Virus record (IMG/VR): IMGVR_UViG_3300045970_000131 | Coordinates: 1 to 57,393 of that record | Source: a virus | Lineage: Duplodnaviria > Caudoviricetes | Direction: 5' to 3' (one strand) | Length of the DNA stretch: 57,393 nucleotides | Shown here: piece after piece, positions 1-57,393 of the stretch | How the letters are laid out: each line of letters starts with the position of its first letter | Position numbering within the stretch: the stretch's first letter is position 1 | The notes under the pieces: model-generated | What the model was told of the DNA's origin: nothing | The model's input: the letters and a program-made list of their open reading frames with translations, nothing else | Database searches by the model: none | Made by a program: the position numbers and the translations under genes

Positions 1-3000
1 CACCAGAATCAATCGGGTAAACTTTCCATTGCTCAATTGCACCCTTATCTGCACTCTCTGTTTCAATCTCAACCAATCCAGCGGCAATATCATCAAAGAC
101 TTGATTCATGTCCTTGCTATCTGATTTTATGAGTTGGAATAAGCGACGATTGCTAGCTAGCTTTTGCCATGCAGTGACTAAAATATTTACGTCATTGTTA
201 CGATTGAACGCTACATCCGATCCGTTATCACTTGATATTTGTTCCCCATTTGAGAAGGCTACTAGCGCCTTTCTTAGTGAATTTCTCAGCGCTTCAACAT
301 CTGAAATGTAGCGGGATGAACCTAAGTTTTGCAGCTTGGTGATAGCTTGATTTAAAAATCTGATGGTTGCATTCAAAAGACCTTTGAATTTATTACCGTC
401 TGCATTGGCCAGTTCTTGCAAGAACTTAGTATCACTCAATGCATCGCCAGTAAAGTCAGCTAATAGCTCACTTAATGCAGTTTCAGTCTTGTATGGCTTC
501 TCGCCATCTTTAAGCTTTTTGTTTAGATTTTCGTGATAAGCGCCGAAGTTTTGAATATATTGCTCGGCTTGCTCTTTGAACCATTCATGTAAGTCAGGGC
601 GTGTACGTTCTAATGAGTGATAAAGCTCATGCCCAGCAATAGTAGTTAGGTTTGTTTCGGCTCTTGCGTTGACGTAGATTGCACTGGGGCTGTTTCGCAG
701 CTGGACACCGGCAAAGATGTCGAAGTCTGGCTTGGTTGGGCTAACATATCGGAGCTCTTTTCCAAAGGCAGCTTTAATTTCTTGTTTGTATTCAAGAAGG
801 GTGTCAGGCACGTCAACCGATTCAAAACTATCACTCCAATTACTATCAAAATATTTAACCAATGCTTTGTTTAATACTTTAGCACCAAATTGGGATTTTG
901 ACTTTGTAAGCTGTAGTTTTGTACCGGTACCAAGCGAAAAGAACGGATCATTACGGCTGAAAAGTGGCAAGCCTTGCATGACTTGATCACGCATTTCAGG
1001 CGTGATAGTAATTGTATTTTGAACCAATCCAATTAAAGATGAATTTCCATCAGCATCTTCAAGTAGTTTTCCACTGTCAACATCTTGCAGCTCAACCTTT
1101 CCGCCACCAAGTTTTTTAAGCACGTCCTTGGCTACTTTAGGCACGATCTGATCATAGAATACGCGCATGCCTTCACCGCCTACCTTTAAATCATCTGCTT
1201 CAATGGTTCCAACTCTTGAATTTGTACTTGATTCAATGATTTTTTTGGCAACGTCTTTTCCTACAATATCCTCAAGTTTGTTTTCTGGAATGTTTGAAAA
1301 TCTTTCATCTTGCGCTTGCATTCCAACGCCATTAGCAATTGGGTTCAAATCATAAACATTTACCCCATTGTTAAGCCTTGCAGGGTTTGTGATAGTCCAT
1401 TTTATTTTATCAACTTGCTTACTCAAATCATATAAGTCAGCTGCTTGCTGGCCATTGATTAAAGCAACCTTATCGAAGCCGTTTTCAGCTGCATAGCGGA
1501 TCATGCGTTTCATGGCCAGCGATACCCAAGCATCAGTTTTGGTAACAAATGGTGCTGTTGGAATATCACCTATTCTTCTTGCCCCTTGCTCACTCAGCTG
1601 ATCAAACTCAACACCTTCTAATTCACTTAACGAGTTATTAAGCCATTTTTTGCGTAATTCATCATAACGGGCTTTAGCTTTAGGGTTTGTATTAAACCCT
1701 GTTTTCTTACCTGCTTGGCCCCAGTCCGATTGAATCTCGTTTATGAATAGCACCTTGTTGCCTTCTGCATCAGTGCGCTCGTCAAAGCGAACATGGGCTA
1801 AGATGTTTTTTTGTGTGAAGTGTCCAGAAGTATAATCATTGTTGCTATCTCGTGATTCTTTTGCTTCATATTGATTAATACTTAAAGGAAATCTATTCTG
1901 ATCGTCAGCAAATCTTTCAAACGCTTTAATTAGAATTTCATCATTAAGCTCAATTGCTCTTTGTTTCATTGTTTCAGTCGCTTGTAAGCTTTCATCAATA
2001 TACTGCTGAGCCTCTTCGCGTGTTTTAAATCCATCCTTTGGCTGATAACCAATAACTTGATAGGTCAATACTGGCTCGTGCCTTTCTGGTAAAGTCAGCA
2101 ACAACTCTTTGTAGTTATTGCCACCAGCCACGGTATAGTCTTTGTATTTTGTTGGCTTATACTTATTTTCACCCTTGGTAATGGTACTAACTGAGCCACC
2201 CATGTCGAGATTTACTTTATAGCCTAAGCTTTCCGCCTCTTCGACAAACTGATCCTCATCAATTTCACCATCATCTACCTGCATGACTAAATCTTGTAGG
2301 TCAGTAGGCATTGAATCAAAGTCTTTCGGGCTGTATGTTTCAGCATTGAATAATGCATCGCCTAAAATGGTTTCATCAACCTGTACGCCGTTATTATTGA
2401 GGTAGTCTAATACTTGCGCCTTAGTCACTTGGCCTTGTTGTAAATCGAGCCAATCACTAACGCCAGACCATTCAATTTCGTCCTGCTTCACGCCTTTTTG
2501 CGTAAGGTTTTTGATCAGGTTTTTCCATGCATCGGCAGGCGCTTTATTCAATTTAACGCCATCCACTGCACGTGTTAATGCACTGTAGAAAATAGGTGCA
2601 CGACTGAATAATGGATTGACATTTTCACTGGCAATGGTTGATAATTCTTTTACAGCTTCCGCGCCCAACTTACTGTCGGTAGAGTCAGCTCTAAGTTGCG
2701 TAGCTTTTTTGGTGTCATTCCCCGCCTTAATTGCATCGGATTGCTTTAATTTCCATCCAGTCAGTAACCACCCATTATTTCCCTTGTTCTTAACTAAAAT
2801 AGCCTCATAATCACCTTTGGCAACTACTATTTGCTGGTTATTGTTTATTTGGCTTTGTCTAATCACCTTACCACTTGCAATCGTATCAATAAGGTCTTTG
2901 GTTAGTAGCTTGTAAATATCATTCACAGACATGCCATCTTTAGCCATACGCTGTTTAATAATATGTTGAATACCTTTAAATTCATCACCCCATACAAAAT

Positions 3001-6000
3001 CAATCCAGCCAAGTTCATTGTGATACATGGCACGTTTTACATCAGCCTTAGTTATCAAGGCTTGATTCATGGATTTCTCACCATGCGTCACGTTAGCATC
3101 CACTGATTTCATAGGACTACGGCTAAATGAAACCTCTTCATCACCAGGGCGCTCAACATTCCGAAGCCTTACAAATATGCCAGCTGCTTTACCTTTTGGA
3201 TAATAGGCGAAGCGATCTGCCTCTCTTGCATTAGCAATTGATATTGATGGATCAGTAATAAATACGCCTTCGAGCTCTTTACCTTTATTGGTAGTCACTT
3301 TCTCAGCTGGCGCATTAGTGATGAGTTTGTCGCCTTTAATTTCAAAGGTAACATTCTGGCCAGATTTAGCAATCGCGCCAGACTCAGCGGCCTTAGCATC
3401 ACGCTCACGCGCCTCGATGTCCTTTTGTCGGGTAGATTCTGATTTTGTTTCTGCAGTAGCTGGCAATTGATCATCAGTTAATGGCTTGGCACGTGGCTTG
3501 AGCTCAAGGTCTTCAATGCGATCAAATAGGTCATTGATGTCGCTAATGCCTGTATAGTCTCGCTTTACTTGCTGAGGTGCATTTTCTGCGCTTGCTTTCT
3601 CGATGACAACAATGCGTGTATTAACTGCGGTACCTGCACGCTCAAATGTCACGCTTGGCAACTTAATGTCAGCGGCCAAATAGAGCCCGTCAGCTGGGCG
3701 GTAGGTTTCTTTACGCTTGCCAGTAGCCTTTACGTTAGTTACTGATGTAGGATTAACACCAACTTCGCCATTCGTGCCTTCAATCTTTACCAATAACATA
3801 TCATTGGATGCTCTAATCAGCTTGCCCGTAGCAGCCCAAGATAGACGTGACTCGATAGTGTCACCCTTATATAGCTTGCCTAATGTTGGATCATCAACTA
3901 ACGGCTTTACATCGCGCTCAGACTCTTCGTAAAACCACTTATCAAACTTCTGATCAGTAGCGCCCACTGGGATCAATGCAACAATGCGGCCACCGTCATT
4001 CAAGTGGCGTGCAGCTTTTGCTACGTGATCCACTGCAGTTCTACCAGCTGAACCAAAAGGCGGATTCATCACAATAGCATCGTACTTATTAATGATGTTT
4101 AGGTCTTCAAAGTCATGGCCAAGAATATTTCCGCCATACACCATGGCCAGTCTAGGGCGTAGCGCCATGCTTGGCTCAATAGCTGTTCTCTCTGAGTTTT
4201 CAGGCAGCCAGCGTGCAATCGCACCATGGCCAGCGCTTGGCTCTAATGATTTTTCACCAGCACGAATGTCAGCAAATTGCACCATCTTCAAGCCTACTGG
4301 TTCTGGTGTGGCGAAGTAGTCATTGCCTTCCTGTGCTTTTGTTTTGGCTGTTTTCTTTTGGGTACCGTAATAGAATGCTTTTGCACGATCAAACTCGGTC
4401 AAGGCTTCATTGGCTGCGCGATCACGCTCTTTACCGCCTTTGCCTTCGCCTTCCATGCCTGCACGATAATCGCCAGACTCTTCAAAGCCTGTAATAAATG
4501 CATCCTTGAGTGCGCGAGCTTGCTCACCCATGGCCAAGTTTTCAGCTGCACTAGCACGCTGCGCAATGGTTGTTGCAAAGGCCCAGCGCTCCCAGTTTGT
4601 ACCGGTATTTAAGTAACGGAAAATTGCATCAGTGACTTGGCCAGTACGATAAATACGGCCTTCTTGCTGGATTGATGTGGTTGGCTGTGTCGGCTGGCCA
4701 AGATTAAACAATACGCGCTGATGCTTGCCCGTAGTGTCGTGCAGGCTGATACCCTCTTTACCTGCAGCTGATTGCACCAAAATGACTTGCGCACCAGTAT
4801 TGTCATTGTTGAATTTAGCAACGTTCTCACGGCGCACCTTGCTTGGTACATCACCATTGAATAGCAGCACGTTAGGGAATTCAGTCTGGAAAGTAGTGAT
4901 CGGTGAAGATGATCTAAATTCTGGTGAATTTACAAGGTCGCTAAAATCAGATTTAAACTCATCAATTACCTGATTGACATCATCTGCATCGCTATCTGTC
5001 TGGCCTTCAGTTACATAGCCCATATTAAATGGGTTAAAGCCACCGCCCTTTTTATAGTCGTGGAATACCACAACCTTACGGCCAAGCGCCATATGCTCTT
5101 TAACGTGCGCAACTACTGCCTTGGCTTTGATTGCCTCTAGCAAATACCTGCGTGAAAGATAGTCAAACTTATCACTGAGTAACTTTTGCACTGCATAGAT
5201 AGCAGCTGTACGCTTCTTGTCTTCGGTGGCTTTTCTTTGCAGCTCGAACCATTGCAATGCCTGATCAATACGGGTACCGATGGCTGAGTCAATCAATACG
5301 AATTTACGGTCATAATCAGCATCGACATCGAGCATACGGCTAGATAAAACACCGTTCTTTTTCAGCCAAGTATTGAATTGGCGCTGCATTAGGCCGCGAT
5401 CTACCTTAGCATCTGGCTCAGTCAATTTGTTATAGCGCATTCTGTAACCAAAATGCTGCATCATGAATCGGTCTAGGTTACTGCCTGAATTGTAGCCACG
5501 GCCAGCGGTACCACTTGAGCCATCATTTGCTTGGCCCTCGTTGTAGTCGAATAGATAGCCGTTCGCCCAGTCAACCGTTTTTTCATAAGCGAATGGTGTT
5601 GCAGATAGAAACAATGTGCGAGTACGTGCTGCCCCTTGTGATTCTTTAACCTGTGCGCGAACCTTCTCATTGGTTTCACGATTTAAGGCAATAGCCTTGT
5701 CTAGCTCATCAGTAAGCTTGTCATTCAAAGCATCGTTATCAGCTGCTTGTTTATCAGTGAGTGATTGGCTTTTACCAAGTTCAATCGTTTCTTCAAGCTG
5801 TTCTTGAATTAATTTTAGCTTAGCAATGTCATCACGATAGAGCATTTCATGACGTGTGGCCATGCCTTGTGGGTGATTAGTAATAGCACGCAATGTCTTT
5901 AATGCATTGGTGTTGGTACCGTTCTTATCCATGGCAAGATAGTGGGCCTCATCATGTACGATTAAATCCCAGTTACGATCTGCCAGTGTTTTATTGCTGC

Positions 6001-9000
6001 CCATGTTGGCATAGGTAGTGATGGTGATGCCACTGCCTGCGTCAGTAGTTGAATCTAGGCGATTGATTTTTAGGCCAAGCAACTTGCCTGTGTTTTGCCA
6101 GTCTTCAATGATCTTATCGTTAGGCGCTACAATCAGGGTATTTTCTTTGCCAGCATTGGCAAAGCGCTTAATAACGCCTAAGCCGGTGAAGGTCTTACCG
6201 GTACCGGTACCGTTAGTAAACAACATGCCGTAGCCTTCTGGCTGGCTAAATCGTTCCTCAGTTTTGAATACATCTTCTTGCTGGCCAGCTTTTAGAATTG
6301 GTAATGTAGCGCGAACATTTTCTAGGGAATGCTCTTGTTTTACCTTGTCGGCCTTGATTTGCTCAATTTTGCTTATTGTTGGGAATAATCCGCCTTGAGC
6401 AAGCTCGTCAATTGCTGTTGCTGCGTTTGGTTCAATGGGCGCTCCTGTGATGCCACTATCACCGCCTCGCTGATCGACACTATTTCCAGCAGTGCCGACT
6501 TCCACTGTGGGTGATCCTGTGTAAACTTCGATATTGCTACGTTCTCTAGCAGTAGGGGTTTCAAATCCAAGTAACTCTCCGCTACTTGGTGATCCACTTT
6601 CTTGATCAGACTCTTGTATGCTTGATTCTCGTACTCGGCCATTTGATCCTGATTCATTTTGAATGCTTGTTTTGCCCAGTCTGTTTGCAGGCGCTGCGTT
6701 TTTGCTATCTGGTTCCAGATTGGTGCTGCTACGCTCGTTAGTGACATTTTTGCTATCCTTTAATTCATCAAGTGACTCAACACTGACTACATCACGTTTT
6801 TTACTGGCCTTATCGCCATACTTGCCAGCCATGCCAATATAGCTGCCTTGCAAGTGATCAATGCTCACGCTATCCGCTACATCATCGCCAATTTTAGCGC
6901 GGATTGTATCAAGCACAAACTTAGCTGCAGCTTTAAACTCATGATACCCAAGTCTGAATGCTGCATCAAACAGGCGTGTTAATACTTGGATTAGCTTTTG
7001 CTCTTGCTCTGGCGTGATGTTGCTGCGAAAGCCTCTGCCAAAAATTTCACCCAAATCACCAAGCGCATCATCAAGGTCAGATTTAGCCTTTTTAGTAGCT
7101 TCATCATTTTTTGGTGGCTCTGTCTCTTCTGGTGCAGGATCAGACAACAAATCACCCTGCCCTGCATATTGAGCATCAATCTGCTTTTCTACTGCTTTCT
7201 GTGTCTCTTCTTGGGTTTTAGCTTGGGGGGAAAGTTCAAAGCCTGCCGCTGCTAATTCTTGGCGCTGTTTACGCTCGGCTTCAATCTTAGCGGCACGCTC
7301 GGCCTTTAGTTGCTCGATTTTTTGCTTGGCTGTTTTTTTAGTAGCTTCAATGCCTGAGTTAATCTCAGCATTTGTTTGGCCAACTAAATCAAGTGTGGGT
7401 GCTACTTCTTGTCTGGGTGATTCGCGGTTTTCTGTTTGCTCAGAATTTTCTGCGCTTCCTGAATCTGCTGCTCGCTCAACGGCTGCTTGTCCAGAAGCAT
7501 TGTTCTCAGCATTCCCGCTACTATTGGGTTGTTGTTGCCCTTGTTCGGATTTCTTTGCATTCTTTATTTCCTCAAAAAGTTGCTTTCTGCTTTTTACTGG
7601 CACTTCACCAAACATAGCGCCTTGAAGTTTGTTAGTATCAGCTAGTTCAGATTGTTTTACAACAAAATCAGTCCAGCTTTTAAACGCTTCGGCAAGTTTG
7701 TTTTTAGCACGCATATTTGCAGCAAAAAACTCAGCAATCGCAACGGCTTCATCGCTAGTTAAAGCATCAACATTGGCCAAGTATTCACCAATAGGCTTAC
7801 CACTGCGCTTTGCATTGATAATGATACCAGCGGCCTCAACTGCTGCGCCGCGTATATCCATATCGTCTTTACCCTCAAGCTTAATCATTAAGGGTGCAGC
7901 CACGCCAAGTGCATTGATCACGTTCTTGGCTTCCTCATCGGTAGCCTCAGAATAAAGCCTTACCAGCTCATCACTGCCATATGCCTTATAAAATATGGCC
8001 GCATGTATGCGATCAATTGCTTGCCTGCTTATCTGGCCATTGCTGGATAACCCTGTTTTCTCGGTATCTGGTAATGATGCGATCCAGCGCTTAATGGATT
8101 CAACTGACAAATCACCTGATTCATCATGCTCAATGCTATCAATGTTTAAGCGCTGCGCATCATTCTTTGCCTGCTCAACTGGGCTTAGCTGTGCTGTTTG
8201 TGAAATATTGCTCAAATCACCAATGTCATTGGTAATGTGCTGCTCATTCATGACTCGAACTAATACTGGGTTTTTGAATGACTCTACTGCAGCTGGATCA
8301 ATCCCGACTTTGTTTGCCTTCTGGATTAGATCGGCTTTGTATTGTTCGGCTGTCTGTTGCTCATACCCGCGTGCAATACCAGCGGCACGTCCATTGCCAG
8401 CGATTACACGCATTTTACCGCCGGCCCCTGATTGATAGCTGTCATTGGGTATTCCACTAACATTGTGTGAAGTGATCAAGTCATTTGCATCAACTACTGC
8501 ATACTGGGTATCGTAGCGATTGCCTTTACCATCTACCGTCACATCTTTGTCGCCTACTGCAATATTACTTGGCAGCGCATTATCATTTCCGAAAACAATC
8601 GGCGCACCTGTTTGCATGTCGTTGCTAATGCCAGCGCGTAAGAAGTCAGGATTAGAAGCAATAGCCTGCATTTGGTTGATGCTAGATGGACTGGATCGGT
8701 CACGGTTTTGGAGTATTAAGCCATCTTGTGAAACCACATCTTGCGCACGTGACATTTCATCAGGCGGCAATAGATCAATCAGTGAATTGTCAGATCGAGT
8801 TGATACAGTAGTATCGCTTGTATCATTGGCTCGTAAATCATCGGCACTGGTTCCCATGGTTGGTTGGTTGCCAGAAAATTCAGCTCCTGTGCTTCCCGCT
8901 GCGGGATTAATAACAGGTCTACCATTTCCTGTAGGTTCTTGGCTAGCGGCTGATTCATTTTGACTGCTGACATTGGGTTGCTCCTGTGTGCTAACGTCTG

Positions 9001-10600
9001 GAAAAGCAAGATCAGGATATTTAGCCTGCATTTCTGCAATAATCTCAGCATCCATATCATTATTTGATGCGGTGTCGCCAATTGGTGACGGATTAGTTTC
9101 GTTAAAGTTAGCAATCTCTTCATGCTTTTGTTCTGCCCTTGCCCGTGCCTCTTCATCATGCGGGGCCATGATCATATCAACTAAGTCTGAACGGCTTAAT
9201 TTAGGCTTTTTGGCTGTGCTTGGTGCTAAGCCTTCAGTATTCCATTTGTTGATCGCATCATCTTTTGCTTTATCTGCTGTCTCGTATGGGTCTGGTAGAT
9301 AGGTTTCATTTTTGAATTTTCTGGCCACATGGCTTGCGCCTGATACGGCACCAGCCATAATCACAGTAGCAATCAAGGTATCAAATGCAGCTTGTGGGCG
9401 CTCGCGTAGGTAGTCACCCCATGTTTTATCTGGATTAGCTATCGCGGTATCGACTGCATCTTGTGAGAGTGTTGCCACCTCTTCGCCTGCTACTTCTTTT
9501 TTGAAGAAGTCTTTTAACAGGTCGAGTGTTTTAACCTTGCCGAATTTTTCAACCACGGCACTCATTGGCATAAACTCGGTAAGCACCTCTAAGCTGCCCT
9601 CGCCTAATGCGCCAATAGCAGCCTCTACGCCTGTTGCACCGCGCTCGCGGTACTTGGCATAAGCTTGTGCCTCAGTTTGCACCCCTGCTGCAGCTAAGGC
9701 GGGAATAGCGCTGCCCGTAGCAACACCAGCGGCCAATGCAGGTGCATTTTGCATAAAGCTTGAAAGGCCGCTATACGCTGAGTTAAATAACGGGCTATCA
9801 AACTGAGGGGTTGAGCGCTCGATGTCGCCCTGAATTTGTTGGTATTTGCGCTTAGCATCTGCCTTCATATCATCGCTGCCGATAATATCAGCGAATTGGC
9901 TTCTAACGCCTTGACGTGCAGCGTCCATGCCTTGGCTAGTAGCCTGACCTAATCCTATTACTGCATTGCCAAATGTACCATCTGCAGCCTGATTGTCATT
10001 GCCTATGCTGTCTGGATTGCTATCCATTGCACTTGGCTCAAAGTTGCGTGCCATCGTAGACAAATCACTAAGGCCCAATGACGGTTTACCACGTACATTT
10101 TTAGGCCGTTTAAGCTGCTCACTGATCAAGGCTTTTGCAGCTGGATCATTGGTGCGTGACATTGCATCATTCAATGTCTGTGTTTCTGCATCTGAAATAG
10201 GCGTACTAATCTCGGTACCTAAAGCACCATGCGCAGCGGTTACATTGCTATAGTCTTTTAAACCGGCTTCATCAATGCGACTTTGCTCATCAGCGGTAGC
10301 TTGATGAACACCAGGCTTATAAGAAACTTGGCTTGCATCAGGTAAGCCAAACACTTTATCCAGATTAGATAGGCTATAAATGCCTAAGCCATCATCCTTG
10401 ATAGGTTCAGCTGCTTGAACAGGTTTATCAGCCTTGGCTTGATTACTGGCTTTGATTTCAGCAACTTTGTCCTGCTTAACTTTCTTTGATAATTCAGCAT
10501 GGCCATCGCTAAAAACACTTGCGCGGCCTGCACTACCTTTTACATTGGCATATGGATCAGCAATATACCCATTCTCATCTAACCCTTTTGCATCATCCAT
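1..10600 (-). CDS. Giant polyvalent DarB-like ejection protein, N-terminal 3,533 codons (open off the left edge; continues at the right end of the window)
   Basis: ATG at 10600 overlaps the upstream TAA (TAATG). Motifs checked in the same frame: ddrB-like ParB (LQNRDRS ~8710, IAGNGR), SF2/SNF2 helicase (GTGTGKT, DEAH 5953, LSATPF, QQEGRIYR), N6-adenine MTase (EPSAGHG, NPPF 4066), BECR nuclease (WG..GIQHI...WLLTGW ~2990), EIQSDW domain (1738), zincin HELYH (631). No stop seen; absent from the ORF track because it lacks a stop in the window. Confidence 0.93.
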   Translation of the reverse strand, partial: MDDAKGLDENGYIADPYANVKGSAGRASVFSDGHAELSKKVKQDKVAEIKASNQAKADKPVQAAEPIKDDGLGIYSLSNLDKVFGLPDASQVSYKPGVHQATADEQSRIDEAGLKDYSNVTAAHGALGTEISTPISDAETQTLNDAMSRTNDPAAKALISEQLKRPKNVRGKPSLGLSDLSTMARNFEPSAMDSNPDSIGNDNQAADGTFGNAVIGLGQATSQGMDAARQGVRSQFADIIGSDDMKADAKRKYQQIQGDIERSTPQFDSPLFNSAYSGLSSFMQNAPALAAGVATGSAIPALAAAGVQTEAQAYAKYRERGATGVEAAIGALGEGSLEVLTEFMPMSAVVEKFGKVKTLDLLKDFFKKEVAGEEVATLSQDAVDTAIANPDKTWGDYLRERPQAAFDTLIATVIMAGAVSGASHVARKFKNETYLPDPYETADKAKDDAINKWNTEGLAPSTAKKPKLSRSDLVDMIMAPHDEEARARAEQKHEEIANFNETNPSPIGDTASNNDMDAEIIAEMQAKYPDLAFPDVSTQEQPNVSSQNESAASQEPTGNGRPVINPAAGSTGAEFSGNQPTMGTSADDLRANDTSDTTVSTRSDNSLIDLLPPDEMSRAQDVVSQDGLILQNRDRSSPSSINQMQAIASNPDFLRAGISNDMQTGAPIVFGNDNALPSNIAVGDKDVTVDGKGNRYDTQYAVVDANDLITSHNVSGIPNDSYQSGAGGKMRVIAGNGRAAGIARGYEQQTAEQYKADLIQKANKVGIDPAAVESFKNPVLVRVMNEQHITNDIGDLSNISQTAQLSPVEQAKNDAQRLNIDSIEHDESGDLSVESIKRWIASLPDTEKTGLSSNGQISRQAIDRIHAAIFYKAYGSDELVRLYSEATDEEAKNVINALGVAAPLMIKLEGKDDMDIRGAAVEAAGIIINAKRSGKPIGEYLANVDALTSDEAVAIAEFFAANMRAKNKLAEAFKSWTDFVVKQSELADTNKLQGAMFGEVPVKSRKQLFEEIKNAKKSEQGQQQPNSSGNAENNASGQAAVERAADSGSAENSEQTENRESPRQEVAPTLDLVGQTNAEINSGIEATKKTAKQKIEQLKAERAAKIEAERKQRQELAAAGFELSPQAKTQEETQKAVEKQIDAQYAGQGDLLSDPAPEETEPPKNDEATKKAKSDLDDALGDLGEIFGRGFRSNITPEQEQKLIQVLTRLFDAAFRLGYHEFKAAAKFVLDTIRAKIGDDVADSVSIDHLQGSYIGMAGKYGDKASKKRDVVSVESLDELKDSKNVTNERSSTNLEPDSKNAAPANRLGKTSIQNESGSNGRVRESSIQESDQESGSPSSGELLGFETPTARERSNIEVYTGSPTVEVGTAGNSVDQRGGDSGITGAPIEPNAATAIDELAQGGLFPTISKIEQIKADKVKQEHSLENVRATLPILKAGQQEDVFKTEERFSQPEGYGMLFTNGTGTGKTFTGLGVIKRFANAGKENTLIVAPNDKIIEDWQNTGKLLGLKINRLDSTTDAGSGITITTYANMGSNKTLADRNWDLIVHDEAHYLAMDKNGTNTNALKTLRAITNHPQGMATRHEMLYRDDIAKLKLIQEQLEETIELGKSQSLTDKQAADNDALNDKLTDELDKAIALNRETNEKVRAQVKESQGAARTRTLFLSATPFAYEKTVDWANGYLFDYNEGQANDGSSGTAGRGYNSGSNLDRFMMQHFGYRMRYNKLTEPDAKVDRGLMQRQFNTWLKKNGVLSSRMLDVDADYDRKFVLIDSAIGTRIDQALQWFELQRKATEDKKRTAAIYAVQKLLSDKFDYLSRRYLLEAIKAKAVVAHVKEHMALGRKVVVFHDYKKGGGFNPFNMGYVTEGQTDSDADDVNQVIDEFKSDFSDLVNSPEFRSSSPITTFQTEFPNVLLFNGDVPSKVRRENVAKFNNDNTGAQVILVQSAAGKEGISLHDTTGKHQRVLFNLGQPTQPTTSIQQEGRIYRTGQVTDAIFRYLNTGTNWERWAFATTIAQRASAAENLAMGEQARALKDAFITGFEESGDYRAGMEGEGKGGKERDRAANEALTEFDRAKAFYYGTQKKTAKTKAQEGNDYFATPEPVGLKMVQFADIRAGEKSLEPSAGHGAIARWLPENSERTAIEPSMALRPRLAMVYGGNILGHDFEDLNIINKYDAIVMNPPFGSAGRTAVDHVAKAARHLNDGGRIVALIPVGATDQKFDKWFYEESERDVKPLVDDPTLGKLYKGDTIESRLSWAATGKLIRASNDMLLVKIEGTNGEVGVNPTSVTNVKATGKRKETYRPADGLYLAADIKLPSVTFERAGTAVNTRIVVIEKASAENAPQQVKRDYTGISDINDLFDRIEDLELKPRAKPLTDDQLPATAETKSESTRQKDIEARERDAKAAESGAIAKSGQNVTFEIKGDKLITNAPAEKVTTNKGKELEGVFITDPSISIANAREADRFAYYPKGKAAGIFVRLRNVERPGDEEVSFSRSPMKSVDANVTHGEKSMNQALITKADVKRAMYHNELGWIDFVWGDEFKGIQHIIKQRMAKDGMSVNDIYKLLTKDLIDTIASGKVIRQSQINNNQQIVVAKGDYEAILVKNKGNNGWLLTGWKLKQSDAIKAGNDTKKATQLRADSTDSKLGAEAVKELSTIASENVNPLFSRAPIFYSALTRAVDGVKLNKAPADAWKNLIKNLTQKGVKQDEIEWSGVSDWLDLQQGQVTKAQVLDYLNNNGVQVDETILGDALFNAETYSPKDFDSMPTDLQDLVMQVDDGEIDEDQFVEEAESLGYKVNLDMGGSVSTITKGENKYKPTKYKDYTVAGGNNYKELLLTLPERHEPVLTYQVIGYQPKDGFKTREEAQQYIDESLQATETMKQRAIELNDEILIKAFERFADDQNRFPLSINQYEAKESRDSNNDYTSGHFTQKNILAHVRFDERTDAEGNKVLFINEIQSDWGQAGKKTGFNTNPKAKARYDELRKKWLNNSLSELEGVEFDQLSEQGARRIGDIPTAPFVTKTDAWVSLAMKRMIRYAAENGFDKVALINGQQAADLYDLSKQVDKIKWTITNPARLNNGVNVYDLNPIANGVGMQAQDERFSNIPENKLEDIVGKDVAKKIIESSTNSRVGTIEADDLKVGGEGMRVFYDQIVPKVAKDVLKKLGGGKVELQDVDSGKLLEDADGNSSLIGLVQNTITITPEMRDQVMQGLPLFSRNDPFFSLGTGTKLQLTKSKSQFGAKVLNKALVKYFDSNWSDSFESVDVPDTLLEYKQEIKAAFGKELRYVSPTKPDFDIFAGVQLRNSPSAIYVNARAETNLTTIAGHELYHSLERTRPDLHEWFKEQAEQYIQNFGAYHENLNKKLKDGEKPYKTETALSELLADFTGDALSDTKFLQELANADGNKFKGLLNATIRFLNQAITKLQNLGSSRYISDVEALRNSLRKALVAFSNGEQISSDNGSDVAFNRNNDVNILVTAWQKLASNRRLFQLIKSDSKDMNQVFDDIAAGLVEIETESADKGAIEQWKVYPIDSG
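2616..2645 (+). promoter_or_regulatory. Putative sigma70 promoter antisense to the giant gene
   Basis: TTGACA (2616-2621), 18 nt, GATAAT (2640-2645), pointing toward the BECR nuclease coding region. Confidence 0.5.
2652..2745 (+). ncRNA. Candidate structured small RNA embedded downstream of the BECR nuclease domain
   Basis: Closing stem TCCG(2658)/CGGA(2737); stem CAACTTA(2666)/TAAGTTG(2692); inner hairpin AGAG-TCAG-CTCT; begins just after the promoter. Confidence 0.35.
6373..6747 (-). CDS. Overprinted (+1 frame) 124-aa protein nested in the giant gene linker before the helicase
   Basis: AAGGA SD 8 nt before ATG; amphipathic helical composition, whereas the host frame here is a disordered S/G/E linker. 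Confidence 0.7.
   Translation of the reverse strand: MSLTSVAAPIWNQIAKTQRLQTDWAKQAFKMNQDQMAEYENQAYKSLIKKVDHQVAESYLDLKPLLLENVAISKFTQDHPQWKSALLEIVSISEAVIVASQERPLNQTQQQQLTSLLKADYSQQ
7402..7560 (-). CDS. Overprinted (+1 frame) 52-aa protein nested after the ParB-like domain
   Basis: TGAGGA SD 8 nt before ATG; MQRNPNKGNNNPIVAGMLRTMLLDKQPLSEQQIQEAQKILSKQKTANHPDKK; spans the linker. Confidence 0.5.
   Translation of the reverse strand: MQRNPNKGNNNPIVAGMLRTMLLDKQPLSEQQIQEAQKILSKQKTANHPDKK
8779..8973 (-). CDS. Overprinted (+1 frame) 64-aa protein nested before the ParB-like domain
   Basis: AGGAG SD 7 nt before ATG at 8973; MSAVKMNQPLAKNLQEMVDLLLIP...ILLYQLDLTIH; stop just before the ParB domain begins. 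Confidence 0.6.
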   Translation of the reverse strand: MSAVKMNQPLAKNLQEMVDLLLIPQREAQELNFLATNQPWEPVPMIYEPMIQAILLYQLDLTIH

Positions 10601-12243
10601 TATTTATCGCCTTTATTTACAGGTTTTAAGCCTTTACCATCCCATTTCACGAATGTACCGTTAGGTAATTCATAAGTTTTATCTACCTGCCTCACTTGTG
10701 GTGGTGGCAATGGTGTCTCTTTGTATTTTGGTAAGCCCTTGGTATAGCGCTCAAGATACGGGTCAGTGCCATAAATGCGCACATGCTGCGGGTCTGGCTG
10801 CATGGATAATTTGTATTGCTCAGCTAGGCGCGGATCAAATTTAGGGTTATCGGTGGCAGCTCCATAGCTGTCATAGATTTTAGGTTTAACTTTTTCACGA
10901 ATTTCATCAGGGGTTCCAGCGCTGGCAATGAATCTACGTGCACTGGCCACAGATACTGACTCTTGCTGCTCATTGGGTGGTAACTCTTTTCCCAAGCCAT
11001 CACCGCCGCCGCCATCGCCTTTGATTTCACTCTTGAATTTTGCAAATCCTTTTGGATCGCGCTGCCATTGCTCATACTCAGTAGGCGCACGCCCTTCACG
11101 GCCTGATGCCTTCCATTTTTTGTAGCCTTCAGGGTCTTTCTGGTAAAACTCAATTTCACTCAAAGATTTTGGCGCAGCTGGGTTGTTGGCCAACTGCTTA
11201 CCATCACCATCAACTAATACTTCGCCTTGATTAAGTGTTCTAGGCTTGGCCTTCTCTTCTTTTATTTTCAAATTAGATTCATTAGTTTGCTCGGCCAGTT
11301 TTTGCAGTGAAGCCATTTCAGCTTTCCAGCGTGCAGCTGGGTCTTGATATGAGTAAACCAATTGCTTGATTTGGTCTGGTGTAAATTGGCGTTGTGTTGA
11401 ATTTCCGGTACCGTCATCTAGTTCAATTGCATAACTACCATCTGGATTTTGCTTGTAGCCTTTAACTGTGCCACCATCGCCTATTGCATCGTTATAAATG
11501 TTAATGAAGCCATCTAGCTTGCCAGATACATCAAATTGACGTTGGGCCGTGGCCAGTCCATCCTTAAACAATTGTCCGCGCACCTCGAAGCCTTGCTTTT
11601 GCATACTTAATGCAGTATTAAAATCACCAAGTTCTAATGCCTTATCGCGTGCAGCATCAATGCCTGCAATAGTTCGCTTGGCAAATAGCGCCTGCTTATT
11701 CACTGGCGGTGCTACTTGTGCACCTTGTTGGCCAGCTTGCTGTGCTGGCTGCTGCACAGACTGATTTACCTGATTCACGGATGAGTTAGGATCAAAGGCT
11801 AATGGCTGGCTTTGTTGTGCTGGCTGCTGTGTAGGCTGCTGCGCTGTTGGGTCTAAGCTTGCAAGGCCACCTTCAGCATATTTACGCACCATGCCGCCAT
11901 CTTTAAACACTTGCGCTTGCAATCTGTCTTTATTTTGAAAGTCAGCATTTTGTTCTGGCTGCGTATTTATATCGCCTGCATTCGCTGTCGGCTGGGTATT
12001 TTCATCTAATGTAGGCAATGAATTAATAGTTTGTAGTCCTGCCATGTCAAATGCATTTTGTGGCTTGGTAATACTTGCATTTTGGCTTGGCATGTTCTGA
12101 TCATCAAATGCCTTGATTGCATTTTTAGAAGCTTCAAGGATTTGATCCTCTTTACTCTTTTTCTCACGCTTGTCCTTAATTGCTGAACCAAATTCATAAC
12201 CTTTGGCTAGACCGCCTGCAAATCCGCCTAAATTAATTCCCAT
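10600..12243 (-). CDS. DNA ejection / internal virion protein 2
   Basis: N-terminal GGFAGGLAKG amphipathic segment, Q-rich, translationally coupled between ejection protein 1 and the giant gene. Confidence 0.7.
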   Translation of the reverse strand: MGINLGGFAGGLAKGYEFGSAIKDKREKKSKEDQILEASKNAIKAFDDQNMPSQNASITKPQNAFDMAGLQTINSLPTLDENTQPTANAGDINTQPEQNADFQNKDRLQAQVFKDGGMVRKYAEGGLASLDPTAQQPTQQPAQQSQPLAFDPNSSVNQVNQSVQQPAQQAGQQGAQVAPPVNKQALFAKRTIAGIDAARDKALELGDFNTALSMQKQGFEVRGQLFKDGLATAQRQFDVSGKLDGFINIYNDAIGDGGTVKGYKQNPDGSYAIELDDGTGNSTQRQFTPDQIKQLVYSYQDPAARWKAEMASLQKLAEQTNESNLKIKEEKAKPRTLNQGEVLVDGDGKQLANNPAAPKSLSEIEFYQKDPEGYKKWKASGREGRAPTEYEQWQRDPKGFAKFKSEIKGDGGGGDGLGKELPPNEQQESVSVASARRFIASAGTPDEIREKVKPKIYDSYGAATDNPKFDPRLAEQYKLSMQPDPQHVRIYGTDPYLERYTKGLPKYKETPLPPPQVRQVDKTYELPNGTFVKWDGKGLKPVNKGDK

Positions 12244-13708
12244 TTTTTCTTACTCCTTCAGTTCTGAATTTAAGGCCGCGCTTATTGATCGCATCTAAAG
12301 CATCTAATCCGATCATCTTTACAGCGCCTTCATTCAATACAAATTCGCCATCACTTAACCTTGCAGGGATTGAATCGCTTGTCGCAGTACCCGCACCCTT
12401 TACACCACCTGATCCACTGAATACTTCGCTAGTTTCATCATCAATGGTGTCTCCTTCTGCGGCCTCTTCATCCATTTCACTCAAGCCATATTTAGATGGA
12501 TCAACTGCACCACCATTCTTTAGCCCATAGAATTTTTGTTGCTGTACATGAAGTGCCTCACCGTATCGATCAGAGTCTTCTGGCGATTTGAATTTTCCCA
12601 AGTGCTTGCCTGTTTTTTTATAAGTAGCGACTGCTTCATCATCACTCATGATTCGGCCATCATCACTTACAGTAGGTAATAGCATTTCAATTCCATCAAT
12701 GTTCACGCCGATACTGCGAACAGTGCTAATTGATCCATCCTTATTTTTAACTAAAGGACGTTTTGCAAGATCAATATTGCCTTTTTCTAATGGCACTACT
12801 TCGCCAATCTTAGAAGCATCAACTTCGCCACCATCTGCATACATGCCGATAGCAACACCAGCTAAGCTACCGATACCGCCCCACATTGCAGAGTTTGCAT
12901 CTTGCTGTGCTTTATAGCCTGCAAGCTGATTTTGGTATTGATTATTGAGAATATTTGCTTGGCTAGTATTACCAGCCATTGCAGCGTTATAACCTGCACC
13001 CATGGTGGCAAGTCCAGCACGTCCATTGGCTAGGTCATTACTGCCAACGCCTACAGCATTTAAACCTGCACTATTCGCAACATTGGCACTTGCAACCTGA
13101 TTAGAAGGTAAGTTACGTCCAAGACTTGCCGCGTCCATTTCCATTGCATGGCCTGTTAGTTCTGCCTTAGTGCGCCCAGCATTAGCTGCACTAGCACTAG
13201 CAACGGCCTCACTCACATCATTTTGTTGATTCATTGCCGCTGCATTTCCGCTATTCGGGTTTACACCCATGCGTTCATTGTTGCGTGCTGTGATCGCCTT
13301 TTGCGTATCGAATGCCTGCCTTACATCTGAAACACCTTTTGCAGCCTCTTGCTCACGTCTTCCAGCGCTATCCCAGTTCTTAGCATCTTCAACAATGTTC
13401 TTTTCAAGTGGTTGGAATGTACCCTTCCAGTAGTCTTGATACTCTTTGGCGTATGCTGCATTCTGCGTAGAGCTATCTAGCAACTGCTGCTGAACCTTCA
13501 TTGCAAGATCATGCTGGGCCGCATTAGCAGGCTTTGCCGCCTCATATTCTGTCTTGTAGAAGTTAAATGCATCCTCGCCAAGCTTGGCATTTTTTAGTGC
13601 AGCTAGACCAATTGCAGGATCAGGCGTAGGTGCATCACCACCGCTATCAAAAAAGAAAGTGAATTGCTTGATCCACCATAGTGGTGAAAGTAAATTTATT
13701 TTATCCAT
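12233..13708 (-). CDS. DNA ejection / internal virion protein 1
   Basis: SGGDAPTPDP N-terminus, A/N/Q-rich helices, glycine-zipper segment, YADGG and GTATSDSIPARLSDGEFVL motifs; follows the GNAT gene as in podoviruses. Confidence 0.7.
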   Translation of the reverse strand: MDKINLLSPLWWIKQFTFFFDSGGDAPTPDPAIGLAALKNAKLGEDAFNFYKTEYEAAKPANAAQHDLAMKVQQQLLDSSTQNAAYAKEYQDYWKGTFQPLEKNIVEDAKNWDSAGRREQEAAKGVSDVRQAFDTQKAITARNNERMGVNPNSGNAAAMNQQNDVSEAVASASAANAGRTKAELTGHAMEMDAASLGRNLPSNQVASANVANSAGLNAVGVGSNDLANGRAGLATMGAGYNAAMAGNTSQANILNNQYQNQLAGYKAQQDANSAMWGGIGSLAGVAIGMYADGGEVDASKIGEVVPLEKGNIDLAKRPLVKNKDGSISTVRSIGVNIDGIEMLLPTVSDDGRIMSDDEAVATYKKTGKHLGKFKSPEDSDRYGEALHVQQQKFYGLKNGGAVDPSKYGLSEMDEEAAEGDTIDDETSEVFSGSGGVKGAGTATSDSIPARLSDGEFVLNEGAVKMIGLDALDAINKRGLKFRTEGVRKNGN

Positions 13709-14109
13709 TTGCAGTTACCTCTAAATAATCCGTACACATATGCATCCCCATCTTTAAACCAGTCTTTCAGCGGCCCATCACACTCACGTACAAAGCCGAA
13801 GCGCTCAACAAACTCTATTGACTTGGTATTACTTACATTGATAAAAGCAGTTACGCGCTTTAAATCTAATTGCACAAACACATAATTTATAAAGGCGCGT
13901 ATTAATGCCCTTGTCACTTGATACTTTGGATCAATGGCAAATGTAACTTCGATGTTGCTGCCAGAGTGCCTAGAAAAAACAATCACGGCCTGTATCTTTC
14001 CGTCTTCACTCAAATCCGTGATTGTCCTGACATTATCAGGATTAAAGTTAGCATTTAGTCTATGATTTACATAGTCTACAAAGCCTTGATGTTGTTGATG
14101 AATCACCAT
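13696..14109 (-). CDS. GNAT (RimJ/RimL-like) acetyltransferase in the virion module
   Basis: YVFVQLDLKRVTAFINVSNTKSIEFVERFGFVRE motif. Confidence 0.8.
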   Translation of the reverse strand: MVIHQQHQGFVDYVNHRLNANFNPDNVRTITDLSEDGKIQAVIVFSRHSGSNIEVTFAIDPKYQVTRALIRAFINYVFVQLDLKRVTAFINVSNTKSIEFVERFGFVRECDGPLKDWFKDGDAYVYGLFRGNCKWIK

Positions 14110-14130
14110 AGTTTTAACCTACAGAGTACA

Positions 14131-14156
14131 ATAAAAAAGACCGCATTTCGCGGCCT
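14131..14156 (-). terminator. Rho-independent terminator
   Basis: GGCCGCGAAATGCGGTC followed by TTTTTTAT on the minus strand. Confidence 0.6.
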
Positions 14157-14191
14157 ATTTTTTGTAATATTCTTACAGAAAAATTGTTGTT

Positions 14192-14527
14192 TCATGGCTT
14201 GACTGTAGCGTTTTCTCGACAATGGTTTTTACCCATAATTAGATCAATTGACCAAGCAACAGGTATTGCCCACTTCTTACCTAGCAACAGTGCATTGCCT
14301 ACCTCTTGCGATACCATCAGGCCAAGCGTTCCGCCCAGCGATGCATTGCCGCAGCTATCGAATGCATAAAATACAGCCATGGCCCGATCCTTTGAGCCAA
14401 GCAGTACCTGAATAAACATGGCCAGCATTAAAACTGGCGCAACAATCAAACATAATATCCAGATTTTAAATAAATAAACTCTCGTAAATATATGATAATT
14501 AAGCCAATTCTTAATGTAAATTACCAT
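14192..14527 (-). CDS. Hypothetical membrane protein
   Basis: Hydrophobic N-terminal helix; D...NA..GG...S and HC motifs typical of small phage genes near tail fibres. Confidence 0.6.
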   Translation of the reverse strand: MVIYIKNWLNYHIFTRVYLFKIWILCLIVAPVLMLAMFIQVLLGSKDRAMAVFYAFDSCGNASLGGTLGLMVSQEVGNALLLGKKWAIPVAWSIDLIMGKNHCRENATVKP

Positions 14528-15138
14528 GTTATTGCGTCCAATTCTGCTTGCGTAGTGGCTGCATCTACAGCTGCCTTTAACTCAAACGAGTGGTAATAAG
14601 CCAAGCGGGTTTGCTCGACCATTGTGTTAGCGATGGTTTTAAGATCATCTAGGGTGACTAGCACATCGATGTTATCAAACGTACGCCATACTGGTGGCGC
14701 ACTAGCAATGCCATTAATGGCCATCACTACTGAATTGCTGATCAATTGCTGGCTATTAGTGTCAGCTTGCCATTCATATTCAACACCACTAACAGTGGTA
14801 AATACATTGACATACCGTGCAACAAATCGCCAGCTATCAATCTCATCGGACTTTTTGTTTTTTGCATCGATCAAATTGAATGGAAGTATTGGTTTTTGCA
14901 TAGACTCGGCTAGCTCTTTTGAATAAGGCTCCCAAGTATCACCGATTAAACTGCTAAGTAGATTTTGAGTATCTTCTGCCCAAACAACATCTAGCCTATA
15001 AAGATACTTAACTGAATTTGCTTTGTTAGCAAAATCTAATTCTGTTGTCCAAGTGGATATTTCAACTACACAAAAATGATGATCCAAGTCTACAAACGTA
15101 TCAGTAATTTCACAAAACTTTTCATTAACAATAAACAT
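14521..15138 (-). CDS. Tail fibre assembly protein (DUF4376-like)
   Basis: C-terminal WRTFDN...LKAAVDAATTQAELDAITW; follows the fibre gene. Confidence 0.75.
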   Translation of the reverse strand: MFIVNEKFCEITDTFVDLDHHFCVVEISTWTTELDFANKANSVKYLYRLDVVWAEDTQNLLSSLIGDTWEPYSKELAESMQKPILPFNLIDAKNKKSDEIDSWRFVARYVNVFTTVSGVEYEWQADTNSQQLISNSVVMAINGIASAPPVWRTFDNIDVLVTLDDLKTIANTMVEQTRLAYYHSFELKAAVDAATTQAELDAITW

Positions 15139-15139
15139 A

Positions 15140-17584
15140 TTATGGTGCCGCCGTATCAGTTACATTCAAGCCCTGATTGCCCAAGGTTACTTTTAGCGCG
15201 TCATAGTTTGCTTGAAGCACTACTGAATTAGGGTTATAAAATTCAACTATTGCTCTACCTTCACCGCCATTTGTTCCAGGATAGTAATAATCAGGGTTTC
15301 CAGATGTACTTAGTGATTGTGAGCCAGCACCGCCAGCACCATATCCAGTTGGTTGTGTTGGATAAGCAAAATAATTCATAACTCCACCAGCACCATATTT
15401 AGAAAACTCACCACTACCTGCTCGAACAGTTGGGCCATCCGGCGCAGATATATAATAAAAATGGTAGTAATAGATTGGAGTTGTAGTGTTATTAAGTGGG
15501 TTAGTTTGATAGTGGTGTATATAGCTGTAATTAGCATTGTTAGCGCCAGCGTAAGCACCACCAGCAGAAGTTAATAATGCTGATCCAATAGCGCCAGTAG
15601 TAGTATTCCTATTGTAAACTGCAGTATTCCCACCGCTTGTACCTGGTGCTCCATATTGATAGCCACCAGATAAGCCAGCAGCGCCAATATAAAGCATAAA
15701 TGTCGATCCTGGTGTTACAGTGAATGTCTGCTTTTGCTCAGTAGAATTTGCTCCACCATTACCAACTTGTGGGTTATGGTATGAATAAACTGTCGCACCA
15801 CCGCCACCACCTCCGCCTATCAGAGTTAATCTCATACGAGTCATTTGTGCTGGAACAGTAATTACTGTTTGACCAGATGGAACATTAGCTCTTGTATATA
15901 TGTCAGTACGTCCACCAAATGATGAAATATCTATAACACCAGCACGCAAAGAACCAGCAAATTCACCAGTAGAACCCGTTATATCACCATAAAATGTACC
16001 ATTTGCAGCCAGCAAATTCCCTGAAAACGTACCGCCAGCAGCTTGCAAATCACCAGCAAAAGTACCACTTGCAGCAAATAATGCCCCGCTAAATGTAGCA
16101 TTACCATTGATTATCTGGAATTGTGCTGTGTTAATGTTTAGGTTTATGCCGTTATAGGAAACATACTCACCCGATGCGCTGCCTGCATAAAATGTTGCGT
16201 AACCACCATATGAGCCAAAGAATAGGCCATCACCTGTGCCAAATCCTGTGGCACCCATGCGAATGTTACCAACACCATCAACAATAACGCGATTGGGGCC
16301 GCTGCCTACAGTTACTGACTCACTTGCAGAAATAGTGCCAGCAATTAGCTTGCTTACTGATAAGCTTTGAATCTTTGCATCGCTCACTGCTAAATCTACA
16401 ATCTTTGCCGTATCAACTGCTAGGTTTGCGATCTTTGCATTAGTAATTGTTGCATCGGCTATATAGGCCGCCTTCATATATGCGCCTGATGGAATGGTCA
16501 CGCCATTTACTACTGTAGGCGATGTAAGATAATAGAACGGCGATCCATCTGCTGAATTTGGGTTAGATGCTACTGGTGCAATTGAAAACTTATCAGCAAC
16601 AATCACAAATTCACTATATGGCGTTGCATTATTTAAAGTGCTAGCAAGACCAAATCCTGACACATAGCCATTACTATCAATTTTTACGGTATATTGTGCA
16701 AATAAAGCACCTGTTTGGCTAGCGCGAGTAGTTTGCTCGGTAGCTATCGCGGTTGTATTATCACCAATTGTTGATGATAGTGTTGTTACGGTATTTGCAA
16801 TGGCTGTATCTGCATTACTCCTAGCGGTTGTTTCAGTAGCTACCGCAGCACCAATGCGAGCATCAACCGTAGTATTGACTGCACCACTATTATCAATAAG
16901 ATTAATACGGCTATTGAGTGCATTAGTAAGCTGGTTAGTAGTTAATTGATTATTTAATAGGCTTAAAAAATAAGATGAATCACCAGCAGTAGTACCTGGT
17001 GTTCCAGCAAATGAATTATAATCTCCCGCTATTCCTGCACTAGATACCTGCCTGATCCAGTAATACTTGGTGACATTTGATTCATTGATAAAATCAGGAT
17101 AGACAAAGCCTGTAGATTTTCCGATTGATACAGCTATACCTATGTCATTGGTGTTTGCCCTGAAAATTTCCATGTAACCTGTTGCAATTTCATTCCATTC
17201 AAGAAGAATATTGAACATTGCACCAGTAACTATAAATCCTGTTGGGCTTGCTGGTGGTGTTAAGTCGATCACTGGCGTTGTTGGTGTAACAACACTACTG
17301 CCACTACTTCCACTGCTACCAGTACCACTATTCGGTGCAATAGTGCTATTGTTTGGCGATGTATTCTCTATAATATTTCCATTATCCACAAGATTGACAA
17401 TGCCAGCATCAAACAAGTCACGATAGGTGACTGAGCGATCCAAGCCTTGTCCTTTTGGGCGAGTACCTTCACGAACTTCAAGTATTTCTTTGATTGCTTC
17501 CAATATGGTGCGCGTAGCTGGATCATTAATGCCTTCAAGCGATGGAATTGATGGCAGTTTAGTCGGATTGTTAATGTCACTCAT
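15140..17584 (-). CDS. Tail fibre / receptor-binding protein
   Basis: FN3-like segment, coiled coil, AQYTVKID.NGYVSGFGL (J-like DUF1983), ITNAKI repeats, Gly-rich C-terminal domain. Confidence 0.85.
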   Translation of the reverse strand: MSDINNPTKLPSIPSLEGINDPATRTILEAIKEILEVREGTRPKGQGLDRSVTYRDLFDAGIVNLVDNGNIIENTSPNNSTIAPNSGTGSSGSSGSSVVTPTTPVIDLTPPASPTGFIVTGAMFNILLEWNEIATGYMEIFRANTNDIGIAVSIGKSTGFVYPDFINESNVTKYYWIRQVSSAGIAGDYNSFAGTPGTTAGDSSYFLSLLNNQLTTNQLTNALNSRINLIDNSGAVNTTVDARIGAAVATETTARSNADTAIANTVTTLSSTIGDNTTAIATEQTTRASQTGALFAQYTVKIDSNGYVSGFGLASTLNNATPYSEFVIVADKFSIAPVASNPNSADGSPFYYLTSPTVVNGVTIPSGAYMKAAYIADATITNAKIANLAVDTAKIVDLAVSDAKIQSLSVSKLIAGTISASESVTVGSGPNRVIVDGVGNIRMGATGFGTGDGLFFGSYGGYATFYAGSASGEYVSYNGINLNINTAQFQIINGNATFSGALFAASGTFAGDLQAAGGTFSGNLLAANGTFYGDITGSTGEFAGSLRAGVIDISSFGGRTDIYTRANVPSGQTVITVPAQMTRMRLTLIGGGGGGGATVYSYHNPQVGNGGANSTEQKQTFTVTPGSTFMLYIGAAGLSGGYQYGAPGTSGGNTAVYNRNTTTGAIGSALLTSAGGAYAGANNANYSYIHHYQTNPLNNTTTPIYYYHFYYISAPDGPTVRAGSGEFSKYGAGGVMNYFAYPTQPTGYGAGGAGSQSLSTSGNPDYYYPGTNGGEGRAIVEFYNPNSVVLQANYDALKVTLGNQGLNVTDTAAP

Positions 17585-19428
17585 TCTGCTACGCTTTCAA
17601 TTTCTACAGCGGTTTCAGTAAATGCATAGCCTTTTACTATGTCTGTACCAGTAAATTCAAACTCAAACTGTGTGGCCAAGTAGCCAGATGGCAAACTAAA
17701 GATGTTCTCATCAGTAATGGCAGATGTATCAATCAGCACGCCATCTGCATATAGCTTTAGCGTTAGGTTGTTATAAGTCTCGGCTTTAATCTTTCCATAA
17801 CCGATATTGATAGGCTTAGGCGCTACAAATACGCGGCTGCGCCATGTATAGGTGAGGTTTGATGCAGTGTTGTTATCCATCTTATAAACATCATCACCTA
17901 CCGCTAAATACAAATCACCATTACGCGGATCAGTAAAGCCAGCTGTTGCATAGAAGTCTATTTCGCTGAACTCACCTGTTTGGCTATCGAATATAAACCC
18001 GCCCTGCTTGGTTCCATTGTCATAGAATGCAACATAACGATTTTTCCAGCGATACGCTTGTATGCTAGAAGGCTTGTACTTTTTCCACTCACGTTCAGTA
18101 AACCGTGCTTTTGTTGCGACATCAAAACCGTTAGGTGAAACAAAGGCTAATCCTTCATCACTGGCCCACATGACACCGCCTGCTAGCTCTACAACACTTC
18201 GGCGTGACACACAAGGCTGGCCAAACTTAATATCACTTTGGCTCATGCTGCTAGGATCAGTACCTGTTAATACAGCTGGTATGCCTTCAGTCAATACCAC
18301 AATGGTTGATCCAAAAGTACCAAGGGCCACGGGCTTACGGTTAAAGCTGTACTGGTAAGCAATTGGCCACGCATGCGGCTGGAATGGTTCACAAATACAA
18401 ACAGTGTTAGAAGCAGGCGAAATACCTGTGATCATCCCATTGCTGAATGGCACAATGCCAAGCAAGTCGGATGGTGGTGGTAAGTAATAGAGTGATGGTA
18501 TGTTTTCAGCAAGGTTGCTAGTTGCAATATTATCGGTGTAAGTAGATATAGCAATATCTACCTCAGAAACATATCGCAGTGTTGACTGTGTGCTACCACT
18601 AGCGGTGCGATATAGTCTCTTAGTCACGATGTTATAGCTGCCTGATGGCGTAGGTGGTAAATCTGTCACATAGACTGTCTGTCCAGCATATACGCTGATC
18701 ATGTTTGAAACGGCTGGCGCACCCTCTTCACCTAATGAACTTTTGAATGTCACTGCATATACGCGACTTTCAGCTATACCGCCCCAGTTATAACCCAAGG
18801 TACCGGCTGCATTAGCTGCAGGCGTACCAGTCATGGTATAAGCCCATGAATAGGAATCAAGAACAGTGATTTTAAACTGTCCATTGTAAAGTGCGTCAGA
18901 AGCCCCAGTGATCGTCAAGCTATCGCCCGTTGCTTTCCCATGGGCCGCCGGCACTATCACCGTGGCCGTGGTACCGCTTTTGGTAATTGATGTAATAGGC
19001 TGATCAGAAGCAGTAAGCCCAAGGTTCATTGTTGGCGTTGGAATGCCTAAGTTATATGATGCATTTGGATAAGGTGCGCTAGTAATAGAGAATGGTGAGT
19101 AAGCCATCTTAGGCACGCCATCACCAGTGTAATAGGTGCGCTCACGGGTTTCATTGTTGCTGAACCCGCGAACCACATTAACTAGGCTATCCCAGTGAAA
19201 CCAGTATTGAGTATCATCAGTTGCATCTTGTCCAAAGCGGTACATGCTAAGCTTCACCCCAGCACGTGAGAGCAATTGATTCCCGATTTTAAGAAGGCTA
19301 TACAGTGGACGTAACTCACCAGAAGTTAGATTAACATTAACGGCCAGCTGCGCATGGTTATTATCCAGCAAGCGCGGTGAAACCATCGGGATCATTCCTG
19401 CGAACTGATTATTGGTAAATCCTGACAT
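17581..19428 (-). CDS. Tail nozzle / head-closure protein
   Basis: FAGMIP...AVNV N-terminus, PHAWP, beta-propeller-like C-terminus, TWRSR; position after adaptor genes. Confidence 0.7.
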   Translation of the reverse strand: MSGFTNNQFAGMIPMVSPRLLDNNHAQLAVNVNLTSGELRPLYSLLKIGNQLLSRAGVKLSMYRFGQDATDDTQYWFHWDSLVNVVRGFSNNETRERTYYTGDGVPKMAYSPFSITSAPYPNASYNLGIPTPTMNLGLTASDQPITSITKSGTTATVIVPAAHGKATGDSLTITGASDALYNGQFKITVLDSYSWAYTMTGTPAANAAGTLGYNWGGIAESRVYAVTFKSSLGEEGAPAVSNMISVYAGQTVYVTDLPPTPSGSYNIVTKRLYRTASGSTQSTLRYVSEVDIAISTYTDNIATSNLAENIPSLYYLPPPSDLLGIVPFSNGMITGISPASNTVCICEPFQPHAWPIAYQYSFNRKPVALGTFGSTIVVLTEGIPAVLTGTDPSSMSQSDIKFGQPCVSRRSVVELAGGVMWASDEGLAFVSPNGFDVATKARFTEREWKKYKPSSIQAYRWKNRYVAFYDNGTKQGGFIFDSQTGEFSEIDFYATAGFTDPRNGDLYLAVGDDVYKMDNNTASNLTYTWRSRVFVAPKPINIGYGKIKAETYNNLTLKLYADGVLIDTSAITDENIFSLPSGYLATQFEFEFTGTDIVKGYAFTETAVEIESVAE

Positions 19429-19436
19429 GGTTTGTC

Positions 19437-20069
19437 CTAGATTGAATTATGAGTACGGACGCGGCGAGAGCCACGTGCAAAGCCACGTAGCACATCACTT
19501 TTAACGGTGCTGCACATTTCTGCAAATTTTGCTTTGTGATATGCAGCTAGATTTGAATCAGTCCACGGCTTAGAAGGTATTTCAAATAACCTTGCTTTTG
19601 CCCCATGCACGATCTCATCATAGTAATTGTCAGTAATTACATCATCGATTTGTGCAATGCTACGTGTTGGCTTTACTGCTGCTGTAATATCAAGTAAGGA
19701 CGATACATTTGCATTAGGATTAGGAACTAATACTAGGTTATCTGGTGATAGCTGAATGAATGCATTAGTCGTACCTAGCACTTTTCTCCAATCCGTTGGA
19801 TAGCGCTGAGATAGGACTACCTCTTCAGTTGAGTCTAGCTTTTTACCGCTAAGATATACGCGCATTACTTCAACTACAGTGCGATCCTGTGTTGAGATAA
19901 AACCATAAGTAGAATTATTGATATATGTTGCCCCTACTTCTTGGCGTAATAATAATGTTTCCTCGCAAAAATCAATCACTGCCAAACGGATATGATGCAA
20001 TGCAAATTCAGGCTGCATGTTCACAAAGTCTGGTAAGACTTCATCATACCAAATAGTTATGTTCTGCAT
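19437..20069 (-). CDS. Head-tail adaptor protein
   Basis: AVIDFCEET and IVHGAKARL...PWTD motifs; synteny. Confidence 0.65.
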   Translation of the reverse strand: MQNITIWYDEVLPDFVNMQPEFALHHIRLAVIDFCEETLLLRQEVGATYINNSTYGFISTQDRTVVEVMRVYLSGKKLDSTEEVVLSQRYPTDWRKVLGTTNAFIQLSPDNLVLVPNPNANVSSLLDITAAVKPTRSIAQIDDVITDNYYDEIVHGAKARLFEIPSKPWTDSNLAAYHKAKFAEMCSTVKSDVLRGFARGSRRVRTHNSI

Positions 20070-20396
20070 TTATCGCCCCGATTCTTTACTTGTAAGTGAT
20101 AGATATAGGCCCGCCCGTTCTATTGACGATGCTTCTGTATTGATCATGTGCGCTCGGCCAATGACATAATCTGCACCAGCCCGATCAAAAGTTGCAGGAA
20201 AAGGGTAGTTGTCTGTCAATGCAAGCGTGCCAGGTAATGAAGAAAACTTGCCAATGAATAAATCTGGCCGTTGCTGGATCATGGTTTGAACGTAGTTATT
20301 TAAAAACAGAAGCAAATCATTATCTGCATAACGCTTCTTGGCGTTGTCATTCAGGTCTTTCCTAGATAAATCGATCACTGCTTGCATTGTAGACAT
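20070..20396 (-). CDS. Head completion / adaptor-like protein
   Basis: LND...RY...LL.FLN...RPD motif; synteny. Confidence 0.6.
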   Translation of the reverse strand: MSTMQAVIDLSRKDLNDNAKKRYADNDLLLFLNNYVQTMIQQRPDLFIGKFSSLPGTLALTDNYPFPATFDRAGADYVIGRAHMINTEASSIERAGLYLSLTSKESGR

Positions 20397-20405
20397 GGAA
20401 AATCC

Positions 20406-20783
20406 TTAAAGTACGATTGCACCAGCTTGTAATTTAGATACGTTTTGACGCATAGTATCAATGCTGTCACGTGGGTTTAATTTACGGCCAAAATGTGCAA
20501 TAGAGTATTGATTCAATTGTTCTTTGGTAGCTGTTGACATATTGATAAAAGGTGCATCATCCTCAGTAGTAAGATTTGGATCGATCTCACCATCAATGTC
20601 AGTCGCTGGCAATCCTTTGCTTATGTCTTCGCCTTCTGCTACAGCCCAAACATCAGCGTATTGCAGTAATAATCGTACTTTGTTATCTGGATATTCAAGC
20701 GTTTCACCGTTTTGCCAGATAATGCCTGTACGCCCAACGATGTCAGGTTGCTCAGATTTTTTACCGATATAAGTTATTTTCAT
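20406..20783 (-). CDS. Hypothetical virion-module protein
   Basis: Start re-set to MKITY at 20783 (GAGGTG SD); the upstream part of the track ORF overlaps a terminator. Confidence 0.6.
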   Translation of the reverse strand: MKITYIGKKSEQPDIVGRTGIIWQNGETLEYPDNKVRLLLQYADVWAVAEGEDISKGLPATDIDGEIDPNLTTEDDAPFINMSTATKEQLNQYSIAHFGRKLNPRDSIDTMRQNVSKLQAGAIVL

Positions 20784-20793
20784 ATTCACCTCA

Positions 20794-20820
20794 ATAAAAA
20801 AGGGCGGTGTTACCCGCCCT
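20794..20820 (-). terminator. Rho-independent terminator after the capsid genes
   Basis: AGGGCGGGTAACACCGCCC followed by TTTTTTATT. Confidence 0.65.
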
Positions 20821-20847
20821 ATTGGTTGCATTAAAACTAAGTTTTAA

Positions 20848-21321
20848 TTAATTAACGCCTTGCAAAATACCTGATGCATGAGCGCTAACCTTGCCTGCTT
20901 GGAATGCTGCTGCATTTGTAGTAGGTGTTATTGTCACGATTAAGTCTTTTTCCACAAAGTATGGGTGGAAGAAAGGCTGTGTACGCAATTGAGCTTGGAA
21001 TGAAATACCAGCCCCAAATGCATTATCAGCAGTAGCTGCTGCGCCGAATGATTTAGCAAAGTCAGTTGTACCGCCTACTGATACGGCTGAACCATCTGCA
21101 TAAACAAAGCCGATCTTGCCTACAGCTGCAGCGCCTGTATCTAAGTCATCAGCACTGATCACTAAGCCAGTAAGCTTGGTGCCTGCTGGGATTAATAGAG
21201 GTTGAACAGTGTCAGCCGTAGTAAATGCGCCTACTGTTGCCACGTTTTCATAAGTAACTGCATTGCCGTAGCAACCGTTATTTGTTTTCTTGCTGCGTAA
21301 ATCTGATGGTGCGCTATTCAT
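20848..21321 (-). CDS. Capsid decoration / cement protein (putative)
   Basis: Beta-rich, IPAGTK...DDLDTG motif, directly after the major capsid gene. Confidence 0.6.
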   Translation of the reverse strand: MNSAPSDLRSKKTNNGCYGNAVTYENVATVGAFTTADTVQPLLIPAGTKLTGLVISADDLDTGAAAVGKIGFVYADGSAVSVGGTTDFAKSFGAAATADNAFGAGISFQAQLRTQPFFHPYFVEKDLIVTITPTTNAAAFQAGKVSAHASGILQGVN

Positions 21322-21380
21322 AATGAATACTCCTAAAATTAAAGATTAAAACTAGCTAGGGGAATTACCCCCTAGTATCG

Positions 21381-22688
21381 TTAGAATGGAAGTTTGATTA
21401 CGCTGTCGATTACTGCAACACCGTAGTCGGTTGGAACTGTTGTGCCATCACTAGCTGTGATGTCAAATGACACTTTTGCTTTACCAGCACTAGCAGATAA
21501 AGCTGCTTCGTATTGGTTGCCGTGGTCAAGTAACTTCTCAGACACATGATAGAAAGAACCAGACTCTTTACGAGCGCCCCAAGCTGCTACCAATGCTTGT
21601 CCACCTAATAACAATGAACGTACAACTTTGTAGCCAGCAGTCAATGAGCCATTTACTACTTGAGCAGACTCAGTACGACTACCCTTATTTGCTGCTGTAA
21701 TGATTTGAGTCGTATCACTTGGGTTAAACATGATTGAACGTGTCATCTTTTTCACAAGAATGTTATTCCAGATGTAGATTTCACCACGCAATAATGGTGG
21801 CAATTTGCCTGCATTCATTGCTTGGCGTAATTGGCCATACTTTTGGAAGTCACGAATGTTTTGTGTTGCAGTATCTTTCAATAATGCACTGAAAGCATAT
21901 GGATCAAGTAACAACAAGCCTAATGGCTCATCATCAGCTGCCGCGTCACCATCCAAACGAATGCGTGTCATTGGACGATCTACAGCACTGTAAAGGTGTG
22001 TTAAATCATCAATCACGCTTAATTTGAATGTATCAGTAGTTGCTACTGAACCCAATTGCTCACCACCCTGGATAATGCCGCCATTGCTTACAACAAAATG
22101 TCGGTTATAGGTTGGTGCTTTTACTGGGTTCACAGTAATTGCTGAAAAGTCAGGATCAGATTGAAGCGGAACTGCAGCCCAGTCATCACCAGTTTGAGCG
22201 CCACGTGCACCAGATAACTGTACTTGCGTGATTTGATCTTCATAGTGATTCATTGAGTTATAAGTAGAGCTCAATGCTAATTTTTTCAAATCGTGCGGTG
22301 TACGTTGTTGTGTTGCGCTACCGCCTGAGTTAAAGGCAAAACGCACTTGGTTGATGTCCACGTCCATGTTAGTCAATGATAATTTCTCACCACGGCCTTC
22401 AAGGTTGTTATCACCCATGGTTGGTTTTGTCACTTTCACGTTGAGTAAATCAACTTTCAAGCGATCCCCTGCTACTTTTTGCAAGTCGGTAGCTTTAACT
22501 ACAGGCATTTCAGCCTTAGTTTGACCACGCAAATTAGCGTTTGCACTAGCATCAGTAGGTAATTCTCCTGATAGTGCGTTCATTAGAGTTTGTCTACGTT
22601 GAGTGGCGATGAATAGTGCCTCTGAATACGCGACATTACCAACGGTTTTATTACCGCTGGCGATTGATGCAATTTGTGATGCTGCCAT
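21381..22688 (-). CDS. Major capsid protein (N4-gp56 / DUF4043-like)
   Basis: DLQKVAGD, PTMGDNNLEGRGE, QQRTPHDL, NPVKAPTYNRH, DYGVAVIDS motifs; AGGAG SD. Confidence 0.9.
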   Translation of the reverse strand: MAASQIASIASGNKTVGNVAYSEALFIATQRRQTLMNALSGELPTDASANANLRGQTKAEMPVVKATDLQKVAGDRLKVDLLNVKVTKPTMGDNNLEGRGEKLSLTNMDVDINQVRFAFNSGGSATQQRTPHDLKKLALSSTYNSMNHYEDQITQVQLSGARGAQTGDDWAAVPLQSDPDFSAITVNPVKAPTYNRHFVVSNGGIIQGGEQLGSVATTDTFKLSVIDDLTHLYSAVDRPMTRIRLDGDAAADDEPLGLLLLDPYAFSALLKDTATQNIRDFQKYGQLRQAMNAGKLPPLLRGEIYIWNNILVKKMTRSIMFNPSDTTQIITAANKGSRTESAQVVNGSLTAGYKVVRSLLLGGQALVAAWGARKESGSFYHVSEKLLDHGNQYEAALSASAGKAKVSFDITASDGTTVPTDYGVAVIDSVIKLPF

Positions 22689-22707
22689 GATATTGCTCCT
22701 TTATAGG

Positions 22708-22737
22708 CGAAAAAAAACCACCTCAATGGGTGGCTTC
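22708..22737 (-). terminator. Rho-independent terminator
   Basis: GCCACCCATTGAGGTGG followed by a T8 run. Confidence 0.6.
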
Positions 22738-22757
22738 GCTGTATTAAAAAAAGTTAG

Positions 22758-23717
22758 TTAGGACGCATTGATCTGCGCCATGATTTGGTCTGATGTCAAT
22801 CCTTTAGTCATCTGACGGGTTTGTGACGCATCAGCGTTTTCAAAGGTGACTCGTTCCGTTGGGTAGTTACCGCTTGGCATATCTGACAAGCTGTTCGGCC
22901 CAGTTTGTTTCTTAACCACGGCTCTTGGTGTTTGAGCGTTTGTGGTTTCTTGTGAAGATTTAATAACCTCGCCGTGCTTCATTTCAATGAGTCGTGCAAC
23001 ATCGTTAAAGCGCTCAGCTTTAGATATTCCCTGATACTCTGGCAAATTAATCAACGTGTTATCTAAACGCTTAGCCTCTTCCCACAAATCAGGTCTGTTA
23101 TCGCGCATGAAAATTAGCTTTTCATTGCTATTCAGGGCCTTTTCTGCTTCGGCTTGTTCGTTTTTGATAGCGGTAGCTGATTCCTCTTCCAGTCGTGCAT
23201 CACGCTCTTTAAATAACTGATCAAGGGCCGCTTTTAACTGCGGCACGGTGCTTAGCTCTTTCTTTTGCGCAAGCATTTCTTCAACAAGTTCAGGGAATAC
23301 CTCTTTAGCCTCTGCAAATTTCTCATCAAACTCACGAGAATCTACATCGGCCTTAACTGCATTCTGACTTGCTGTTATCGCATCAAGCTGGGACTGAAGT
23401 TCTTGCGCTTTTGCTTCTGCTGCCTCACGTCCTGCACGTTCTGCAACCTTCTCAGCGCGTTCTTTTGCAACGACACTATATGGCAGGGTATGTTGGCCAT
23501 CTTTTGTCAAAATTACTGTATCTGCTTGGGTGTCGGACGCTTCACCCTTGTTATCGACCTGTTGAGCATTACTGTCATCTTGCTCGCTGACCTCTTCTGT
23601 GGGTTCAGTGGCATTCACTTCATCAGCTGCCGCCTCTAAACCTGCTTCTTGATCAACCATTGCAAACATACCCGCTAGCGGGTTATTCAAATCTTCACTC
23701 ATATTTTCCTCTGCCAT
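22758..23717 (-). CDS. Scaffolding protein
   Basis: Acidic coiled coil, ILTKDGQHTLPYSV motif, between portal and capsid genes. Confidence 0.8.
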   Translation of the reverse strand: MAEENMSEDLNNPLAGMFAMVDQEAGLEAAADEVNATEPTEEVSEQDDSNAQQVDNKGEASDTQADTVILTKDGQHTLPYSVVAKERAEKVAERAGREAAEAKAQELQSQLDAITASQNAVKADVDSREFDEKFAEAKEVFPELVEEMLAQKKELSTVPQLKAALDQLFKERDARLEEESATAIKNEQAEAEKALNSNEKLIFMRDNRPDLWEEAKRLDNTLINLPEYQGISKAERFNDVARLIEMKHGEVIKSSQETTNAQTPRAVVKKQTGPNSLSDMPSGNYPTERVTFENADASQTRQMTKGLTSDQIMAQINAS

Positions 23718-23791
23718 TTATCGTATGGTTACGAAGTTGCGCACGGCCCAGCTATTTATCGAATAGCTCCGAGATTTTGGGACGTACAAAT

Positions 23792-23815
23792 GAAAAAACC
23801 CGCCGAAGCGGGTTC
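23792..23815 (-). terminator. Rho-independent terminator after portal
   Basis: AACCCGCTTCGGCGGG followed by TTTTTT. Confidence 0.7.
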
Positions 23816-23834
23816 CTATCAACGAGTTACCTCG

Positions 23835-25889
23835 CTAATTCTGTGTTGGACTGTTGTTGTCCATTTCTTTAATCAATTCACCAAGCTGCTTCATTGAAGT
23901 CATCAAGGTTTGAATCTGGTTGTCTTTATCAGCCAGCGCCGTATTGTTGCGCTCTTGCTGTAACTCAATAGCCCCTTGGTTTTTTAGCTCAATCTCTTTC
24001 AGCGCCAAATCACGATCAGCCTGCTTGTCATTTAATGCAGCCTGTAGCTGTTGCATTTGTTGTTGAAGCTGCTGGATAACCTGCTGGTATTTCGCGGCTT
24101 GTGGGTCTTCATTGTCAGCAATGCCAAAGGCAGCTTTAAGTGCCTTAACAATCTCTTTTCGGTGTGGCAATTCGCTGGTATCGAAGTAATATGGGTAAAG
24201 AATTGCTTGCGCTTGTGGCGATGCGCCTTGCAAGGCAGCTGCAAAAAATTGCTGTTGTTGTGATCGATAGGCTGCGCTAGTTGATACGTCTTCCAGTGTG
24301 ACTTTTACCAAAGCTGAGCTAACATCATTCACGATAGCCATCTGTCCGTTTTGCATCACGCGCTGATTGATTGCAACATCACGCGGCTTGTCTTCACCTA
24401 CTGTAACAACCATTTCTTTTCCTTTTAAATCCTCGCGGATAAGGTCAAGTAATAATTGTCCAACCATTCTGCGACTAAATCGGTGGTTATCAAATAGCCC
24501 AGCAACGGTAGTCGAGCTCTGTTCAACTAATGAGTTAATGGCCACGCCTGAAGATGTATTGCCTTGGCTTCCTAGTGCCTGATCGTAGATGCTAGTCACT
24601 CTCTGTACTGCTGCACGTGCATCATTCATGACATTAAACTGTTGTGCAGTTAGCTCATCTGCTTCTACTTTGAAAATACCACCAGCACGCATTGCATCTT
24701 TATCTAGCTCAATGTCAGCATCAGGACGTGCAATTTCATCACGCATCATGTCAACGTCTTTTACTGCATCGCTAGTACGGATCACGCGGCGTGATCCTAA
24801 GTTATGCATAAGCTTGGCACGTCTGGCATTCATTTCATCTTGCAGCGGCATGATGTTACGTGGCACGCCGTAGGGAATACCTGTTAAGTCTTCGCGGTAT
24901 GCAAAGAACGGCACATACGGAAAATGATTATGGCGATAAGGTGTCCAGTCATCTGAAAGTTTCAAGGGGCCAACCCAAAATGCACGGCGCATCTTAGCAA
25001 ATGTAGCCTCTACTACTTCAATCTGCCCACTATCAAGCAATGCAATATGATTTTGGTTATCGTCATCTACTTCTATTGCCCTACCATCAGGCAATTTAAA
25101 TACTTTCTTAGTCACATAACGTCTGTACCAAACCTCAGACAAACATACTTTACGTGTTGCTGTATGCAACCACTCATATTCTGGAATAGTTGACCGGCCC
25201 ATGGCTGCATATTCACTTTGCATCAATGAATTATTCAGGAAGTTGTCATTTAGCCATAAGCCATTAGTTGCACAATGCATTAGCTCTGCTTTATCTGGAA
25301 ACCATGACTCAACTAATTTGCTATCAATCCAGCGCTGGCGCTTCATCCATACTGCATCCTCAAGCATTGGATCGCGTGCTGTCCAATCCCATGTTATTTC
25401 ATTGCGATGAACGGCTACGCAGCGATAAGGATATTTAAACGGGTTAGATTCACGTGATACTTCAACAAAGCCAAAGCCTGCTTTAATTGCTGATTCAAAG
25501 CCATCTGAACATGCACGATCTGCTTTTGATTCACGCTCAGCTTCATATAACTTCTGGCTTAATACTTCTGCAACATCAGTCCAGTCTTCTGTATCAGGTG
25601 CCACACGCCAATCTGTACGGCTCTTAGCTTCCATTCCGACAAGTAAATCAATCGGTGGACGGGTGATGTTTTCAAAGATTGCACCCATGCCAAGCTGACG
25701 GTAGCGCTCAAGTGTCGCAGCATCAAACTGGTTGCCATCAACATATTCACAAGCCTTATTTGATTCTTTTCTGAATTGCGGCTGATTTAGTGCTTCAAAG
25801 TACCACTTTTGAAGCTCATGCAATGTCAATTCAAAAGGATCATGCTCTTTTTCATGAACTGGCTCTTGATGTTGTTGAATGTAATCCAT
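23835..25889 (-). CDS. Portal protein (P22-like)
   Basis: YVDGNQF, FPYVPFF, PYG...QDEMNARRAK, SGVAI motifs; C-terminal barrel coiled coil. Confidence 0.9.
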   Translation of the reverse strand: MDYIQQHQEPVHEKEHDPFELTLHELQKWYFEALNQPQFRKESNKACEYVDGNQFDAATLERYRQLGMGAIFENITRPPIDLLVGMEAKSRTDWRVAPDTEDWTDVAEVLSQKLYEAERESKADRACSDGFESAIKAGFGFVEVSRESNPFKYPYRCVAVHRNEITWDWTARDPMLEDAVWMKRQRWIDSKLVESWFPDKAELMHCATNGLWLNDNFLNNSLMQSEYAAMGRSTIPEYEWLHTATRKVCLSEVWYRRYVTKKVFKLPDGRAIEVDDDNQNHIALLDSGQIEVVEATFAKMRRAFWVGPLKLSDDWTPYRHNHFPYVPFFAYREDLTGIPYGVPRNIMPLQDEMNARRAKLMHNLGSRRVIRTSDAVKDVDMMRDEIARPDADIELDKDAMRAGGIFKVEADELTAQQFNVMNDARAAVQRVTSIYDQALGSQGNTSSGVAINSLVEQSSTTVAGLFDNHRFSRRMVGQLLLDLIREDLKGKEMVVTVGEDKPRDVAINQRVMQNGQMAIVNDVSSALVKVTLEDVSTSAAYRSQQQQFFAAALQGASPQAQAILYPYYFDTSELPHRKEIVKALKAAFGIADNEDPQAAKYQQVIQQLQQQMQQLQAALNDKQADRDLALKEIELKNQGAIELQQERNNTALADKDNQIQTLMTSMKQLGELIKEMDNNSPTQN

Positions 25890-25911
25890 GTCATTTCATT
25901 TTCTATAGGCA

Positions 25912-25937
25912 ATAAAAAAGCCCCCGAAGGAGCTCTT
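25912..25937 (-). terminator. Rho-independent terminator after the DUF1501 gene
   Basis: GAGCTCCTTCGGGGGC followed by TTTTTTATT. Confidence 0.65.
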
Positions 25938-25958
25938 AAAAATTACTGATTTTTTTAG

Positions 25959-28094
25959 TTACACAAGCGCATCTAGGAAGCTTAAATATCGCTCATTTGC
26001 TGGCCAGTATTGCAAATCAGGGAATAGCGTTAGAATCTGTGCATCAGACAATCCCATCCAACGTGCGAATGTCGCTCCATATTGATAAACCGATGTAGAA
26101 GGAACTAAAATATTTCCTGCCAAATCTGGCCCAGTTGCGCTATATGACGGTATATTTCCGTAAATTTTATTACCACGAACAGACTTGCCAAATACAAATT
26201 GGTGCCCACCCCATGCATGGTCAGTACCAGCATTATTTGACGTGAATGTTCGTCCAAACTCAGATATTGTAAATGTTACAACATCAGCATCTTGAATACG
26301 GCTAACGATACTATTGAAATAACTGAGTACGTCATTTAAGCATCCAAGGTTTGAATGGTTCGCAAATGTGTGTGAATCCCATGCAACATTAGGTGAGCCA
26401 GTATATAAAACCTGTCTATCAAGATTGATAAGCTTAAATTTAGTAGCGACATTGCTCAACAATGTAGTTGCAGTAGTATTGATAGTGAATGATGTAGTAT
26501 TTGGCACAGAAACTACTTGATACCCTGTAGTTGGTGATGAAGAATCTAATCCTGTCGCTGTCAAGTACACCTTGTTTAAAACTGTTAAGTTATGTTTTAA
26601 CTGAATGTTTACTGGCACGTTTACTAATGCTGTAGTGTCTGTCCCTGTCAATGTGAATGCATTATCCTCATTGCCCTCTACAAGTGTTATTTTATAGCCA
26701 TTTGCTGGTGGCGCTGCATCAATTGTTGCACCAGTAGTTGTCACCAGTACGCTATCAGATAAGTCAGATGTACTCGTACCTGAAGTAAACAAGCCATGAC
26801 CATTTGATGTGATGGTCATCACTGCTGATCCTGCTGTACGGTTTGCAACCCCTGTCGTGACCTGAGTGGTAATCGTAGCTACATTTGAGGCTGCAGCACG
26901 TGACATTGTTGCGCCGCGATTTGGGTTATTAGCCAAAATCATACGAGCCAATGTTTTCATTCCGCTTGCCCATGTTGATGCATTAAATGCCATCGATCCA
27001 ACAATGTTATATGCAATAGCAGGCGGATCAGTCAGGTTGATCACATTACCCATGATGTTTTGGAAGTCATTACCTTGTTGCGCTGTTGGTGTGAATGACT
27101 CAGTAAAATCACTTGTAAGCGGGTTTGTTGTCGTAGCTTGGATAAATAAGGCTTTTAATGCAGTTTGCACTCCGCCTGATTCAGCAGTAAAGTTTCCAGC
27201 ACCATCAGGCATCTTACGGATCAATCCTGATGATGATACATTAAATACTTTTGCTGTGCTTCCTGCTGAGAATGCAGGGCGACCTGATGCAGATACAGAA
27301 GCAATCTGTGGATTAGGGCCAGATAATCCAGCAAGTATCTGATCAGCGATTCCACCACCCCACCCTTTAGTTGCACCTTCAGGCGCATTACTATGCCAAG
27401 TTGTAGTTTGGTCATTGTGTGATGTAAGCTGTGCTGGATATTGCTGTGAGTTTGCTGCTGTAATAACACCGTTACCGATAGCATCAACATCTAGGTTAAA
27501 GATACCGCCATTTGTGCCAGATTTGTAAGTCTTACGGCGAAGTGGGCCAATATTAGAAATTACCAAGCCTTTAACCTTAGATGCATTACCTGCATTGTCT
27601 GGAACATTAATTACATCACTCAAGAATGGTAATGCAGGGTGGAATGCTGGATCACGACCAGATGCTACTGATTCGTTTATTTTAAATTGCTGCGTGTTTT
27701 TTGCATCAATTTGCAGATTGCCTAAATATGTACCTGAATAAGTAACATCACCAAAGCTTATTGTTTCAGTTGCTGTAGAAAAAGCATTTCCTGTCAGCGT
27801 AACAGTATTGGCCCCTACTGCACTAATCTTTAAGCGTCTTTGTGCAGGTAAATTAGGTGAGTACACTAATTGCCCTACAGCTAAACTGGTAACATCAGCC
27901 AATCCAGTAATTACATTTGAATCTTTGGTTAGCGTACCTGATTTAGTAACGGCATTGGTATAAGTTAATATATTTGATGCTGCTAGTGCACGTGCGGTTT
28001 GAATTTCAGAAACGCTAGCTGAATCTCGCGCAGACATAAAGTTAAATGCATCCATGCCCCCGCCTAAGTCAACACAAACTAATATTTTAGACAT
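25959..28094 (-). CDS. DUF1501-family protein with inserted tail-like beta domains
   Basis: LVCVDLGGGMDAFN, SHNDQ, GWGG, WDSH, SEFGRT..SN..GTDHAWGG, PSTSVYQYGATFARWMG; no Tat leader. Confidence 0.85.
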   Translation of the reverse strand: MSKILVCVDLGGGMDAFNFMSARDSASVSEIQTARALAASNILTYTNAVTKSGTLTKDSNVITGLADVTSLAVGQLVYSPNLPAQRRLKISAVGANTVTLTGNAFSTATETISFGDVTYSGTYLGNLQIDAKNTQQFKINESVASGRDPAFHPALPFLSDVINVPDNAGNASKVKGLVISNIGPLRRKTYKSGTNGGIFNLDVDAIGNGVITAANSQQYPAQLTSHNDQTTTWHSNAPEGATKGWGGGIADQILAGLSGPNPQIASVSASGRPAFSAGSTAKVFNVSSSGLIRKMPDGAGNFTAESGGVQTALKALFIQATTTNPLTSDFTESFTPTAQQGNDFQNIMGNVINLTDPPAIAYNIVGSMAFNASTWASGMKTLARMILANNPNRGATMSRAAASNVATITTQVTTGVANRTAGSAVMTITSNGHGLFTSGTSTSDLSDSVLVTTTGATIDAAPPANGYKITLVEGNEDNAFTLTGTDTTALVNVPVNIQLKHNLTVLNKVYLTATGLDSSSPTTGYQVVSVPNTTSFTINTTATTLLSNVATKFKLINLDRQVLYTGSPNVAWDSHTFANHSNLGCLNDVLSYFNSIVSRIQDADVVTFTISEFGRTFTSNNAGTDHAWGGHQFVFGKSVRGNKIYGNIPSYSATGPDLAGNILVPSTSVYQYGATFARWMGLSDAQILTLFPDLQYWPANERYLSFLDALV

Positions 28095-28105
28095 TTGTTA
28101 ATCCC

Positions 28106-30643
28106 TTATCGTTGAATGCAAAATTCCGGTGATGCAAGCAATATAGCTAACATCACACGTGCGCGTTTTTGTTGTAGCGTGCCTACCCAATTAAGATAGT
28201 GTCCAGCTACTGATGCATCGCCAGTCAATCTTGGTGATTCAGCTGCTGTTACTGTATTTGCTGCACTAATCATTAAAGCTTTAATCTCGGATGATATTGC
28301 GCTACTCATTAGCTTGTCCTGCAAGTAGTTAATGATTGCGTCATACTCTGCATCTGCTGGTGTTGCTGTTGCTGGTGCTGTGTTTGCAAGCTTGTAGAAA
28401 AGAGTAATATGCGGGAACCCACGATGTTGAACACTTCCGCCACCGTCTCTAACTTTTGAGTACGCGAGCCCTGCTGTTGGGAAAATTGCCATTGGTGCTA
28501 CGTCAAGAATATCACCTACTTGCATATCGCTTAGGCTTGCTCCATATCCAATATTGATAACCCTTGCACCAGAACCCATGCCAGCTGTAACTTCTGTAGC
28601 CCATTGGTAGTTAAAAAACTTATTATCACGTCTACGTGTAAAGACTACTCGATTGCCGCCACTCCAATAGTTGTTGTTTCCATCAAGTGAAGCAAAGTTA
28701 GATGCTCGCGTGCAACTACAGACTATTGCTACCCCAACATTAACTGCTGTAACTGTAAGGGCCATTGTAGTTAGATCAAGTCCAGGCATTTTAGACCACC
28801 CACCACGCGGATCTAATATGTCACCTATTCCTGGCAATGAGTAGTTATATTGCGCAGATGTTGTATTACATGACATACAAACAAGGTTGAACCACATGAT
28901 TTGCTGTTCTGCTGATAGCAATTGCAATTCTGGCGCAGTTAAATTCAAGTCACCAAGCTTTGTACTTGGTGGAACATAGCCAGGTCTATAGAAGTTAAAC
29001 ACTGATGATGAAGCCATCGGATATACTGGCGCATAGTGTGATGTGCAGCATGCATAGTCTAAAAGTGTGCGAGGCTTTGTAAAATACGGAAAAGTATTTG
29101 CAGTTAGCATACTTAGTTCATTGTCTGCATAGGTAGAAATAATATCATCACGAAATGCACGTATAACCCGTAATAAACGATCAGTAATAGTAGTGTAACG
29201 GCCAAAATTGTTTGGGTTCACTGCATACGGAACGATTGCTTCACGGTCTAAAAAGATTGCCTTAGCTACTGCAGATAGATCACCACGTACACCATTGCCA
29301 TTGTCTGCAAACTTTAATGCCACACGTTTAACATAATCTGGACTTGGGTTAGAAGTAACCAAAAGTTTGATTAATGCTGTTGCGATGAATGGTGGAACGT
29401 TTGGATGCGCGAACACATAGTCTAATGCAAACTCGATAGACTCTTTAACATTACCGAGTGCATAAATTCTTGTGCCAGTAGTCAGGCCATGCGCTGTCTT
29501 ATTAACAGTTACAAGGTCTGGTGTTGCTGTATTCCACAGCATATCAGCATCGTATCGAGTACCAGTAAAGTTGTTACCTAAACGATATGAGAATGGAACA
29601 TCCTTGTTAGTAAAGTTATGTCCAGAGGTAATAGCAAATGTAAAGCTATTGGCATTCACGACTGTAATGACATATCCAGCTTTGTTTGGTAGCCACTCGG
29701 GGGCACCAGCTGCTGCAAGCTGAGCAGGGAATATTACTTTGCTAGCACCAGGGTATGCAAACAAGGTTTTAGCAGCACTTTCGTGCTCAACCGCCCCTGT
29801 ATAACCGAATCGTGGGCCTGAATCTGGATAGCACCCATAGCGTTCAGATGCAGCAACACCATCATCATTTAAAACAGCCTTTTCATAGCCTGCACGCAGA
29901 CCAGTAAAGAATGGTGCAAACGCTGGAATATCCTCGGCAACATATGTGTCAACTGGTATTCCGTTACTATCAAGGACGTATGTACCGTCCATATTCATAA
30001 CTTTTAGGCCAATTGTGAACAGTTGAAGAATCTCCCTTGCGTAATTTTCATCTGGATGAGCTGATCCATAAGCCTTTGTATTGTTGTTGTACGTCAACCA
30101 TTTTGACATTGCGTGCGTATATGTCACATCAGATAGTAACTGTCTAAATGTCGATGTGTTGTTTGACTGTGTTGCAGTGACTAAGCGCTGGTAGAATCCA
30201 GTTGCTTCGCCTTGACCGACTGCTGCACCATTCATCGCAAATATTTGCGACAACGCCCATGCAAGTTTGAATCTTACCTGAGCCGTGCTGTGAACCGCAG
30301 AACCCCACCACCATGCATTTAAGTTCCCCATAAGCGGCAATGATCCAGATGTCACTTGTCCAAATGCATTAGTCTCTACGTTTACAATGCTTGTATCAGC
30401 AAACTGTGCGTCTAGCCATGCAGAGTAGGTAGATGCCATTAACTCCGTAGCCTCGTCTGTTTCACCAGCTAGCGGAACGATTGCAGTCTTAGTTGATGCA
30501 GCAATGTCAGTTCGTGGTGCACCTGCACCAAACCCAACCAATGCCAGCCAGCGGTTAGCCTGAAATCTATTTTGCGGCTTAGTGAAGGTGGCTTGGGTTA
30601 GATCAAATGTTTTATTGCGTATAAGGCTAGTTGATTTACCCAT
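28106..30643 (-). CDS. DUF1800-family protein with inserted beta domains
   Basis: PDENYAREILQLFTIGL, PFI...LVTSNPSPDYVKRVA, SVFNFYRPGY, APELQL, LASPEF; start set at the TAATG overlap (30643) with GGAG SD. Confidence 0.85.
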   Translation of the reverse strand: MGKSTSLIRNKTFDLTQATFTKPQNRFQANRWLALVGFGAGAPRTDIAASTKTAIVPLAGETDEATELMASTYSAWLDAQFADTSIVNVETNAFGQVTSGSLPLMGNLNAWWWGSAVHSTAQVRFKLAWALSQIFAMNGAAVGQGEATGFYQRLVTATQSNNTSTFRQLLSDVTYTHAMSKWLTYNNNTKAYGSAHPDENYAREILQLFTIGLKVMNMDGTYVLDSNGIPVDTYVAEDIPAFAPFFTGLRAGYEKAVLNDDGVAASERYGCYPDSGPRFGYTGAVEHESAAKTLFAYPGASKVIFPAQLAAAGAPEWLPNKAGYVITVVNANSFTFAITSGHNFTNKDVPFSYRLGNNFTGTRYDADMLWNTATPDLVTVNKTAHGLTTGTRIYALGNVKESIEFALDYVFAHPNVPPFIATALIKLLVTSNPSPDYVKRVALKFADNGNGVRGDLSAVAKAIFLDREAIVPYAVNPNNFGRYTTITDRLLRVIRAFRDDIISTYADNELSMLTANTFPYFTKPRTLLDYACCTSHYAPVYPMASSSVFNFYRPGYVPPSTKLGDLNLTAPELQLLSAEQQIMWFNLVCMSCNTTSAQYNYSLPGIGDILDPRGGWSKMPGLDLTTMALTVTAVNVGVAIVCSCTRASNFASLDGNNNYWSGGNRVVFTRRRDNKFFNYQWATEVTAGMGSGARVINIGYGASLSDMQVGDILDVAPMAIFPTAGLAYSKVRDGGGSVQHRGFPHITLFYKLANTAPATATPADAEYDAIINYLQDKLMSSAISSEIKALMISAANTVTAAESPRLTGDASVAGHYLNWVGTLQQKRARVMLAILLASPEFCIQR

Positions 30644-31566
30644 TATTGCATGCTCCAAGTATTAGCGCCTACGCGGTGGAAGCGCTGTGTAACGTATTGA
30701 AGTGAAGTTGGTGCACCAGCATAGTTGTTGATCGTCACACCAGCACTTCCGGCGACATCTGCACGGCCTGCGCCTTTTTGGTAGATTGCAATTTCAACGT
30801 TGCTATTTCCAGTTAAACCTAGTATTGCATCAGTTGGGATCGTGAAGCTTCCAACACTTGCTGAGTTATAAACCAATAAGACAGGTGCAGCATTCGAGCT
30901 CAAATCAGCTGTTGCTAGTGGTCTACCTGCTATGATGTCAGCTGAGTAAGCTGGCGCTGTTACGCTTCCGCCACCGCCGCCTGCACCATTGGCACCGTTT
31001 ACTACATTAATTAATGTAGTAGTCGAATCTGTATAGGTAATTGTGTAAGTATCAGTAGTTCCAGCTGCACCAGTACCAGCTGTTCGCACAAAGCTTACGA
31101 TTCCTCGTCCAGCAGCTCCTGCCGCCCCTGCTGCGCCAGCGGCACCTGCTGCACCCGCCGTACCAGCTACACCCTGAATACCTTGTACTCCTGCTGCACC
31201 AGCGGCACCAGTTGTACCCTTGATGTTTGCTACAACACTATAAGCACCAGCAGCCTTCTGATAAACATCACCGCTTGCCGAGTTAAGTGCAAAGTCACCA
31301 TTAATACCCAAGCTTGCAGCTGGAGCTCCATTTGTCACTCGCCATACTGAACCCGCCGTACCCGCACCTACTGCATTGATCGCAGCCTGAAGGTTTGCTG
31401 TTGTAAGTTGAAGGTCTGTAATTTCAGCCTTTGCTGTAGTGATCGCCGCTTTGATTGCCGTAAAAGCTGCAATGAAAGTTGCTTTAAGCACCTTCCCCAC
31501 ATTTACGCCCGTAGCCTCAGCGGGTAGTGATGGATCGATGTTGCCGTCATTAATGTTACTTGCCAT
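30643..31566 (-). CDS. Collagen-like fibre protein
   Basis: N-terminal anchor/coiled coil, GAP....G.NGDF motif, Gly-X-Y run, C-terminal QKGAG...VGANTW beta domain. Confidence 0.8.
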   Translation of the reverse strand: MASNINDGNIDPSLPAEATGVNVGKVLKATFIAAFTAIKAAITTAKAEITDLQLTTANLQAAINAVGAGTAGSVWRVTNGAPAASLGINGDFALNSASGDVYQKAAGAYSVVANIKGTTGAAGAAGVQGIQGVAGTAGAAGAAGAAGAAGAAGRGIVSFVRTAGTGAAGTTDTYTITYTDSTTTLINVVNGANGAGGGGGSVTAPAYSADIIAGRPLATADLSSNAAPVLLVYNSASVGSFTIPTDAILGLTGNSNVEIAIYQKGAGRADVAGSAGVTINNYAGAPTSLQYVTQRFHRVGANTWSMQ

Positions 31567-31577
31567 GTTATATGCTC

Positions 31578-32054
31578 CTAGATAGTTTCAAAATCGGTTA
31601 AAAATGCAAAGAAAGTGCTGCTTGTGGTTGATTCTGCTGTTTCAAAGTCTGTTAAGAATGATAGAAAGCCTGTAGATACTGTGTTTGTTACATCTGCTGT
31701 ATCAAAATCGGTTAAAAATGATAAAAATCCACCAGTAGAAGTGCTAGTTACTGCTGCATCTGAAGTTGAAAAGTCAGTATCAAATGCCAAGAACCCACCC
31801 AATACTTGTATAACACCGCCAATTCCTGCCAATGCTGCAGCAATCATTGCCTGCACCTGATCGATAGTTGCAATCTCAGTGACTGGATTTAGAATGTCGA
31901 ATGCATCTGGCTTTGTTTCAAAAAAATCCAGATTATCCGTGCGTACGATGTAAATATTGCCTGGTGCCATCGCTACCCAGTTGTTAAGCCAGTCATTTGC
32001 ATGACATTCAATCTTCGCTCTTACTTTGTGGTACTCAGTAGCCATGTTTAACAC
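31578..32054 (-). CDS. Hypothetical protein with four F-[LF]-x-F-x-T-D-F repeats
   Basis: FLAFDTDF, FLSFLTDF (twice), FFAFLTDF separated by S/T-rich spacers. Confidence 0.7.
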   Translation of the reverse strand: MLNMATEYHKVRAKIECHANDWLNNWVAMAPGNIYIVRTDNLDFFETKPDAFDILNPVTEIATIDQVQAMIAAALAGIGGVIQVLGGFLAFDTDFSTSDAAVTSTSTGGFLSFLTDFDTADVTNTVSTGFLSFLTDFETAESTTSSTFFAFLTDFETI

Positions 32055-32056
32055 CC

Positions 32057-32081
32057 ATAAAAAAACCCGCCGAAGCGAGTT
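32057..32081 (-). terminator. Rho-independent terminator after TerL
   Basis: AACTCGCTTCGGCGGG followed by a T run. Confidence 0.65.
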
Positions 32082-32087
32082 GTTTGT

Positions 32088-32870
32088 TTATCCTGCACGC
32101 CAGTTATATGGCCTTCGTGATGATGAATCTGATTTTTTAGGCTCTACAATTGCATACCTAAGCATCATCATTCCGTATCGTGTCGCTGATAGTAAGTCAT
32201 CAGCAAGCTTGACTATCACTCCCTCTTTACGGTGATACAAGCGGTACTCTTCAAACCATTCATTCAAGTGCTTGAACACTTTGAACCTACCTGTTGCCAT
32301 ACGGGTAAGCATTTCCTGAATGCCTGCCTCAACACTCACAATCGATGTAAGCGGATCACCGTCTGTCGTAGGCAAGAATTGCGCATGCTCATGCAGCATG
32401 TTGACCTTTTCATGTCGGTACTGCTCGGCTACCTGATGGCCAGACATTGCATCTTTCACTTGGTAGCCATCATGTGGCCATGCCACAGGAATCCAGTCGC
32501 CACGCGCTCGAATTGAGCTGGCAATCGTAGGGATGAGCGTTTGTCTTACGCGGTAACAGTCATATACATATAGCGTGTCACTGTCTCTATCCCATGCGAT
32601 CCATGCATTCGCGTTTGGGTGATCCCAGCCAAAGTCCATGCCACAAATGCGCGGCCAGTGTGCAGGGATTGCAAACGGCTCACACGTCAAGTCTTCCTCT
32701 TTTACAGGGAATACAGCACCAGAACCCAGCGCAGGCAGCCCCTTAGAACGTGCATCACGTAAATGTGCTGGCGTTGCATCGTAAAGTTCTTTCTTGGTCT
32801 TCTCATCCAAGTGAGGCACATCGTTCCAGCCAGCCATCACAAGGTATTTGGTATCACTTACTCTTGGCAT
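32088..32870 (-). CDS. terL: Terminase large subunit, C-terminal nuclease part
   Basis: WNDVPHL, GMDFGWDHP, WPHDG, DDLLSATRY (P22-like TerL). Confidence 0.9.
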   Translation of the reverse strand: MPRVSDTKYLVMAGWNDVPHLDEKTKKELYDATPAHLRDARSKGLPALGSGAVFPVKEEDLTCEPFAIPAHWPRICGMDFGWDHPNANAWIAWDRDSDTLYVYDCYRVRQTLIPTIASSIRARGDWIPVAWPHDGYQVKDAMSGHQVAEQYRHEKVNMLHEHAQFLPTTDGDPLTSIVSVEAGIQEMLTRMATGRFKVFKHLNEWFEEYRLYHRKEGVIVKLADDLLSATRYGMMMLRYAIVEPKKSDSSSRRPYNWRAG

Positions 32871-33614
32871 TTATGAAACCTTTTGAATGCCATTGGGCAG
32901 GAATGTTTGTACCATTTCAGTGACACCCTCTAGCGGGGTGAATGTCGTAAATATGATCCCTTTTGTCGTGGCGGTACGGATCAAGCACTCGCCGTAAATC
33001 TCTAGCGGTGGTTCCTCATCCAACCAGATGACATACTGTTCGGTACCCTCGAATGATCCACGGCCTTGCTGATATGACTTTAGGCCCAGCGTAGACCACT
33101 CACCGCTTACATGCTTTATTTGAGCCGTATCGATGAGGTCTTGCACGCCCTGCTTCCAAGTCAGCTTGCCAATGCAGTCAAACGGAATCAGACCAGTACC
33201 ATCAACACCCTTAGCACCGCTTTCGTAGGTGATCTTGCCAAATAGCTTGGCCTGCACGATGTCACGTGTCGTTTCATTAGTTTTACCGGCTGCCCATGCA
33301 GTGATCGGATCGGTAAACACTTTACCTTCCCACCAATGCGGGTAATTGCCAGTGAGGTGCAATGTTGTTTCATACCCACCAGCGCCTTCAGTCTTACCAA
33401 TGCGGTTTGCTGCCATGAATAGGCGCTCAAGGTAGTCTGCCCCAGCTTTGAAGAATTCCATATGCTTAGGATAGAGCTCACGCCTTAACGGGCCATCATC
33501 AGGGTACATGCCCTCAATCTTCTTGCGTTTAAGCCTGATAACCTTCTGTTCAATCAGTTCCAGCAACTCCAACTTTTCCGAGTAGGTAAGTGAGTCGGTT
33601 ATCAAGCTGCTCAT
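32871..33614 (-). CDS. terL: Terminase large subunit, N-terminal ATPase part
   Basis: Walker A AANRIGKT, Walker B WLDEEPP, coupling motif TFTP. Confidence 0.9.
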   Translation of the reverse strand: MSSLITDSLTYSEKLELLELIEQKVIRLKRKKIEGMYPDDGPLRRELYPKHMEFFKAGADYLERLFMAANRIGKTEGAGGYETTLHLTGNYPHWWEGKVFTDPITAWAAGKTNETTRDIVQAKLFGKITYESGAKGVDGTGLIPFDCIGKLTWKQGVQDLIDTAQIKHVSGEWSTLGLKSYQQGRGSFEGTEQYVIWLDEEPPLEIYGECLIRTATTKGIIFTTFTPLEGVTEMVQTFLPNGIQKVS

Positions 33615-34245
33615 TGGTTAATTCCGCATTTGGTTTCGTGGGTAGAATCTCATTCATGCCATAGGCTTCACGCTCAATAGTGACAAGATTCTTTAATGCA
33701 GTAGACAGATCACGCATCGTGCTGGCCCTGCTTGGCAATGACACTGCCTTTAACATTGCATTGCGGCGCAAGATGTTTTTGTCACCGCTAGTTGCATCAA
33801 TGATTGCATTCTCGATGTCATCTAGGTTTTCAGTAGTGCTTTGCAGCTCAGCGAATAGAATGTTTGCAATGTTACGGCTTGCATTGATGTCTTTACGATG
33901 TGACATTTGCACCGATGCAACCAGCTGTGCATTGGTTTCAACTACTTCATCATCGGTAAGCTTGTGATGCTTGTGCGTACCCTTTTTTGTGCTAACTGCG
34001 TACTGCGTACCACTCTTTTGCGTACTCCTGCTATCACGCACAATGTTCGCTGTCTGTTCAGCAACCTTACGGCTTGCAGCATGTTTCACTGCGCTCTTGA
34101 GGTCTTTAGTCCAGCCATGGGATTTAATCTTCTTGCGTATCGCACCTTCACTCACGCCGTACTTATCCGCGATGGCTCTGTTTGAGAGAATGCCTGCACG
34201 GTAGTCACCCTGCACGTGTTCCCACTGTTCTTCGGTTAGCTGCAT
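33550..34245 (-). CDS. terS: Terminase small subunit
   Basis: N-terminal HTH (YRAG.LS.RAIA..YGVSEGAIRK...GW), EREAYG; overlaps the terL start. Confidence 0.8.
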   Translation of the reverse strand: MQLTEEQWEHVQGDYRAGILSNRAIADKYGVSEGAIRKKIKSHGWTKDLKSAVKHAASRKVAEQTANIVRDSRSTQKSGTQYAVSTKKGTHKHHKLTDDEVVETNAQLVASVQMSHRKDINASRNIANILFAELQSTTENLDDIENAIIDATSGDKNILRRNAMLKAVSLPSRASTMRDLSTALKNLVTIEREAYGMNEILPTKPNAELTNEQLDNRLTYLLGKVGVAGTD

Positions 34246-34249
34246 GTAA

Positions 34250-34501
34250 CTACTCTAAAGTGATCTTATCGCCACAGATGCGGCCATGAAGCGGGTTTAC
34301 TTTGTCCTTGTCGAAAATACTCAACGCATCAAACTTAAAACACATGCCATCACGCTTGGTATGCACCTCAGTGAGCTCTGCATCGTATAACTTTGACTGA
34401 GCCTTAGCTTCTGTCTGTGCAATCTCATAGACTGGCTTGGTAGTTGCCATGGCTTCGATGGTTGGGAAGATCAATGCTAGTGCTAATGTAAGTTTTTTCA
34501 T
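34250..34501 (-). CDS. Hypothetical secreted protein
   Basis: Signal-peptide-like N-terminus; ATGA overlap with Rz. Confidence 0.55.
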   Translation of the reverse strand: MKKLTLALALIFPTIEAMATTKPVYEIAQTEAKAQSKLYDAELTEVHTKRDGMCFKFDALSIFDKDKVNPLHGRICGDKITLE

Positions 34502-35103
34502 GGCGCGTCATCCGTAAAGTGAATAGGTTGATTGTGCTGATCGTAAATAGCTTTTAGTTGCGTGATGCAGGATCGGTAGTCTTTGACTTCGTAGAGGATT
34601 GCAGCTTCGATTGGACTAACTCTGCTGCTGGCTCCATCATGCTGTTCTGTGGGAAGTTGCAACATGCTGGTAGCGCATCCTTCTCTGGCGCTATCTTTAC
34701 CACTTGAGGCTTGCAGGCGGTTAAGGCCATCAAGCACATTGTTACGAGAAACAAGCATTTCATTACTTGATTTGAGCGCATCATTCAGTTCCTTTTTAGT
34801 CTGTTCACGGGTAATACCAAGCTTGCTTAACTCATCCTCTTGGGCTTTAACCTTGTTGTCCTGTGCGTTGATAACTTCATTGGCAATAGCTAAGCGTGCA
34901 TCTGCCTCAGCTTTGGCTGCATCATGGGCGGCATCTATTTTATCCTTGAAGGCTGTTAAGTCTTTCTCAGCCTTGGCTTGTTTAGATTCAGCGGCAACCT
35001 TTCCAGCGTGTTCATACTTACCGTAAGCGCCAAGGCCAGAAATTAGAACTATAACCGCGATGTATGGAGCTGCTTTCAACCAAATAAATTGATCAAACAT
35101 CAT
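34498..35103 (-). CDS. Rz: Inner-membrane spanin (Rz-like)
   Basis: N-terminal TM plus coiled coil, after endolysin. Confidence 0.8.
   Translation of the reverse strand: MMFDQFIWLKAAPYIAVIVLISGLGAYGKYEHAGKVAAESKQAKAEKDLTAFKDKIDAAHDAAKAEADARLAIANEVINAQDNKVKAQEDELSKLGITREQTKKELNDALKSSNEMLVSRNNVLDGLNRLQASSGKDSAREGCATSMLQLPTEQHDGASSRVSPIEAAILYEVKDYRSCITQLKAIYDQHNQPIHFTDDAP
34554..34763 (-). CDS. Rz1: Outer-membrane spanin lipoprotein (Rz1-like), nested in Rz
   Basis: MKCLFLVTMCLMALTAC lipobox, Pro/Cys-containing, embedded in the +1 frame. Confidence 0.75.
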   Translation of the reverse strand: MKCLFLVTMCLMALTACKPQVVKIAPEKDALPACCNFPQNSMMEPAAELVQSKLQSSTKSKTTDPASRN

Positions 35104-35510
35104 CCTGCCCTCATCATGTCAGCTAAGCGTTTAGCTCGATCACCAACTTGGCGAGCCCATAGTGATTGAAGCATGCCATCTGCGGCCTTGTCGTATTGAC
35201 CTGTCCTCATGAAAGCCAGCGTGTTTTTGAACTCCAAAACTTTATCCATGCCCATGTTGAACGTCATATTGGCTATAACTCGTTGACGCGCATCTGTCAT
35301 CTGTGTCCACCAAGGCAAGCTAACATTAAGCTGAGAAATTACATCGTCAATGTCGTTAGATAGCAACATATCAATCTCGCTATCAGATAAACCATTGTCG
35401 GTAAGGTTACGACCTACACCTATTGAAATCTTTCCAACAGTGTCTGTGTATGGCTTTTTCTTACGGTTTTCATCTATAGTTAGCTGGTCTTTAAGCTTTT
35501 GAATATTCAT
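35100..35510 (-). CDS. Endolysin, GH24 (T4-type) lysozyme
   Basis: E...Y.DT.G...IGVGRNL and FNMG...SLWARQVGDRA motifs. Confidence 0.92.
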   Translation of the reverse strand: MNIQKLKDQLTIDENRKKKPYTDTVGKISIGVGRNLTDNGLSDSEIDMLLSNDIDDVISQLNVSLPWWTQMTDARQRVIANMTFNMGMDKVLEFKNTLAFMRTGQYDKAADGMLQSLWARQVGDRAKRLADMMRAG

Positions 35511-35746
35511 TTATCATCACTCCTTGAGTCTGCATAAACCTTGAACACAAAGCCTTGTAACACTGAGATTGGTGCAGTAACGGCGGCAATGATTAGCGCC
35601 ACCTCAGTACCCGTCTTTGGAGTCGTTGTAGCGAACTCTGCAGCCCATTTAAAAGCTGCCCATGTCATCCATACTGTCACGTACAAAACACCCGAGCGAA
35701 CTGATATGAAGCTGCGTTTATCGCACCAAGCAATAAAACCTTTCAT
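35507..35746 (-). CDS. Putative holin (2 TM)
   Basis: Two hydrophobic helices, charged C-terminus, directly upstream of endolysin. Confidence 0.6.
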   Translation of the reverse strand: MKGFIAWCDKRSFISVRSGVLYVTVWMTWAAFKWAAEFATTTPKTGTEVALIIAAVTAPISVLQGFVFKVYADSRSDDK

Positions 35747-36012
35747 GGCTTTCTATCCAGTTTGTCATTAAGTCGGTCAATCGACTTTCTTATGTCGCTT
35801 AGAGATTCAGCCAGATGATGATTATTAGATATAACCTTTTCATCTTGCGACTGATCGATAACGCTTTGAGTTTTTTCAGCAGCCTCAAGAACAATAAGTC
35901 TTTTATCTAGAGTCTGCCAACTCACAAATATTGTTGCAATAAAGCCAACAAAGGTGAGTATGTGCCCCAAATTAATAGTTGCATCAAATTTAACACCATC
36001 TTGTAAGCCCAT
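35743..36012 (-). CDS. Lysis-cassette membrane protein (holin/antiholin-like)
   Basis: One TM plus coiled coil; first late gene. Confidence 0.55.
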   Translation of the reverse strand: MGLQDGVKFDATINLGHILTFVGFIATIFVSWQTLDKRLIVLEAAEKTQSVIDQSQDEKVISNNHHLAESLSDIRKSIDRLNDKLDRKP

Positions 36013-36149
36013 GATTCACTTTCAGTTACTTAAAATAAAAAGCGGTTTAACCCTTCGAGGTGTTAAGCAACCGCGCCCCTAATTACGCCCACACATAAGC
36101 GCTCAAAAGCCTTTCAGCTCTTGAGATTCGGGAAAACTGTCTCAGAAAT

Positions 36150-36255
36150 GCAAAAAGCCCACCAAAAGGTGAGCTCTTTTATTGTTTCAGTCAGTGCGTA
36201 AATGCAGCTCGCACCGACTCGGACATCATACGAATATCTTACTAAATTCTAGGAA
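36150..36255 (-). promoter_or_regulatory. Putative late promoter with leader hairpin and terminator (pR'/tR'-like)
   Basis: -10 TATGAT (36231-36226); hairpin AGTCGGTGCG/CGCACTGACT; terminator GAGCTCACC-TTTT-GGTGGGGC-TTTT; lies between the Q-like gene and lysis genes. Confidence 0.5.
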
Positions 36256-36362
36256 TTTTTTGTATAGTATTTTTTGTGTAAATATTACAGAAAATATATG
36301 CGCGTATGGCTTGCGTACTTTATAAGACTGCTGCACGGATTTTCTTCACGATTAGCTTTTCA

Positions 36363-36563
36363 TCACTCATCATAGCTAAGCCTTTCGATGTAAACGAAGG
36401 ATTTAATGAAGTTGGTGTCTTCATCCTTGGCGATAGTCCAAACACCAGGCTGTCTTTTCATCATTTTGTCAGCTACATCGTAGCGTACAAGCTTCATTTC
36501 TAGTCTTTTTGGCTTCCTGCGAAGAATTTTCGCCTTAAACCATGTAGTAATTAATTTAATCAT
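36363..36563 (-). CDS. Hypothetical protein
   Basis: Overlaps the Q-like gene stop, operon orientation. Confidence 0.5.
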   Translation of the reverse strand: MIKLITTWFKAKILRRKPKRLEMKLVRYDVADKMMKRQPGVWTIAKDEDTNFIKSFVYIERLSYDE

Positions 36564-36990
36564 AATAACCTTCTACCTCTCTTTGTATTTTAAAGTGGGC
36601 CTCAAGCAATTCGCATGAGGTGTTGTAATAGCGTGTTGCTGCTTTCCCTGCATGATAGTAAACAACCGTAAGTGTTACGCCTGTATCTGATGCAAGCTCT
36701 TTTGCCTGCTTTGCACCATAGCTTTTAAAGTAACAACTAATAAAGTAGTCAAATTCTTCATCATCACTTTCCAATGCGTTGTTTAACACCAGATTAAATG
36801 CTGCGCATAATGGGCTATTGTGTGCGTTTGGCACTTGGCCAACTTTTACAATGCCAAGCTTGCCTATAATCGACTCTACATCCTTGGGAGCGTAGAAGCG
36901 TCTGGTGAAAAGCCAGTTCACATAGTCATCAATGAGTATGTTCAGCGCTATCTTCATTTGTTTTTCAGTTATTTTTGCTCTGAGCGCCAC
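36556..36990 (-). CDS. Putative Q-like late antiterminator
   Basis: Canonical Q position; C-terminal HTH-like KELASDTGVTLTVVYYH; GAGGGG SD. Confidence 0.55.
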   Translation of the reverse strand: MALRAKITEKQMKIALNILIDDYVNWLFTRRFYAPKDVESIIGKLGIVKVGQVPNAHNSPLCAAFNLVLNNALESDDEEFDYFISCYFKSYGAKQAKELASDTGVTLTVVYYHAGKAATRYYNTSCELLEAHFKIQREVEGYYD

Positions 36991-37001
36991 ATCAATCCCC
37001 T

Positions 37002-37415
37002 CTAAACTCGGCCAAATATCAACATTGCAGCATCGCGCTGCTCTTGGTTCGTCTTGCCCTTATACTTGGTAAGCTTATTGAAGCCTTCGGCGCTTAACTT
37101 AGTGCTTTGTGGCTGGATCAACACCACCTTGCAGCCGCACGCAATGATTGATTGCTCTAGCAACTTGCCCGTGGCGTGATTCTCACCTACGTTCTTGCCG
37201 ATCTTTGCGGCCACACTGATGTTTTGCGCACGGTGCCAGCTAGCCTTTTTGTTTAACCATCCAGCTTCAATGTAAATGCACTTAATAGCCTGCTTGTTTT
37301 CATCAATAAATTTCACGGTGTCAACAAAGTTAAGGTTCGTCATTTGAAGCGGCTTATCCTTGGCAATAAAAGCAATTCCGTTTTTCTCTATGTCTGGATC
37401 AATGCCTATGATCAT
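37002..37415 (-). CDS. RuvC-like Holliday junction resolvase
   Basis: IIGIDPD...IYIE...EQRDAA acidic motifs. Confidence 0.75.
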   Translation of the reverse strand: MIIGIDPDIEKNGIAFIAKDKPLQMTNLNFVDTVKFIDENKQAIKCIYIEAGWLNKKASWHRAQNISVAAKIGKNVGENHATGKLLEQSIIACGCKVVLIQPQSTKLSAEGFNKLTKYKGKTNQEQRDAAMLIFGRV

Positions 37416-37843
37416 GCCGGCAACCCAAGTAGCTTGTTGATCAATGGTGAGCGTGGCGGATTAAACTTGTTTTCCTCATACACTGCCTTTGGATTTCTGC
37501 TTCTTTTTATTTTCACTGGCTCTTGAATGATAGTTGGCCAAATCAGGTTTAAATCTAAATCCTGCTCACCATCTATCTTGTAAGCTATTGGTCTACCACA
37601 ACCATTTTTTACCCTTTTTGCGCTGAATGTTATGTAATGCTTCATTTGCGTCAAGTAGCCACCTAAGTTTTGTTTTCGTGTTGGTAAGTTGTATTTCTTA
37701 TCGATAATAATAGACAACTCTTCAAGCGTTAAATACTGAAGGCTTAACTCATTGAACATGATCGTGATGCACTGATGAATGCGCTGCTTAGTTTCAGAAC
37801 GTTGCTCACCTTCAACCATTTGCTTTCCTATCTGCATATCCAA
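37412..37843 (-). CDS. Hypothetical protein (possible wHTH)
   Basis: Coupled ORF in the nin region. Confidence 0.55.
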   Translation of the reverse strand: MDMQIGKQMVEGEQRSETKQRIHQCITIMFNELSLQYLTLEELSIIIDKKYNLPTRKQNLGGYLTQMKHYITFSAKRVKNGCGRPIAYKIDGEQDLDLNLIWPTIIQEPVKIKRSRNPKAVYEENKFNPPRSPLINKLLGLPA

Positions 37844-38162
37844 CTTTGTTTAACCATTTACGTTTGCGATACTGATCAAATGTGCGCTCTCTACCCGCAT
37901 TAAATGCTGGCAATCTCTCTTCCCTTGGCATGGCCCCGCTGTAGTAGTTATGGCAGGCACGACACCCAGCGACATGCTGATCATCGTCAGACTTCTGGCC
38001 CATGCCCTTGCCATGCTCCTGGTGATCTGAGTGGATCGGCTCGCAGCCGTGGGCTGAATAGCCTTGGCATACGCCTGCTATCTGAAATTGGCACTCATTG
38101 ATGCGATGAGCTAGGTTTAATAGCCTTCTATTGCGCAAAGGTTTGTGTTTTTCAATGATCAT
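37812..38162 (-). CDS. DUF1364/YbcO-like Zn-binding HNH-type nuclease
   Basis: CQFQIAGVC...H...GKGMGQKSDD...CRACH. Confidence 0.75.
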   Translation of the reverse strand: MIIEKHKPLRNRRLLNLAHRINECQFQIAGVCQGYSAHGCEPIHSDHQEHGKGMGQKSDDDQHVAGCRACHNYYSGAMPREERLPAFNAGRERTFDQYRKRKWLNKVGYADRKANG

Positions 38163-38416
38163 TGTTTAAATCCAGTCTCTTGGTAAGTGTTTTGATTCTG
38201 GTTTTTTAACTCACGATAAGTTTCAGGACTCACATAGATAACATTGCCAACTCTGATTGCTTGAGTTTTTAAACCGAACCTGTTCGCAAGCCACATATTA
38301 AAATCAAACCTGAATTTATCTGTTACTGGCGCTGACTCACTTAGCTTTAGTTTTGGTGTTTTTGGTAACTCGTAATCAACCCGCATTTCTAATCCGTTAA
38401 AAAATTGTAGATTCAT
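38159..38416 (-). CDS. Hypothetical protein
   Basis: ATGA-coupled nin-region ORF. Confidence 0.6.
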   Translation of the reverse strand: MNLQFFNGLEMRVDYELPKTPKLKLSESAPVTDKFRFDFNMWLANRFGLKTQAIRVGNVIYVSPETYRELKNQNQNTYQETGFKQ

Positions 38417-38727
38417 GCCGACACCTCAATAAACCAAAGTAAATCATTAAGTGTTTTAATCTCTCTCATATCGCCTTTAACGCCTGCCTCGCGCGGGGAT
38501 TTGCCCATGTCGCACTCGTAGCAATACCAATTGAGTGATTCAAGGCCATCGCCAACAAGTTGTGCTATTAGCTTTGTGTACTCTTCAAATAAGGTGAAAA
38601 CTGCCTCATGTAAAGGTGATCCAGCAATGCAGCCAATAGACTTTGTAAGTAAATTGAATTGAGCATCGAGCGCCTCATAGCGCTTTTGCCATTCAGCCAA
38701 TATTTGGATTTTTTCTTCTTTACTCAC
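38413..38727 (-). CDS. Hypothetical protein
   Basis: Coupled ORF; WYCYECDMG motif. Confidence 0.6.
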   Translation of the reverse strand: MSKEEKIQILAEWQKRYEALDAQFNLLTKSIGCIAGSPLHEAVFTLFEEYTKLIAQLVGDGLESLNWYCYECDMGKSPREAGVKGDMREIKTLNDLLWFIEVSA

Positions 38728-39194
38728 GCTGCCGCCCCTCTGTAAAAATTACCACTTCTAATAAAATCACTACGCTTGTTCACAAACTGTTTAACTTCGG
38801 CACCGGTTACATTTTCAATAAACTCTGAATGAATGATCCGCAATGTCTTAACTGCGCGTAAAGCCTCGCCATCTAGGCCAAGCTTATTAATTTTATTAAA
38901 GCGTTCACGGCATCTGATCATTCCATCACGTGCGGCGTTTATTTCCTCGATGTAGGCACGCTTGAATGTGTTTTGCGACATCATCATGCAAACATCAACC
39001 GTGGTGGCCAGCGTGTCAAAGTGAACTTTCTCTGCTTTTCCTCGCGTGAATGCATCAATGGCTCCCAAGATGCCTATGTCCAATTTATTACGCTTATCTT
39101 CACTTACAGGGCGCGATAGCGTGATAGTTTCAAAGGCTGAATTTGGATTGACGCGAACCTTATTCGGGTTATATTTTTTTGATCTTTTTTTCAT
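38724..39194 (-). CDS. Hypothetical nin-region protein
   Basis: Coupled ORF, basic N-terminus. Confidence 0.65.
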   Translation of the reverse strand: MKKRSKKYNPNKVRVNPNSAFETITLSRPVSEDKRNKLDIGILGAIDAFTRGKAEKVHFDTLATTVDVCMMMSQNTFKRAYIEEINAARDGMIRCRERFNKINKLGLDGEALRAVKTLRIIHSEFIENVTGAEVKQFVNKRSDFIRSGNFYRGAAA

Positions 39195-39670
39195 GACCGT
39201 CTTTCAAATGGTTCAATTACTGTTCTCATCATTTCAGCTGCAGCTTCTGGTGTTAAATGTGGCCATAAGTATTTAGGTGCATGCGCCCCACGCAAAAAAT
39301 CAACCGAACTTCTATGAAACTCACGCATTTCATCTTCGTCACATTCTGCGTAGCTGATTGACTTAGGTATTGGGATAACGCCACCTTTAGGCCCAGCCAT
39401 CCAAACAACAAAGCCTGATCCAACCTTTAACCAGTCACGGAACATTTCAAAGTGTTCAATACGCTCTTGAGATTCAAATACCGTGCTTTCAAACTTCATG
39501 TGAAAGCGGTGAAAAGGCCCCATGCGTTTAGCGTCATACTTGAATCTAAATATTTCACCTATGTCTAGCTCAGTTAATTGATTTTTAACCCGTGCCCAGG
39601 CTCGCTTGTTAGCATCAGATAAGCCAACAATCTTCCCTTCATCATTTCTTGTTAAAATTATTTCAGGCAT
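39191..39670 (-). CDS. DUF1367-like protein
   Basis: FHRF...FRDWLKVGSGF...PKSISYA..DE.E; start re-set to MPEIIL. Confidence 0.7.
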   Translation of the reverse strand: MPEIILTRNDEGKIVGLSDANKRAWARVKNQLTELDIGEIFRFKYDAKRMGPFHRFHMKFESTVFESQERIEHFEMFRDWLKVGSGFVVWMAGPKGGVIPIPKSISYAECDEDEMREFHRSSVDFLRGAHAPKYLWPHLTPEAAAEMMRTVIEPFERRS

Positions 39671-39692
39671 ATCAAGCCTCTGGATTCCACTT

Positions 39693-39887
39693 TTACCAGC
39701 TGTCACGGCATTCGTGATCACACCACCGCGCGCCGTTTACGGTGTTTGCGCCGCACTGCAGGCAAAAATCTGACTTAGGGATCGGCTGCACCTTCGCCTG
39801 TATTCTGGCGATCTCAGTGCTGCGCATGATCTCTTCCTGCTCAGATGCTTTGGCACCCTCATCCGTTAGTGGTACGACTTCATTCAT
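39693..39887 (-). CDS. TraR/DksA-like C4 zinc-finger protein
   Basis: DEGAKASE helix plus CLQCG...WCDHEC. Confidence 0.7.
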   Translation of the reverse strand: MNEVVPLTDEGAKASEQEEIMRSTEIARIQAKVQPIPKSDFCLQCGANTVNGARWCDHECRDSW

Positions 39888-39894
39888 GATTTAA

Positions 39895-40167
39895 CTATCC
39901 TTCAAATTCAGGTGGTTCGGGCAACTCAAACTTACCTTCCCCAATACAAACACACAAAAATCTTTCAATTGTTTGTGTTACCGCTTCACACCACTGAGCT
40001 TTTCGCATAGCTTTCAAAGTACCTTCTTGCACTGCATAACTAGCTCTTAATGCAGTCATGCGAGAAGCATCATCATAGGCATCAAGTAAAGGCTTAAAAT
40101 CATCTCTAAACTCCTGATCTTTTTCAAAGAAACTTCTATGTCTTATTGAATACTTACCCATTCTCAT
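39895..40167 (-). CDS. Hypothetical protein
   Basis: TAATG-coupled ORF with GAGG SD. Confidence 0.6.
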   Translation of the reverse strand: MRMGKYSIRHRSFFEKDQEFRDDFKPLLDAYDDASRMTALRASYAVQEGTLKAMRKAQWCEAVTQTIERFLCVCIGEGKFELPEPPEFEG

Positions 40168-40379
40168 TAGCTTTTCCTCAAGTTAAATAATCGTAAAACT
40201 TCACTTTTCACTGCATCAATATCCAGCTTGTAGAGCTCTGAATACTCGTTAATCAAACTTAGTCGCCCTTCTTTTCCAACACCATCACGCACGACCTTCT
40301 TGGCTGCACACGTCACGCAAAGCATGCGGAAGGTGTTAGGCTTGCTGCAGTGTGGGCAATCACTCAACGATAACCCCAC
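40167..40379 (-). CDS. Hypothetical Zn-finger protein
   Basis: CPHC...CVTC. Confidence 0.55.
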   Translation of the reverse strand: MGLSLSDCPHCSKPNTFRMLCVTCAAKKVVRDGVGKEGRLSLINEYSELYKLDIDAVKSEVLRLFNLRKS

Positions 40380-40479
40380 TGAATGCCTCTAAATCCGCCT
40401 GCGCTTGCAACTTTTCACATGCTGCAACGACTGCAAAAACGATCATCCCGATGATGATTAATGGTTTAATAATTTTCAT
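40360..40479 (-). CDS. Small membrane/lipoprotein, 39 aa (not in the track)
   Basis: ATGA overlap with the P-like gene stop, GGAG SD; MKIIKPLIIIGMIVFAVVAAC. Confidence 0.45.
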   Translation of the reverse strand: MKIIKPLIIIGMIVFAVVAACEKLQAQADLEAFSGVIVE

Positions 40480-41150
40480 GATGCACTCCCTGATAACATT
40501 GCTTTAAAATCAGCCAATCGTTGGCGATTTTTTTCCAATTGCTCAGGCGTTAATTCAGTTTTGTTTGATAGCAGTCCAACTACTTCCGTAATTGCTGGAT
40601 TTATTTTCACAGGCAAAATTGAAAGCGCATGATCTTGTGTGATACGGCCTTTTTGAACGGCAAGTTTTAAAGCCTCTTCGCGGCCTTCTTTGCTAGTTCC
40701 GAGTGATGGAAACCATTTGGGCGCGATGCCGTTGAATTTATTTGCTGATGTAATTCGGTTGTAGGCTTCTTTGAATGCCATGCGAGCGCCGATCATGTCA
40801 CCATCATTGAGCAACGGCCTTGCAGATTGCATAGCCTCTGCCATTTCGTTTGTGATAACTGCACTTGTAGCTTCATCGTGCGGGTAAATCGCCCACGCCT
40901 CTTCTGCACCAATACGCCCATCAGGATTAGCACTTTCAAGCATGGCGATAATGTCTGCTGGCCTTGGTGCGAATCTGCCATTTTTTGAATCTTGGATATG
41001 GCGGCTAAATGCCTCTTGAACTTGCTCGATTTCAAATCTAATCAATGCCGCCCACCATAAGCGCAAAACCTCTTTGGTTACTTCTTGCCCATAGATGCTC
41101 ATCGTTGCAATAAACAAATCTTTGAACTGCACTTTGTCTGAATCAATCAT
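40476..41150 (-). CDS. Replication protein P-like (helicase loader, DUF6475-like)
   Basis: LWWAAL...F.P.PADI...AEEAW; follows the initiator; GAGG SD before MIDSDK. Confidence 0.7.
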   Translation of the reverse strand: MIDSDKVQFKDLFIATMSIYGQEVTKEVLRLWWAALIRFEIEQVQEAFSRHIQDSKNGRFAPRPADIIAMLESANPDGRIGAEEAWAIYPHDEATSAVITNEMAEAMQSARPLLNDGDMIGARMAFKEAYNRITSANKFNGIAPKWFPSLGTSKEGREEALKLAVQKGRITQDHALSILPVKINPAITEVVGLLSNKTELTPEQLEKNRQRLADFKAMLSGSAS

Positions 41151-42045
41151 AAACAACCTCGCCTTCAATCGTCTTTTCGTTTCCGTCGTTTAAAAACTCA
41201 TCCCCAGCTTGTTTATTTTTCTCGGTGATGATTTGTGTTTTAGTTTTAAATCCGCTTTCGCCTTTTGCTGATCTAAACCAATTGCGCCATGCAGCTTCCC
41301 AATCTGATTTTTTACCCGTTCGCTGGTTAGCATTTGCTAGCCAATGGTCTTTAAACTTATCAGCCTCTTTACGAATCATGTCGGGAGTAAATTCAGGTTT
41401 TTCAGATAAAGCCCATTCACCCCATTTTTTTGGAAGCGTCCAATCTTTGGGAAGTTGTGAGCCTTTTTTTGTGGTGGCTGCCGATTCATCGGCGGCGCTA
41501 ACTCCTGCTCCTGCTTCCTGTTCTTGTTCCTGTTCTTGTTCTTGTTCCTGTTCTTGTTCTTGTTCCTGTTCTTGTTCCTGTTCTTGTTCTTGGCTTGCAA
41601 GGGGCTTTGAAGGGGCTTTATTATTTCTAGATAATGACATTAAGAATTTTGTTTTATATTTATCAAAGAATGGCTTTAAATAAGGGCTTTCAGGCTGTGC
41701 GTTGTACTCATTTTGAACACCCTTTACCCTTAAATCTTTCTCGGTAAGTTGCTCACCTATTTGGTAGCTAGCCATTTCATATACCCATACCACCTCTGAA
41801 GCATCATCGTAGGCACAAAATCCAGCTTCAATTGCACTTTGAAGCCCCTTAGAAGCCCCTTCAACTGATAGGCCACACTCATGAGCAATATAGATTTTTG
41901 GTAAGTAATACATGCCAAGCATGTTGGCGTGTGAGCATGTCATCAGGTACAAAGAAACTAACTGGCACTCAATCCCTTTAGCGCGCAGTTTTTTACCTGT
42001 TGCACCTATCCAAAATTGCGGACTAACTTTTGAATAGTCGCGCAT
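41143..42045 (-). CDS. Replication initiator (O-like)
   Basis: MRDY.KVSPQFW N-terminal domain, QE-repeat linker, KF.DHW...DWEAAWRNW C-terminal domain. Confidence 0.8.
   Translation of the reverse strand: MRDYSKVSPQFWIGATGKKLRAKGIECQLVSLYLMTCSHANMLGMYYLPKIYIAHECGLSVEGASKGLQSAIEAGFCAYDDASEVVWVYEMASYQIGEQLTEKDLRVKGVQNEYNAQPESPYLKPFFDKYKTKFLMSLSRNNKAPSKPLASQEQEQEQEQEQEQEQEQEQEQEQEQEAGAGVSAADESAATTKKGSQLPKDWTLPKKWGEWALSEKPEFTPDMIRKEADKFKDHWLANANQRTGKKSDWEAAWRNWFRSAKGESGFKTKTQIITEKNKQAGDEFLNDGNEKTIEGEVVYD
41515..41592 (-). repeat. Hexamer microsatellite (CARGAA)13 encoding (QE)13
   Basis: 13 units counted directly. Confidence 0.95.
41599..41861. other. Putative replication origin (iterons)
   Basis: AAGGGGCTT at 41599 and 41610; inverse GAAGCCCCTT at 41841 and 41852; AT-rich tract 41619-41680; inside the initiator gene. 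Confidence 0.55.
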
Positions 42046-42444
42046 TTAAACAGCACTCCATAAACTTGCATTAGCTTGATGTGCACGCGGATTCTTGACT
42101 TGGCTATATCCAGTGCTTTTAATTAATCCTTCACGCTTTGCCCTGCAAATTAAACCGCCCCATGCTCGACCACTAGGAGCATCAGGTAAGCCTTTTATAT
42201 GCGCATAAGCACGTATGTCCTCGCACATGAATTGACCACGTGCAATGCTGACAAACTCTTTCAAAAGCGCATAGGCATCATCAGACCATCCCTCATACAC
42301 ATGATCTGCATGCGCGATAGCGTCAGACATACCCTGTAGTTTTAAATCACTAGCAGTTTGTTCGGTATCGCACCGAACAGAACTAAAATTGAAGTTAGTC
42401 TGAGGATTAGGGGTAACTTGAGTGGATATTTTTTGATTAAGCAT
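42046..42444 (-). CDS. Hypothetical protein (wHTH-like)
   Basis: F..ED.R...P...RAWG...AKREGLI motif; in operon. Confidence 0.65.
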   Translation of the reverse strand: MLNQKISTQVTPNPQTNFNFSSVRCDTEQTASDLKLQGMSDAIAHADHVYEGWSDDAYALLKEFVSIARGQFMCEDIRAYAHIKGLPDAPSGRAWGGLICRAKREGLIKSTGYSQVKNPRAHQANASLWSAV

Positions 42445-42696
42445 TTAATCCACCACTGTTGGATTATGTTTTACTGCATTTGAAATTAAACTTGCTTCAT
42501 CGATCTTGTGATTAACAAACTCATTGAGGATGCGAGAAACTATGTCAGTTCTAGATACAAACTTACCCGTCATGCGCGATTCAGAAGTGGCAACAGAATC
42601 TATTACCCCAAGAACCACAAGGGGCAGATTACACCTAAGTTCAGCTAAAGCCTCACCTACTCGATTAGAGCGCGCAAATAATAAATCATCATCCAT
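42445..42696 (-). CDS. CII-position regulator (RHH-like)
   Basis: Between cro and replication genes; SRTDIVSRIL. Confidence 0.5.
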   Translation of the reverse strand: MDDDLLFARSNRVGEALAELRCNLPLVVLGVIDSVATSESRMTGKFVSRTDIVSRILNEFVNHKIDEASLISNAVKHNPTVVD

Positions 42697-42732
42697 AGTA
42701 ATATTGCCTCGTCAGTTATGTTTGTTTGAGAA

Positions 42733-42927
42733 TTAGGCGGCTTTTGAACAGTGAAGCGCATGTAGAGCATCAATCTTCCTGCCACCCTTTTCTATTCCAA
42801 TGTCTTTTTGCACGCCATTAGCTAAATCTGAAATTGTTGGCTGCGATACTCCAATAGCCTCAGATAAAGCCTTTTGGGTAAATCCTTGCTCAATTAAGTC
42901 GCGTATTTTTTCGTTTACGTTTTTCAT
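42733..42927 (-). CDS. cro: Cro-like repressor
   Basis: HTH TQKALSEAIGVSQPTISDL; divergent from cI; probably leaderless. Confidence 0.85.
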   Translation of the reverse strand: MKNVNEKIRDLIEQGFTQKALSEAIGVSQPTISDLANGVQKDIGIEKGGRKIDALHALHCSKAA

Positions 42928-42934
42928 AGTCATC

Positions 42935-43001
42935 ATTATATAGGAGTTCCTATGTCACTTGTCAATAGGCAATCCTATTCGTTAAAAATAGATAATCCGA
43001 T
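42935..43001. promoter_or_regulatory. OR operators and pR/pRM
   Basis: ATAGGAGTTCCTAT (42940), ATAGGCAATCCTAT (42965), ATAGATAATCCGAT (42988); TTGACA...TATATAAT on the minus strand. Confidence 0.8.
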
Positions 43002-43002
43002 A

Positions 43003-43665
43003 ATGAGCACATTTGGTGAACGATTAAGAGAGGCGAGAAAAGATAAGAAGCTGTCACAAACGGCTTTGGCTAAACTCGTAGGTTTGAAGCAACCAACAAT
43101 TGCAGAGGCTGAAACAGAGGGTAAAGGAAGTAGTAGGGCTGCTCTTTTAGCAAAGGTATTAGGTGTTAATGCACTATGGTTATCTGAGGGAAAGGGTGAT
43201 AAAGGGACAGTAGCGAGCCCTGAGATAGATTTAAGTGATAATGAGGATTACCCACCAGTGCGAAGAGTGACACTTACATTATCAGCTGGCCATACTGGCT
43301 ATGCAATTGAACATGATATTCAAGATAAAACACCAATTGTGTTTGCAAAAGAATGGTTTATAAGTAATGGCTATAAACCAGAAAATTTACTTGCCGTTAA
43401 GGTCAAGGGTGAAAGCATGCAGCCAAGCTTACATGATGGTGATACTGTAACCTTGAATATAGCAGATACAAAGCCTATGGATGGGTTCGTATTTGCTATA
43501 AACTATGAAGGTGAACTGCTCATTAAAAGGCTTATTCGTGATGCAGGTACATGGTGGATTAGTAGCGATAATCCAGATCAAAGAAAATACCCACGTAAAG
43601 AATGTATCAATGAGGGGTGCTTGATACTTGGTCGTATAGTTCATAAGCAAAGTGAATTTATATAG
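43003..43665 (+). CDS. cI: CI repressor (HTH plus S24 autopeptidase)
   Basis: HTH LSQTALAKLVGLKQPTI; SAG cleavage site; VKGESM and LIKRL catalytic motifs; start re-set to MSTFGERL. Confidence 0.93.
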   Translation: MSTFGERLREARKDKKLSQTALAKLVGLKQPTIAEAETEGKGSSRAALLAKVLGVNALWLSEGKGDKGTVASPEIDLSDNEDYPPVRRVTLTLSAGHTGYAIEHDIQDKTPIVFAKEWFISNGYKPENLLAVKVKGESMQPSLHDGDTVTLNIADTKPMDGFVFAINYEGELLIKRLIRDAGTWWISSDNPDQRKYPRKECINEGCLILGRIVHKQSEFI

Positions 43666-43667
43666 AT

Positions 43668-43943
43668 ATGACAAGAATTTTTATCTTAGCTGTCAGCTGC
43701 TTATTCATTTTTGGGTGTTGCAAAAAAACACCAGAAGATTGTATTTTAGAAAACATTGAAAAAGCACATAGCAATGCATCAGCAAATATGATTAGTCATA
43801 TTTGTACTGAAAAATATGGTGCAAAAACATCCACAAAGATTATAGAGGATTTTGGGCCAGCAGCACCAGCACCGAATACAGAGGATTCAGATAAATCAAA
43901 TTTAGATAAAAATGGATATATACATGACCCATATAGTAAATAG
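43668..43943 (+). CDS. Lipoprotein co-transcribed with cI; candidate superinfection exclusion protein
   Basis: Signal peptide with IFGC lipobox-like site; C-terminal LDKNGYIHDPY matches the giant protein N-terminus. Confidence 0.65.
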   Translation: MTRIFILAVSCLFIFGCCKKTPEDCILENIEKAHSNASANMISHICTEKYGAKTSTKIIEDFGPAAPAPNTEDSDKSNLDKNGYIHDPYSK

Positions 43944-44202
43944 ACCAATATTTTTTATATTGTTAATTATGTCAGCGCATTGCTACGCAGCTACCGACTA
44001 TCAATGTGTTAATAATTGCACAAACAATGGCCATCAATACAACTATTGTACTGATCGATGCAGCTATGACGATCCAAGCCAAACACTGCCAACCCTGCCA
44101 ACTCTAACCGATCCAGTTAAACAAACAGACTATCAATGCATGAATACCTGCACCAGTAAAGGCTATCAGTACAATTACTGCCAGCAAGCATGTTCGTTTT
44201 AA
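43912..44202 (+). CDS. Secreted Cys-rich two-repeat miniprotein
   Basis: Signal peptide; two TDYQCxNxCTxxGxQYNYCxxxCS repeats. Confidence 0.7.
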   Translation: MDIYMTHIVNRPIFFILLIMSAHCYAATDYQCVNNCTNNGHQYNYCTDRCSYDDPSQTLPTLPTLTDPVKQTDYQCMNTCTSKGYQYNYCQQACSF

Positions 44203-44257
44203 ATAACCTACCTACCCGTTACAAATAACCTACCCACCCCTTATCGCAAATTAAATT

Positions 44258-44281
44258 ACTCGCCTAATGCGGGTTTTTTTA
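44258..44281 (+). terminator. Terminator of the cI operon
   Basis: ACTCGC-CTAAT-GCGGGT followed by a T run. Confidence 0.7.
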
Positions 44282-44298
44282 TGTTCTTGTAAATAAAT

Positions 44299-44340
44299 AT
44301 AGGTACTCCTATTGACACATATTATAGGATAACCTATTAT
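44299..44340 (+). promoter_or_regulatory. pL promoter with OL operators
   Basis: TTGACA(44312)-17-TATTAT(44335); ATAGGTACTCCTAT (44299), ATAGGATAACCTAT (44324). Confidence 0.85.
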
Positions 44341-44559
44341 TCTATCCATCGCATCAAACAAAGCGCCGAGTGCGTGAGTTAAGAAAATTCGCTATAGCGG
44401 GTAACCATCAAGTCACAGATGGCCAGAAGCTAAGCCTAGATTCAAAGTTAAACGAGTTTGTGTGCAAAGGTTCACGGCTTGCACCCGAAAGTGCTCATTT
44501 CCTCAACTCGCTAGGTGGCGATTGCATCAAAGCCTAGCAATTTTTAAGGTAGTTGCGAT

Positions 44560-44943
44560 ATGAGATTTTCTACTGATATTGGTTGTTTTGAAATAGATAG
44601 TATGCCGAGTCAATGCCAGGTAGCAATTGCTCACGGATTCTTTATACATGAGCATAAACGCGGTCAAGGATTAGCTAGTGTATTGCACGCAAGGCAAATA
44701 AAAGAGCTTCGTAACCTTGGATATGACTATGCAATTTGCACGGTAAGTGGTGACAACCCAGCACAGTCAAAGGCAATTAAAAATGCTGGATGGACGCTAA
44801 CTAACACTTTTTACAATCGCAGAATAAGCAAGCAGACAGAAGTTTGGGAGCTGAATATTGTCGCTCTAAACAGAAGAGAGTCAGACAGTACATTATTTGG
44901 TGTATTCCCATCACCGCTTACTGAATATCTGGAAACAGCGTAA
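44560..44943 (+). CDS. GNAT acetyltransferase, first early gene
   Basis: Motif A FFIHEHKRGQGLA; N.A...IKNAGW. Confidence 0.75.
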   Translation: MRFSTDIGCFEIDSMPSQCQVAIAHGFFIHEHKRGQGLASVLHARQIKELRNLGYDYAICTVSGDNPAQSKAIKNAGWTLTNTFYNRRISKQTEVWELNIVALNRRESDSTLFGVFPSPLTEYLETA

Positions 44944-45176
44944 TGGCTTGGGCAGAACTTTATACCACTAAAGAGCGCATCGCGATGATTCAGGAAGAGA
45001 TACGCGGTGTTAAGTCTCAATACAACATTACATCGTTTGAGTTGAAGGTAATGGAATCAATGAAGAATTTAAGCGTTGGCTCATTTAAGCAAAACAAAAT
45101 TCTTGAACAAATTGAAATTAAAGTTTTTGGCCGCAGTCGGGCGCATGAAGAAAAGTCTCTATCACTTAAATCATGA
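44943..45176 (+). CDS. Hypothetical protein
   Basis: TAATG-coupled. Confidence 0.6.
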   Translation: MAWAELYTTKERIAMIQEEIRGVKSQYNITSFELKVMESMKNLSVGSFKQNKILEQIEIKVFGRSRAHEEKSLSLKS

Positions 45177-45376
45177 AAGGAAATTGTATGAACCTTCAAG
45201 AAGTGGCAACACATCAGACAACAGATTACGAAGTGGCAATTTACGATAAATGGATCGCTGGCATAAAGCAAATGGTAGAGCGCGAAACAGCCGAAGAAAT
45301 GAAACAAAGATTGCGCCAAGAAATGCGAAAAGATTTTTACTGTGCAGTAATTACAACGTGGTTTAGAAAGGTTTGA
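45173..45376 (+). CDS. Hypothetical protein
   Basis: Coupled ORF; AGGA SD before the second Met. Confidence 0.55.
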   Translation: MKGNCMNLQEVATHQTTDYEVAIYDKWIAGIKQMVERETAEEMKQRLRQEMRKDFYCAVITTWFRKV

Positions 45377-45377
45377 T

Positions 45378-46418
45378 ATGAATACAGCATTACAGACATC
45401 ACAGGACTTTAGCGGTAGTAGTCAGACAAATGCGGTCACTGAAACTGCATCAACGGCAATAGCTGCGCAATCAAAAGCAATGGTTGAAAGTCGTTACATC
45501 ATGGCGATGCGCAATCCGCGCAATTGGGATGGTGTGCGTCAAGAGCTATTAAAAGAGTGCCGCCGCCCTACTTTTGCCAACAATCAATCTGCTTACTATG
45601 TTAAGCCAATTGGTAAAGGCGTTGAAGGCTTGGGCATTCGCTTTGTAGAGGTTGCTTTACGTTGCATGAAAAACGTATTAGTTGAAACAACCATGATTTT
45701 TGAAGATACCGAAAAAGAAGTTCACCGCGTATCGGTCACTGATCTTGAAGCCAATATTACTTATCCACTTGATGTACGTGTATCTAAAACAGTAGAGCGC
45801 AGCAAGCCAAATAGTGATGGCTCTTACATAAGCGTGCGTAAAAACAGCTACGGTAAAGAAACATTCACCGTGCTAGGCACAGATGACGATCTACTTAATA
45901 AGCGTGGCGCTCTTATTTCTAAAGCTATTCGTACTATTGGGCTACGAATCATACCAGGTGACTTGTGTGATGAAGCCGAAGAAATCATTAAGCGCATTCG
46001 CTTAGACGATGCAGCAAAAGACCCTGATGCAGAGCGCCGCAAGATTGTTGATGCTTTTTCAGCTATTGGCGTTTCAGCAACAGACTTGGTTTCATATTTA
46101 GGTCATGACCTAGCCAAATGTTCACCAGCACAGATTGTTGAGCTACGTGGAATATATGGCGCTGTTAAAGATGGCGAAGCAACTTGGCAATCTGTAATGG
46201 ATAACAAAGCTGAGCAAGGTTCGTCCACCATAGGAAAGAAAAAAGCTGAACTTCCAAACTGCACCGCAGAGAGCTTCGACAAGCAAAAAGTCGGCTGGAT
46301 GAAGGTGATCGAGTCGAAGAAAAAAACTCCAAATGAGTTAATTGCAACAATCGAAACCATAGAAATTTTATCAACTGAACAGAAGCTTGAAATTGCTTCT
46401 TGGCTACCACAGGAATAA
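45378..46418 (+). CDS. Putative recombination (ssDNA-annealing) partner of the YqaJ exonuclease
   Basis: Adjacent to exonuclease; SKAIR..GLRIIPGD motif; family not firmly recognised. Confidence 0.55.
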   Translation: MNTALQTSQDFSGSSQTNAVTETASTAIAAQSKAMVESRYIMAMRNPRNWDGVRQELLKECRRPTFANNQSAYYVKPIGKGVEGLGIRFVEVALRCMKNVLVETTMIFEDTEKEVHRVSVTDLEANITYPLDVRVSKTVERSKPNSDGSYISVRKNSYGKETFTVLGTDDDLLNKRGALISKAIRTIGLRIIPGDLCDEAEEIIKRIRLDDAAKDPDAERRKIVDAFSAIGVSATDLVSYLGHDLAKCSPAQIVELRGIYGAVKDGEATWQSVMDNKAEQGSSTIGKKKAELPNCTAESFDKQKVGWMKVIESKKKTPNELIATIETIEILSTEQKLEIASWLPQE

Positions 46419-46420
46419 TC

Positions 46421-48010
46421 ATGCAAACCTTACACTTGGTTCAAGGAAGTCAGGATTGGTTGGCTCACAGAAGCCAAACCCACATTAAAAATGCATCTGA
46501 TGCGCCTTCTATGATGGGGGTATCACCTTACGAAACACGCGATGAATTGCTTTATCGTAAAGCAACTGGCATCACTAAAACGGTTAGCCCGTCCGTACAA
46601 AAGCGATTTGATGATGGTCATCGTTATGAAGACTTGGCAAGGCCGATTGCTGCCGAAATAGTCGGTTTAGCGCTCTACCCTGTCACTGGTGTGTCTGGCG
46701 ATTATTCTGCCAGTTTTGACGGCCTAACCATGATGGAAGATGAAGGGTTTGAGCATAAAAGCTTAAATGATGAACTTCGATCAATCATGGTTGGCGATTT
46801 CACTGGTGCCGATTTGCCTATCTACCATCGCATTCAAATGGAACAGCAGTTAATGGTTTCAGAAGGCACAAGAATATTATTCATGGCCTCAAAGTGGGAT
46901 GAGAAAGACGAATTGTTAGAAGAGCGTCATTGCTGGTACTACCCTGACTCAAACCTACGCCAAGACATCGTTAACGGCTGGGTGCAGCTTGATTTTGAAC
47001 TTGCCAACTATACGCCACCAGAAGTTAAAGAAATGCCAAAGGCTGAGGTATCAATTGATTTGCCTGCCCTTTTCATTCACGCCCACGGTGAAATCACTAA
47101 TAGCAACATGGAAGCCTACGGCATAGCGCTGGCAAAGCGCCTTGAAGAAGTCCGTGCAATTGTCCTGCAGGATGATCAAGACTTTGTAAATGCAAAAGAA
47201 GCCGCAAAGAAATTACGTGATGGTATCAAATCAGCCCAGCTAGCCAAAGAAGCCATGCTTGCGCAAACCGTGACTGTCGGTGAAGCCTCTCTATTAATTG
47301 ATGCTTGGTGTGAAGATATGCGCTTGACTGCGCTTCAGCTTGAAAAAGACGTTGAGCGCGAAGATGCCAAGAAGAAACAAACCATGATTCTTGCTGGTAA
47401 ATCAAAAATTACTGAGCTTTTAGCTGAGTTAAAAGCAGTCATCGCACCAATTAACCTAATCTATAAAGAACCCAATTTTTCATTAGCAATTAAAAACAAA
47501 CGTAACTATCCAAGCATGGAAAGTGCTGTTAATGACATGGTTGCTGCAACATCAGTAGAGATAAGAAGCATTACCAATGATGTAAAAGGCAAAATGAATT
47601 GGTTTGAGTCTACGATAGGCGATATTAAGCATCCCCTATTCCCTGATTTGCAATCTGTGATTTATAAGCCTACTGATGATTTCCAATTGCTTGTAAATGC
47701 TCGCATAGAAGAGCAGAAAAAGCGCGATGCAGACATTGCATCAGAAGCAGCGAAAAAGGCAATTTCAGCAGCGCAGGAAGTAGCAGCACAAGAGTCGGTT
47801 AAAGAAGTTATACAGGAGCCAGCAGCTGCAAGCGTTACAGAGGTTAAGCCTGTTTCAACTTATATAAAACAAGCAGCCGTTATCGATAACCAAGATGACA
47901 TTGCACGATTCTTAAAGTCACGCGGATTAAGCGATTCAAAATATAACGAGTACCGCGCAGTTTTAGTTGAGTTTGTGAAGTTTACAGCTAAAGAAGAAAT
48001 GGCAGCCTGA
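46421..48010 (+). CDS. YqaJ / lambda-exo-like exonuclease with coiled-coil tail
   Basis: QGSQDWLAHR, ASDAP, G...E..AR, ASFDG, EHK, Q...QL; AGGA SD. Confidence 0.88.
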   Translation: MQTLHLVQGSQDWLAHRSQTHIKNASDAPSMMGVSPYETRDELLYRKATGITKTVSPSVQKRFDDGHRYEDLARPIAAEIVGLALYPVTGVSGDYSASFDGLTMMEDEGFEHKSLNDELRSIMVGDFTGADLPIYHRIQMEQQLMVSEGTRILFMASKWDEKDELLEERHCWYYPDSNLRQDIVNGWVQLDFELANYTPPEVKEMPKAEVSIDLPALFIHAHGEITNSNMEAYGIALAKRLEEVRAIVLQDDQDFVNAKEAAKKLRDGIKSAQLAKEAMLAQTVTVGEASLLIDAWCEDMRLTALQLEKDVEREDAKKKQTMILAGKSKITELLAELKAVIAPINLIYKEPNFSLAIKNKRNYPSMESAVNDMVAATSVEIRSITNDVKGKMNWFESTIGDIKHPLFPDLQSVIYKPTDDFQLLVNARIEEQKKRDADIASEAAKKAISAAQEVAAQESVKEVIQEPAAASVTEVKPVSTYIKQAAVIDNQDDIARFLKSRGLSDSKYNEYRAVLVEFVKFTAKEEMAA

Positions 48011-48012
48011 TC

Positions 48013-48270
48013 ATGAAAATTACACTTCATCCAATTAAAAGTAGCCAAATCTCACAGGTTGGGTATGACGCAGCAACTAACACCATGGCTGTGAAGTTCA
48101 ATAGCGGCGGAAAGGTCTACCACTATGCAGGAGTGCCAAAAACAGTTTATGACGGTTTTAGCGATAACGGATCAGCAGGCAAGTTTTTCGCGGGAAATGT
48201 TCGCAATAAGTTTAAGCATACCCTGCATGACTATGAGGATAAACACCATGGAAAAGCAGAAACGGCCTAA
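48013..48270 (+). CDS. KTSC-domain protein
   Basis: SSQI..VGYD...V.F..G..YHY.GVP..VY...S.G.FF. Confidence 0.85.
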   Translation: MKITLHPIKSSQISQVGYDAATNTMAVKFNSGGKVYHYAGVPKTVYDGFSDNGSAGKFFAGNVRNKFKHTLHDYEDKHHGKAETA

Positions 48271-48346
48271 AGGATCAGGCAGGCGCGCTAGGCAAGAAGG
48301 TGCTAAGCGCAAGCGTGAGCCAGTACGTGAGCCAGCAGACTGGTAG
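48248..48346 (+). CDS. Small Arg/Lys-rich peptide (32 aa)
   Basis: GAGGA SD; MEKQKRPKGSGRRARQEGAKRKREPVREPADW. Confidence 0.4.
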   Translation: MEKQKRPKGSGRRARQEGAKRKREPVREPADW

Positions 48347-48390
48347 CAAATAGCAGTGACAAATTTTAACCAACAAACAGGAGTAGCAAA

Positions 48391-48747
48391 ATGAATAACG
48401 TACCAAGCCATAACGCACGCCCTTTCTTTGATGTCGCCCGTGAAATTCGCCGTGGTGCATTCTTGGATGAGGCTACAGATGCAATGCAAAGCTTAGTTGC
48501 ATCAGTCGAGGAAACTGGTAAAGCTGGAAAGCTTGTCATTGAAATTGCAGTAGCACCAGCTAGTAAAGGTCAAGGCGCTGTGAAAGTAGCAGACAAGATC
48601 ACCATGAAATTACCTGCATTACCCGCAGGCGAAACAATCATGTTTGTGAATAAGGATAATAACTTAGTGGCCAACGATCCGCGCCAAGCAACATTTGACC
48701 TCAAGGCAGTAGCAATTCCAGACACAGAGTTAAAACACGCTATCTAA
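48391..48747 (+). CDS. Partner of DUF2303 (YfdP-like)
   Basis: V.ETGKAGKL.I...F....NL...DPRQ motif; AGGAG SD. Confidence 0.7.
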   Translation: MNNVPSHNARPFFDVAREIRRGAFLDEATDAMQSLVASVEETGKAGKLVIEIAVAPASKGQGAVKVADKITMKLPALPAGETIMFVNKDNNLVANDPRQATFDLKAVAIPDTELKHAI

Positions 48748-48788
48748 TCGGCCAACTTTAACCATTAACTAATCAGATCGGAAAAAAC

Positions 48789-49631
48789 ATGAGTGAAATT
48801 ACAGAAGCACAAGCGGTGGCTGAATTAGTGCATACACCATTTAGCGATGAAATAAATGGTGTTCCAGTAGTTTATGTGCCAACTGGGCACGGTAATTGGA
48901 CTGCAACATTTAAAGAAGATTTACTTTCTGCACCATTACGCAAAAAAGGCTCAATCAATATTCATGAAGTTGATAGCTTCATTGAGTTTGTCAAAAAACA
49001 AGGCTCATTGACTAATAGCAATATTTACCTTGATGTTAATTATGCCAAACAACGCATATTAGCTACGGCAATTTTTAATGATCATTCAGATGATTCACAA
49101 GCTGGATGGCGCGATCACCGCGCTGTATTTACACCTCGTATTAGTGAAGAGTGGATTCGCTGGAGAGATAAAAATAAAACACCAATGACACAGGAAGAGG
49201 TCGCATTTTTCTTTCAAGACAATATTGGTGACATTAATAATGGTGGTGATAACAAGCTGCCAACAGGTTCCGATGTTCTCACTTTTGTTTCTAAGCTTGA
49301 AGAAACTCGCACAGTAACATTCGGCAGCGGTGTAAATCTTCAAAACGGGGCAGTTCAATTGCAATACACCGAAGAAGGTGACAGCCATACCAAGGGAAAC
49401 CTAGAGCTATTCAAAGAGTTTGGTTTAGGTCTACGTCCATTTTTTGGCGGTGATACATATGCTGTTAAAGCATTTTTACGCTACAGAATTGATCGCAACA
49501 ATAGAAATATTAAATTCTGGTATGAATTACAACGTCCTGACTTAGTGCTTGAAACCGCAAGTAACGCGTTAATCAGCAAGATTAAAAGCGATACAGGCTT
49601 ACCAATTATTTTCGGTGAAGCTGGGCAGTAA
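48789..49631 (+). CDS. DUF2303 (YfdQ-like) protein
   Basis: AIFNDH...GWRDHRA, S.EW..W, PF.GG..Y...A.LRYR. Confidence 0.8.
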   Translation: MSEITEAQAVAELVHTPFSDEINGVPVVYVPTGHGNWTATFKEDLLSAPLRKKGSINIHEVDSFIEFVKKQGSLTNSNIYLDVNYAKQRILATAIFNDHSDDSQAGWRDHRAVFTPRISEEWIRWRDKNKTPMTQEEVAFFFQDNIGDINNGGDNKLPTGSDVLTFVSKLEETRTVTFGSGVNLQNGAVQLQYTEEGDSHTKGNLELFKEFGLGLRPFFGGDTYAVKAFLRYRIDRNNRNIKFWYELQRPDLVLETASNALISKIKSDTGLPIIFGEAGQ

Positions 49632-49632
49632 T

Positions 49633-49735
49633 TTTAGGCAACAAATTAGGCGAAATAGTTACCTGAAATTGCCTGAAATTAAAAACCCATATAAATCATG
49701 TCTTTATTTAGGCAGTTTCAGGCAGTTTTAGGCAA
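49633..49735. repeat. Intergenic array of TTYAGGCA-like boxes, direct and inverted
   Basis: About 7 boxes, several spaced 10 bp apart, around an IHF-like AATCATGTCTTTA. Confidence 0.7.
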
Positions 49736-49754
49736 CTTTCAATAGGAGTATCGC

Positions 49755-50270
49755 ATGCAAATGCTTATGTATATCGGCACAAAGGTAGTAAATGCAATGC
49801 CAATGACACGCTTGGAATATAACAATTTCCGTAACTGGATATTACCAGCAGATGAAGACGGAAGTGATCGCGGCTATTTAGTTGAGTACGTTGATGGCGG
49901 CAAGCCGAACACAGAGGCGTATTCGGGTTATGTTTCATGGTCGCCAGTAGAGTCATTTAACAAGGCATATAGACCATTAACGGCCCTTACATTTGGCCAA
50001 GCATTAGAGGCGTTGAAAATGGGCAGCAAGATCGCACGGGCTGGCTGGAATGGTAAAGATATGTGGCTATCACTCTCATGCAATGGTACCCGTGAAGTCT
50101 ATGCAGATCAATTCTGGTCGCCACACAATGAAAAGTTTGCAGAAGGTAACGGCGGCACAGCAACCGTATTGCCATGCATCACGATGAAAACGGCAGACAA
50201 CAAAATACTTATGGGCTGGCTGGCTTCTCAGACTGACTTACTAAGTGATGATTGGTGCATCGTAGTTTAA
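49755..50270 (+). CDS. DUF2829 / Tad2-like anti-defence protein with N-terminal extra domain
   Basis: FGQALEALK.G.KIARAGWNGKDMW...GWLASQTDLLSDDW. Confidence 0.85.
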   Translation: MQMLMYIGTKVVNAMPMTRLEYNNFRNWILPADEDGSDRGYLVEYVDGGKPNTEAYSGYVSWSPVESFNKAYRPLTALTFGQALEALKMGSKIARAGWNGKDMWLSLSCNGTREVYADQFWSPHNEKFAEGNGGTATVLPCITMKTADNKILMGWLASQTDLLSDDWCIVV

Positions 50271-50298
50271 CCAGGCTATTTAACAAGGAACTTTAAAA

Positions 50299-50628
50299 AT
50301 GAATGATCAGGAAATTGAGCAAAAAATTCAAGACAAGGGCTTAACTGCGCCGCGTTTAACACCTTCCGATATTGATTCGGTAGTGCATACAGCACGCTAT
50401 TGGCAGCCAGAAGGTACAACACTCACAGTTTGCGCATTGCAGCTGCGCAATGGAATGCAAGTTGTAGGTGAAAGTGCATGTGTAAGCCATGAAAACTTTG
50501 ATGCAGAGCTTGGCCGTGAAATAGCATCAAAAAATGCTTGGGATAAGATTTGGGCGCTTGAAGGTTACTTGCTGCGTGATCGCTTGCAAAATCAAGTTGG
50601 CCAAACATCAGCATCAATAGGGGCATGA
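50299..50628 (+). CDS. Phage Gp49/Sf6 gp66-family protein (Acb4-like sponge candidate)
   Basis: APRLTP..I, LTVC...L.NG..V.GESACVS.ENFDAELG..IA..NA..KIW.LEGYLL. Confidence 0.85.
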   Translation: MNDQEIEQKIQDKGLTAPRLTPSDIDSVVHTARYWQPEGTTLTVCALQLRNGMQVVGESACVSHENFDAELGREIASKNAWDKIWALEGYLLRDRLQNQVGQTSASIGA

Positions 50629-50629
50629 T

Positions 50630-50821
50630 ATGAAGGCAAAAGATGAATATTTAGGCTGGTGGTTTATCGGGTTATTCTGGACATTTCTTATTTTGCTAAT
50701 CGTTGGCTGGGTGCTAAACATCATTGCAATATTTCATGCTCATGAAATGACTGGAACGCTAGTAGCAAGGGTGATCGGCACTGTTATAGCACCACTTGGC
50801 AGCGTGCTTGGGTATTTTTAA
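50630..50821 (+). CDS. Small membrane protein
   Basis: GWVLNI...RVIG...APLGSVLGYF. Confidence 0.65.
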   Translation: MKAKDEYLGWWFIGLFWTFLILLIVGWVLNIIAIFHAHEMTGTLVARVIGTVIAPLGSVLGYF

Positions 50822-50826
50822 CTTTG

Positions 50827-50950
50827 GCCCTTCGCAAGAGGGGTTAAAAGTGTGATGACTGTGAATGGGAGCTAACAATAAAACTAGCAAGTAGCTTGTG
50901 GGGCTAGACCGCACGGAACGCTAGAAAGTAAGCAGTCATCACACTTTTAA
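50827..50950 (+). ncRNA. Candidate structured RNA
   Basis: GNRA hairpin, then a perfect 18-bp stem (50844-50861 / 50933-50950) enclosing two sub-hairpins. Confidence 0.5.
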
Positions 50951-50968
50951 GATTTATGGAGAGAAATA

Positions 50969-51226
50969 ATGTCAACTATCAAAATTACACCTGATCACAT
51001 TGGAAAAATAATAGCTGATCGCCTGAAGGTAGAAATTACAAAAGCGATTAGAACAGAAGTAAAAAAGTTATTTGAAGTTGAAATTGAGAGAGTCGTAACT
51101 GAATATGCAAATCAAGTAATAGCACATGCAGAGTCTTATAGTTTTTACGGAGATAACAAAATAATTTTAAAAATTGATGTTGTGCAGCTTCCACTACCTA
51201 TTAAGTTTGAAAGTGAGAGTGTATGA
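50969..51226 (+). CDS. Hypothetical protein
   Basis: GGAG SD, operon orientation. Confidence 0.6.
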   Translation: MSTIKITPDHIGKIIADRLKVEITKAIRTEVKKLFEVEIERVVTEYANQVIAHAESYSFYGDNKIILKIDVVQLPLPIKFESESV

Positions 51227-51570
51227 GCATATTAGACAAATTGAAGGAATTTAAGTGGCATGAGCAAAGACCATTACGCAATAGACTTTATGCCCTAGAA
51301 TTAAATGAAAGCTCTATGGCCACCCCTGGTGATGGAAAGTCTTTTGGTACTAGCAGAAGGTACACATTAAGTTTAACAGTATGGTCTGAGTTTTATGCTA
51401 ACTCTGCCCAATATGCAATTGCTAGAAAGCATTCAGAGCGAGTGTTGCTAGGTACATTATATGGCGAAATACTATCTAAGGTTGATGGGTGTGCTAGCGC
51501 TATTGCAAGTGGTGACGATCAGCCAGCATTTTCACTATTAAACGAGATCAGAACCGAATTAACCCAATAG
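51223..51570 (+). CDS. Hypothetical protein
   Basis: ATGA-coupled. Confidence 0.6.
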   Translation: MSILDKLKEFKWHEQRPLRNRLYALELNESSMATPGDGKSFGTSRRYTLSLTVWSEFYANSAQYAIARKHSERVLLGTLYGEILSKVDGCASAIASGDDQPAFSLLNEIRTELTQ

Positions 51571-51581
51571 AAAGTGAGCGA

Positions 51582-51797
51582 GTGATGCGCGTTTTAACTG
51601 TAAGTTGGGATGAAATGGCAGATGATACAAAAATTACTATTGCTGATGAATTTAATAAAAGTGACAGAATAGTTAAATTAGATGTACTTCGAGATATTTC
51701 AAGTATGACACTTTGGATTTATGAGGATTTATTAAAAAGGGGGTTTGATGGCAGCCAAGTATTAGACAAAATACATTGCGGAAACGACAAAATATAA
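51582..51797 (+). CDS. Hypothetical protein
   Basis: In operon. Confidence 0.5.
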   Translation: MMRVLTVSWDEMADDTKITIADEFNKSDRIVKLDVLRDISSMTLWIYEDLLKRGFDGSQVLDKIHCGNDKI

Positions 51798-51813
51798 ATA
51801 CGGAGTAAATAGA

Positions 51814-52020
51814 ATGAAATGGGTAACAGTAAAAAAACATGCAGCTGATACTGGGTATAGTGAAGATGCGCTGCGCCAAAAAATAAGGCGCGGGATTTTC
51901 ATTGAGGGCGTACACTATCGTCACTCACCAGATGGCAGAATTCAAATTAACGTGGAGGCATACAACGCATGGGTGGAAGGCAAACGACTGGAATTACATC
52001 AAGAAGCGAAGGCAGCATAA
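51814..52020 (+). CDS. xis: Excisionase
   Basis: wHTH WVTVKK.A..TGYSEDA.R.KI..G...EG.HY..SPDGRI; overlaps the int start. Confidence 0.85.
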   Translation: MKWVTVKKHAADTGYSEDALRQKIRRGIFIEGVHYRHSPDGRIQINVEAYNAWVEGKRLELHQEAKAA

Positions 52021-53129
52021 CAATTCAGTTTATGTGGAAAGGCATTAATTGCCGTGAAACAATTAAGCTTGAACCGACAAAAGCTAATCTACAGTACGCC
52101 TTTAGGTTACGTGCAGAAATACTCAGAAAAATTGAATTAGGTAATTTTGACTATGCTGAGTATTTCCCAAACTCTAAGCGTGCGGGAATAGAAAAGCGGA
52201 AAGCACCACTCTTTAAAGATTTAGCCGAAGATTGGCTGGCCGTTAAAAAGTCAGAACTTGCTTGGTCTAGTTACATCACTTATAAAAAGCATCTAAATCA
52301 TCACTGGTTGCCTGTATTTGGTGAAAAGCGTATCAATTCAATTGTACTTAGTGATATTACAAGTCACTTGGCTAAGATCGATGCATCAGCTAAAACAAAA
52401 AATAATATTCTTATTCCAATGCGTAGCGTGCTTGAAGTTGCATTTTATGACGGAACAATTAATACCAATCCAGCAGATCGTATAAAAAACATGAAGGCTC
52501 AAAAACCAGAGCCTGATCCGTTTACATTAGATGAAGCTAATCTAATCCTTGACCGCATGCGTAAAAACTACCATGAGCAAGTTGTAAATTATTTTGAATT
52601 TGCTTTCTTTACCGGACTGAGAACGTCTGAATTGATCGAACTGCAATGGGGTGATGTAGAAGAAACCAACATTACTGTGCGCCGCGCTCGCGTTGAGGGC
52701 AGAGTGAAAGCAACTAAGACCTATACTATTCGCCAGGTGTCACTCAATGAACGTGCCAAAGCTGCCATACTTAGGCAAATGAAACACACTAAGATGAAAG
52801 GTAAGTATGTATTCAATAACCCAGTAACAGACTTGCCATGGAATGATCAGCGCGCACAAAGCAAATTGTATTGGCTTCCGACTCTTACTGCATTGAAATT
52901 AAGGGAGCGTGTGCCATATCAATGCCGCCATACATTTGCAACGATGATGTTAATGGCTGGGGCAAATCCTATGTGGGTATCAAAACAGATGGGCCACGTG
53001 AATATGAAAATGTTGCTTGAAGTTTATTCACGTTGGATAGATTTAGCAGATAAGTCAAAAGAGGTTGACAAGGTAAATTCTGCACTATTTAGCACAAACT
53101 CAGCACAAGTTAAAATTGATAATTTGTAA
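51969..53129 (+). CDS. int: Tyrosine integrase with arm-binding domain
   Basis: TGLRTSE, TKT, YQCRHTFAT, QMGH, VY catalytic motifs; FDYAEYFPNS arm domain. Confidence 0.95.
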   Translation: MGGRQTTGITSRSEGSITIQFMWKGINCRETIKLEPTKANLQYAFRLRAEILRKIELGNFDYAEYFPNSKRAGIEKRKAPLFKDLAEDWLAVKKSELAWSSYITYKKHLNHHWLPVFGEKRINSIVLSDITSHLAKIDASAKTKNNILIPMRSVLEVAFYDGTINTNPADRIKNMKAQKPEPDPFTLDEANLILDRMRKNYHEQVVNYFEFAFFTGLRTSELIELQWGDVEETNITVRRARVEGRVKATKTYTIRQVSLNERAKAAILRQMKHTKMKGKYVFNNPVTDLPWNDQRAQSKLYWLPTLTALKLRERVPYQCRHTFATMMLMAGANPMWVSKQMGHVNMKMLLEVYSRWIDLADKSKEVDKVNSALFSTNSAQVKIDNL

Positions 53130-53305
53130 CTTGTTGAATTTGTTTAAGAAACTTGGCGGAAGAGGTGAGATTCGAACTCACTCAAGCCATAAATCATGAT
53201 ATAACATAGTGTGACATTTCAAAAGCTTACGTTACATCATGCAACATGGTATGACATATAATTAGCGCAAATTTAGCACAAATCTAGCACAAGGGTTTTG
53301 TGCTA
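53077..53305. mobile_element. attP site; core 53154-53181 equals a tRNA-Ser 3' end
   Basis: Reverse complement of the core GTGAGTTCGAATCTCACCTCTTCCGCCA; AGCACAA-type arm repeats on both sides; phased ACAT boxes. Confidence 0.85.
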
Positions 53306-53355
53306 TCCCTATTCTCTCCCCTGCACTCTCATCACATTTCAGATATGATGAAACC

Positions 53356-53505
53356 ATGAGAAAAAGATTTAAGATTGATCTTGAATATATCGGTGGATGG
53401 ATTATAGCGATTTCTGTAGTTGCTGGCGCAACTGGCGCAATTATAGAGCTGATACGGTATGGTGCTATTACCGTATCAGGCTCCATTGGTGCAGCTGGCT
53501 ATTGA
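53356..53505 (+). CDS. Small membrane protein, 49 aa (not in the track)
   Basis: MRKRFKIDLEYIGGWIIAISVVAGATGAIIELIRYG...; TATGAT 6 nt upstream suggests a leaderless start. Confidence 0.4.
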   Translation: MRKRFKIDLEYIGGWIIAISVVAGATGAIIELIRYGAITVSGSIGAAGY

Positions 53506-55991
53506 GGGGTTAAACGTCTGGCAATCTGATCCTGCTGCTGGCGTAGATTGCTAATCTTTGCCTGCTTCTCACTGGCCGACATATCCGCTAATTCAATTTT
53601 CTTGATATTGTCGTTAATCCGCTTAGTGAGTTTTTTCACAGTTTCAACATTCCGATACACCTTGAGCTCACTATCATGGCTTTGACGGTAAGACTCGGCT
53701 TCGGCACCCTTGCCCTGCTTCTGTAAATGCTTCCATGTGCTGTATGCCTTTTCGAGCTCGGCAGCCTGGTCATACATTTGAGTAACGTAGCGGCTTTGAT
53801 CACTCGGCAGCTTGGCCACCATTCCGCCTGTAGCTGCTTTGTATAGGTCAAGCGCTGGCTTTGTGGGCTCATTCATTGTTGAACGTACCAATATATCAGA
53901 ACCAGACACGACAAACGATCCGATCCAGCCAAAATAGGACTGTACCAAGTGATCAATTTGTATCGGTGATAGGAAAGCATTGCCAGTCACCGCATTGCCT
54001 GCAGTGCTAACGCCGCGTGCAATTAGGCTAGTATCCTGGTTAAAGCGATAATCAGGGTCTAAGCGCTCCATGCCCATGCCCTCAATCGGGCGGCCCGTGA
54101 ATGAATCTTTATTGGCATAAATATCAATAATAGGTTTCACCAGCTGCGGTGTTGGGTTCATAGACAATTGGTTCATGACAAGGTTTGCTATGACCTTTTT
54201 GAAGCGATCACCAGTCATTTCTTTATCAAAGACCAGCTCAGCACCGCGCTCAGCAATGGTTGCAATAGCACCGATTTCAAACGGCTTAGGAATACGGAAA
54301 GCAGTACCACCAATTTTAAACCACCAGTAGTTGTCACGATCCCAGTCTTCGCGCTTTTTCCAGTCATCGTCATCACCATAGGCAGCAAGTAGGGCCAGTG
54401 ATGCCACGGTAACGGCACCAAGTACGATTGCAAAGCGTGCCTTGTCTTCATTGGCTGATTTTCCAAGCTTATACAGACCTTGTAAGCGTGCATTCATGAA
54501 TGGAACCACTTGGGTTAAGAATCGAACAGAAGTCCATGCACCATGCATAGAGAAGTCCATCAGGTCACGGGCCATCAATGATGCAGTCGCGTGATCCATG
54601 CCCTTAGCTTTAAGCTGATGATAGAGCGCCATGCGGTTGATTTCTTCTCCACGGTTGCCAAGCTCATTGTAGGCAGCGATAGAAGGATCAATGTATTTGT
54701 CGTACATTTTACGAACTTTGCTTTCATCATTAAGGATTGATTCATCACTGGCACCCTGCTTGATAAGCTGTCTTACCCGTGATGCGTCATTGCCTTCCAG
54801 CATGGTACCGAACCTGATCAGGCCACCGCCAGCTAGTGCAGATATGTACTCTTGCACTGGGTTCTTTTTATTGGTGAGTGCAATGCCCTCTTTAATGTTT
54901 TTAACTGGGTTGTAACTTAACTCTGCAGTAGCAATAGCCTGGACTGAATCTCGGATCAAGTTGCGCACTTTAAAGAATGGTGATGCAGTAACACCCACAG
55001 TTAAAAGATTCTTACTCATGGATAGTATGCCCATTGCACCATTACGCATACCGGCATATTCAAGGCTTGAAATTGCCGTGAGTATGTACGGATCATCTAC
55101 CTTGTATTCAACCTTGTTGCCGCCTTCCATGGCCCAAACGGTTTTTTTATCACCCATAACGGCCTTGTGTGCCAAGCCTAGTTGCTCGGCTGTCTTGAGC
55201 GTGGCCAATGCTGCGCGATTCTTTGCTGATGCATCAATCAAGTGAGCCCAATTCATTAAGGTATTTGAAAGCAGATCATTAAGCTTTTGATCACCGCCTT
55301 TTAGCTTTTTGAATGCCTCTTGGCGAATTACACCACCCTTGATGTTTAGGCCACGCACGCCGCCTTCTTGGTCTTCGGCCATACGGTAGAATGGCACATA
55401 AAAATCATGCTCCCAGTGTTTACGGCTTGCAGGATCAATCAGGCCAGACTGTTCAGCGATGTCCAGCACGTTACGGCTAAAGCCATTAAATTTAGCAAGT
55501 GAGTCTAGGTAAATGAGTGGCCGTTCGCGTGTGACATTACCATTAGCCAGCGTGTAGTCAAAGTCTGTTTGGCCATCGGTTAGTGACTTGAATGCAGTGA
55601 TGTCATCCTTAGTAAATAGATTCTCTTTACCTTCACGGGCTAGGCGCTCGGCACGGTTGCCAGCGATCCAGCGTAAAAAGTCGGTAGACTCCTTGCCCAG
55701 CGGGTAAAACACTTTATCAAGCACGCCGCCTGTATTGTCTGCATCAGTAACATCATTGCTTATTTTAAGCTTGCCATAATGCATGAAGGCTTCAAACGCG
55801 CCTGTTGCACCTTTTGACAATCGAAGCAATGTGTATGCATGAGAGTCGATGTCTTTCACTGGTGCAAACTGATCAAAAATACCTTGGGCCGCTTTTTTAC
55901 CTGCGTCTTGCCAGATTTCTTGAAGTGTCTCTTTTACAGTGTTTTTAGACAACACTGAGCCAGTGCGCTCTAGTGCTGCCTTTTGCTCTGG
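53499..55991 (-). CDS. Giant polyvalent protein, C-terminal part with LPD38-like domain (after the frameshift)
   Basis: YVPFYR, RNLIRD, DF...G...VPF.NARLQG, WDRDNYWW...RIPKPFEIG; frame extends upstream of the track start to PEQKAALERTGSV. Confidence 0.85.
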   Translation of the reverse strand, partial: PEQKAALERTGSVLSKNTVKETLQEIWQDAGKKAAQGIFDQFAPVKDIDSHAYTLLRLSKGATGAFEAFMHYGKLKISNDVTDADNTGGVLDKVFYPLGKESTDFLRWIAGNRAERLAREGKENLFTKDDITAFKSLTDGQTDFDYTLANGNVTRERPLIYLDSLAKFNGFSRNVLDIAEQSGLIDPASRKHWEHDFYVPFYRMAEDQEGGVRGLNIKGGVIRQEAFKKLKGGDQKLNDLLSNTLMNWAHLIDASAKNRAALATLKTAEQLGLAHKAVMGDKKTVWAMEGGNKVEYKVDDPYILTAISSLEYAGMRNGAMGILSMSKNLLTVGVTASPFFKVRNLIRDSVQAIATAELSYNPVKNIKEGIALTNKKNPVQEYISALAGGGLIRFGTMLEGNDASRVRQLIKQGASDESILNDESKVRKMYDKYIDPSIAAYNELGNRGEEINRMALYHQLKAKGMDHATASLMARDLMDFSMHGAWTSVRFLTQVVPFMNARLQGLYKLGKSANEDKARFAIVLGAVTVASLALLAAYGDDDDWKKREDWDRDNYWWFKIGGTAFRIPKPFEIGAIATIAERGAELVFDKEMTGDRFKKVIANLVMNQLSMNPTPQLVKPIIDIYANKDSFTGRPIEGMGMERLDPDYRFNQDTSLIARGVSTAGNAVTGNAFLSPIQIDHLVQSYFGWIGSFVVSGSDILVRSTMNEPTKPALDLYKAATGGMVAKLPSDQSRYVTQMYDQAAELEKAYSTWKHLQKQGKGAEAESYRQSHDSELKVYRNVETVKKLTKRINDNIKKIELADMSASEKQAKISNLRQQQDQIARRLTPQ

Positions 55992-57393
55992 CTGTATTGT
56001 CTACCTGAATTGCCAACGATGGATTTACGACTAAATAATATACTGTCATTGTTAGAATCGAATGAGCCAGTGTTGCCGATAGCGGATGGTATTTCTTCTT
56101 TTGTTACTTTTCCACCTGTAACCAACACTCGATAATCACCTTCATCAATGCCTAAACTTTTTAAGTTTTCAATCAAAGCCTTTTGATAATCTTCTTTAAA
56201 ATTGTTTATTTCAATCGGTTTTGTAATTGGTTTTACTGTATTCAAGTCAAGTAAAGGCTCTCCGTCTGAACCGTTGCCAACTTTTTCCCCTTCTACAATA
56301 TAGGCATATTCTCCACCATCTACGGGTTGAGGTATTTTTGCAACACTCAATCCACCCTCGCTCATACCTGTAGCCCAATTCTTCGAGCCACGGTGTGTGC
56401 CATTAATTAAATGCTCATAATCATCTTTTGATGTAGATACTCTAACAAATTGGTTTTCTTTTAAAGGGCTAAAGTATTCTTGCAATAACAGTTCGGCTTC
56501 TCTCTGCAAATCAGATATTGATTTAAACTTTAATTGCGTTAAAAGCTGAACATTGCCGTTATCGTCAATATAAATCGACTTATCTCCACTGCTTTCAATG
56601 GCATGGATAGGAACGCTTTTTAGATATTTCCCATTGTCTGTAATGTTTAATCTCATGTTTGAAAGATTAGCATTATTTACCGCATTTTGAATAGGCTTGC
56701 CGTTGCTGTTTAGGGTGGGGCGTTTTTTACTGTCAATGGTGATGGTGTCGGGCAGGGTTCGGCTATAAGCAATAGCCGTGGCTTGGTTTAACCCGTTATC
56801 CCGCCGCGCGAGGCGGATAATGCCGCCCAAAAAGCGTCCCCGCTCTCCCTGTGCTGTTGCTCGTAAGCTGGTAGATGTGATAACCGCTCTTTTAAGCGTT
56901 GCGCTGCCAGCGTCAACATTACGCGCTCCGTAGGTCTTGGCAAGTTTTGCAAATTCTGCATCTGTAAACTCTGTGCCATCGGCTCTATTTTTGAATGTTC
57001 CATCGTTAGTATCGTAGAATAAATCATCAATTTTTGCAACGCCTATTGCATTATTAGATTTATAAGTGACCTCAAAGTCAGTACCTTCGTTTTCAGTGAC
57101 AAAAACACCGTTCTTAATGGCGTTGTATGACGCATTAAGCATCTGGTCAAGGTTGTATTCGGTGTCGCCCTCTTTCCATTTAAACTCAAGCTCGCCCAAC
57201 ATATTAGGATGTGGTTGAATATGGTCAGTTGTTCCAAATTTAAGCGTGGTTGAAATCATATTTTCTAGGCGGCGCATCATTCCATCAGGGCTGATACCTT
57301 GCCGATCACCAGTAAATACCTTGCCGTTGTTATACGCCCAATTAGAAACGGCAGCATAAATAGCAGAACCGCCCTTGTATCTGCCCCAATTAG
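55970..57393 (-). CDS. Giant polyvalent protein, middle part (GNAT-like plus ART-like); open off the right edge
   Basis: Frame open to 57391 (NWGRYKGGSAIYAAVSNWAYNNGKVFTGD); R..S.NWATG..EGGLSV...GSDGEPLL domain; frame compatible with position 1. Confidence 0.8.
   Translation of the reverse strand, partial: NWGRYKGGSAIYAAVSNWAYNNGKVFTGDRQGISPDGMMRRLENMISTTLKFGTTDHIQPHPNMLGELEFKWKEGDTEYNLDQMLNASYNAIKNGVFVTENEGTDFEVTYKSNNAIGVAKIDDLFYDTNDGTFKNRADGTEFTDAEFAKLAKTYGARNVDAGSATLKRAVITSTSLRATAQGERGRFLGGIIRLARRDNGLNQATAIAYSRTLPDTITIDSKKRPTLNSNGKPIQNAVNNANLSNMRLNITDNGKYLKSVPIHAIESSGDKSIYIDDNGNVQLLTQLKFKSISDLQREAELLLQEYFSPLKENQFVRVSTSKDDYEHLINGTHRGSKNWATGMSEGGLSVAKIPQPVDGGEYAYIVEGEKVGNGSDGEPLLDLNTVKPITKPIEINNFKEDYQKALIENLKSLGIDEGDYRVLVTGGKVTKEEIPSAIGNTGSFDSNNDSILFSRKSIVGNSGRQYSQSKRQH
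56788..56919 (-). CDS. Possible fourth overprinted (+1 frame) peptide, 43 aa
   Basis: GGAG SD 6 nt before ATG at 56919; MLTLAAQRLKERLSHLPAYEQQHRESGDAFWAALSASRGGITG. Confidence 0.35.
   Translation of the reverse strand: MLTLAAQRLKERLSHLPAYEQQHRESGDAFWAALSASRGGITG

Follow-up and report, generated by a model that had tools for sequence, protein, structure and literature searches.

The lambda OOP RNA is short and RNase III-dependent, and among type I toxin-antitoxin (TA) systems with a 3'-overlapping antisense RNA are the prophage pairs txpA/RatA and bsrG/SR4 of Bacillus, whose toxins are small hydrophobic peptides. OOP expression is reported to suppress CII activities (PMC5869508). Type III TA systems pair an endoribonuclease with a cognate folded non-coding RNA encoded alongside it (PMC5772629; PMC8860590). 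PBECR1 has been described in polyvalent proteins as a predicted injected RNase (Iyer, Burroughs, Anand, de Souza, Aravind, 2017; PMC5512222). Such proteins bring predicted RNases into the host; in their available portions, neither that paper nor the 2026 BECR preprint gives an RNA or an immunity factor for PBECR1, and the former describes no immunity factor or regulator for PBECR domains. We searched the literature for an RNA linked to PBECR1 and found none. An antisense structured RNA on the PBECR1 tail would provide a concrete, testable candidate for such a regulator or immunity factor.

The window analyzed here, a 57,393-nt stretch of viral DNA, carries an ORF (2..10600, minus strand) that is open over 3533 amino acids and continues past the window edge, giving a protein of more than 3533 residues. 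As the sequence-only reading had proposed, this protein contains a BECR RNase domain, identified as PBECR1 (Pfam PF18809; E 7.9e-13, 49.3 bits, above the curated cut-off of 27.6). The His of its GIQHI motif is invariant in 17/17 aligned relatives and the C-terminal motif position is T, S or N among relatives (WLLTGW, WVLSGW, WLMNAF). A profile search of PDB sequences with PBECR1 returned a single match at chance level (E 0.81). The same ORF encodes ddrB-ParB, ResIII/SNF2 helicase and methylase-like domains (Pfam), PBECR1 being the sole nuclease family called in it, and is adjoined by genes for portal, major head and internal virion proteins. Several effector domains are therefore joined in one polypeptide among virion genes, as expected of a polyvalent protein, and the locus resembles the PBECR1 polyvalent proteins of PMC5512222 both in the domain and in its context of ParB-like, SNF2 helicase and methylase domains and a virion module. 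Nothing was found of the nested peptides previously suggested for neighboring domains. In relatives, LFSR-related motifs close the tail behind the domain, and in stand-alone proteins they make up the C-terminus.

The plus strand behind the domain, antisense to the gene, contains a promoter-like site and a series of complementary segments (Table 1). All of the stems named in the sequence-only reading are present; TCCG/CGGA (helix P1) and CAACTTA/TAAGTTG (P2) are conserved and covary, whereas AGAG/CTCT is located within a loop and has no counterpart in the closest relative, L001 (55% protein identity), which has CCTG/CAGG in the columns of the window's TCCG/CGGA. A third conserved helix, P3 (GGTG/CGCC), was absent from that reading. 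The window forms 4/8 pairs of P1, 9/12 of P2 and 6/10 of P3 in register. Its fold is within chance, with z = -1.07 for 2652-2747, where 29 of 200 shuffles fold equally well, -0.95 for the plus strand and -0.33 for the minus strand, and perfect inverted repeats of 7 bp or longer number 98 in the window. TTGACA-18-GATAAT scores 11/12, the highest of 15 sites in positions 1-10700, and has an expectation of 0.03 as an exact pattern; sites scoring at least 11/12 number two per window against 1.47 expected, with at least one in 78 of 100 shuffles. Judged by the window's sequence by itself, the promoter-like site is suggestive only. Since neither fold nor promoter beats chance in the window alone, the decision falls to the relatives.

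Table 1. Positions of the features discussed, on the numbering of the window.
Feature	Position	Strand	Remarks
LFSR peptide motif	2600..2611	-	End of tail, module junction; second copy from residue 3213
-35-like hexamer TTGACA	2616..2621	+	Antisense of codons N-V-N
-10-like hexamer GATAAT	2640..2645	+	Antisense of codons E-L-S, Leu = TTA
Predicted transcription start, A	2652	+	7 nt past -10; inferred from spacing
Whole match to RNA family model	2646..2755	+	Models R3, R2
P1 5' strand	2654..2661	+	TCCG 2658-2661 paired in register; AGC 2654-2656 paired in MFE fold
P2 hairpin	2662..2703	+	Arms CAACTTA 2666-2672 / TAAGTTG 2692-2698; conserved base GCGCC...GCGTAG
P3 hairpin	2704..2732	+	Core GGTG 2711-2714 / CGCC 2723-2726; loop = antisense of G-N-D
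T6 run 3' of P2	2705..2710	+	Sequence
P1 3' strand	2737..2745	+	CGGA 2737-2740, GCT 2743-2745; conserved CAUC 2734-2737 precedes
PBECR1 RNase domain	2741..3031	-	Pfam PF18809; polyvalent protein residues 2524-2620

Structure in the relatives was assessed in a MAFFT alignment of 32 distinct antisense-strand sequences (110 nt) that had not been fitted to any structure. Pairing is possible in 78.7% of 959 cells against 54.7% after shuffling, and the covariation score is 0.629 against 0.209 (0/500 shuffles reach the observed value in either case), dropping to 0.09-0.21 when partners are slid. Over the 32 sequences both sides change in 25 of 30 pairs, among them 7/8 pairs of P1 and 10/10 of P3, and the arms of P2 differ in each lineage with the pairing register unchanged. 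Unaided, RNAalifold recovers P1, P2 and the P3 core as 19 pairs, 17 of them with compensatory changes, so that covariation across linkers, the check named in the sequence-only reading, is indeed found; on a 78-nt ungapped P2-only alignment it predicts no pairs, P2 being visible only in the pair counts and the longer alignment. The same architecture is seen in MFE folds of all 22 lineages. Fold z values are -6.15 (L001), -5.34 (L102), -4.75 (L022), -3.69 (L059), -3.08 (L044), -2.67 (L079) and -2.49 (L077) in seven of ten copies; the weakly folding copies among the ten besides the window are L051 (-1.73) and L033 (-0.89). A model built without the window and L001 (R3) matches the element with 36.6 bits (E 3.7e-9), its sole match in the window, and R2 gives it 63.2 bits. 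Within the family, the copy in the window is one of the weak folders; it is present as a single unit, several other lineages having two in tandem.

No Rfam 15 family overlaps the element at E up to 1 (window 2000-3600 and 12 related loci), making the family new relative to Rfam 15, and its 40 distinct copies are enough for R-scape analysis and mutant design. ARAGORN identified no tRNA or tmRNA in the window. DNA-level searches gave no match among phage records and, with a relative's sequence, none in E. coli genomes. Altogether, the plus strand at ~2616-2745 very probably encodes a structured RNA element that belongs to a conserved family and lies antisense over the last PBECR1 codons and the linker, and we are equally confident in the predicted form of the RNA, three helices of ~92-95 nt in which P1 encloses hairpins P2 and P3. 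A conserved terminator was sought, and a T-run of at least four after P1 is present in 4/40 copies only. The T6 run after P2 in the window makes an early stop possible, which would yield an RNA of ~58 nt; this run is not kept in relatives.

The promoter-like site noted on the opposite strand by the sequence-only reading is likewise a property of the family. L001 has an identical TTGACA and an identical GATAAT at the homologous place, retaining the latter although TTA accounts for only 4% of its Leu codons, and most lineages keep TTGnnn and, at a fixed 12-19 nt upstream of the RNA core, TAnAnT. A site of at least 9/12 occurs in the 53 nt upstream in 24 of 40 distinct copies as compared to 2 of 160 same-strand control windows, i.e., ~48 times as commonly; the other 16 copies have no such site beside the RNA. 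Synonymous recoding predicts an antisense site in 1.96 of 17 tails where 9 are observed, in contrast to the sense strand (2 sites, 2.25 expected) and other gene windows (40/304 with a site, 51.6 expected), and under recoding a score of at least 11/12 has a probability of 0.001 in L001 and 0.006 in the window. The RNA is likely to be transcribed from a dedicated sigma-70-type promoter at 2616-2645, with a predicted start near 2652.

As it is retained beside the RNase domain across distant phages, the element is probably an RNA-based regulator or antidote built in for that RNase. Our preferred explanation as a whole, a conserved antisense RNA with its own promoter that serves as antidote or immunity factor for PBECR1, is put forward tentatively, at somewhat less than an even chance. 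The promoter would make expression of the RNA independent of the late operon encoding the protein, for example in a lysogen. The preferred mechanism, an antidote or immunity role for the RNA itself, is a shade more doubtful; here the compact folded RNA would bind the PBECR1 domain as a decoy or inhibitor, either in the phage-producing cell or in a lysogen facing related incoming phages, and would not accompany the polyvalent protein through packaging and injection, leaving the RNase active only in the new host. Binding is favored over plain antisense action by the closed three-helix fold and by the conservation of letters in junctions and loops, which extends to untranslated copies. Stated in full, and more cautiously still, such RNAs might represent a novel type of immunity factor: folded, ~95 nt long and encoded antisense in the toxin's linker or just past its stop codon, they would bind BECR-fold phage RNases (PBECR1), protect producers and lysogens from injected RNase and persist as "orphan immunity RNAs" after domain swaps. 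If so, the colicin-like RNase superfamily would gain its first RNA immunity partner, and the RNA gene would be an example of complete overprinting on the strand opposite a coding region.

The RNA could instead be a countertranscript, like lambda OOP or the antisense RNAs of type I systems, that acts only by pairing with the overlapped mRNA, leading to its cleavage or decay and curbing leaky PBECR1 expression, e.g., in a prophage, with the helices providing stability and loop-loop contact. This is unlikely, but is consistent with a convergent promoter belonging to the RNA itself and with the overlap with the 3' end of the domain or gene, and in stand-alone genes the RNA spans the stop codon and 3' UTR. 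Both strands are moreover able to fold, 80.0% of cells pairing when read as antisense RNA and 75.9% as sense RNA, a moderate G-U bias in cells that are not independent events. Perfect cis-pairing, however, needs neither a closing helix that buries the ends nor conserved junction and loop letters in untranslated copies. Such copies, positioned beyond the PBECR1 ORF, occur in L079, a stand-alone gene, in Acinetobacter phage vB_AbaM_ABMM1 and in a plasmid record of A. baumannii. In the plasmid the element lies in an annotated intergenic gap of 199 nt, is preceded by a promoter-like site scoring 10/12 and has U7 following P1. Further against pairing alone, control from within a 10.6-kb ORF, midway along it, would be unusual, and a copy next to an LPD3 domain remains intact.

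That copy, in locus L096, also bears on a less likely alternative, in which a structured RNA with a job unrelated to PBECR1, acting in trans as a decoy against host defence or a regulator of other genes, merely travels with the module. The RNA here has survived a domain swap and stands beside LPD3 rather than PBECR1, a misfit for a strictly PBECR1-bound antidote unless the copy is an orphan, and it fits an orphan immunity gene. A promoter of its own, sequence motifs conserved over hosts with GC of 0.38-0.73, and tandem units in several lineages would likewise suit an unrelated RNA. Set against this, the element is directly behind PBECR1 in all other cases found and is kept beside it in dozens of distant phages; in a sample of 151 Pasteurellaceae genomes, 11/11 of those bearing PF18809 carry the RNA on the other strand, 27-133 nt past the domain. 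Neither the rest of the window nor 10 loci that have only the next domain and lack PBECR1 contain a model match, and no target suggests itself for an unrelated RNA. The co-occurrence partly restates that the tail is part of the module, since the covariance models also capture coding homology. A weak match of 27.6 bits in G982 was set aside as a probable false positive, having no PBECR1-like ORF alongside.

Slightly less likely again is a role for the structure at the level of DNA or of the sense transcript, whether as a module-exchange joint or as a site of processing or pausing, with the promoter-like sites being incidental. The sense strand does form most of the pairs, 16/40 copies are without a clear promoter, and the boundaries of the L096 swap coincide with the edges of the element. 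Strand preference points the other way: in a set of 29 sequences, antisense G-U pairs outnumber A-C by 62 to 26 (binomial p = 1.6e-4), the bias recurs (21:7) in rows without a promoter, and antisense MFE is lower than sense MFE in 20/24 clusters (Wilcoxon p = 1.3e-4). The excess of promoter-like sites over both control windows and synonymous recoding is also contrary to an incidental origin. A general inter-domain linker or recombination joint was rejected as the main reading, there being one copy in the window and none in the 10 next-domain-only loci. Programmed frameshifting was rejected as well; no in-frame slippery heptamer precedes P2 in the window and none is common to the relatives inspected.

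In most lineages the element is translated in one fixed frame, and the constraint on nucleotides is visible in the codons. Linker Arg is CGT in 15/15 cases, Pro is CCT in 11/11 and Gly is GGA in 14/16, in contrast to an invariant Gly within the domain that is written with four codons. Chance-level fold and promoter in the window alone and a conserved tail peptide might suggest a by-product, a linker whose A+T-rich codons mimic promoter and hairpin, but this is highly improbable given helix arms that are wholly different between lineages and still complementary, a covariation that already contradicts it, fixed synonymous sites, and retention of the element in untranslated copies. The L096 tail forms an ORF of its own, 59 aa long and joined through an ATGA overlap, indicating that a peptide role coexists. 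The protein linker is apparently shaped mainly by the opposite-strand RNA, its amino acids covarying so that the helices are kept.

Among known systems, OOP resembles the putative RNA in being a short phage transcript that starts from its own promoter and overlaps, in convergent orientation, the 3' end of a gene that it keeps in check (cII). The element differs in its closed three-helix fold and conserved junction letters, its position inside a continuing ORF in most lineages, an RNase domain as partner, and terminator-like T-runs that are not conserved (U7 in the Acinetobacter copy; in the window T6, which follows P2 only). Sequence features expected of the layout shared by OOP and type I systems, an antisense RNA with its own promoter overlapping the partner mRNA, are present and conserved here, and like txpA/RatA and bsrG/SR4 such a layout would place a convergent small RNA gene over the 3' end of a toxin gene. 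The partner is not a small hydrophobic peptide, but a ~100-aa RNase domain in a virion-borne polyvalent protein. The parallel to type III TA drawn in the sequence-only reading holds in logic only, as a structured RNA beside an RNase, to which tandem RNA units in some relatives add a further likeness to ToxIN, CptIN and TenpIN. Those of its defining features that can be read from sequence do not carry over, because the RNA lies on the opposite strand past the 3' end of the domain, is single in the window, and accompanies an RNase that is not of the ToxN kind; the nuclease called is PBECR1 and not a ToxN/AbiQ/CptN/TenpN endoribonuclease. Whereas the type III RNA is an upstream, same-strand array of direct repeats, co-transcribed with and processed by a ToxN-type toxin, the element described here is one unit (two in some relatives) on the antisense strand, 3' of a BECR-fold domain and with its own putative promoter.

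Comparison of the window with its relatives showed, at the level of sequence, a three-helix element antisense to the codons that follow the PBECR1 domain (the tail); it is conserved and covarying, tied to PBECR1, and usually has a promoter-like site upstream. In the window (G+C 43%), the domain lies in ORF 2..10600(-), an open frame of 3533 aa that continues past the window edge, has Pfam matches to ddrB-ParB, parts of a ResIII/SNF2 helicase, a methylase-like stretch and PBECR1, and is adjoined by portal, major head, internal virion and tail-fibre genes. Because of this domain mix and the neighbouring virion genes, the product is polyvalent as Iyer et al. (2017; PMC5512222) use the term; in the available part of that paper, PBECR domains are predicted to act as RNases delivered by the virion, and no immunity factor is named. 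At the window end, the same strand carries ORF 55970..57391(-), which is open on the 5' side, and the two ORFs would be one gene of ~4000 aa if the record is circularly permuted. A zincin-like HExxH motif uncalled by Pfam (HELYH, about residue 3330) in the C-terminal part of the giant ORF may mark the MPTase, a processing metallopeptidase that polyvalent proteins are expected to carry. The protein has two copies of PLFSR followed by (I/P)F(Y/F)S, both at module boundaries, where they may serve in processing or docking. A conserved motif (LFSR, LFQR or RYSQ) closes the PBECR1 tail, and stand-alone proteins terminate in it as well.

The domain, the promoter-like site and the stems named in the sequence-only reading are all present in the window. 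The site ranks best among 15 promoter-like sites within positions 1-10700, and 2 sites matching at least 11/12 were observed in the window vs 1.47 expected. The second of these, TTGACA-17-TATTAT at 44312(+), is located in the intergenic region between divergent genes and is a possible early promoter; at a cut-off of 10/12, the window has fewer sigma-70-like sites than its shuffles (9 vs 19.0 +/- 4.4). A T6 run follows P2, and the window copy did not fold better than shuffles (z -0.95, -0.33 and -1.07). Judged without relatives, both promoter site and fold would be unremarkable.

Features of the window that bear on the antisense element and its host protein
Feature	Location or sequence	Strand	Basis
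Promoter-like site, TTGACA-18-GATAAT	2616-2645	+	Sigma-70-like pattern score
Helix P1	TCCG/CGGA	+	Same columns of alignment A6 as CCTG/CAGG of the closest relative, L001
Helix P3	GGTG/CGCC	+	Conserved helix, overlooked in the sequence-only reading
PBECR1 (PF18809)	Residues 2524-2620 of giant ORF	-	Pfam, E 7.9e-13
PLFSR copies	2600-2611; residue 3213 (about nt 953-964)	-	Sequence motif

Searches with domain plus tail yielded 6 genome loci, 15 and 23 loci from viral contigs and 36 from metagenomes, and further relatives were added from whole genomes. When 105-nt antisense segments of 22 lineages were folded at minimum free energy (MFE), every one took the same architecture, with P1 closing around the hairpins P2 and P3. 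On A6, a MAFFT alignment of 32 distinct 110-nt segments, this structure pairs 78.7% of 959 cells (P1 85%, P2 83%, P3 68%) vs 54.7% in shuffles, a level reached by 0/500, with a covariation score of 0.629 vs 0.209 when shuffled and 0.09-0.21 when slid. The covariation across homologous linkers that had been proposed as a check is evident, since 25 of 30 pairs have changes on both sides and RNAalifold, from the alignment alone, recovers 19 of the helix pairs, 17 with compensatory changes. Two of the stems first picked out are kept in relatives, namely P1 and CAACTTA/TAAGTTG, the window's form of a P2 hairpin found in every lineage with differing arms in the same register; AGAG/CTCT is not conserved. 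Seven of ten copies folded individually gave z-scores from -2.5 to -6.2, the others being L051 (-1.73), the window (-1.07) and L033 (-0.89).

L001, a Pseudomethylobacillus prophage, is the closest relative (55% protein identity); both hexamers recur there with unchanged position and spacing around a different spacer sequence, and its -10 requires Leu as TTA, a codon used for 4% of the Leu residues of that ORF. Antisense-strand sites of at least 9/12 occur in the tails of 10/18 representative lineages, nine of them 43-47 codons past the domain end. Under synonymous recoding with the codon usage of each ORF itself, such sites were found in 9/17 tails vs 1.96 expected, on the sense strand of the tails in 2 vs 2.25, and in other windows of the same genes in 40/304 vs 51.6. 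A site scoring at least 9/12 lies within 53 nt upstream in 24 of the 40 distinct full-length copies (at least 10/12 in 9), with the -10 lying 5-11 nt ahead of the RNA model start; same-strand control windows have 2/160. Several site-negative copies carry TTGnnn-17-TACAnT, in which the -35 matches merely 3/6. The L002 and L067 subfamily lacks a site adjoining the RNA and has 10/12 and 9/12 sites on its strand 156 and 150 nt upstream, which suggests a longer leader. A T-run 3' of P1 is not conserved, being present in 4/40 copies.

Synonymous sites of the tail are fixed across G+C contents of 35 to 62% (Arg CGT 15/15, Pro CCT 11/11, Gly GGA 14/16, Thr ACG 11/17), whereas the invariant Gly of the PBECR1 domain uses four codons, a pattern suggesting that the nucleic acid itself is constrained. 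Most lineages translate the stretch in a single frame. In Acinetobacter phage vB_AbaM_ABMM1, the PBECR1 ORF ends right after the domain and the element lies beyond the stop; in an A. baumannii plasmid record, it fills a 199-nt annotated intergenic gap, with nearly perfect helices, TTGAAA-17-TATTAT upstream and U7 after P1; and at L079, a 165-aa stand-alone gene, it lies between the stop codon and the terminator of a convergent gene. All three were detected by the first covariance model of the family, R1, from whose training set they were absent. These copies outside the PBECR1 ORF indicate that the conserved unit is nucleic acid; the far end of the tail may have a peptide role alongside it.

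The RNA models find a single copy in the window, and R3, built without the window and L001, matches it solely at 2646-2755(+) (36.6 bits, E 3.7e-9). They have no matches in 10 loci carrying the next domain only. PF18809 occurs in 11/151 Pasteurellaceae genomes, and in 11/11 the RNA lies on the opposite strand 27-133 nt beyond the domain. In a twelfth, L096 (1449-2368(-)), the RNA, with a 10/12 promoter, lies behind an LPD3 domain rather than PBECR1; this locus is a domain swap, LPD3 in place of PBECR1, because the N-terminal 47 residues of the LPD3 protein are common to the PBECR1 protein. The tail there forms an ORF of its own (59 aa, ATGA overlap), and element and promoter are intact. Apart from the query's own genome, a class-wide sample of 151 genomes returned a single weak match (L101 271-358(-), 27.6 bits); it sits at a contig end in an unrelated genome, lacks a neighbouring PBECR1-like ORF and is probably a false positive. 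The RNA unit and its overlapped peptide occur in tandem, ~96-156 nt apart, at L022, L031-L033, L043, L053, L066, L075, L091 and L092, with a promoter-like site for each unit at L033.

We infer that the element is transcribed. The function that we tentatively favour is that of an immunity or decoy RNA, which would fold and bind the PBECR1 RNase, because the element folds into a closed structure, letters in its junctions and loops are conserved even in untranslated copies, an independent promoter would suit expression in a lysogen, and the LPD3-side copy resembles an orphan immunity gene. A countertranscript of lambda OOP-like or type I-like kind comes next and is rather unlikely, and a trans-acting RNA unrelated to PBECR1 is improbable. 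Action in the sense mRNA or DNA is slightly less probable still. Here strand preference bears on the choice: helix cells of 29 sequences, which are non-independent events, comprise 634 Watson-Crick, 62 antisense G-U, 26 A-C (G-U if read on the sense strand) and 147 others (p 1.6e-4), and MFE is lower on the antisense strand in 20/24 clusters, a moderate preference for that strand and not proof. The G-U to A-C ratio is similar with (41:19) and without (21:7) a promoter-like site. That the element is a mere by-product is very improbable. Among known families, no Rfam 15 model matched the element; PBECR1 is treated in Iyer et al. (2017) and, among the papers that a wider search listed, PBECR also in a 2026 BECR preprint, and the available parts of neither mention an RNA. 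Membership in the type III toxin-antitoxin systems, and likewise in type I, is ruled out by the features open to testing.

Follow-up and report, generated by a model that had tools for sequence, protein, structure and literature searches.

The stretch of DNA analysed here (the window; 57,393 nt, positions 1 to 57,393 of IMG/VR virus record IMGVR_UViG_3300045970_000131) opens with a giant gene on the minus strand, inside which a second, much smaller open reading frame (ORF) lies on the same strand in the +1 frame. The relevant features are the following, with residue numbers referring to the giant protein:

2..10600, minus strand: giant polyvalent ('DarB-like') gene, 3533 codons in the window and more than that in full, as it extends beyond the window start
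55973..57391, minus strand: 473 further codons in an open frame in register, which probably continue the giant ORF in frame across the record ends, if the genome is circular or permuted
6764..7096, minus strand: folded helical domain of the giant protein (residues 1169-1279; pLDDT >90), just upstream of the spacer
6374..6748, minus strand: main-frame residues 1285-1409, whose DNA is shared with the embedded gene; residues 1288-1389 (6434..6739) are predicted to be disordered
6760..6762, minus strand: TAA in the nested frame, 5 codons 5' of the nested ATG
6756..6760, minus strand: Shine-Dalgarno-like AAGGA, 8 nt 5' of the ATG at 6745..6747
6373..6747, minus strand: embedded gene with product P0001, 124 codons plus TAA, ATG start, +1 frame of the giant ORF
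3923..6289, minus strand: module of helicase (1438-2027) and methyltransferase (about 2081-2226), beginning 21-87 nt past the nested stop

The Pfam domains of the giant protein are ddrB-ParB (731-784), a ResIII/SNF2-type helicase (ResIII/Helicase_C, 1438-2027), a methyltransferase (MTS, about 2081-2226) and a PBECR1 nuclease (2524-2620). With polyvalent proteins it shares the combination of several unrelated conflict-type domains and a coding position among late/virion genes: the embedded gene lies at the end of the virion module, with virion, tail and portal genes as neighbours. The phage is temperate, with an integrase at 51969..53126. The label 'DarB-like' is the annotation that relatives carry in public databases; the eight phage records matched at E<=1e-8 did not include P1. 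A comparable giant DarB-like protein, that of phage JC1, is virion-associated by mass spectrometry (PMC9144972).

The preliminary description of this DNA had called a 124-aa nested gene at this position, with an AAGGA-8nt-ATG start signal. The ORF does run from ATG to TAA over 124 codons behind this signal, and its start signals recur in relatives: ATG is the start in 75 of the 77 unique nested loci, and a Shine-Dalgarno-like 4-mer is found at -17 to -5 in 67 of the 77, as compared with 20% of control positions. A stop in the nested frame lies at most five codons 5' of the start in 23/77 unique loci; in the window, the TAA at 6760..6762 shuts the nested frame to ribosomes possibly shifting over from the main frame. 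A search for an internal promoter gave no signal (one weak sigma-70-like site vs 2.0 expected). At its 3' end, the nested ORF stops at main-frame residue 1409, and the conserved part of the helicase sets in at residues 1416-1438, which agrees with the earlier placement of the stop shortly before the helicase core.

Its ranking as the longest nested ORF does not hold, however: a 126-codon ORF lies in the same +1 frame at 8779..9159(-), and two antisense ORFs of 146 and 147 codons (7995..8435+ and 8520..8963+) also exceed it. The 126-codon ORF was considered as a second nested gene and, being without relatives, is taken as a chance ORF. When the codons of the giant gene were shuffled 2000 times, the longest +1 ORF had a mean length of 95 +/- 22 codons and reached at least 124 codons with a probability of 0.09 (0.108 if the shuffles were synonymous). 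Stops are scarce overall in the +1 frame of this gene, at 184 per 3532 codons. The length of the nested ORF is by itself unremarkable; its conservation far exceeds chance.

When P0001 was used as a tblastn query, eight of nine related viral loci were matched, every one of them in the +1 frame. A profile scan yielded 51 loci, and in 51/51 the ORF is nested in the +1 frame, starts with ATG and encodes 121-153 aa. In a set ascertained through the helicase, the best 80 of 494 viral relatives were examined and all 80 carry a homologous +1 ORF directly upstream of the helicase (78 at E<1e-5). The nested ORF is likewise present in all six cultured phages with this helicase (Parlo, Skulduggery, ZX1, Ruegeria 45A6, Vibrio 1.232.O and Vibrio D274) and in two of two plasmid records, which the profile search detected after tblastn of P0001 against plasmids had given no match. 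These sets of loci (51, 80, cultured phages, plasmids) overlap and the counts are not additive. Co-occurrence with this helicase clade, to which the preliminary description had looked for a check on the gene, is clear from these searches. A lack of conservation among helicase homologues, which it had named as refuting, is decisively contradicted, as the +1 ORF is kept in the best 80 of 494 viral relatives, all six cultured phages and both plasmid records.

The linkage persists down to 33-40% helicase identity, and the helicase begins 20-60 nt past the nested stop in 48 of the 51 loci. In loci with a split giant gene, the nested ORF remains in the helicase-bearing ORF (L047, L050, L075 and L066; L093, L102, L104, L148 and L159). 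One helicase relative without the small gene (L165) is also without the long spacer. Blastn in phages and plasmids gave short helicase matches only, and an outward search from the distant helicase of locus L160 added four new loci only.

At the protein level, the P0001 family comprises 523 cluster representatives (50% identity) at E<=0.001, and 104 of the 149 examined are 115-145 aa long. Its named records come from phages and plasmid-like elements of Alpha-, Beta- and Gammaproteobacteria, and in none of ten public records examined, which include cultured phages in laboratory use, is the nested gene annotated. The domain also occurs in stand-alone or in-frame fused copies (P0040, P0041, P0045, P0075 and P0078; L020-L022). 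The copies at L020-L022 lie beside host genes, with no helicase. In P0040, a public protein of 659 aa, the domain is fused in frame at the C-terminus with its Met retained; the fused forms come from short metagenomic contigs in which assembly errors are possible, and P0042 clearly has one.

The products of the two frames differ sharply in predicted structure. AF2 modelling of P0001 from a 44-row alignment gave a compact, all-helical protein of seven helices (pLDDT 91, pTM 0.85), whereas the same procedure applied to residues 1140-1440 of the giant protein (33-row alignment) gave pLDDT 34-46 and no secondary structure across residues 1288-1389. The overlapped main-frame stretch is composed of 13.6% Ser, 12% Gly and 10.4% Glu, and in the helical domain that precedes it (residues 1169-1279) frame 0 is conserved in six loci. 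P0001 has no Cys; its three Trp (W11, W24 and W82) and its predicted all-helical structure agree with the helices with Trp residues of the preliminary description. Residues W11, N12, P64, E68, E88 and E94 are invariant. The pI of family members has a median of 5.3 and scatters from 4.05 to 9.2.

Neither Pfam nor PHROGs holds a family for P0001. Pfam searches with 44 family members at E<=1 gave scattered weak matches only, among them PrmC_N in six (best 0.014) and TrmK in four (best 0.0053), which we treat as noise; Pfam TnpV (PF14198) matched neither P0001, nor the 44 members (E<=1; 13 families matched), nor the six-frame translation of the window (E<=10), and its HMM also had no match in three genomes that hold loci of this family or in 401 genomes of one phylum. 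The best E in a profile search of PDB sequences with P0001 was 0.76. Foldseek comparison of P0001 with PDB and BFVD returned nothing at E<=0.001 (TM at most 0.35), the wide VIA-align search gave a best Z of 4.3, with none >=5 and no likeness to known immunity or antitoxin folds, and the ESM Atlas had no usable match. As no known fold or family was matched, the function of P0001 has to be read from its position only. Complex prediction for the small protein (A1) paired with the 661-aa helicase region (A2) gave no answer (score 0.00) and speaks neither for nor against binding.

Selection on the two frames can be compared over the same bases, in alignments guided by the nested protein and with transition bias outside the model. 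In pairwise comparisons, identity averages 51% for the nested frame vs 35% for the main frame, and the location of the nested gene is the only one at which the +1 frame outscores frame 0 (967 vs 604 bits); the other disordered regions of the giant gene have no conserved second frame. Variability at the three codon positions is.481/.392/.551 for the nested frame and.547/.473/.415 for the main frame, with.396/.337/.618 in the helicase as a control, i.e. it tracks the nested frame, and main-frame third positions are the least variable. Among 14 independent close pairs, 321 changes are silent in the nested frame only vs 124 in the main frame only, at an opportunity ratio of 0.86 (binomial p = 2e-28). 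In resampling with the nested protein fixed, the main frame was open in 0/20000 cases, and with the main frame fixed the probability of an open nested frame was 0.0073. These data demonstrate that both frames are held open across relatives and that the embedded frame is under the stronger selection.

We consider the nested ORF to be very probably a genuine, translated embedded gene. Its position directly ahead of the helicase-methyltransferase module, as in the preliminary description, is strongly supported by the conservation across relatives. A reading in which it is not a gene, and in which constraint on the main frame or on DNA/RNA structure keeps the nested frame open and conserved as a side effect, is strongly disfavoured and has only a minute chance of being right: the length of the ORF is within chance and the +1 frame is generally poor in stops, but the nested frame is better conserved than the main frame, main-frame third positions vary least, changes silent in the nested frame are in large excess, the frame is open with a conserved ATG in all of the best 80 of 494 helicase relatives, the 44-row alignment yields a confident fold, and stand-alone copies are retained at loci with a broken main frame. 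Nearly as improbable is programmed +1 frameshifting from the giant frame, which would give a truncated N-terminal protein ending in the P0001 domain. Such an arrangement is brought to mind by P0040, in which the domain forms the C-terminal end of a longer protein without a frame change; yet even P0040 retains the Met, 13 aligned upstream sequences share no common slippery motif, and the prevalence of ATG and of a Shine-Dalgarno-like word, together with the nested-frame stops shortly upstream of the start in the window and in relatives, argues for independent initiation.

The explanation that we favour, and to which as a whole we give an even chance, is that of a dual-coding stretch, which would serve both as the disordered spacer of the giant gene and as the gene for a separate small helical helper protein. 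The giant virion-type polyvalent gene would be translated straight through, yielding a disordered spacer of ~100 residues that leads from the helical domain to the helicase-methyltransferase. Independent initiation at the Shine-Dalgarno-like site and the conserved ATG would give, from the +1 frame, a separate 124-residue cytoplasmic protein, compact and all-helical, which is presumably made off the same late mRNA as the giant protein. This small protein may then act as a dedicated helper of the helicase-methyltransferase module, either as a folding or packaging chaperone or as a keeper that holds the module inactive until ejection into the next host. That it is a functional partner of the module is a tentative proposal, to which we give somewhat less than even odds; what points to it, and what would justify the earlier label of a regulator of the DarB-like module, is positional linkage. 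The helicase-less copies at L020-L022 and the fused or extended forms weaken the reading of P0001 as an obligate partner.

These same copies, along with variants fused to unrelated sequence and the wide scatter of pI, would suit a real embedded gene that encodes an independent effector (acting e.g. in anti-defence or host takeover) with no tie to the giant protein, placed in the spacer as the only stretch loose enough for a second frame. We regard this as rather unlikely in view of the constant site of the ORF, which the helicase follows after 20-60 nt in 48 of 51 loci, its presence throughout the best 80 of 494 helicase relatives and down to 33-40% helicase identity, its staying with the helicase ORF where the giant gene is split, and the lack of a conserved second frame elsewhere in the disordered regions of the giant gene. 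A narrower version of the partner reading would have the small protein as an immunity-type inhibitor which, like the immunity proteins of polymorphic toxins, protects the producing cell from harm done by the polyvalent protein, be it by the ParB-like or PBECR1 nuclease or by the helicase-methyltransferase. The giant protein does have ddrB-ParB and PBECR1 nuclease-type domains, and as the phage is temperate, leaky expression of the giant protein could be costly. In split genes, however, the nested gene follows the helicase ORF and not the nuclease domains, and the structure searches with P0001 (best VIA-align Z 4.3) gave no similarity to a known immunity or antitoxin fold; a role of this kind is improbable.

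As for the origin of the arrangement, the chances that the small gene predates the spacer seem to us evenly balanced, the basis being one spacer-less relative (L165) and fused forms from short contigs. Two flanking genes might have been joined into the giant gene through a reading frame that runs across the gene between them, which itself is read in a different frame. In the fullest form of this scenario, which we consider doubtful, the giant polyvalent proteins of the clade would have been built across a pre-existing small gene, the 'disordered linker' would be its shadow, and the ejected helicase-methyltransferase would have in the small protein its dedicated partner, acting as loader, chaperone or safety catch.

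Several known systems are instructive here. In phage lambda and its relatives, the spanin gene Rz1 lies within the larger same-strand gene Rz in the +1 frame; it has start signals of its own, and each of the two genes gives a functional product. The Rz1 protein is a lipoprotein, some 60 residues long, that carries a lipobox Cys. The nested ORF is similarly contained wholly inside a longer same-strand ORF, in the +1 frame and with its own start signals. Unlike Rz1, P0001 has no Cys that could belong to a lipobox; it has twice the length, and a soluble, helical protein is predicted. Unlike Rz, the host gene here encodes a polyvalent protein of >3500 codons and the overlap falls in a disordered spacer. 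Moreover, Rz and Rz1 are known to bind, whereas P0001 and the giant protein are known as a pair here from sequence alone. Overprinted genes also occur in small phages, e.g. B in A and E in D of phiX174, whose tiny genomes are under size pressure. As in these overlaps, one DNA is read in two frames and one product is compositionally biased or disordered. The phage studied here differs in being a 57-kb tailed phage, and in that disorder is predicted for the long host frame, the embedded product being well folded and better conserved.

A working analogy for a possible helper role of P0001 is offered by phage P1, in which DarB is a large virion-carried methyltransferase-helicase antirestriction protein whose incorporation depends on small accessory proteins. 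The P1 DarB accessory proteins (Ulx, Hdf, DarA, DdrA/B) are reportedly the subject of work by Piya et al. in 2017. The accessory genes of P1 are separate, not embedded, and the domain order in the window differs, with the helicase followed by the methyltransferase. Polyvalent proteins of phages and conjugative elements were described by Iyer et al. in 2017 (PMC5512222), and they resemble the giant protein in being many-domain proteins (here ddrB-ParB, helicase, methyltransferase and PBECR1) encoded beside virion genes. In the text of PMC5512222, 'overlapping' and 'frameshift' have 0 occurrences and no out-of-frame gene inside polyvalent proteins is described. Literature searches on DarB-like and polyvalent proteins and on the named phage genera, within main texts, yielded no report of an overlapping gene, and PMC10052179 contained nothing relevant.

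The locus inverts the usual picture of overlapping genes, with the embedded frame folded and better conserved and the long frame disordered. In tailed phages, out-of-frame embedded genes are textbook rarities; here, one such gene is kept across a whole clade, in 523 protein clusters at 50% identity, and a concrete explanation is offered for one 'linker' of polyvalent proteins. Gene callers and phage annotation pipelines would systematically overlook genes of this kind. Mutations that are silent in one frame alter the other, which gives a genetic handle on how giant antirestriction-type cargo proteins are made, controlled or packaged. The middle base of the nested ATG coincides with the third position of a main-frame codon. 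Finally, if the read-across origin is true, it would constitute a general route, so far unprinted, by which genes can be fused while the one between them is kept, and the same route may have been taken in further DarB-like lineages, with different small genes.

A real nested gene immediately before the helicase-methyltransferase (MTase) module of the giant DarB-like gene, as claimed in the preliminary description, is strongly supported by our analysis. The ORFs of the window and the giant-protein domains concerned are listed here.

2..10600, minus strand: giant ORF (the main frame, frame 0), at least 3533 codons, enclosing the nested ORF
6373..6747, minus strand: nested ORF, 124 codons, ATG start, TAA end, in the +1 frame of 2..10600
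8779..9159, minus strand: other +1-frame ORF in the giant gene, 126 codons
7995..8435 and 8520..8963, plus strand: antisense ORFs in the giant gene, 146 and 147 codons
Giant-protein residues 731-784: ddrB-type ParB domain (Pfam)
Giant-protein residues 1438-2027: ResIII/SNF2-type helicase (Pfam)
Giant-protein residues ~2171-2207: small methyltransferase domain (Pfam); PHROG MTase families span 2081-2226
Giant-protein residues 2524-2620: PBECR1 nuclease-type domain (Pfam)

Main-frame residues 1285-1409 are overlapped by the nested ORF, whose length is no more than expected by chance: the longest +1 ORF in the codon-shuffled giant gene reaches 95 ± 22 codons, with P(≥124) = 0.09. It had also been described as the longest nested ORF, which is wrong, since the 126-codon ORF in the same frame and both antisense ORFs exceed it; relatives of the 126-codon ORF were sought and none found.

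Over the same nucleotides, mean pairwise identity among nine sequences is 51% in the nested frame versus 35% in the main frame, and in a sliding three-frame comparison the +1 frame exceeds frame 0 only at the nested ORF (967 vs 604 bits), frame 0 being ahead two- to four-fold outside it. When nucleotide variability in 20 loci is split by nested codon position, it follows the normal coding pattern (.481/.392/.551); counted by main-frame codon position it is.547/.473/.415, with third positions the least variable, and the helicase control gives.396/.337/.618. Between the members of 14 phylogenetically independent, close pairs (72-97% nucleotide identity), changes silent only in the nested frame number 321, versus 124 silent only in the main frame (binomial p = 2e-28; mutational opportunity ratio 0.86), the selection-test alignments being guided by the nested protein and the statistics ignoring transition bias. 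Synonymous resampling of the nested protein left the main frame open in 0 of 20000 trials, and in the reverse resampling, with the main protein fixed, the nested frame was open at a rate of 0.0073. Both frames are held open.

A tblastn search with the peptide, proposed in the preliminary description as the check on co-occurrence with this helicase clade, found matches in 8 of 9 related viral loci (43-65% identity), and in all eight a locus-spanning ORF encloses the homologue in its +1 frame. The same search matched four cultured phages (Serratia phage Parlo, Pseudomonas phage Skulduggery, Klebsiella phage ZX1 and Ruegeria phage 45A6), where every copy sits inside a giant CDS that is annotated and is read in the +1 frame of that CDS, and a profile of 44 family members matched Vibrio phages 1.232.O and D274 (E about 1e-21). 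Among cultured phages holding this helicase, with cut-offs of E≤1e-20 on the N-terminal part and E≤1e-8 on the full helicase, 6/6 distinct phages (8 records) have the small gene. The profile also found it in two plasmid records, a Comamonas copy (E 2.9e-22) and a diverged one in Acinetobacter oleivorans (NZ_CP110255.1, L081:2468-2848; E 1e-5); the latter lacks W11-N12, otherwise invariant, and lies, ~385 nt in, within a CDS that carries a DEAD/DEAH helicase annotation. Scanned with the profile, viral contigs yielded 51 loci, and every one is a +1-frame nested ORF with an ATG start and 121-153 codons; in 48 of them the helicase starts 20-60 nt past the nested stop. A scan with the helicase alignment, run to remove ascertainment by the small gene, found the +1 ORF in 80/80 loci (the best 80 of 494 relatives, 40-71% identity), 78 of them matching at E<1e-5 and two at about 3e-4; the locus sets of these scans share contigs and their counts are not additive. 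The nested stop lies 7-29 codons upstream of the first conserved helicase sequence. The small gene was unannotated in all ten public records inspected.

The two fold predictions assign order to the product of the embedded frame and disorder to the spacer encoded by the long frame. AlphaFold2 with the 44-row alignment models the small protein as compact, with seven helices (mean pLDDT 91, pTM 0.85); it has no Cys, and W11, N12, I14, A15, P64, E68, A71, I72, E88, E94, A95, L113 and L117 are invariant. For main-frame segment 1140-1440 (33-row alignment), a confident helical domain at residues 1169-1279 (pLDDT >90) precedes residues 1288-1389, modelled without secondary structure (pLDDT 34-46), and then a helix into the helicase. 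Sub-threshold Pfam matches to PrmC_N (6/44 members, best E 0.014) and TrmK (4/44, best E 0.0053) are probably noise, if curious beside an MTase module, both being helical domains attached to methyltransferases.

In the window the nested ATG is preceded by AAGGA at 8 nt and by a nested-frame TAA 5 codons upstream. The start is ATG in 75 of 77 unique helicase-ascertained loci, an SD-like 4-mer occurs at -17..-5 in 67 of the 77 versus 20% of same-frame control positions (p about 1e-36), and a nested-frame stop lies ≤5 codons upstream in 23. No slippery motif common to 13 aligned upstream sequences was found. Together these features fit independent internal initiation and argue against entry by frameshifting. 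Since no internal promoter stood out in our search, the likeliest template would be the same late mRNA.

Searched with the profile, 1.84 billion cluster representatives yielded 523 matches at E≤0.001, 364 of them at ≤1e-10. Of 149 representatives inspected, 104 are 115-145 aa long and start at the family's own Met; gene callers evidently choose the nested frame on short contigs. The domain also occurs in frame at the C-terminus of P0040 (659 aa), at the N-terminus of P0041, P0075 and P0078 with unrelated extensions, and in P0045 before a domain related to the upstream helical domain of the window; P0040 and P0045 are public protein predictions in which it is fused to other polyvalent-type sequence. 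P0042 is a chimera with three switches between the two frames, most likely through assembly indels. Of 12 loci on genome contigs, nine show the nesting seen in the window. The exceptions have a broken or ending main frame, no helicase downstream and host genes adjoining:

L020:1492-2001, small-gene copy of 169 codons, the upstream polyvalent-type ORF ending 47 nt into it
L021:414-815, small-gene copy
L022:3-194, small-gene copy

The adjoining host genes form three sets: a class I tRNA synthetase (E/Q) catalytic-domain gene with a CoA-binding gene; presumably, from their translations, MazE/MazF, Maf and YggS; and an amino-acid-kinase/ACT gene, which we take to be aspartokinase. We read these copies as lying at prophage edges or as relics. 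One helicase relative (L165:1..2000) has no match to the small-gene family, and there ~25 residues join the upstream helical domain to the helicase, without the ~100-residue spacer; this single case suggests that the spacer owes its existence to the small gene.

The giant protein has the domain make-up of the 'polyvalent proteins', as described by Iyer et al. 2017 (PMC5512222), and its gene comes last in the virion module, preceded by genes for terminase, portal, major head, internal virion and tail fibre proteins. The 57,393-base record has an IMG/VR completeness rating of 97%. At the window start the giant ORF is cut off, and its frame stays open, in register, over 55973..57391 (minus strand) at the other end; in a circular or permuted genome the gene would have ~4007 codons (3533 + 1 + 473). 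Just downstream, an 818-codon ORF (53502..55955, minus strand) matches giant PHROG families over their C-terminal parts (phrog_18222, positions 1314-2113 of 2118, and phrog_15406, which bears the label DNA methyltransferase) and may add to the polyvalent-type cargo. A tyrosine-integrase family gene (51969..53126, plus strand; phrog_1, E 4.6e-59) indicates a temperate phage, and 46400..48007 holds a RecE-like exonuclease. The terminase large subunit is matched by an ORF of just 260 codons (32091..32870, minus strand) adjoining a 247-codon ORF of an unnamed PHROG (32874..33614, minus strand); the terminase may be split or interrupted.

P0001, the product of the nested gene, matched no known family or fold in Pfam, PHROGs, PDB, BFVD, VIA-align or ESM Atlas, and because of this our reading of its function rests on position. 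In phage P1, small accessory proteins are needed to load DarB. From this analogy and its position, we tentatively suggest that the small protein could be produced together with the helicase-methyltransferase module and assist it, serving as a chaperone or packaging adaptor or as a keeper of module activity. Where giant genes are split, the nested ORF remains with the helicase-bearing ORF, and giant DarB-like proteins comparable to this one are virion-associated in phage JC1 by mass spectrometry (PMC9144972). It is rather unlikely, on our reading, that the product is an unrelated effector whose gene merely occupies the only permissive stretch of the giant gene, and an immunity-type inhibitor seems distinctly improbable.

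In arrangement the gene is like Rz1-in-Rz, being embedded in the +1 frame and having a start of its own; the small protein is not a spanin, and Pfam TnpV does not match it. We found no printed account of a nested gene in DarB-like or polyvalent proteins or in the named phage genera, and the accessible part of the polyvalent-protein paper (PMC5512222) holds none. While the embedded-gene arrangement itself is known, what we regard as new here is a clade-wide embedded gene in the spacer-coding part of a giant polyvalent phage gene.

Follow-up and report, generated by a model that had tools for sequence, protein, structure and literature searches.

In Streptococcus thermophilus phage TP-J34, the superinfection-exclusion lipoprotein Ltp blocks DNA entry, and its reported target is the tape measure protein. 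The SieA protein of phage P22 blocks DNA injection, and escape mutations map to the genes of ejection proteins gp16 and gp20. Both proteins were found by genetics, and their recognition of the target is poorly understood. We have analyzed a small predicted lipoprotein of a temperate phage that resembles Ltp in being prophage-encoded, putatively surface-anchored and located in the lysogeny region, and in that the virion protein proposed as its target would enter with the DNA. It differs in that Ltp acts in a Gram-positive host and shares no sequence likeness with our protein (0 PHROG families), and no mimicry of a target peptide is described for Ltp in the portions of the literature available to us. 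The likeness to SieA is that both are, or in our case would be, prophage-expressed and active against phages of their own type; SieA resides in the inner membrane, is no lipoprotein and has no sequence relation to ours, and the accessible parts of its description report no peptide in common with the ejection proteins. The present lipoprotein has no family match to Llp or Cor, and the step proposed for it is the ejection machinery, not the receptor FhuA. Llp of T5 and Cor of phi80 and HK022, likewise small lipoproteins of phages, give protection at the envelope, reportedly by blocking that receptor; Ltp, for its part, has folded repeat domains.

The original prediction for this locus was that the lipoprotein, expressed in lysogens, ends in a peptide that mimics the N-terminus of the phage's own giant ejection protein and thereby jams DNA injection by related phages. 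Among the entries listed by literature searches, none offered a precedent for a terminal peptide used in self-mimicry. The idea is striking and can be tested; its support from sequence is suggestive yet thin. If it is true, exclusion proteins targeting the entry machinery would gain a means of recognition, namely self-mimicry by a terminal peptide. A rule readable from sequence would follow: peptides of virion proteins carried on envelope proteins of the lysogeny region would predict both an exclusion gene and the step that it blocks. A functional epitope would also be marked in the giant polyvalent proteins, whose way of entering the cell is not understood. Should the match prove a coincidence, the protein is one more uncharacterised prophage lipoprotein and an ordinary member of its family.

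The phage and its giant polyvalent protein

The window, by which we mean the whole stretch of DNA analyzed, is 57,393 bases long and identical to its IMG/VR record, which is rated 97% complete and has 43% G+C. The record derives from pond metagenomes. The stretch is present in two pond-metagenome runs from two studies; one of the two is probably the source, and the other gave a 342-base contig over 43672-44013 with zero differences and no variants. No RNA run is listed among those holding the stretch. A search of the window for a tRNA gene, as a hint of the host, found none. The two ends of the record join in frame: a minus-strand ORF starting at 10600 runs past position 1 and resumes at 57393, to end at 55970, so that circular joining yields a single ORF of 4007 aa. 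The features of this region are as follows.

55970..57393, minus strand: last 473 residues of the giant, with the LPD37 domain, in-frame continuation across the record ends
1..10600, minus strand: giant polyvalent virion protein, residues 1 to ~3533 (circular join, 4007 aa; Pfam ddrB-ParB, ResIII/Helicase_C, PBECR1)
9284..9301, minus strand: second Y-x-x-D-P-Y of the giant, YLPDPY, residues 434-439 (pattern scan)
10550..10582, minus strand: motif LDENGYIADPY, giant residues 7-17 (ORF translation)
10600..12243, minus strand: 547-aa protein (ORF without a family match), gene just upstream of the giant gene with a stop/start overlap TAATG
10756..10773, minus strand: Y-x-x-D-P-Y site YGTDPY, residues 491-496 of the 547-aa protein (pattern scan)
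12233..13708, minus strand: 491-aa virion structural protein, the Bcep22-like marker (phrog_8003, 3.1e-71)
13696..14109: GNAT acyltransferase, upstream of the gene for the 491-aa protein

The genes follow in the order acyltransferase, phrog_8003 virion protein, a second protein, and a giant protein whose domains include ParB, helicase and nuclease. This order parallels that of gp69, gp70, gp74 and gp75 in Bcep22 and of gp10, gp09, gp07 and gp06 in Klebsiella phage SopranoGao. By this order the phage classes as a Bcep22-like (Lessievirus-type) temperate podovirus with a DarB-like polyvalent giant protein, as far as sequence can assign it. The 491-aa protein has tblastn matches in 154 phage records, including Bcep22, DC1, SopranoGao and PEp14; identity to its Bcep22-like counterparts is just 35-39%. 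The giant is evidently the DarB-like polyvalent protein of this group. The DarB-like giant protein of JC1, a Bcep22-like phage, was detected in purified virions by mass spectrometry (PMC9144972). The family assignment and the JC1 counterpart thus agree with the predicted role of the giant as a virion protein.

The N-terminus of the giant reads MDDAKGLDENGYIADPY, or, in a longer reading, MDDAKGLDENGYIADPYANV, and a single-sequence model shows residues 1-26 as non-helical, at low confidence. In more distant Bcep22-like phages, namely Bcep22, SopranoGao and four metagenomic relatives, the giant protein begins otherwise (VAKN... or MVQRVEAW...) and is without the motif. Searches with the N-terminal part gave no relative of residues 1-260. 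Residues 1-400 gave 75 pattern matches among viral contigs, with zero true relatives among them, and matches to residues 1-600 in 50,697 phage records were confined to residues 263-429. Residues 1-260 scored against none of 3578 long-protein candidates and matched none of 401 genomes of one bacterial order, while the first 30 residues gave a single tblastn match among phages, at E = 9. The 547-aa protein likewise has no relatives in the collections searched, Pfam and PHROGs included.

The lipoprotein gene in the immunity region

The layout of the immunity region is, to all appearances, that of a temperate phage, with a cI-like repressor gene and a divergent cro-like gene. The lipoprotein gene stands directly downstream of the former.

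42733..42936, minus strand: cro-like HTH gene, divergent from cI (Pfam HTH_3, 2.6e-8)
42952..43665, plus strand: cI-like repressor, first gene of the operon (Pfam Peptidase_S24, 5e-19, and HTH_3, 9.1e-8; phrog_4, 7.9e-51)
43668..43943, plus strand: 91-aa lipoprotein gene (ORF), its ATG 2 nt past the cI stop
43668..43718, plus strand: signal peptide MTRIFILAVSCLFIFG and lipobox Cys17 (translation; Cys column invariant in alignments A1 and A3)
43734..43817, plus strand: VF_A0006-like two-Cys unit (EDCILEN...C..KY, Cys25 and Cys46; invariant columns, modelled as two helices)
43818..43940, plus strand: lineage-specific tail, residues 51-91, with Pro/Ala linker, acidic stretch and terminal peptide
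43902..43934, plus strand: motif LDKNGYIHDPY (translation), with core YIHDPY at 43917-43934 (residues 84-89)
43924..44202, plus strand: gene whose secreted, Cys-rich product contains two TDYQC..C...G.QYNYC...C repeats (start 43912 or 43924)
44258..44274, plus strand: terminator-like hairpin and T run after both small genes, the sole such site in 42400-45000
44312..44340, plus strand: promoter-like TTGACA-17-TATTAT (11/12), candidate early-left promoter

The proposal that the lipoprotein gene belongs to the cI transcript gains support from the spacing between the cI stop and its ATG and from the terminator-like and then promoter-like sites after the next small gene. Taken together, cI, the lipoprotein, the secreted protein and the two putative sites fit a cI-moron operon that would be expressed in lysogens, a layout that we take to resemble cI-rexAB-terminator-PL of lambda. 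Placement in the lysogeny region and co-orientation with the repressor are what is looked for in superinfection-exclusion genes. The Cys-rich gene, which has sub-threshold matches only in Pfam and NCBIfam, overlaps the final 20-32 bases of the lipoprotein gene, and the motif DNA is thus read in two frames.

The 91-aa ORF is, on the evidence of its translation and homologues, a genuine gene encoding a lipoprotein, and here too the original prediction holds. It has a signal peptide with the features of a signal-peptidase-II substrate, namely the N-region MTR, the hydrophobic core IFILAVSCLFIF and G-C17 (...LFIFG-C17), and its homologues align at the lipobox Cys. The Phe at -2 of the lipobox is unusual; presumably it is tolerated, as the looser lipobox pattern allows. 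The protein would be lipid-anchored at Cys17 and located in the envelope. In E. coli, the +2 rule steers lipoproteins, and it may not hold in the host of this phage. Since residue +2 is Cys, the E. coli rule would predict the inner leaflet of the outer membrane. At the other end the protein terminates in ...SNLDKNGYIHDPYSK, or in longer form ...PAAPAPNTEDSDKSNLDKNGYIHDPYSK, and its flexible last 40 residues finish in ...LDKNGYIHDPYSK.

A phmmer search of 1.84 billion representatives returned five lipoprotein relatives, with E values from 4e-5 to 5e-4 and with matches to the N-terminal unit only. A sixth protein on the list, P0010, is unrelated and repetitive. The family profile matched 42 proteins at E <= 0.01, the query and 41 others. 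Precomputed annotation assigns PF28034 to 22 of the 42 and Adhesin_E to 4, and no domain to the query itself. The Atlas output gives PF28034 the name VF_A0006; the Atlas feature matches scored < 0.8. Against NCBIfam NF041602, the four-cysteine VF_A0006 family, the lipoprotein scored 16.8 bits (E 0.0045), below the curated cut-off of 65. Residues C25, L27 and C46 are invariant over 32 sequences, and E23, D24, C25, L27, A39, C46 and K49 are invariant in the 12 closest (alignment A3). The conserved unit E-D-C-x-L ... C-x-x-K is present in one copy. Thus the lipoprotein has in common with the VF_A0006 family (PF28034, NF041602) the unit E-D-C-[IV]-L-E-N ... C-x-x-K-[YF], but it has one such unit where the family has two, scores below the cut-off, and possesses a lipobox and a unique tail. 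To our knowledge, the family has no known function. Non-phage contexts prevail in it, with 1 of 52 viral-contig pattern matches confirmed and chromosomal neighbours around the members in L024 and other loci. The family being mostly outside phages, the lipoprotein need not act on phages at all. A match to TrbK was seen for one relative alone (P0009, E 0.0039, below the cut-off) and is absent for the query, and PHROG and PADLOC searches gave 0 families for it, with no membership of Ltp, Llp/Cor or TrbK type.

The low-confidence AlphaFold model (mean pLDDT 56.6) has a signal helix and two further helices (residues 22-30 and 36-50), after which everything past residue 50 is coil, the pLDDT of the tail being mostly < 55. 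The motif does end a Pro/Ala/acidic tether of the kind originally described, modelled as coil at low confidence. The tails of family members are all unlike each other and mostly low-complexity. Inheritance of the tail from the family was considered and rejected: an HMM of the family tail motif misses both the lipoprotein tail and the giant N-terminus, and Smith-Waterman likeness to family tails is not significant (p = 0.23 and 0.42). The family tail motif [ED]K[VI]IG..S[ED]LYP had 0 matches in IMG/VR, and P0016, a family member on a 64-kb contig, had no match there. A word search with the lipoprotein retrieves only itself, the 31-aa tail matched nothing among phages by tblastn, searches of Pfam, PHROGs, NCBIfam and PADLOC were empty for the tail, and PDB sequence searches yielded nothing useful.

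The shared peptide

LDKNGYIHDPY of the lipoprotein and LDENGYIADPY of the giant agree in 9 of 11 residues and 26 of 33 bases; the two mismatches, K/E and H/A, are non-conservative. The originally noted match, its coordinates (43902-43934 and 10582-10550) and its three synonymous differences were all reproduced. The match lies at the very C-terminus of the lipoprotein and at the very N-terminus of the giant. In an ungapped alignment it extends to 16 residues (10/16 = 62.5% identity, 29.0 bits) and ranks second among the HSPs that link different proteins of the window. The synonymous differences, GGA/GGG, ATA/ATT and GAC/GAT, had been read as a sign of protein-level selection. This argument falls away: the same codon is used at 6 of the 9 conserved residues, against 4.0 +/- 1.4 expected from independent draws on the codon usage of the window, so that the codons show neither recent copying nor selection.

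The significance of the match was assessed against a proteome of 69 greedy non-overlapping ORFs (18,626 aa). An all-against-all comparison of 11-mers with at least 9 identities found 14 pairs, 13 of which are repeats within a protein; the lipoprotein/giant pair is the sole one between proteins. When residues were shuffled within proteins, at least one such pair arose in 4 of 60 shuffles (mean 0.067, or ~7%). For a control on real sequence, 16 other loci were added to the window, for a total of 116,355 aa and 6.8e9 window pairs; protein pairs at BLAST E < 1e-3 and low-complexity windows were then removed. Eight matches were left, of which five, between unrelated loci, were taken as chance. The resulting chance rate, ~7e-10 per window pair, is roughly double that of the shuffles and corresponds to an expectation of ~0.13 for this window. 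The remaining three comprise the lipoprotein/giant pair and two matches in Caulobacter phage BL94, whose annotated primase and two annotated hypothetical proteins have the peptide VDDFEDL in common. VDDFEDL looks like a true shared peptide and so forms an unplanned positive control; its recovery by the scan means that within-genome matches of this kind can be functional.

None of the five chance matches joins end to end (0/5). In a test confined to the 25 residues at either end of every protein, a 9/11 pair appeared in 0 of 1555 shuffles, a framing chosen post hoc. The core of the peptide also recurs. The proteome of 18,626 aa contains Y-x-x-D-P-Y four times, where composition predicts 0.046: at giant residues 12-17 and 434-439, at residues 491-496 of the 547-aa protein and at lipoprotein residues 84-89. 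It occurs once in 97,729 aa of control loci, in L002, a locus fetched for holding the motif. The pattern was picked after seeing the data; to correct for this choice, every sub-pattern that keeps four or five of the nine residues in common, 252 in total, was scored, and 49 of 1000 shuffles reached an equal best p, for a corrected p of ~0.05. Around the site of the 547-aa protein the sequence is locally enriched in D, P and Y, a feature that shuffling over a whole protein leaves unmodelled. The pattern D.NGYI.DPY found two contigs in IMG/VR, representing one unrelated giant protein with an internal site. An 850-aa protein of the window contains LDSNGIPVDTY.

Overall, the match appears real and modestly beyond chance, and is not overwhelming alone. 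We consider it probably non-random, though unproven, on account of its end-to-end position, the recurrence of its core in two adjacent virion proteins and the presence of true shared peptides among within-genome matches.

Peptide competition and other readings

The part of the original prediction that concerns exclusion is superinfection exclusion through competition by the lipoprotein tail. Lysogens would make the small envelope lipoprotein together with the repressor; lipid-anchored at Cys17, it would hold out a two-helix, two-Cys unit and then a flexible tail presenting the peptide. The giant and the 547-aa protein, crossing the periplasm during DNA entry, would use the same peptide as a short docking motif for a partner, perhaps a host envelope protein or a further ejection protein. 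The original prediction put forward the C-terminal part of the 547-aa protein as a candidate. The prophage copy on its tether would occupy the partner, or pair with the incoming peptide, and phages of the same kind could then not complete injection. We place this ahead of the other readings, as a possibility to be taken seriously rather than as a probable account. The peptide match, the lipoprotein, the operon layout and the virion family speak for it, and the codon argument no longer does. With one carrier of the peptide predicted to lie in the lysogen envelope and the other predicted to be injected, superinfection is where competition would most naturally and specifically act, and exclusion proteins that act on entry proteins, SieA and Ltp as far as their partial descriptions go, lend the competition reading support. 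In the low-confidence models, the segments that hold the two motif sites are free of helix. A complex prediction of the 547-aa protein with lipoprotein residues 18-91 scored 0.07, against a mark of 0.34, and was counted neither way on binding.

The first point against competition is the all-against-all chance of such a match, 0.07 to 0.13, which is not small. The lipoprotein could be simply a VF_A0006-like moron with an envelope role unrelated to the giant, such as receptor masking, adhesion or stress tolerance, and the tail a hypervariable disordered linker running over the start of the next gene; because the motif DNA overlaps that start, the end of the tail could be unselected read-on. The rate of such pairs in shuffled proteomes (4/60) and in real sequence (~0.13) agrees with coincidence, as do the diversity and low complexity of family tails, the prevalence of the family outside phages (1/52 confirmed) and codons that allow an independent origin. 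D-x-N-G followed by an aromatic residue is moreover a common turn-like pattern, of which LDSNGIPVDTY of the 850-aa protein is a further case. Coincidence does not readily account for the joining of two protein ends, matched in 0 of 1555 end-only shuffles, nor for the extra Y..DPY sites in two neighbouring virion proteins (corrected p ~0.05), and we judge it slightly less likely than competition. A relic of descent, in which illegitimate recombination once placed a copy of a short piece from the 5' end of a giant gene at the 3' end of the lipoprotein gene, where it now has no function, would explain the 26 of 33 identical bases and a count of shared codons (6/9) slightly above the 4.0 expected. 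That excess is within 1.4 sd, however, the DNA likeness ends at the motif edges, and the sites are 33 kb apart on opposite strands without a surrounding repeat, which makes such a relic very improbable.

The match statistics serve equally well a shared signal of another purpose, by which both proteins would, for instance, be recognised by one periplasmic protease or chaperone, or attach to one envelope structure, the lipoprotein being no exclusion factor; the present evidence is silent on exclusion itself. No known signal of this form was found in Pfam, PHROGs, NCBIfam, PADLOC or PDB sequence searches, and a lysogen envelope protein and an injected protein would meet most naturally at superinfection; we consider a shared signal of this sort improbable. 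Outer-membrane spanins are small lipoproteins with a Pro-rich stretch and extra cysteines, a likeness that raises the thought of a lysis or assembly accessory in place of a lysogeny gene. This is scarcely credible for a gene that is joined to cI in the immunity region, with cI and a Cys-rich secreted protein and not lysis genes for neighbours, without a PHROG spanin match and with a family that is mostly non-phage.

A bolder form of the competition reading takes Y-x-x-D-P-Y as a new periplasmic docking epitope by which the ejection proteins of this phage lineage would seize a host envelope factor as the genome enters. The lipoprotein would display a copy of it on a lipid-anchored tether, giving immunity by self-mimicry, and the hypervariable tails of VF_A0006-like lipoproteins would be exchangeable decoy cassettes. 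The model for such an epitope is the Tol or Ton box that colicins employ in a disordered N-terminus: the TolB box, a short epitope in the disordered N-terminus of an imported protein, binds its periplasmic partner in competition with the lipoprotein Pal. The colicin case differs in direction and in the players, and the peptide here bears no known sequence likeness to the TolB box. We hold this extended form to be decidedly unlikely.

Comparison across phages lends competition no support: none of the collections searched contained relatives of the tail, of giant residues 1-260 or of the 547-aa protein. Of 400 genomes, 11 have prophages in which the replication protein is shared. In the five best of these 11, the lipoprotein family profile matched 0 of 5, and the 491-aa protein was found in 1 of 5, over its C-terminal 50 residues only. 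A mosaic relative of the immunity region is present on a metagenomic fragment, L017, whose replication protein is 85% identical over 151 aa, with 39% for an exonuclease-like protein and 31% for cI; the contig is 11 kb long and the giant gene lies outside it. In the same slot downstream of cI, amid small membrane and secreted genes, L017 has the family member P0006, the tail of which is longer than and unlike that of the query, with a tail motif such as EKIIGLASELYP. The same position with a changed tail suggests that the tail is the variable part of these lipoproteins, and possibly the part that gives specificity.

Giant polyvalent protein and the ejection-gene region

We have joined the two ends of the record in frame, and the join (1-10600 and 55970-57393, both on the minus strand) yields a single polyvalent protein of 4007 residues with ParB-like, SNF2-type helicase, PBECR1 nuclease and LPD37 domains. 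Because the ends join in this way, the assembly is circular or circularly permuted, despite its 'linear' class.

Several PHROGs contain tape measure proteins with segments that match the C-terminal 50 residues (430-479) of the 491-aa virion protein (12233-13708, minus strand). Of this protein, only these 50 residues are matched by 800-aa ORFs in prophage regions of genome G713. In L006, a contig of distant Bcep22-like type, the second ejection gene and the giant gene are separated by a 167-aa ORF (12392-12895, plus strand) whose sequence includes a lipobox-like ...VLSGC. Two GNAT-type acetyltransferase genes are present in the window, as listed here.

GNAT-type acetyltransferase genes of the window
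13696-14109, minus strand: acyl-CoA N-acyltransferase, GNAT-type, conserved ahead of the ejection genes in Bcep22-like phages
44560-44943, plus strand: GNAT-type acetyltransferase (weak match), the first gene past the promoter-like site adjoining the immunity operon

Small genes of the immunity region

The cI operon that carries the lipoprotein gene also includes a gene for a Cys-rich protein, and the two genes overlap where the lipoprotein gene ends. The Cys-rich protein had only sub-threshold matches, to Ole_e_6 and actinodefensin. A larger set of small genes is found downstream of cI in L017, a fragment of a related metagenomic phage.

Small genes downstream of cI
43924-44202, plus strand: secreted protein with two copies of a four-Cys repeat (TDYQC..C...G.QYNYC...C)
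L017 2640-4745, plus strand: 118-aa lipoprotein-like protein; 112-aa membrane protein; P0006, a member of the lipoprotein family; two more genes

Shared peptides and repeats

The top HSP between different proteins of the window is a 28-residue stretch, 50% identical, common to the 814-aa protein (15140-17584, minus strand; residues 86-113) and the 711-aa protein (25959-28094, minus strand; residues 438-465); it may represent a shared module. An internal near-repeat, TGGFLSFLTDF / STGFLSFLTDF, occurs in the 158-aa protein (31578-32054, minus strand). The acidic peptide (K/A)VDDFEDL(T) recurs in three proteins of Caulobacter phage BL94 (locus L030). One is the annotated primase (residue 304); the other two, gp014 (residue 428) and gp015 (residue 170), are annotated as hypothetical proteins and have it near the C-terminus. 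The peptide looks like a common docking tail of the T7 gp2.5/gp4 kind.

The replication-type protein (41143-42045, minus strand) contains a long (EQ)n repeat at about 41500-41670; in the read lay-out, contigs from many other organisms pile up over this interval, with word depth in the thousands.
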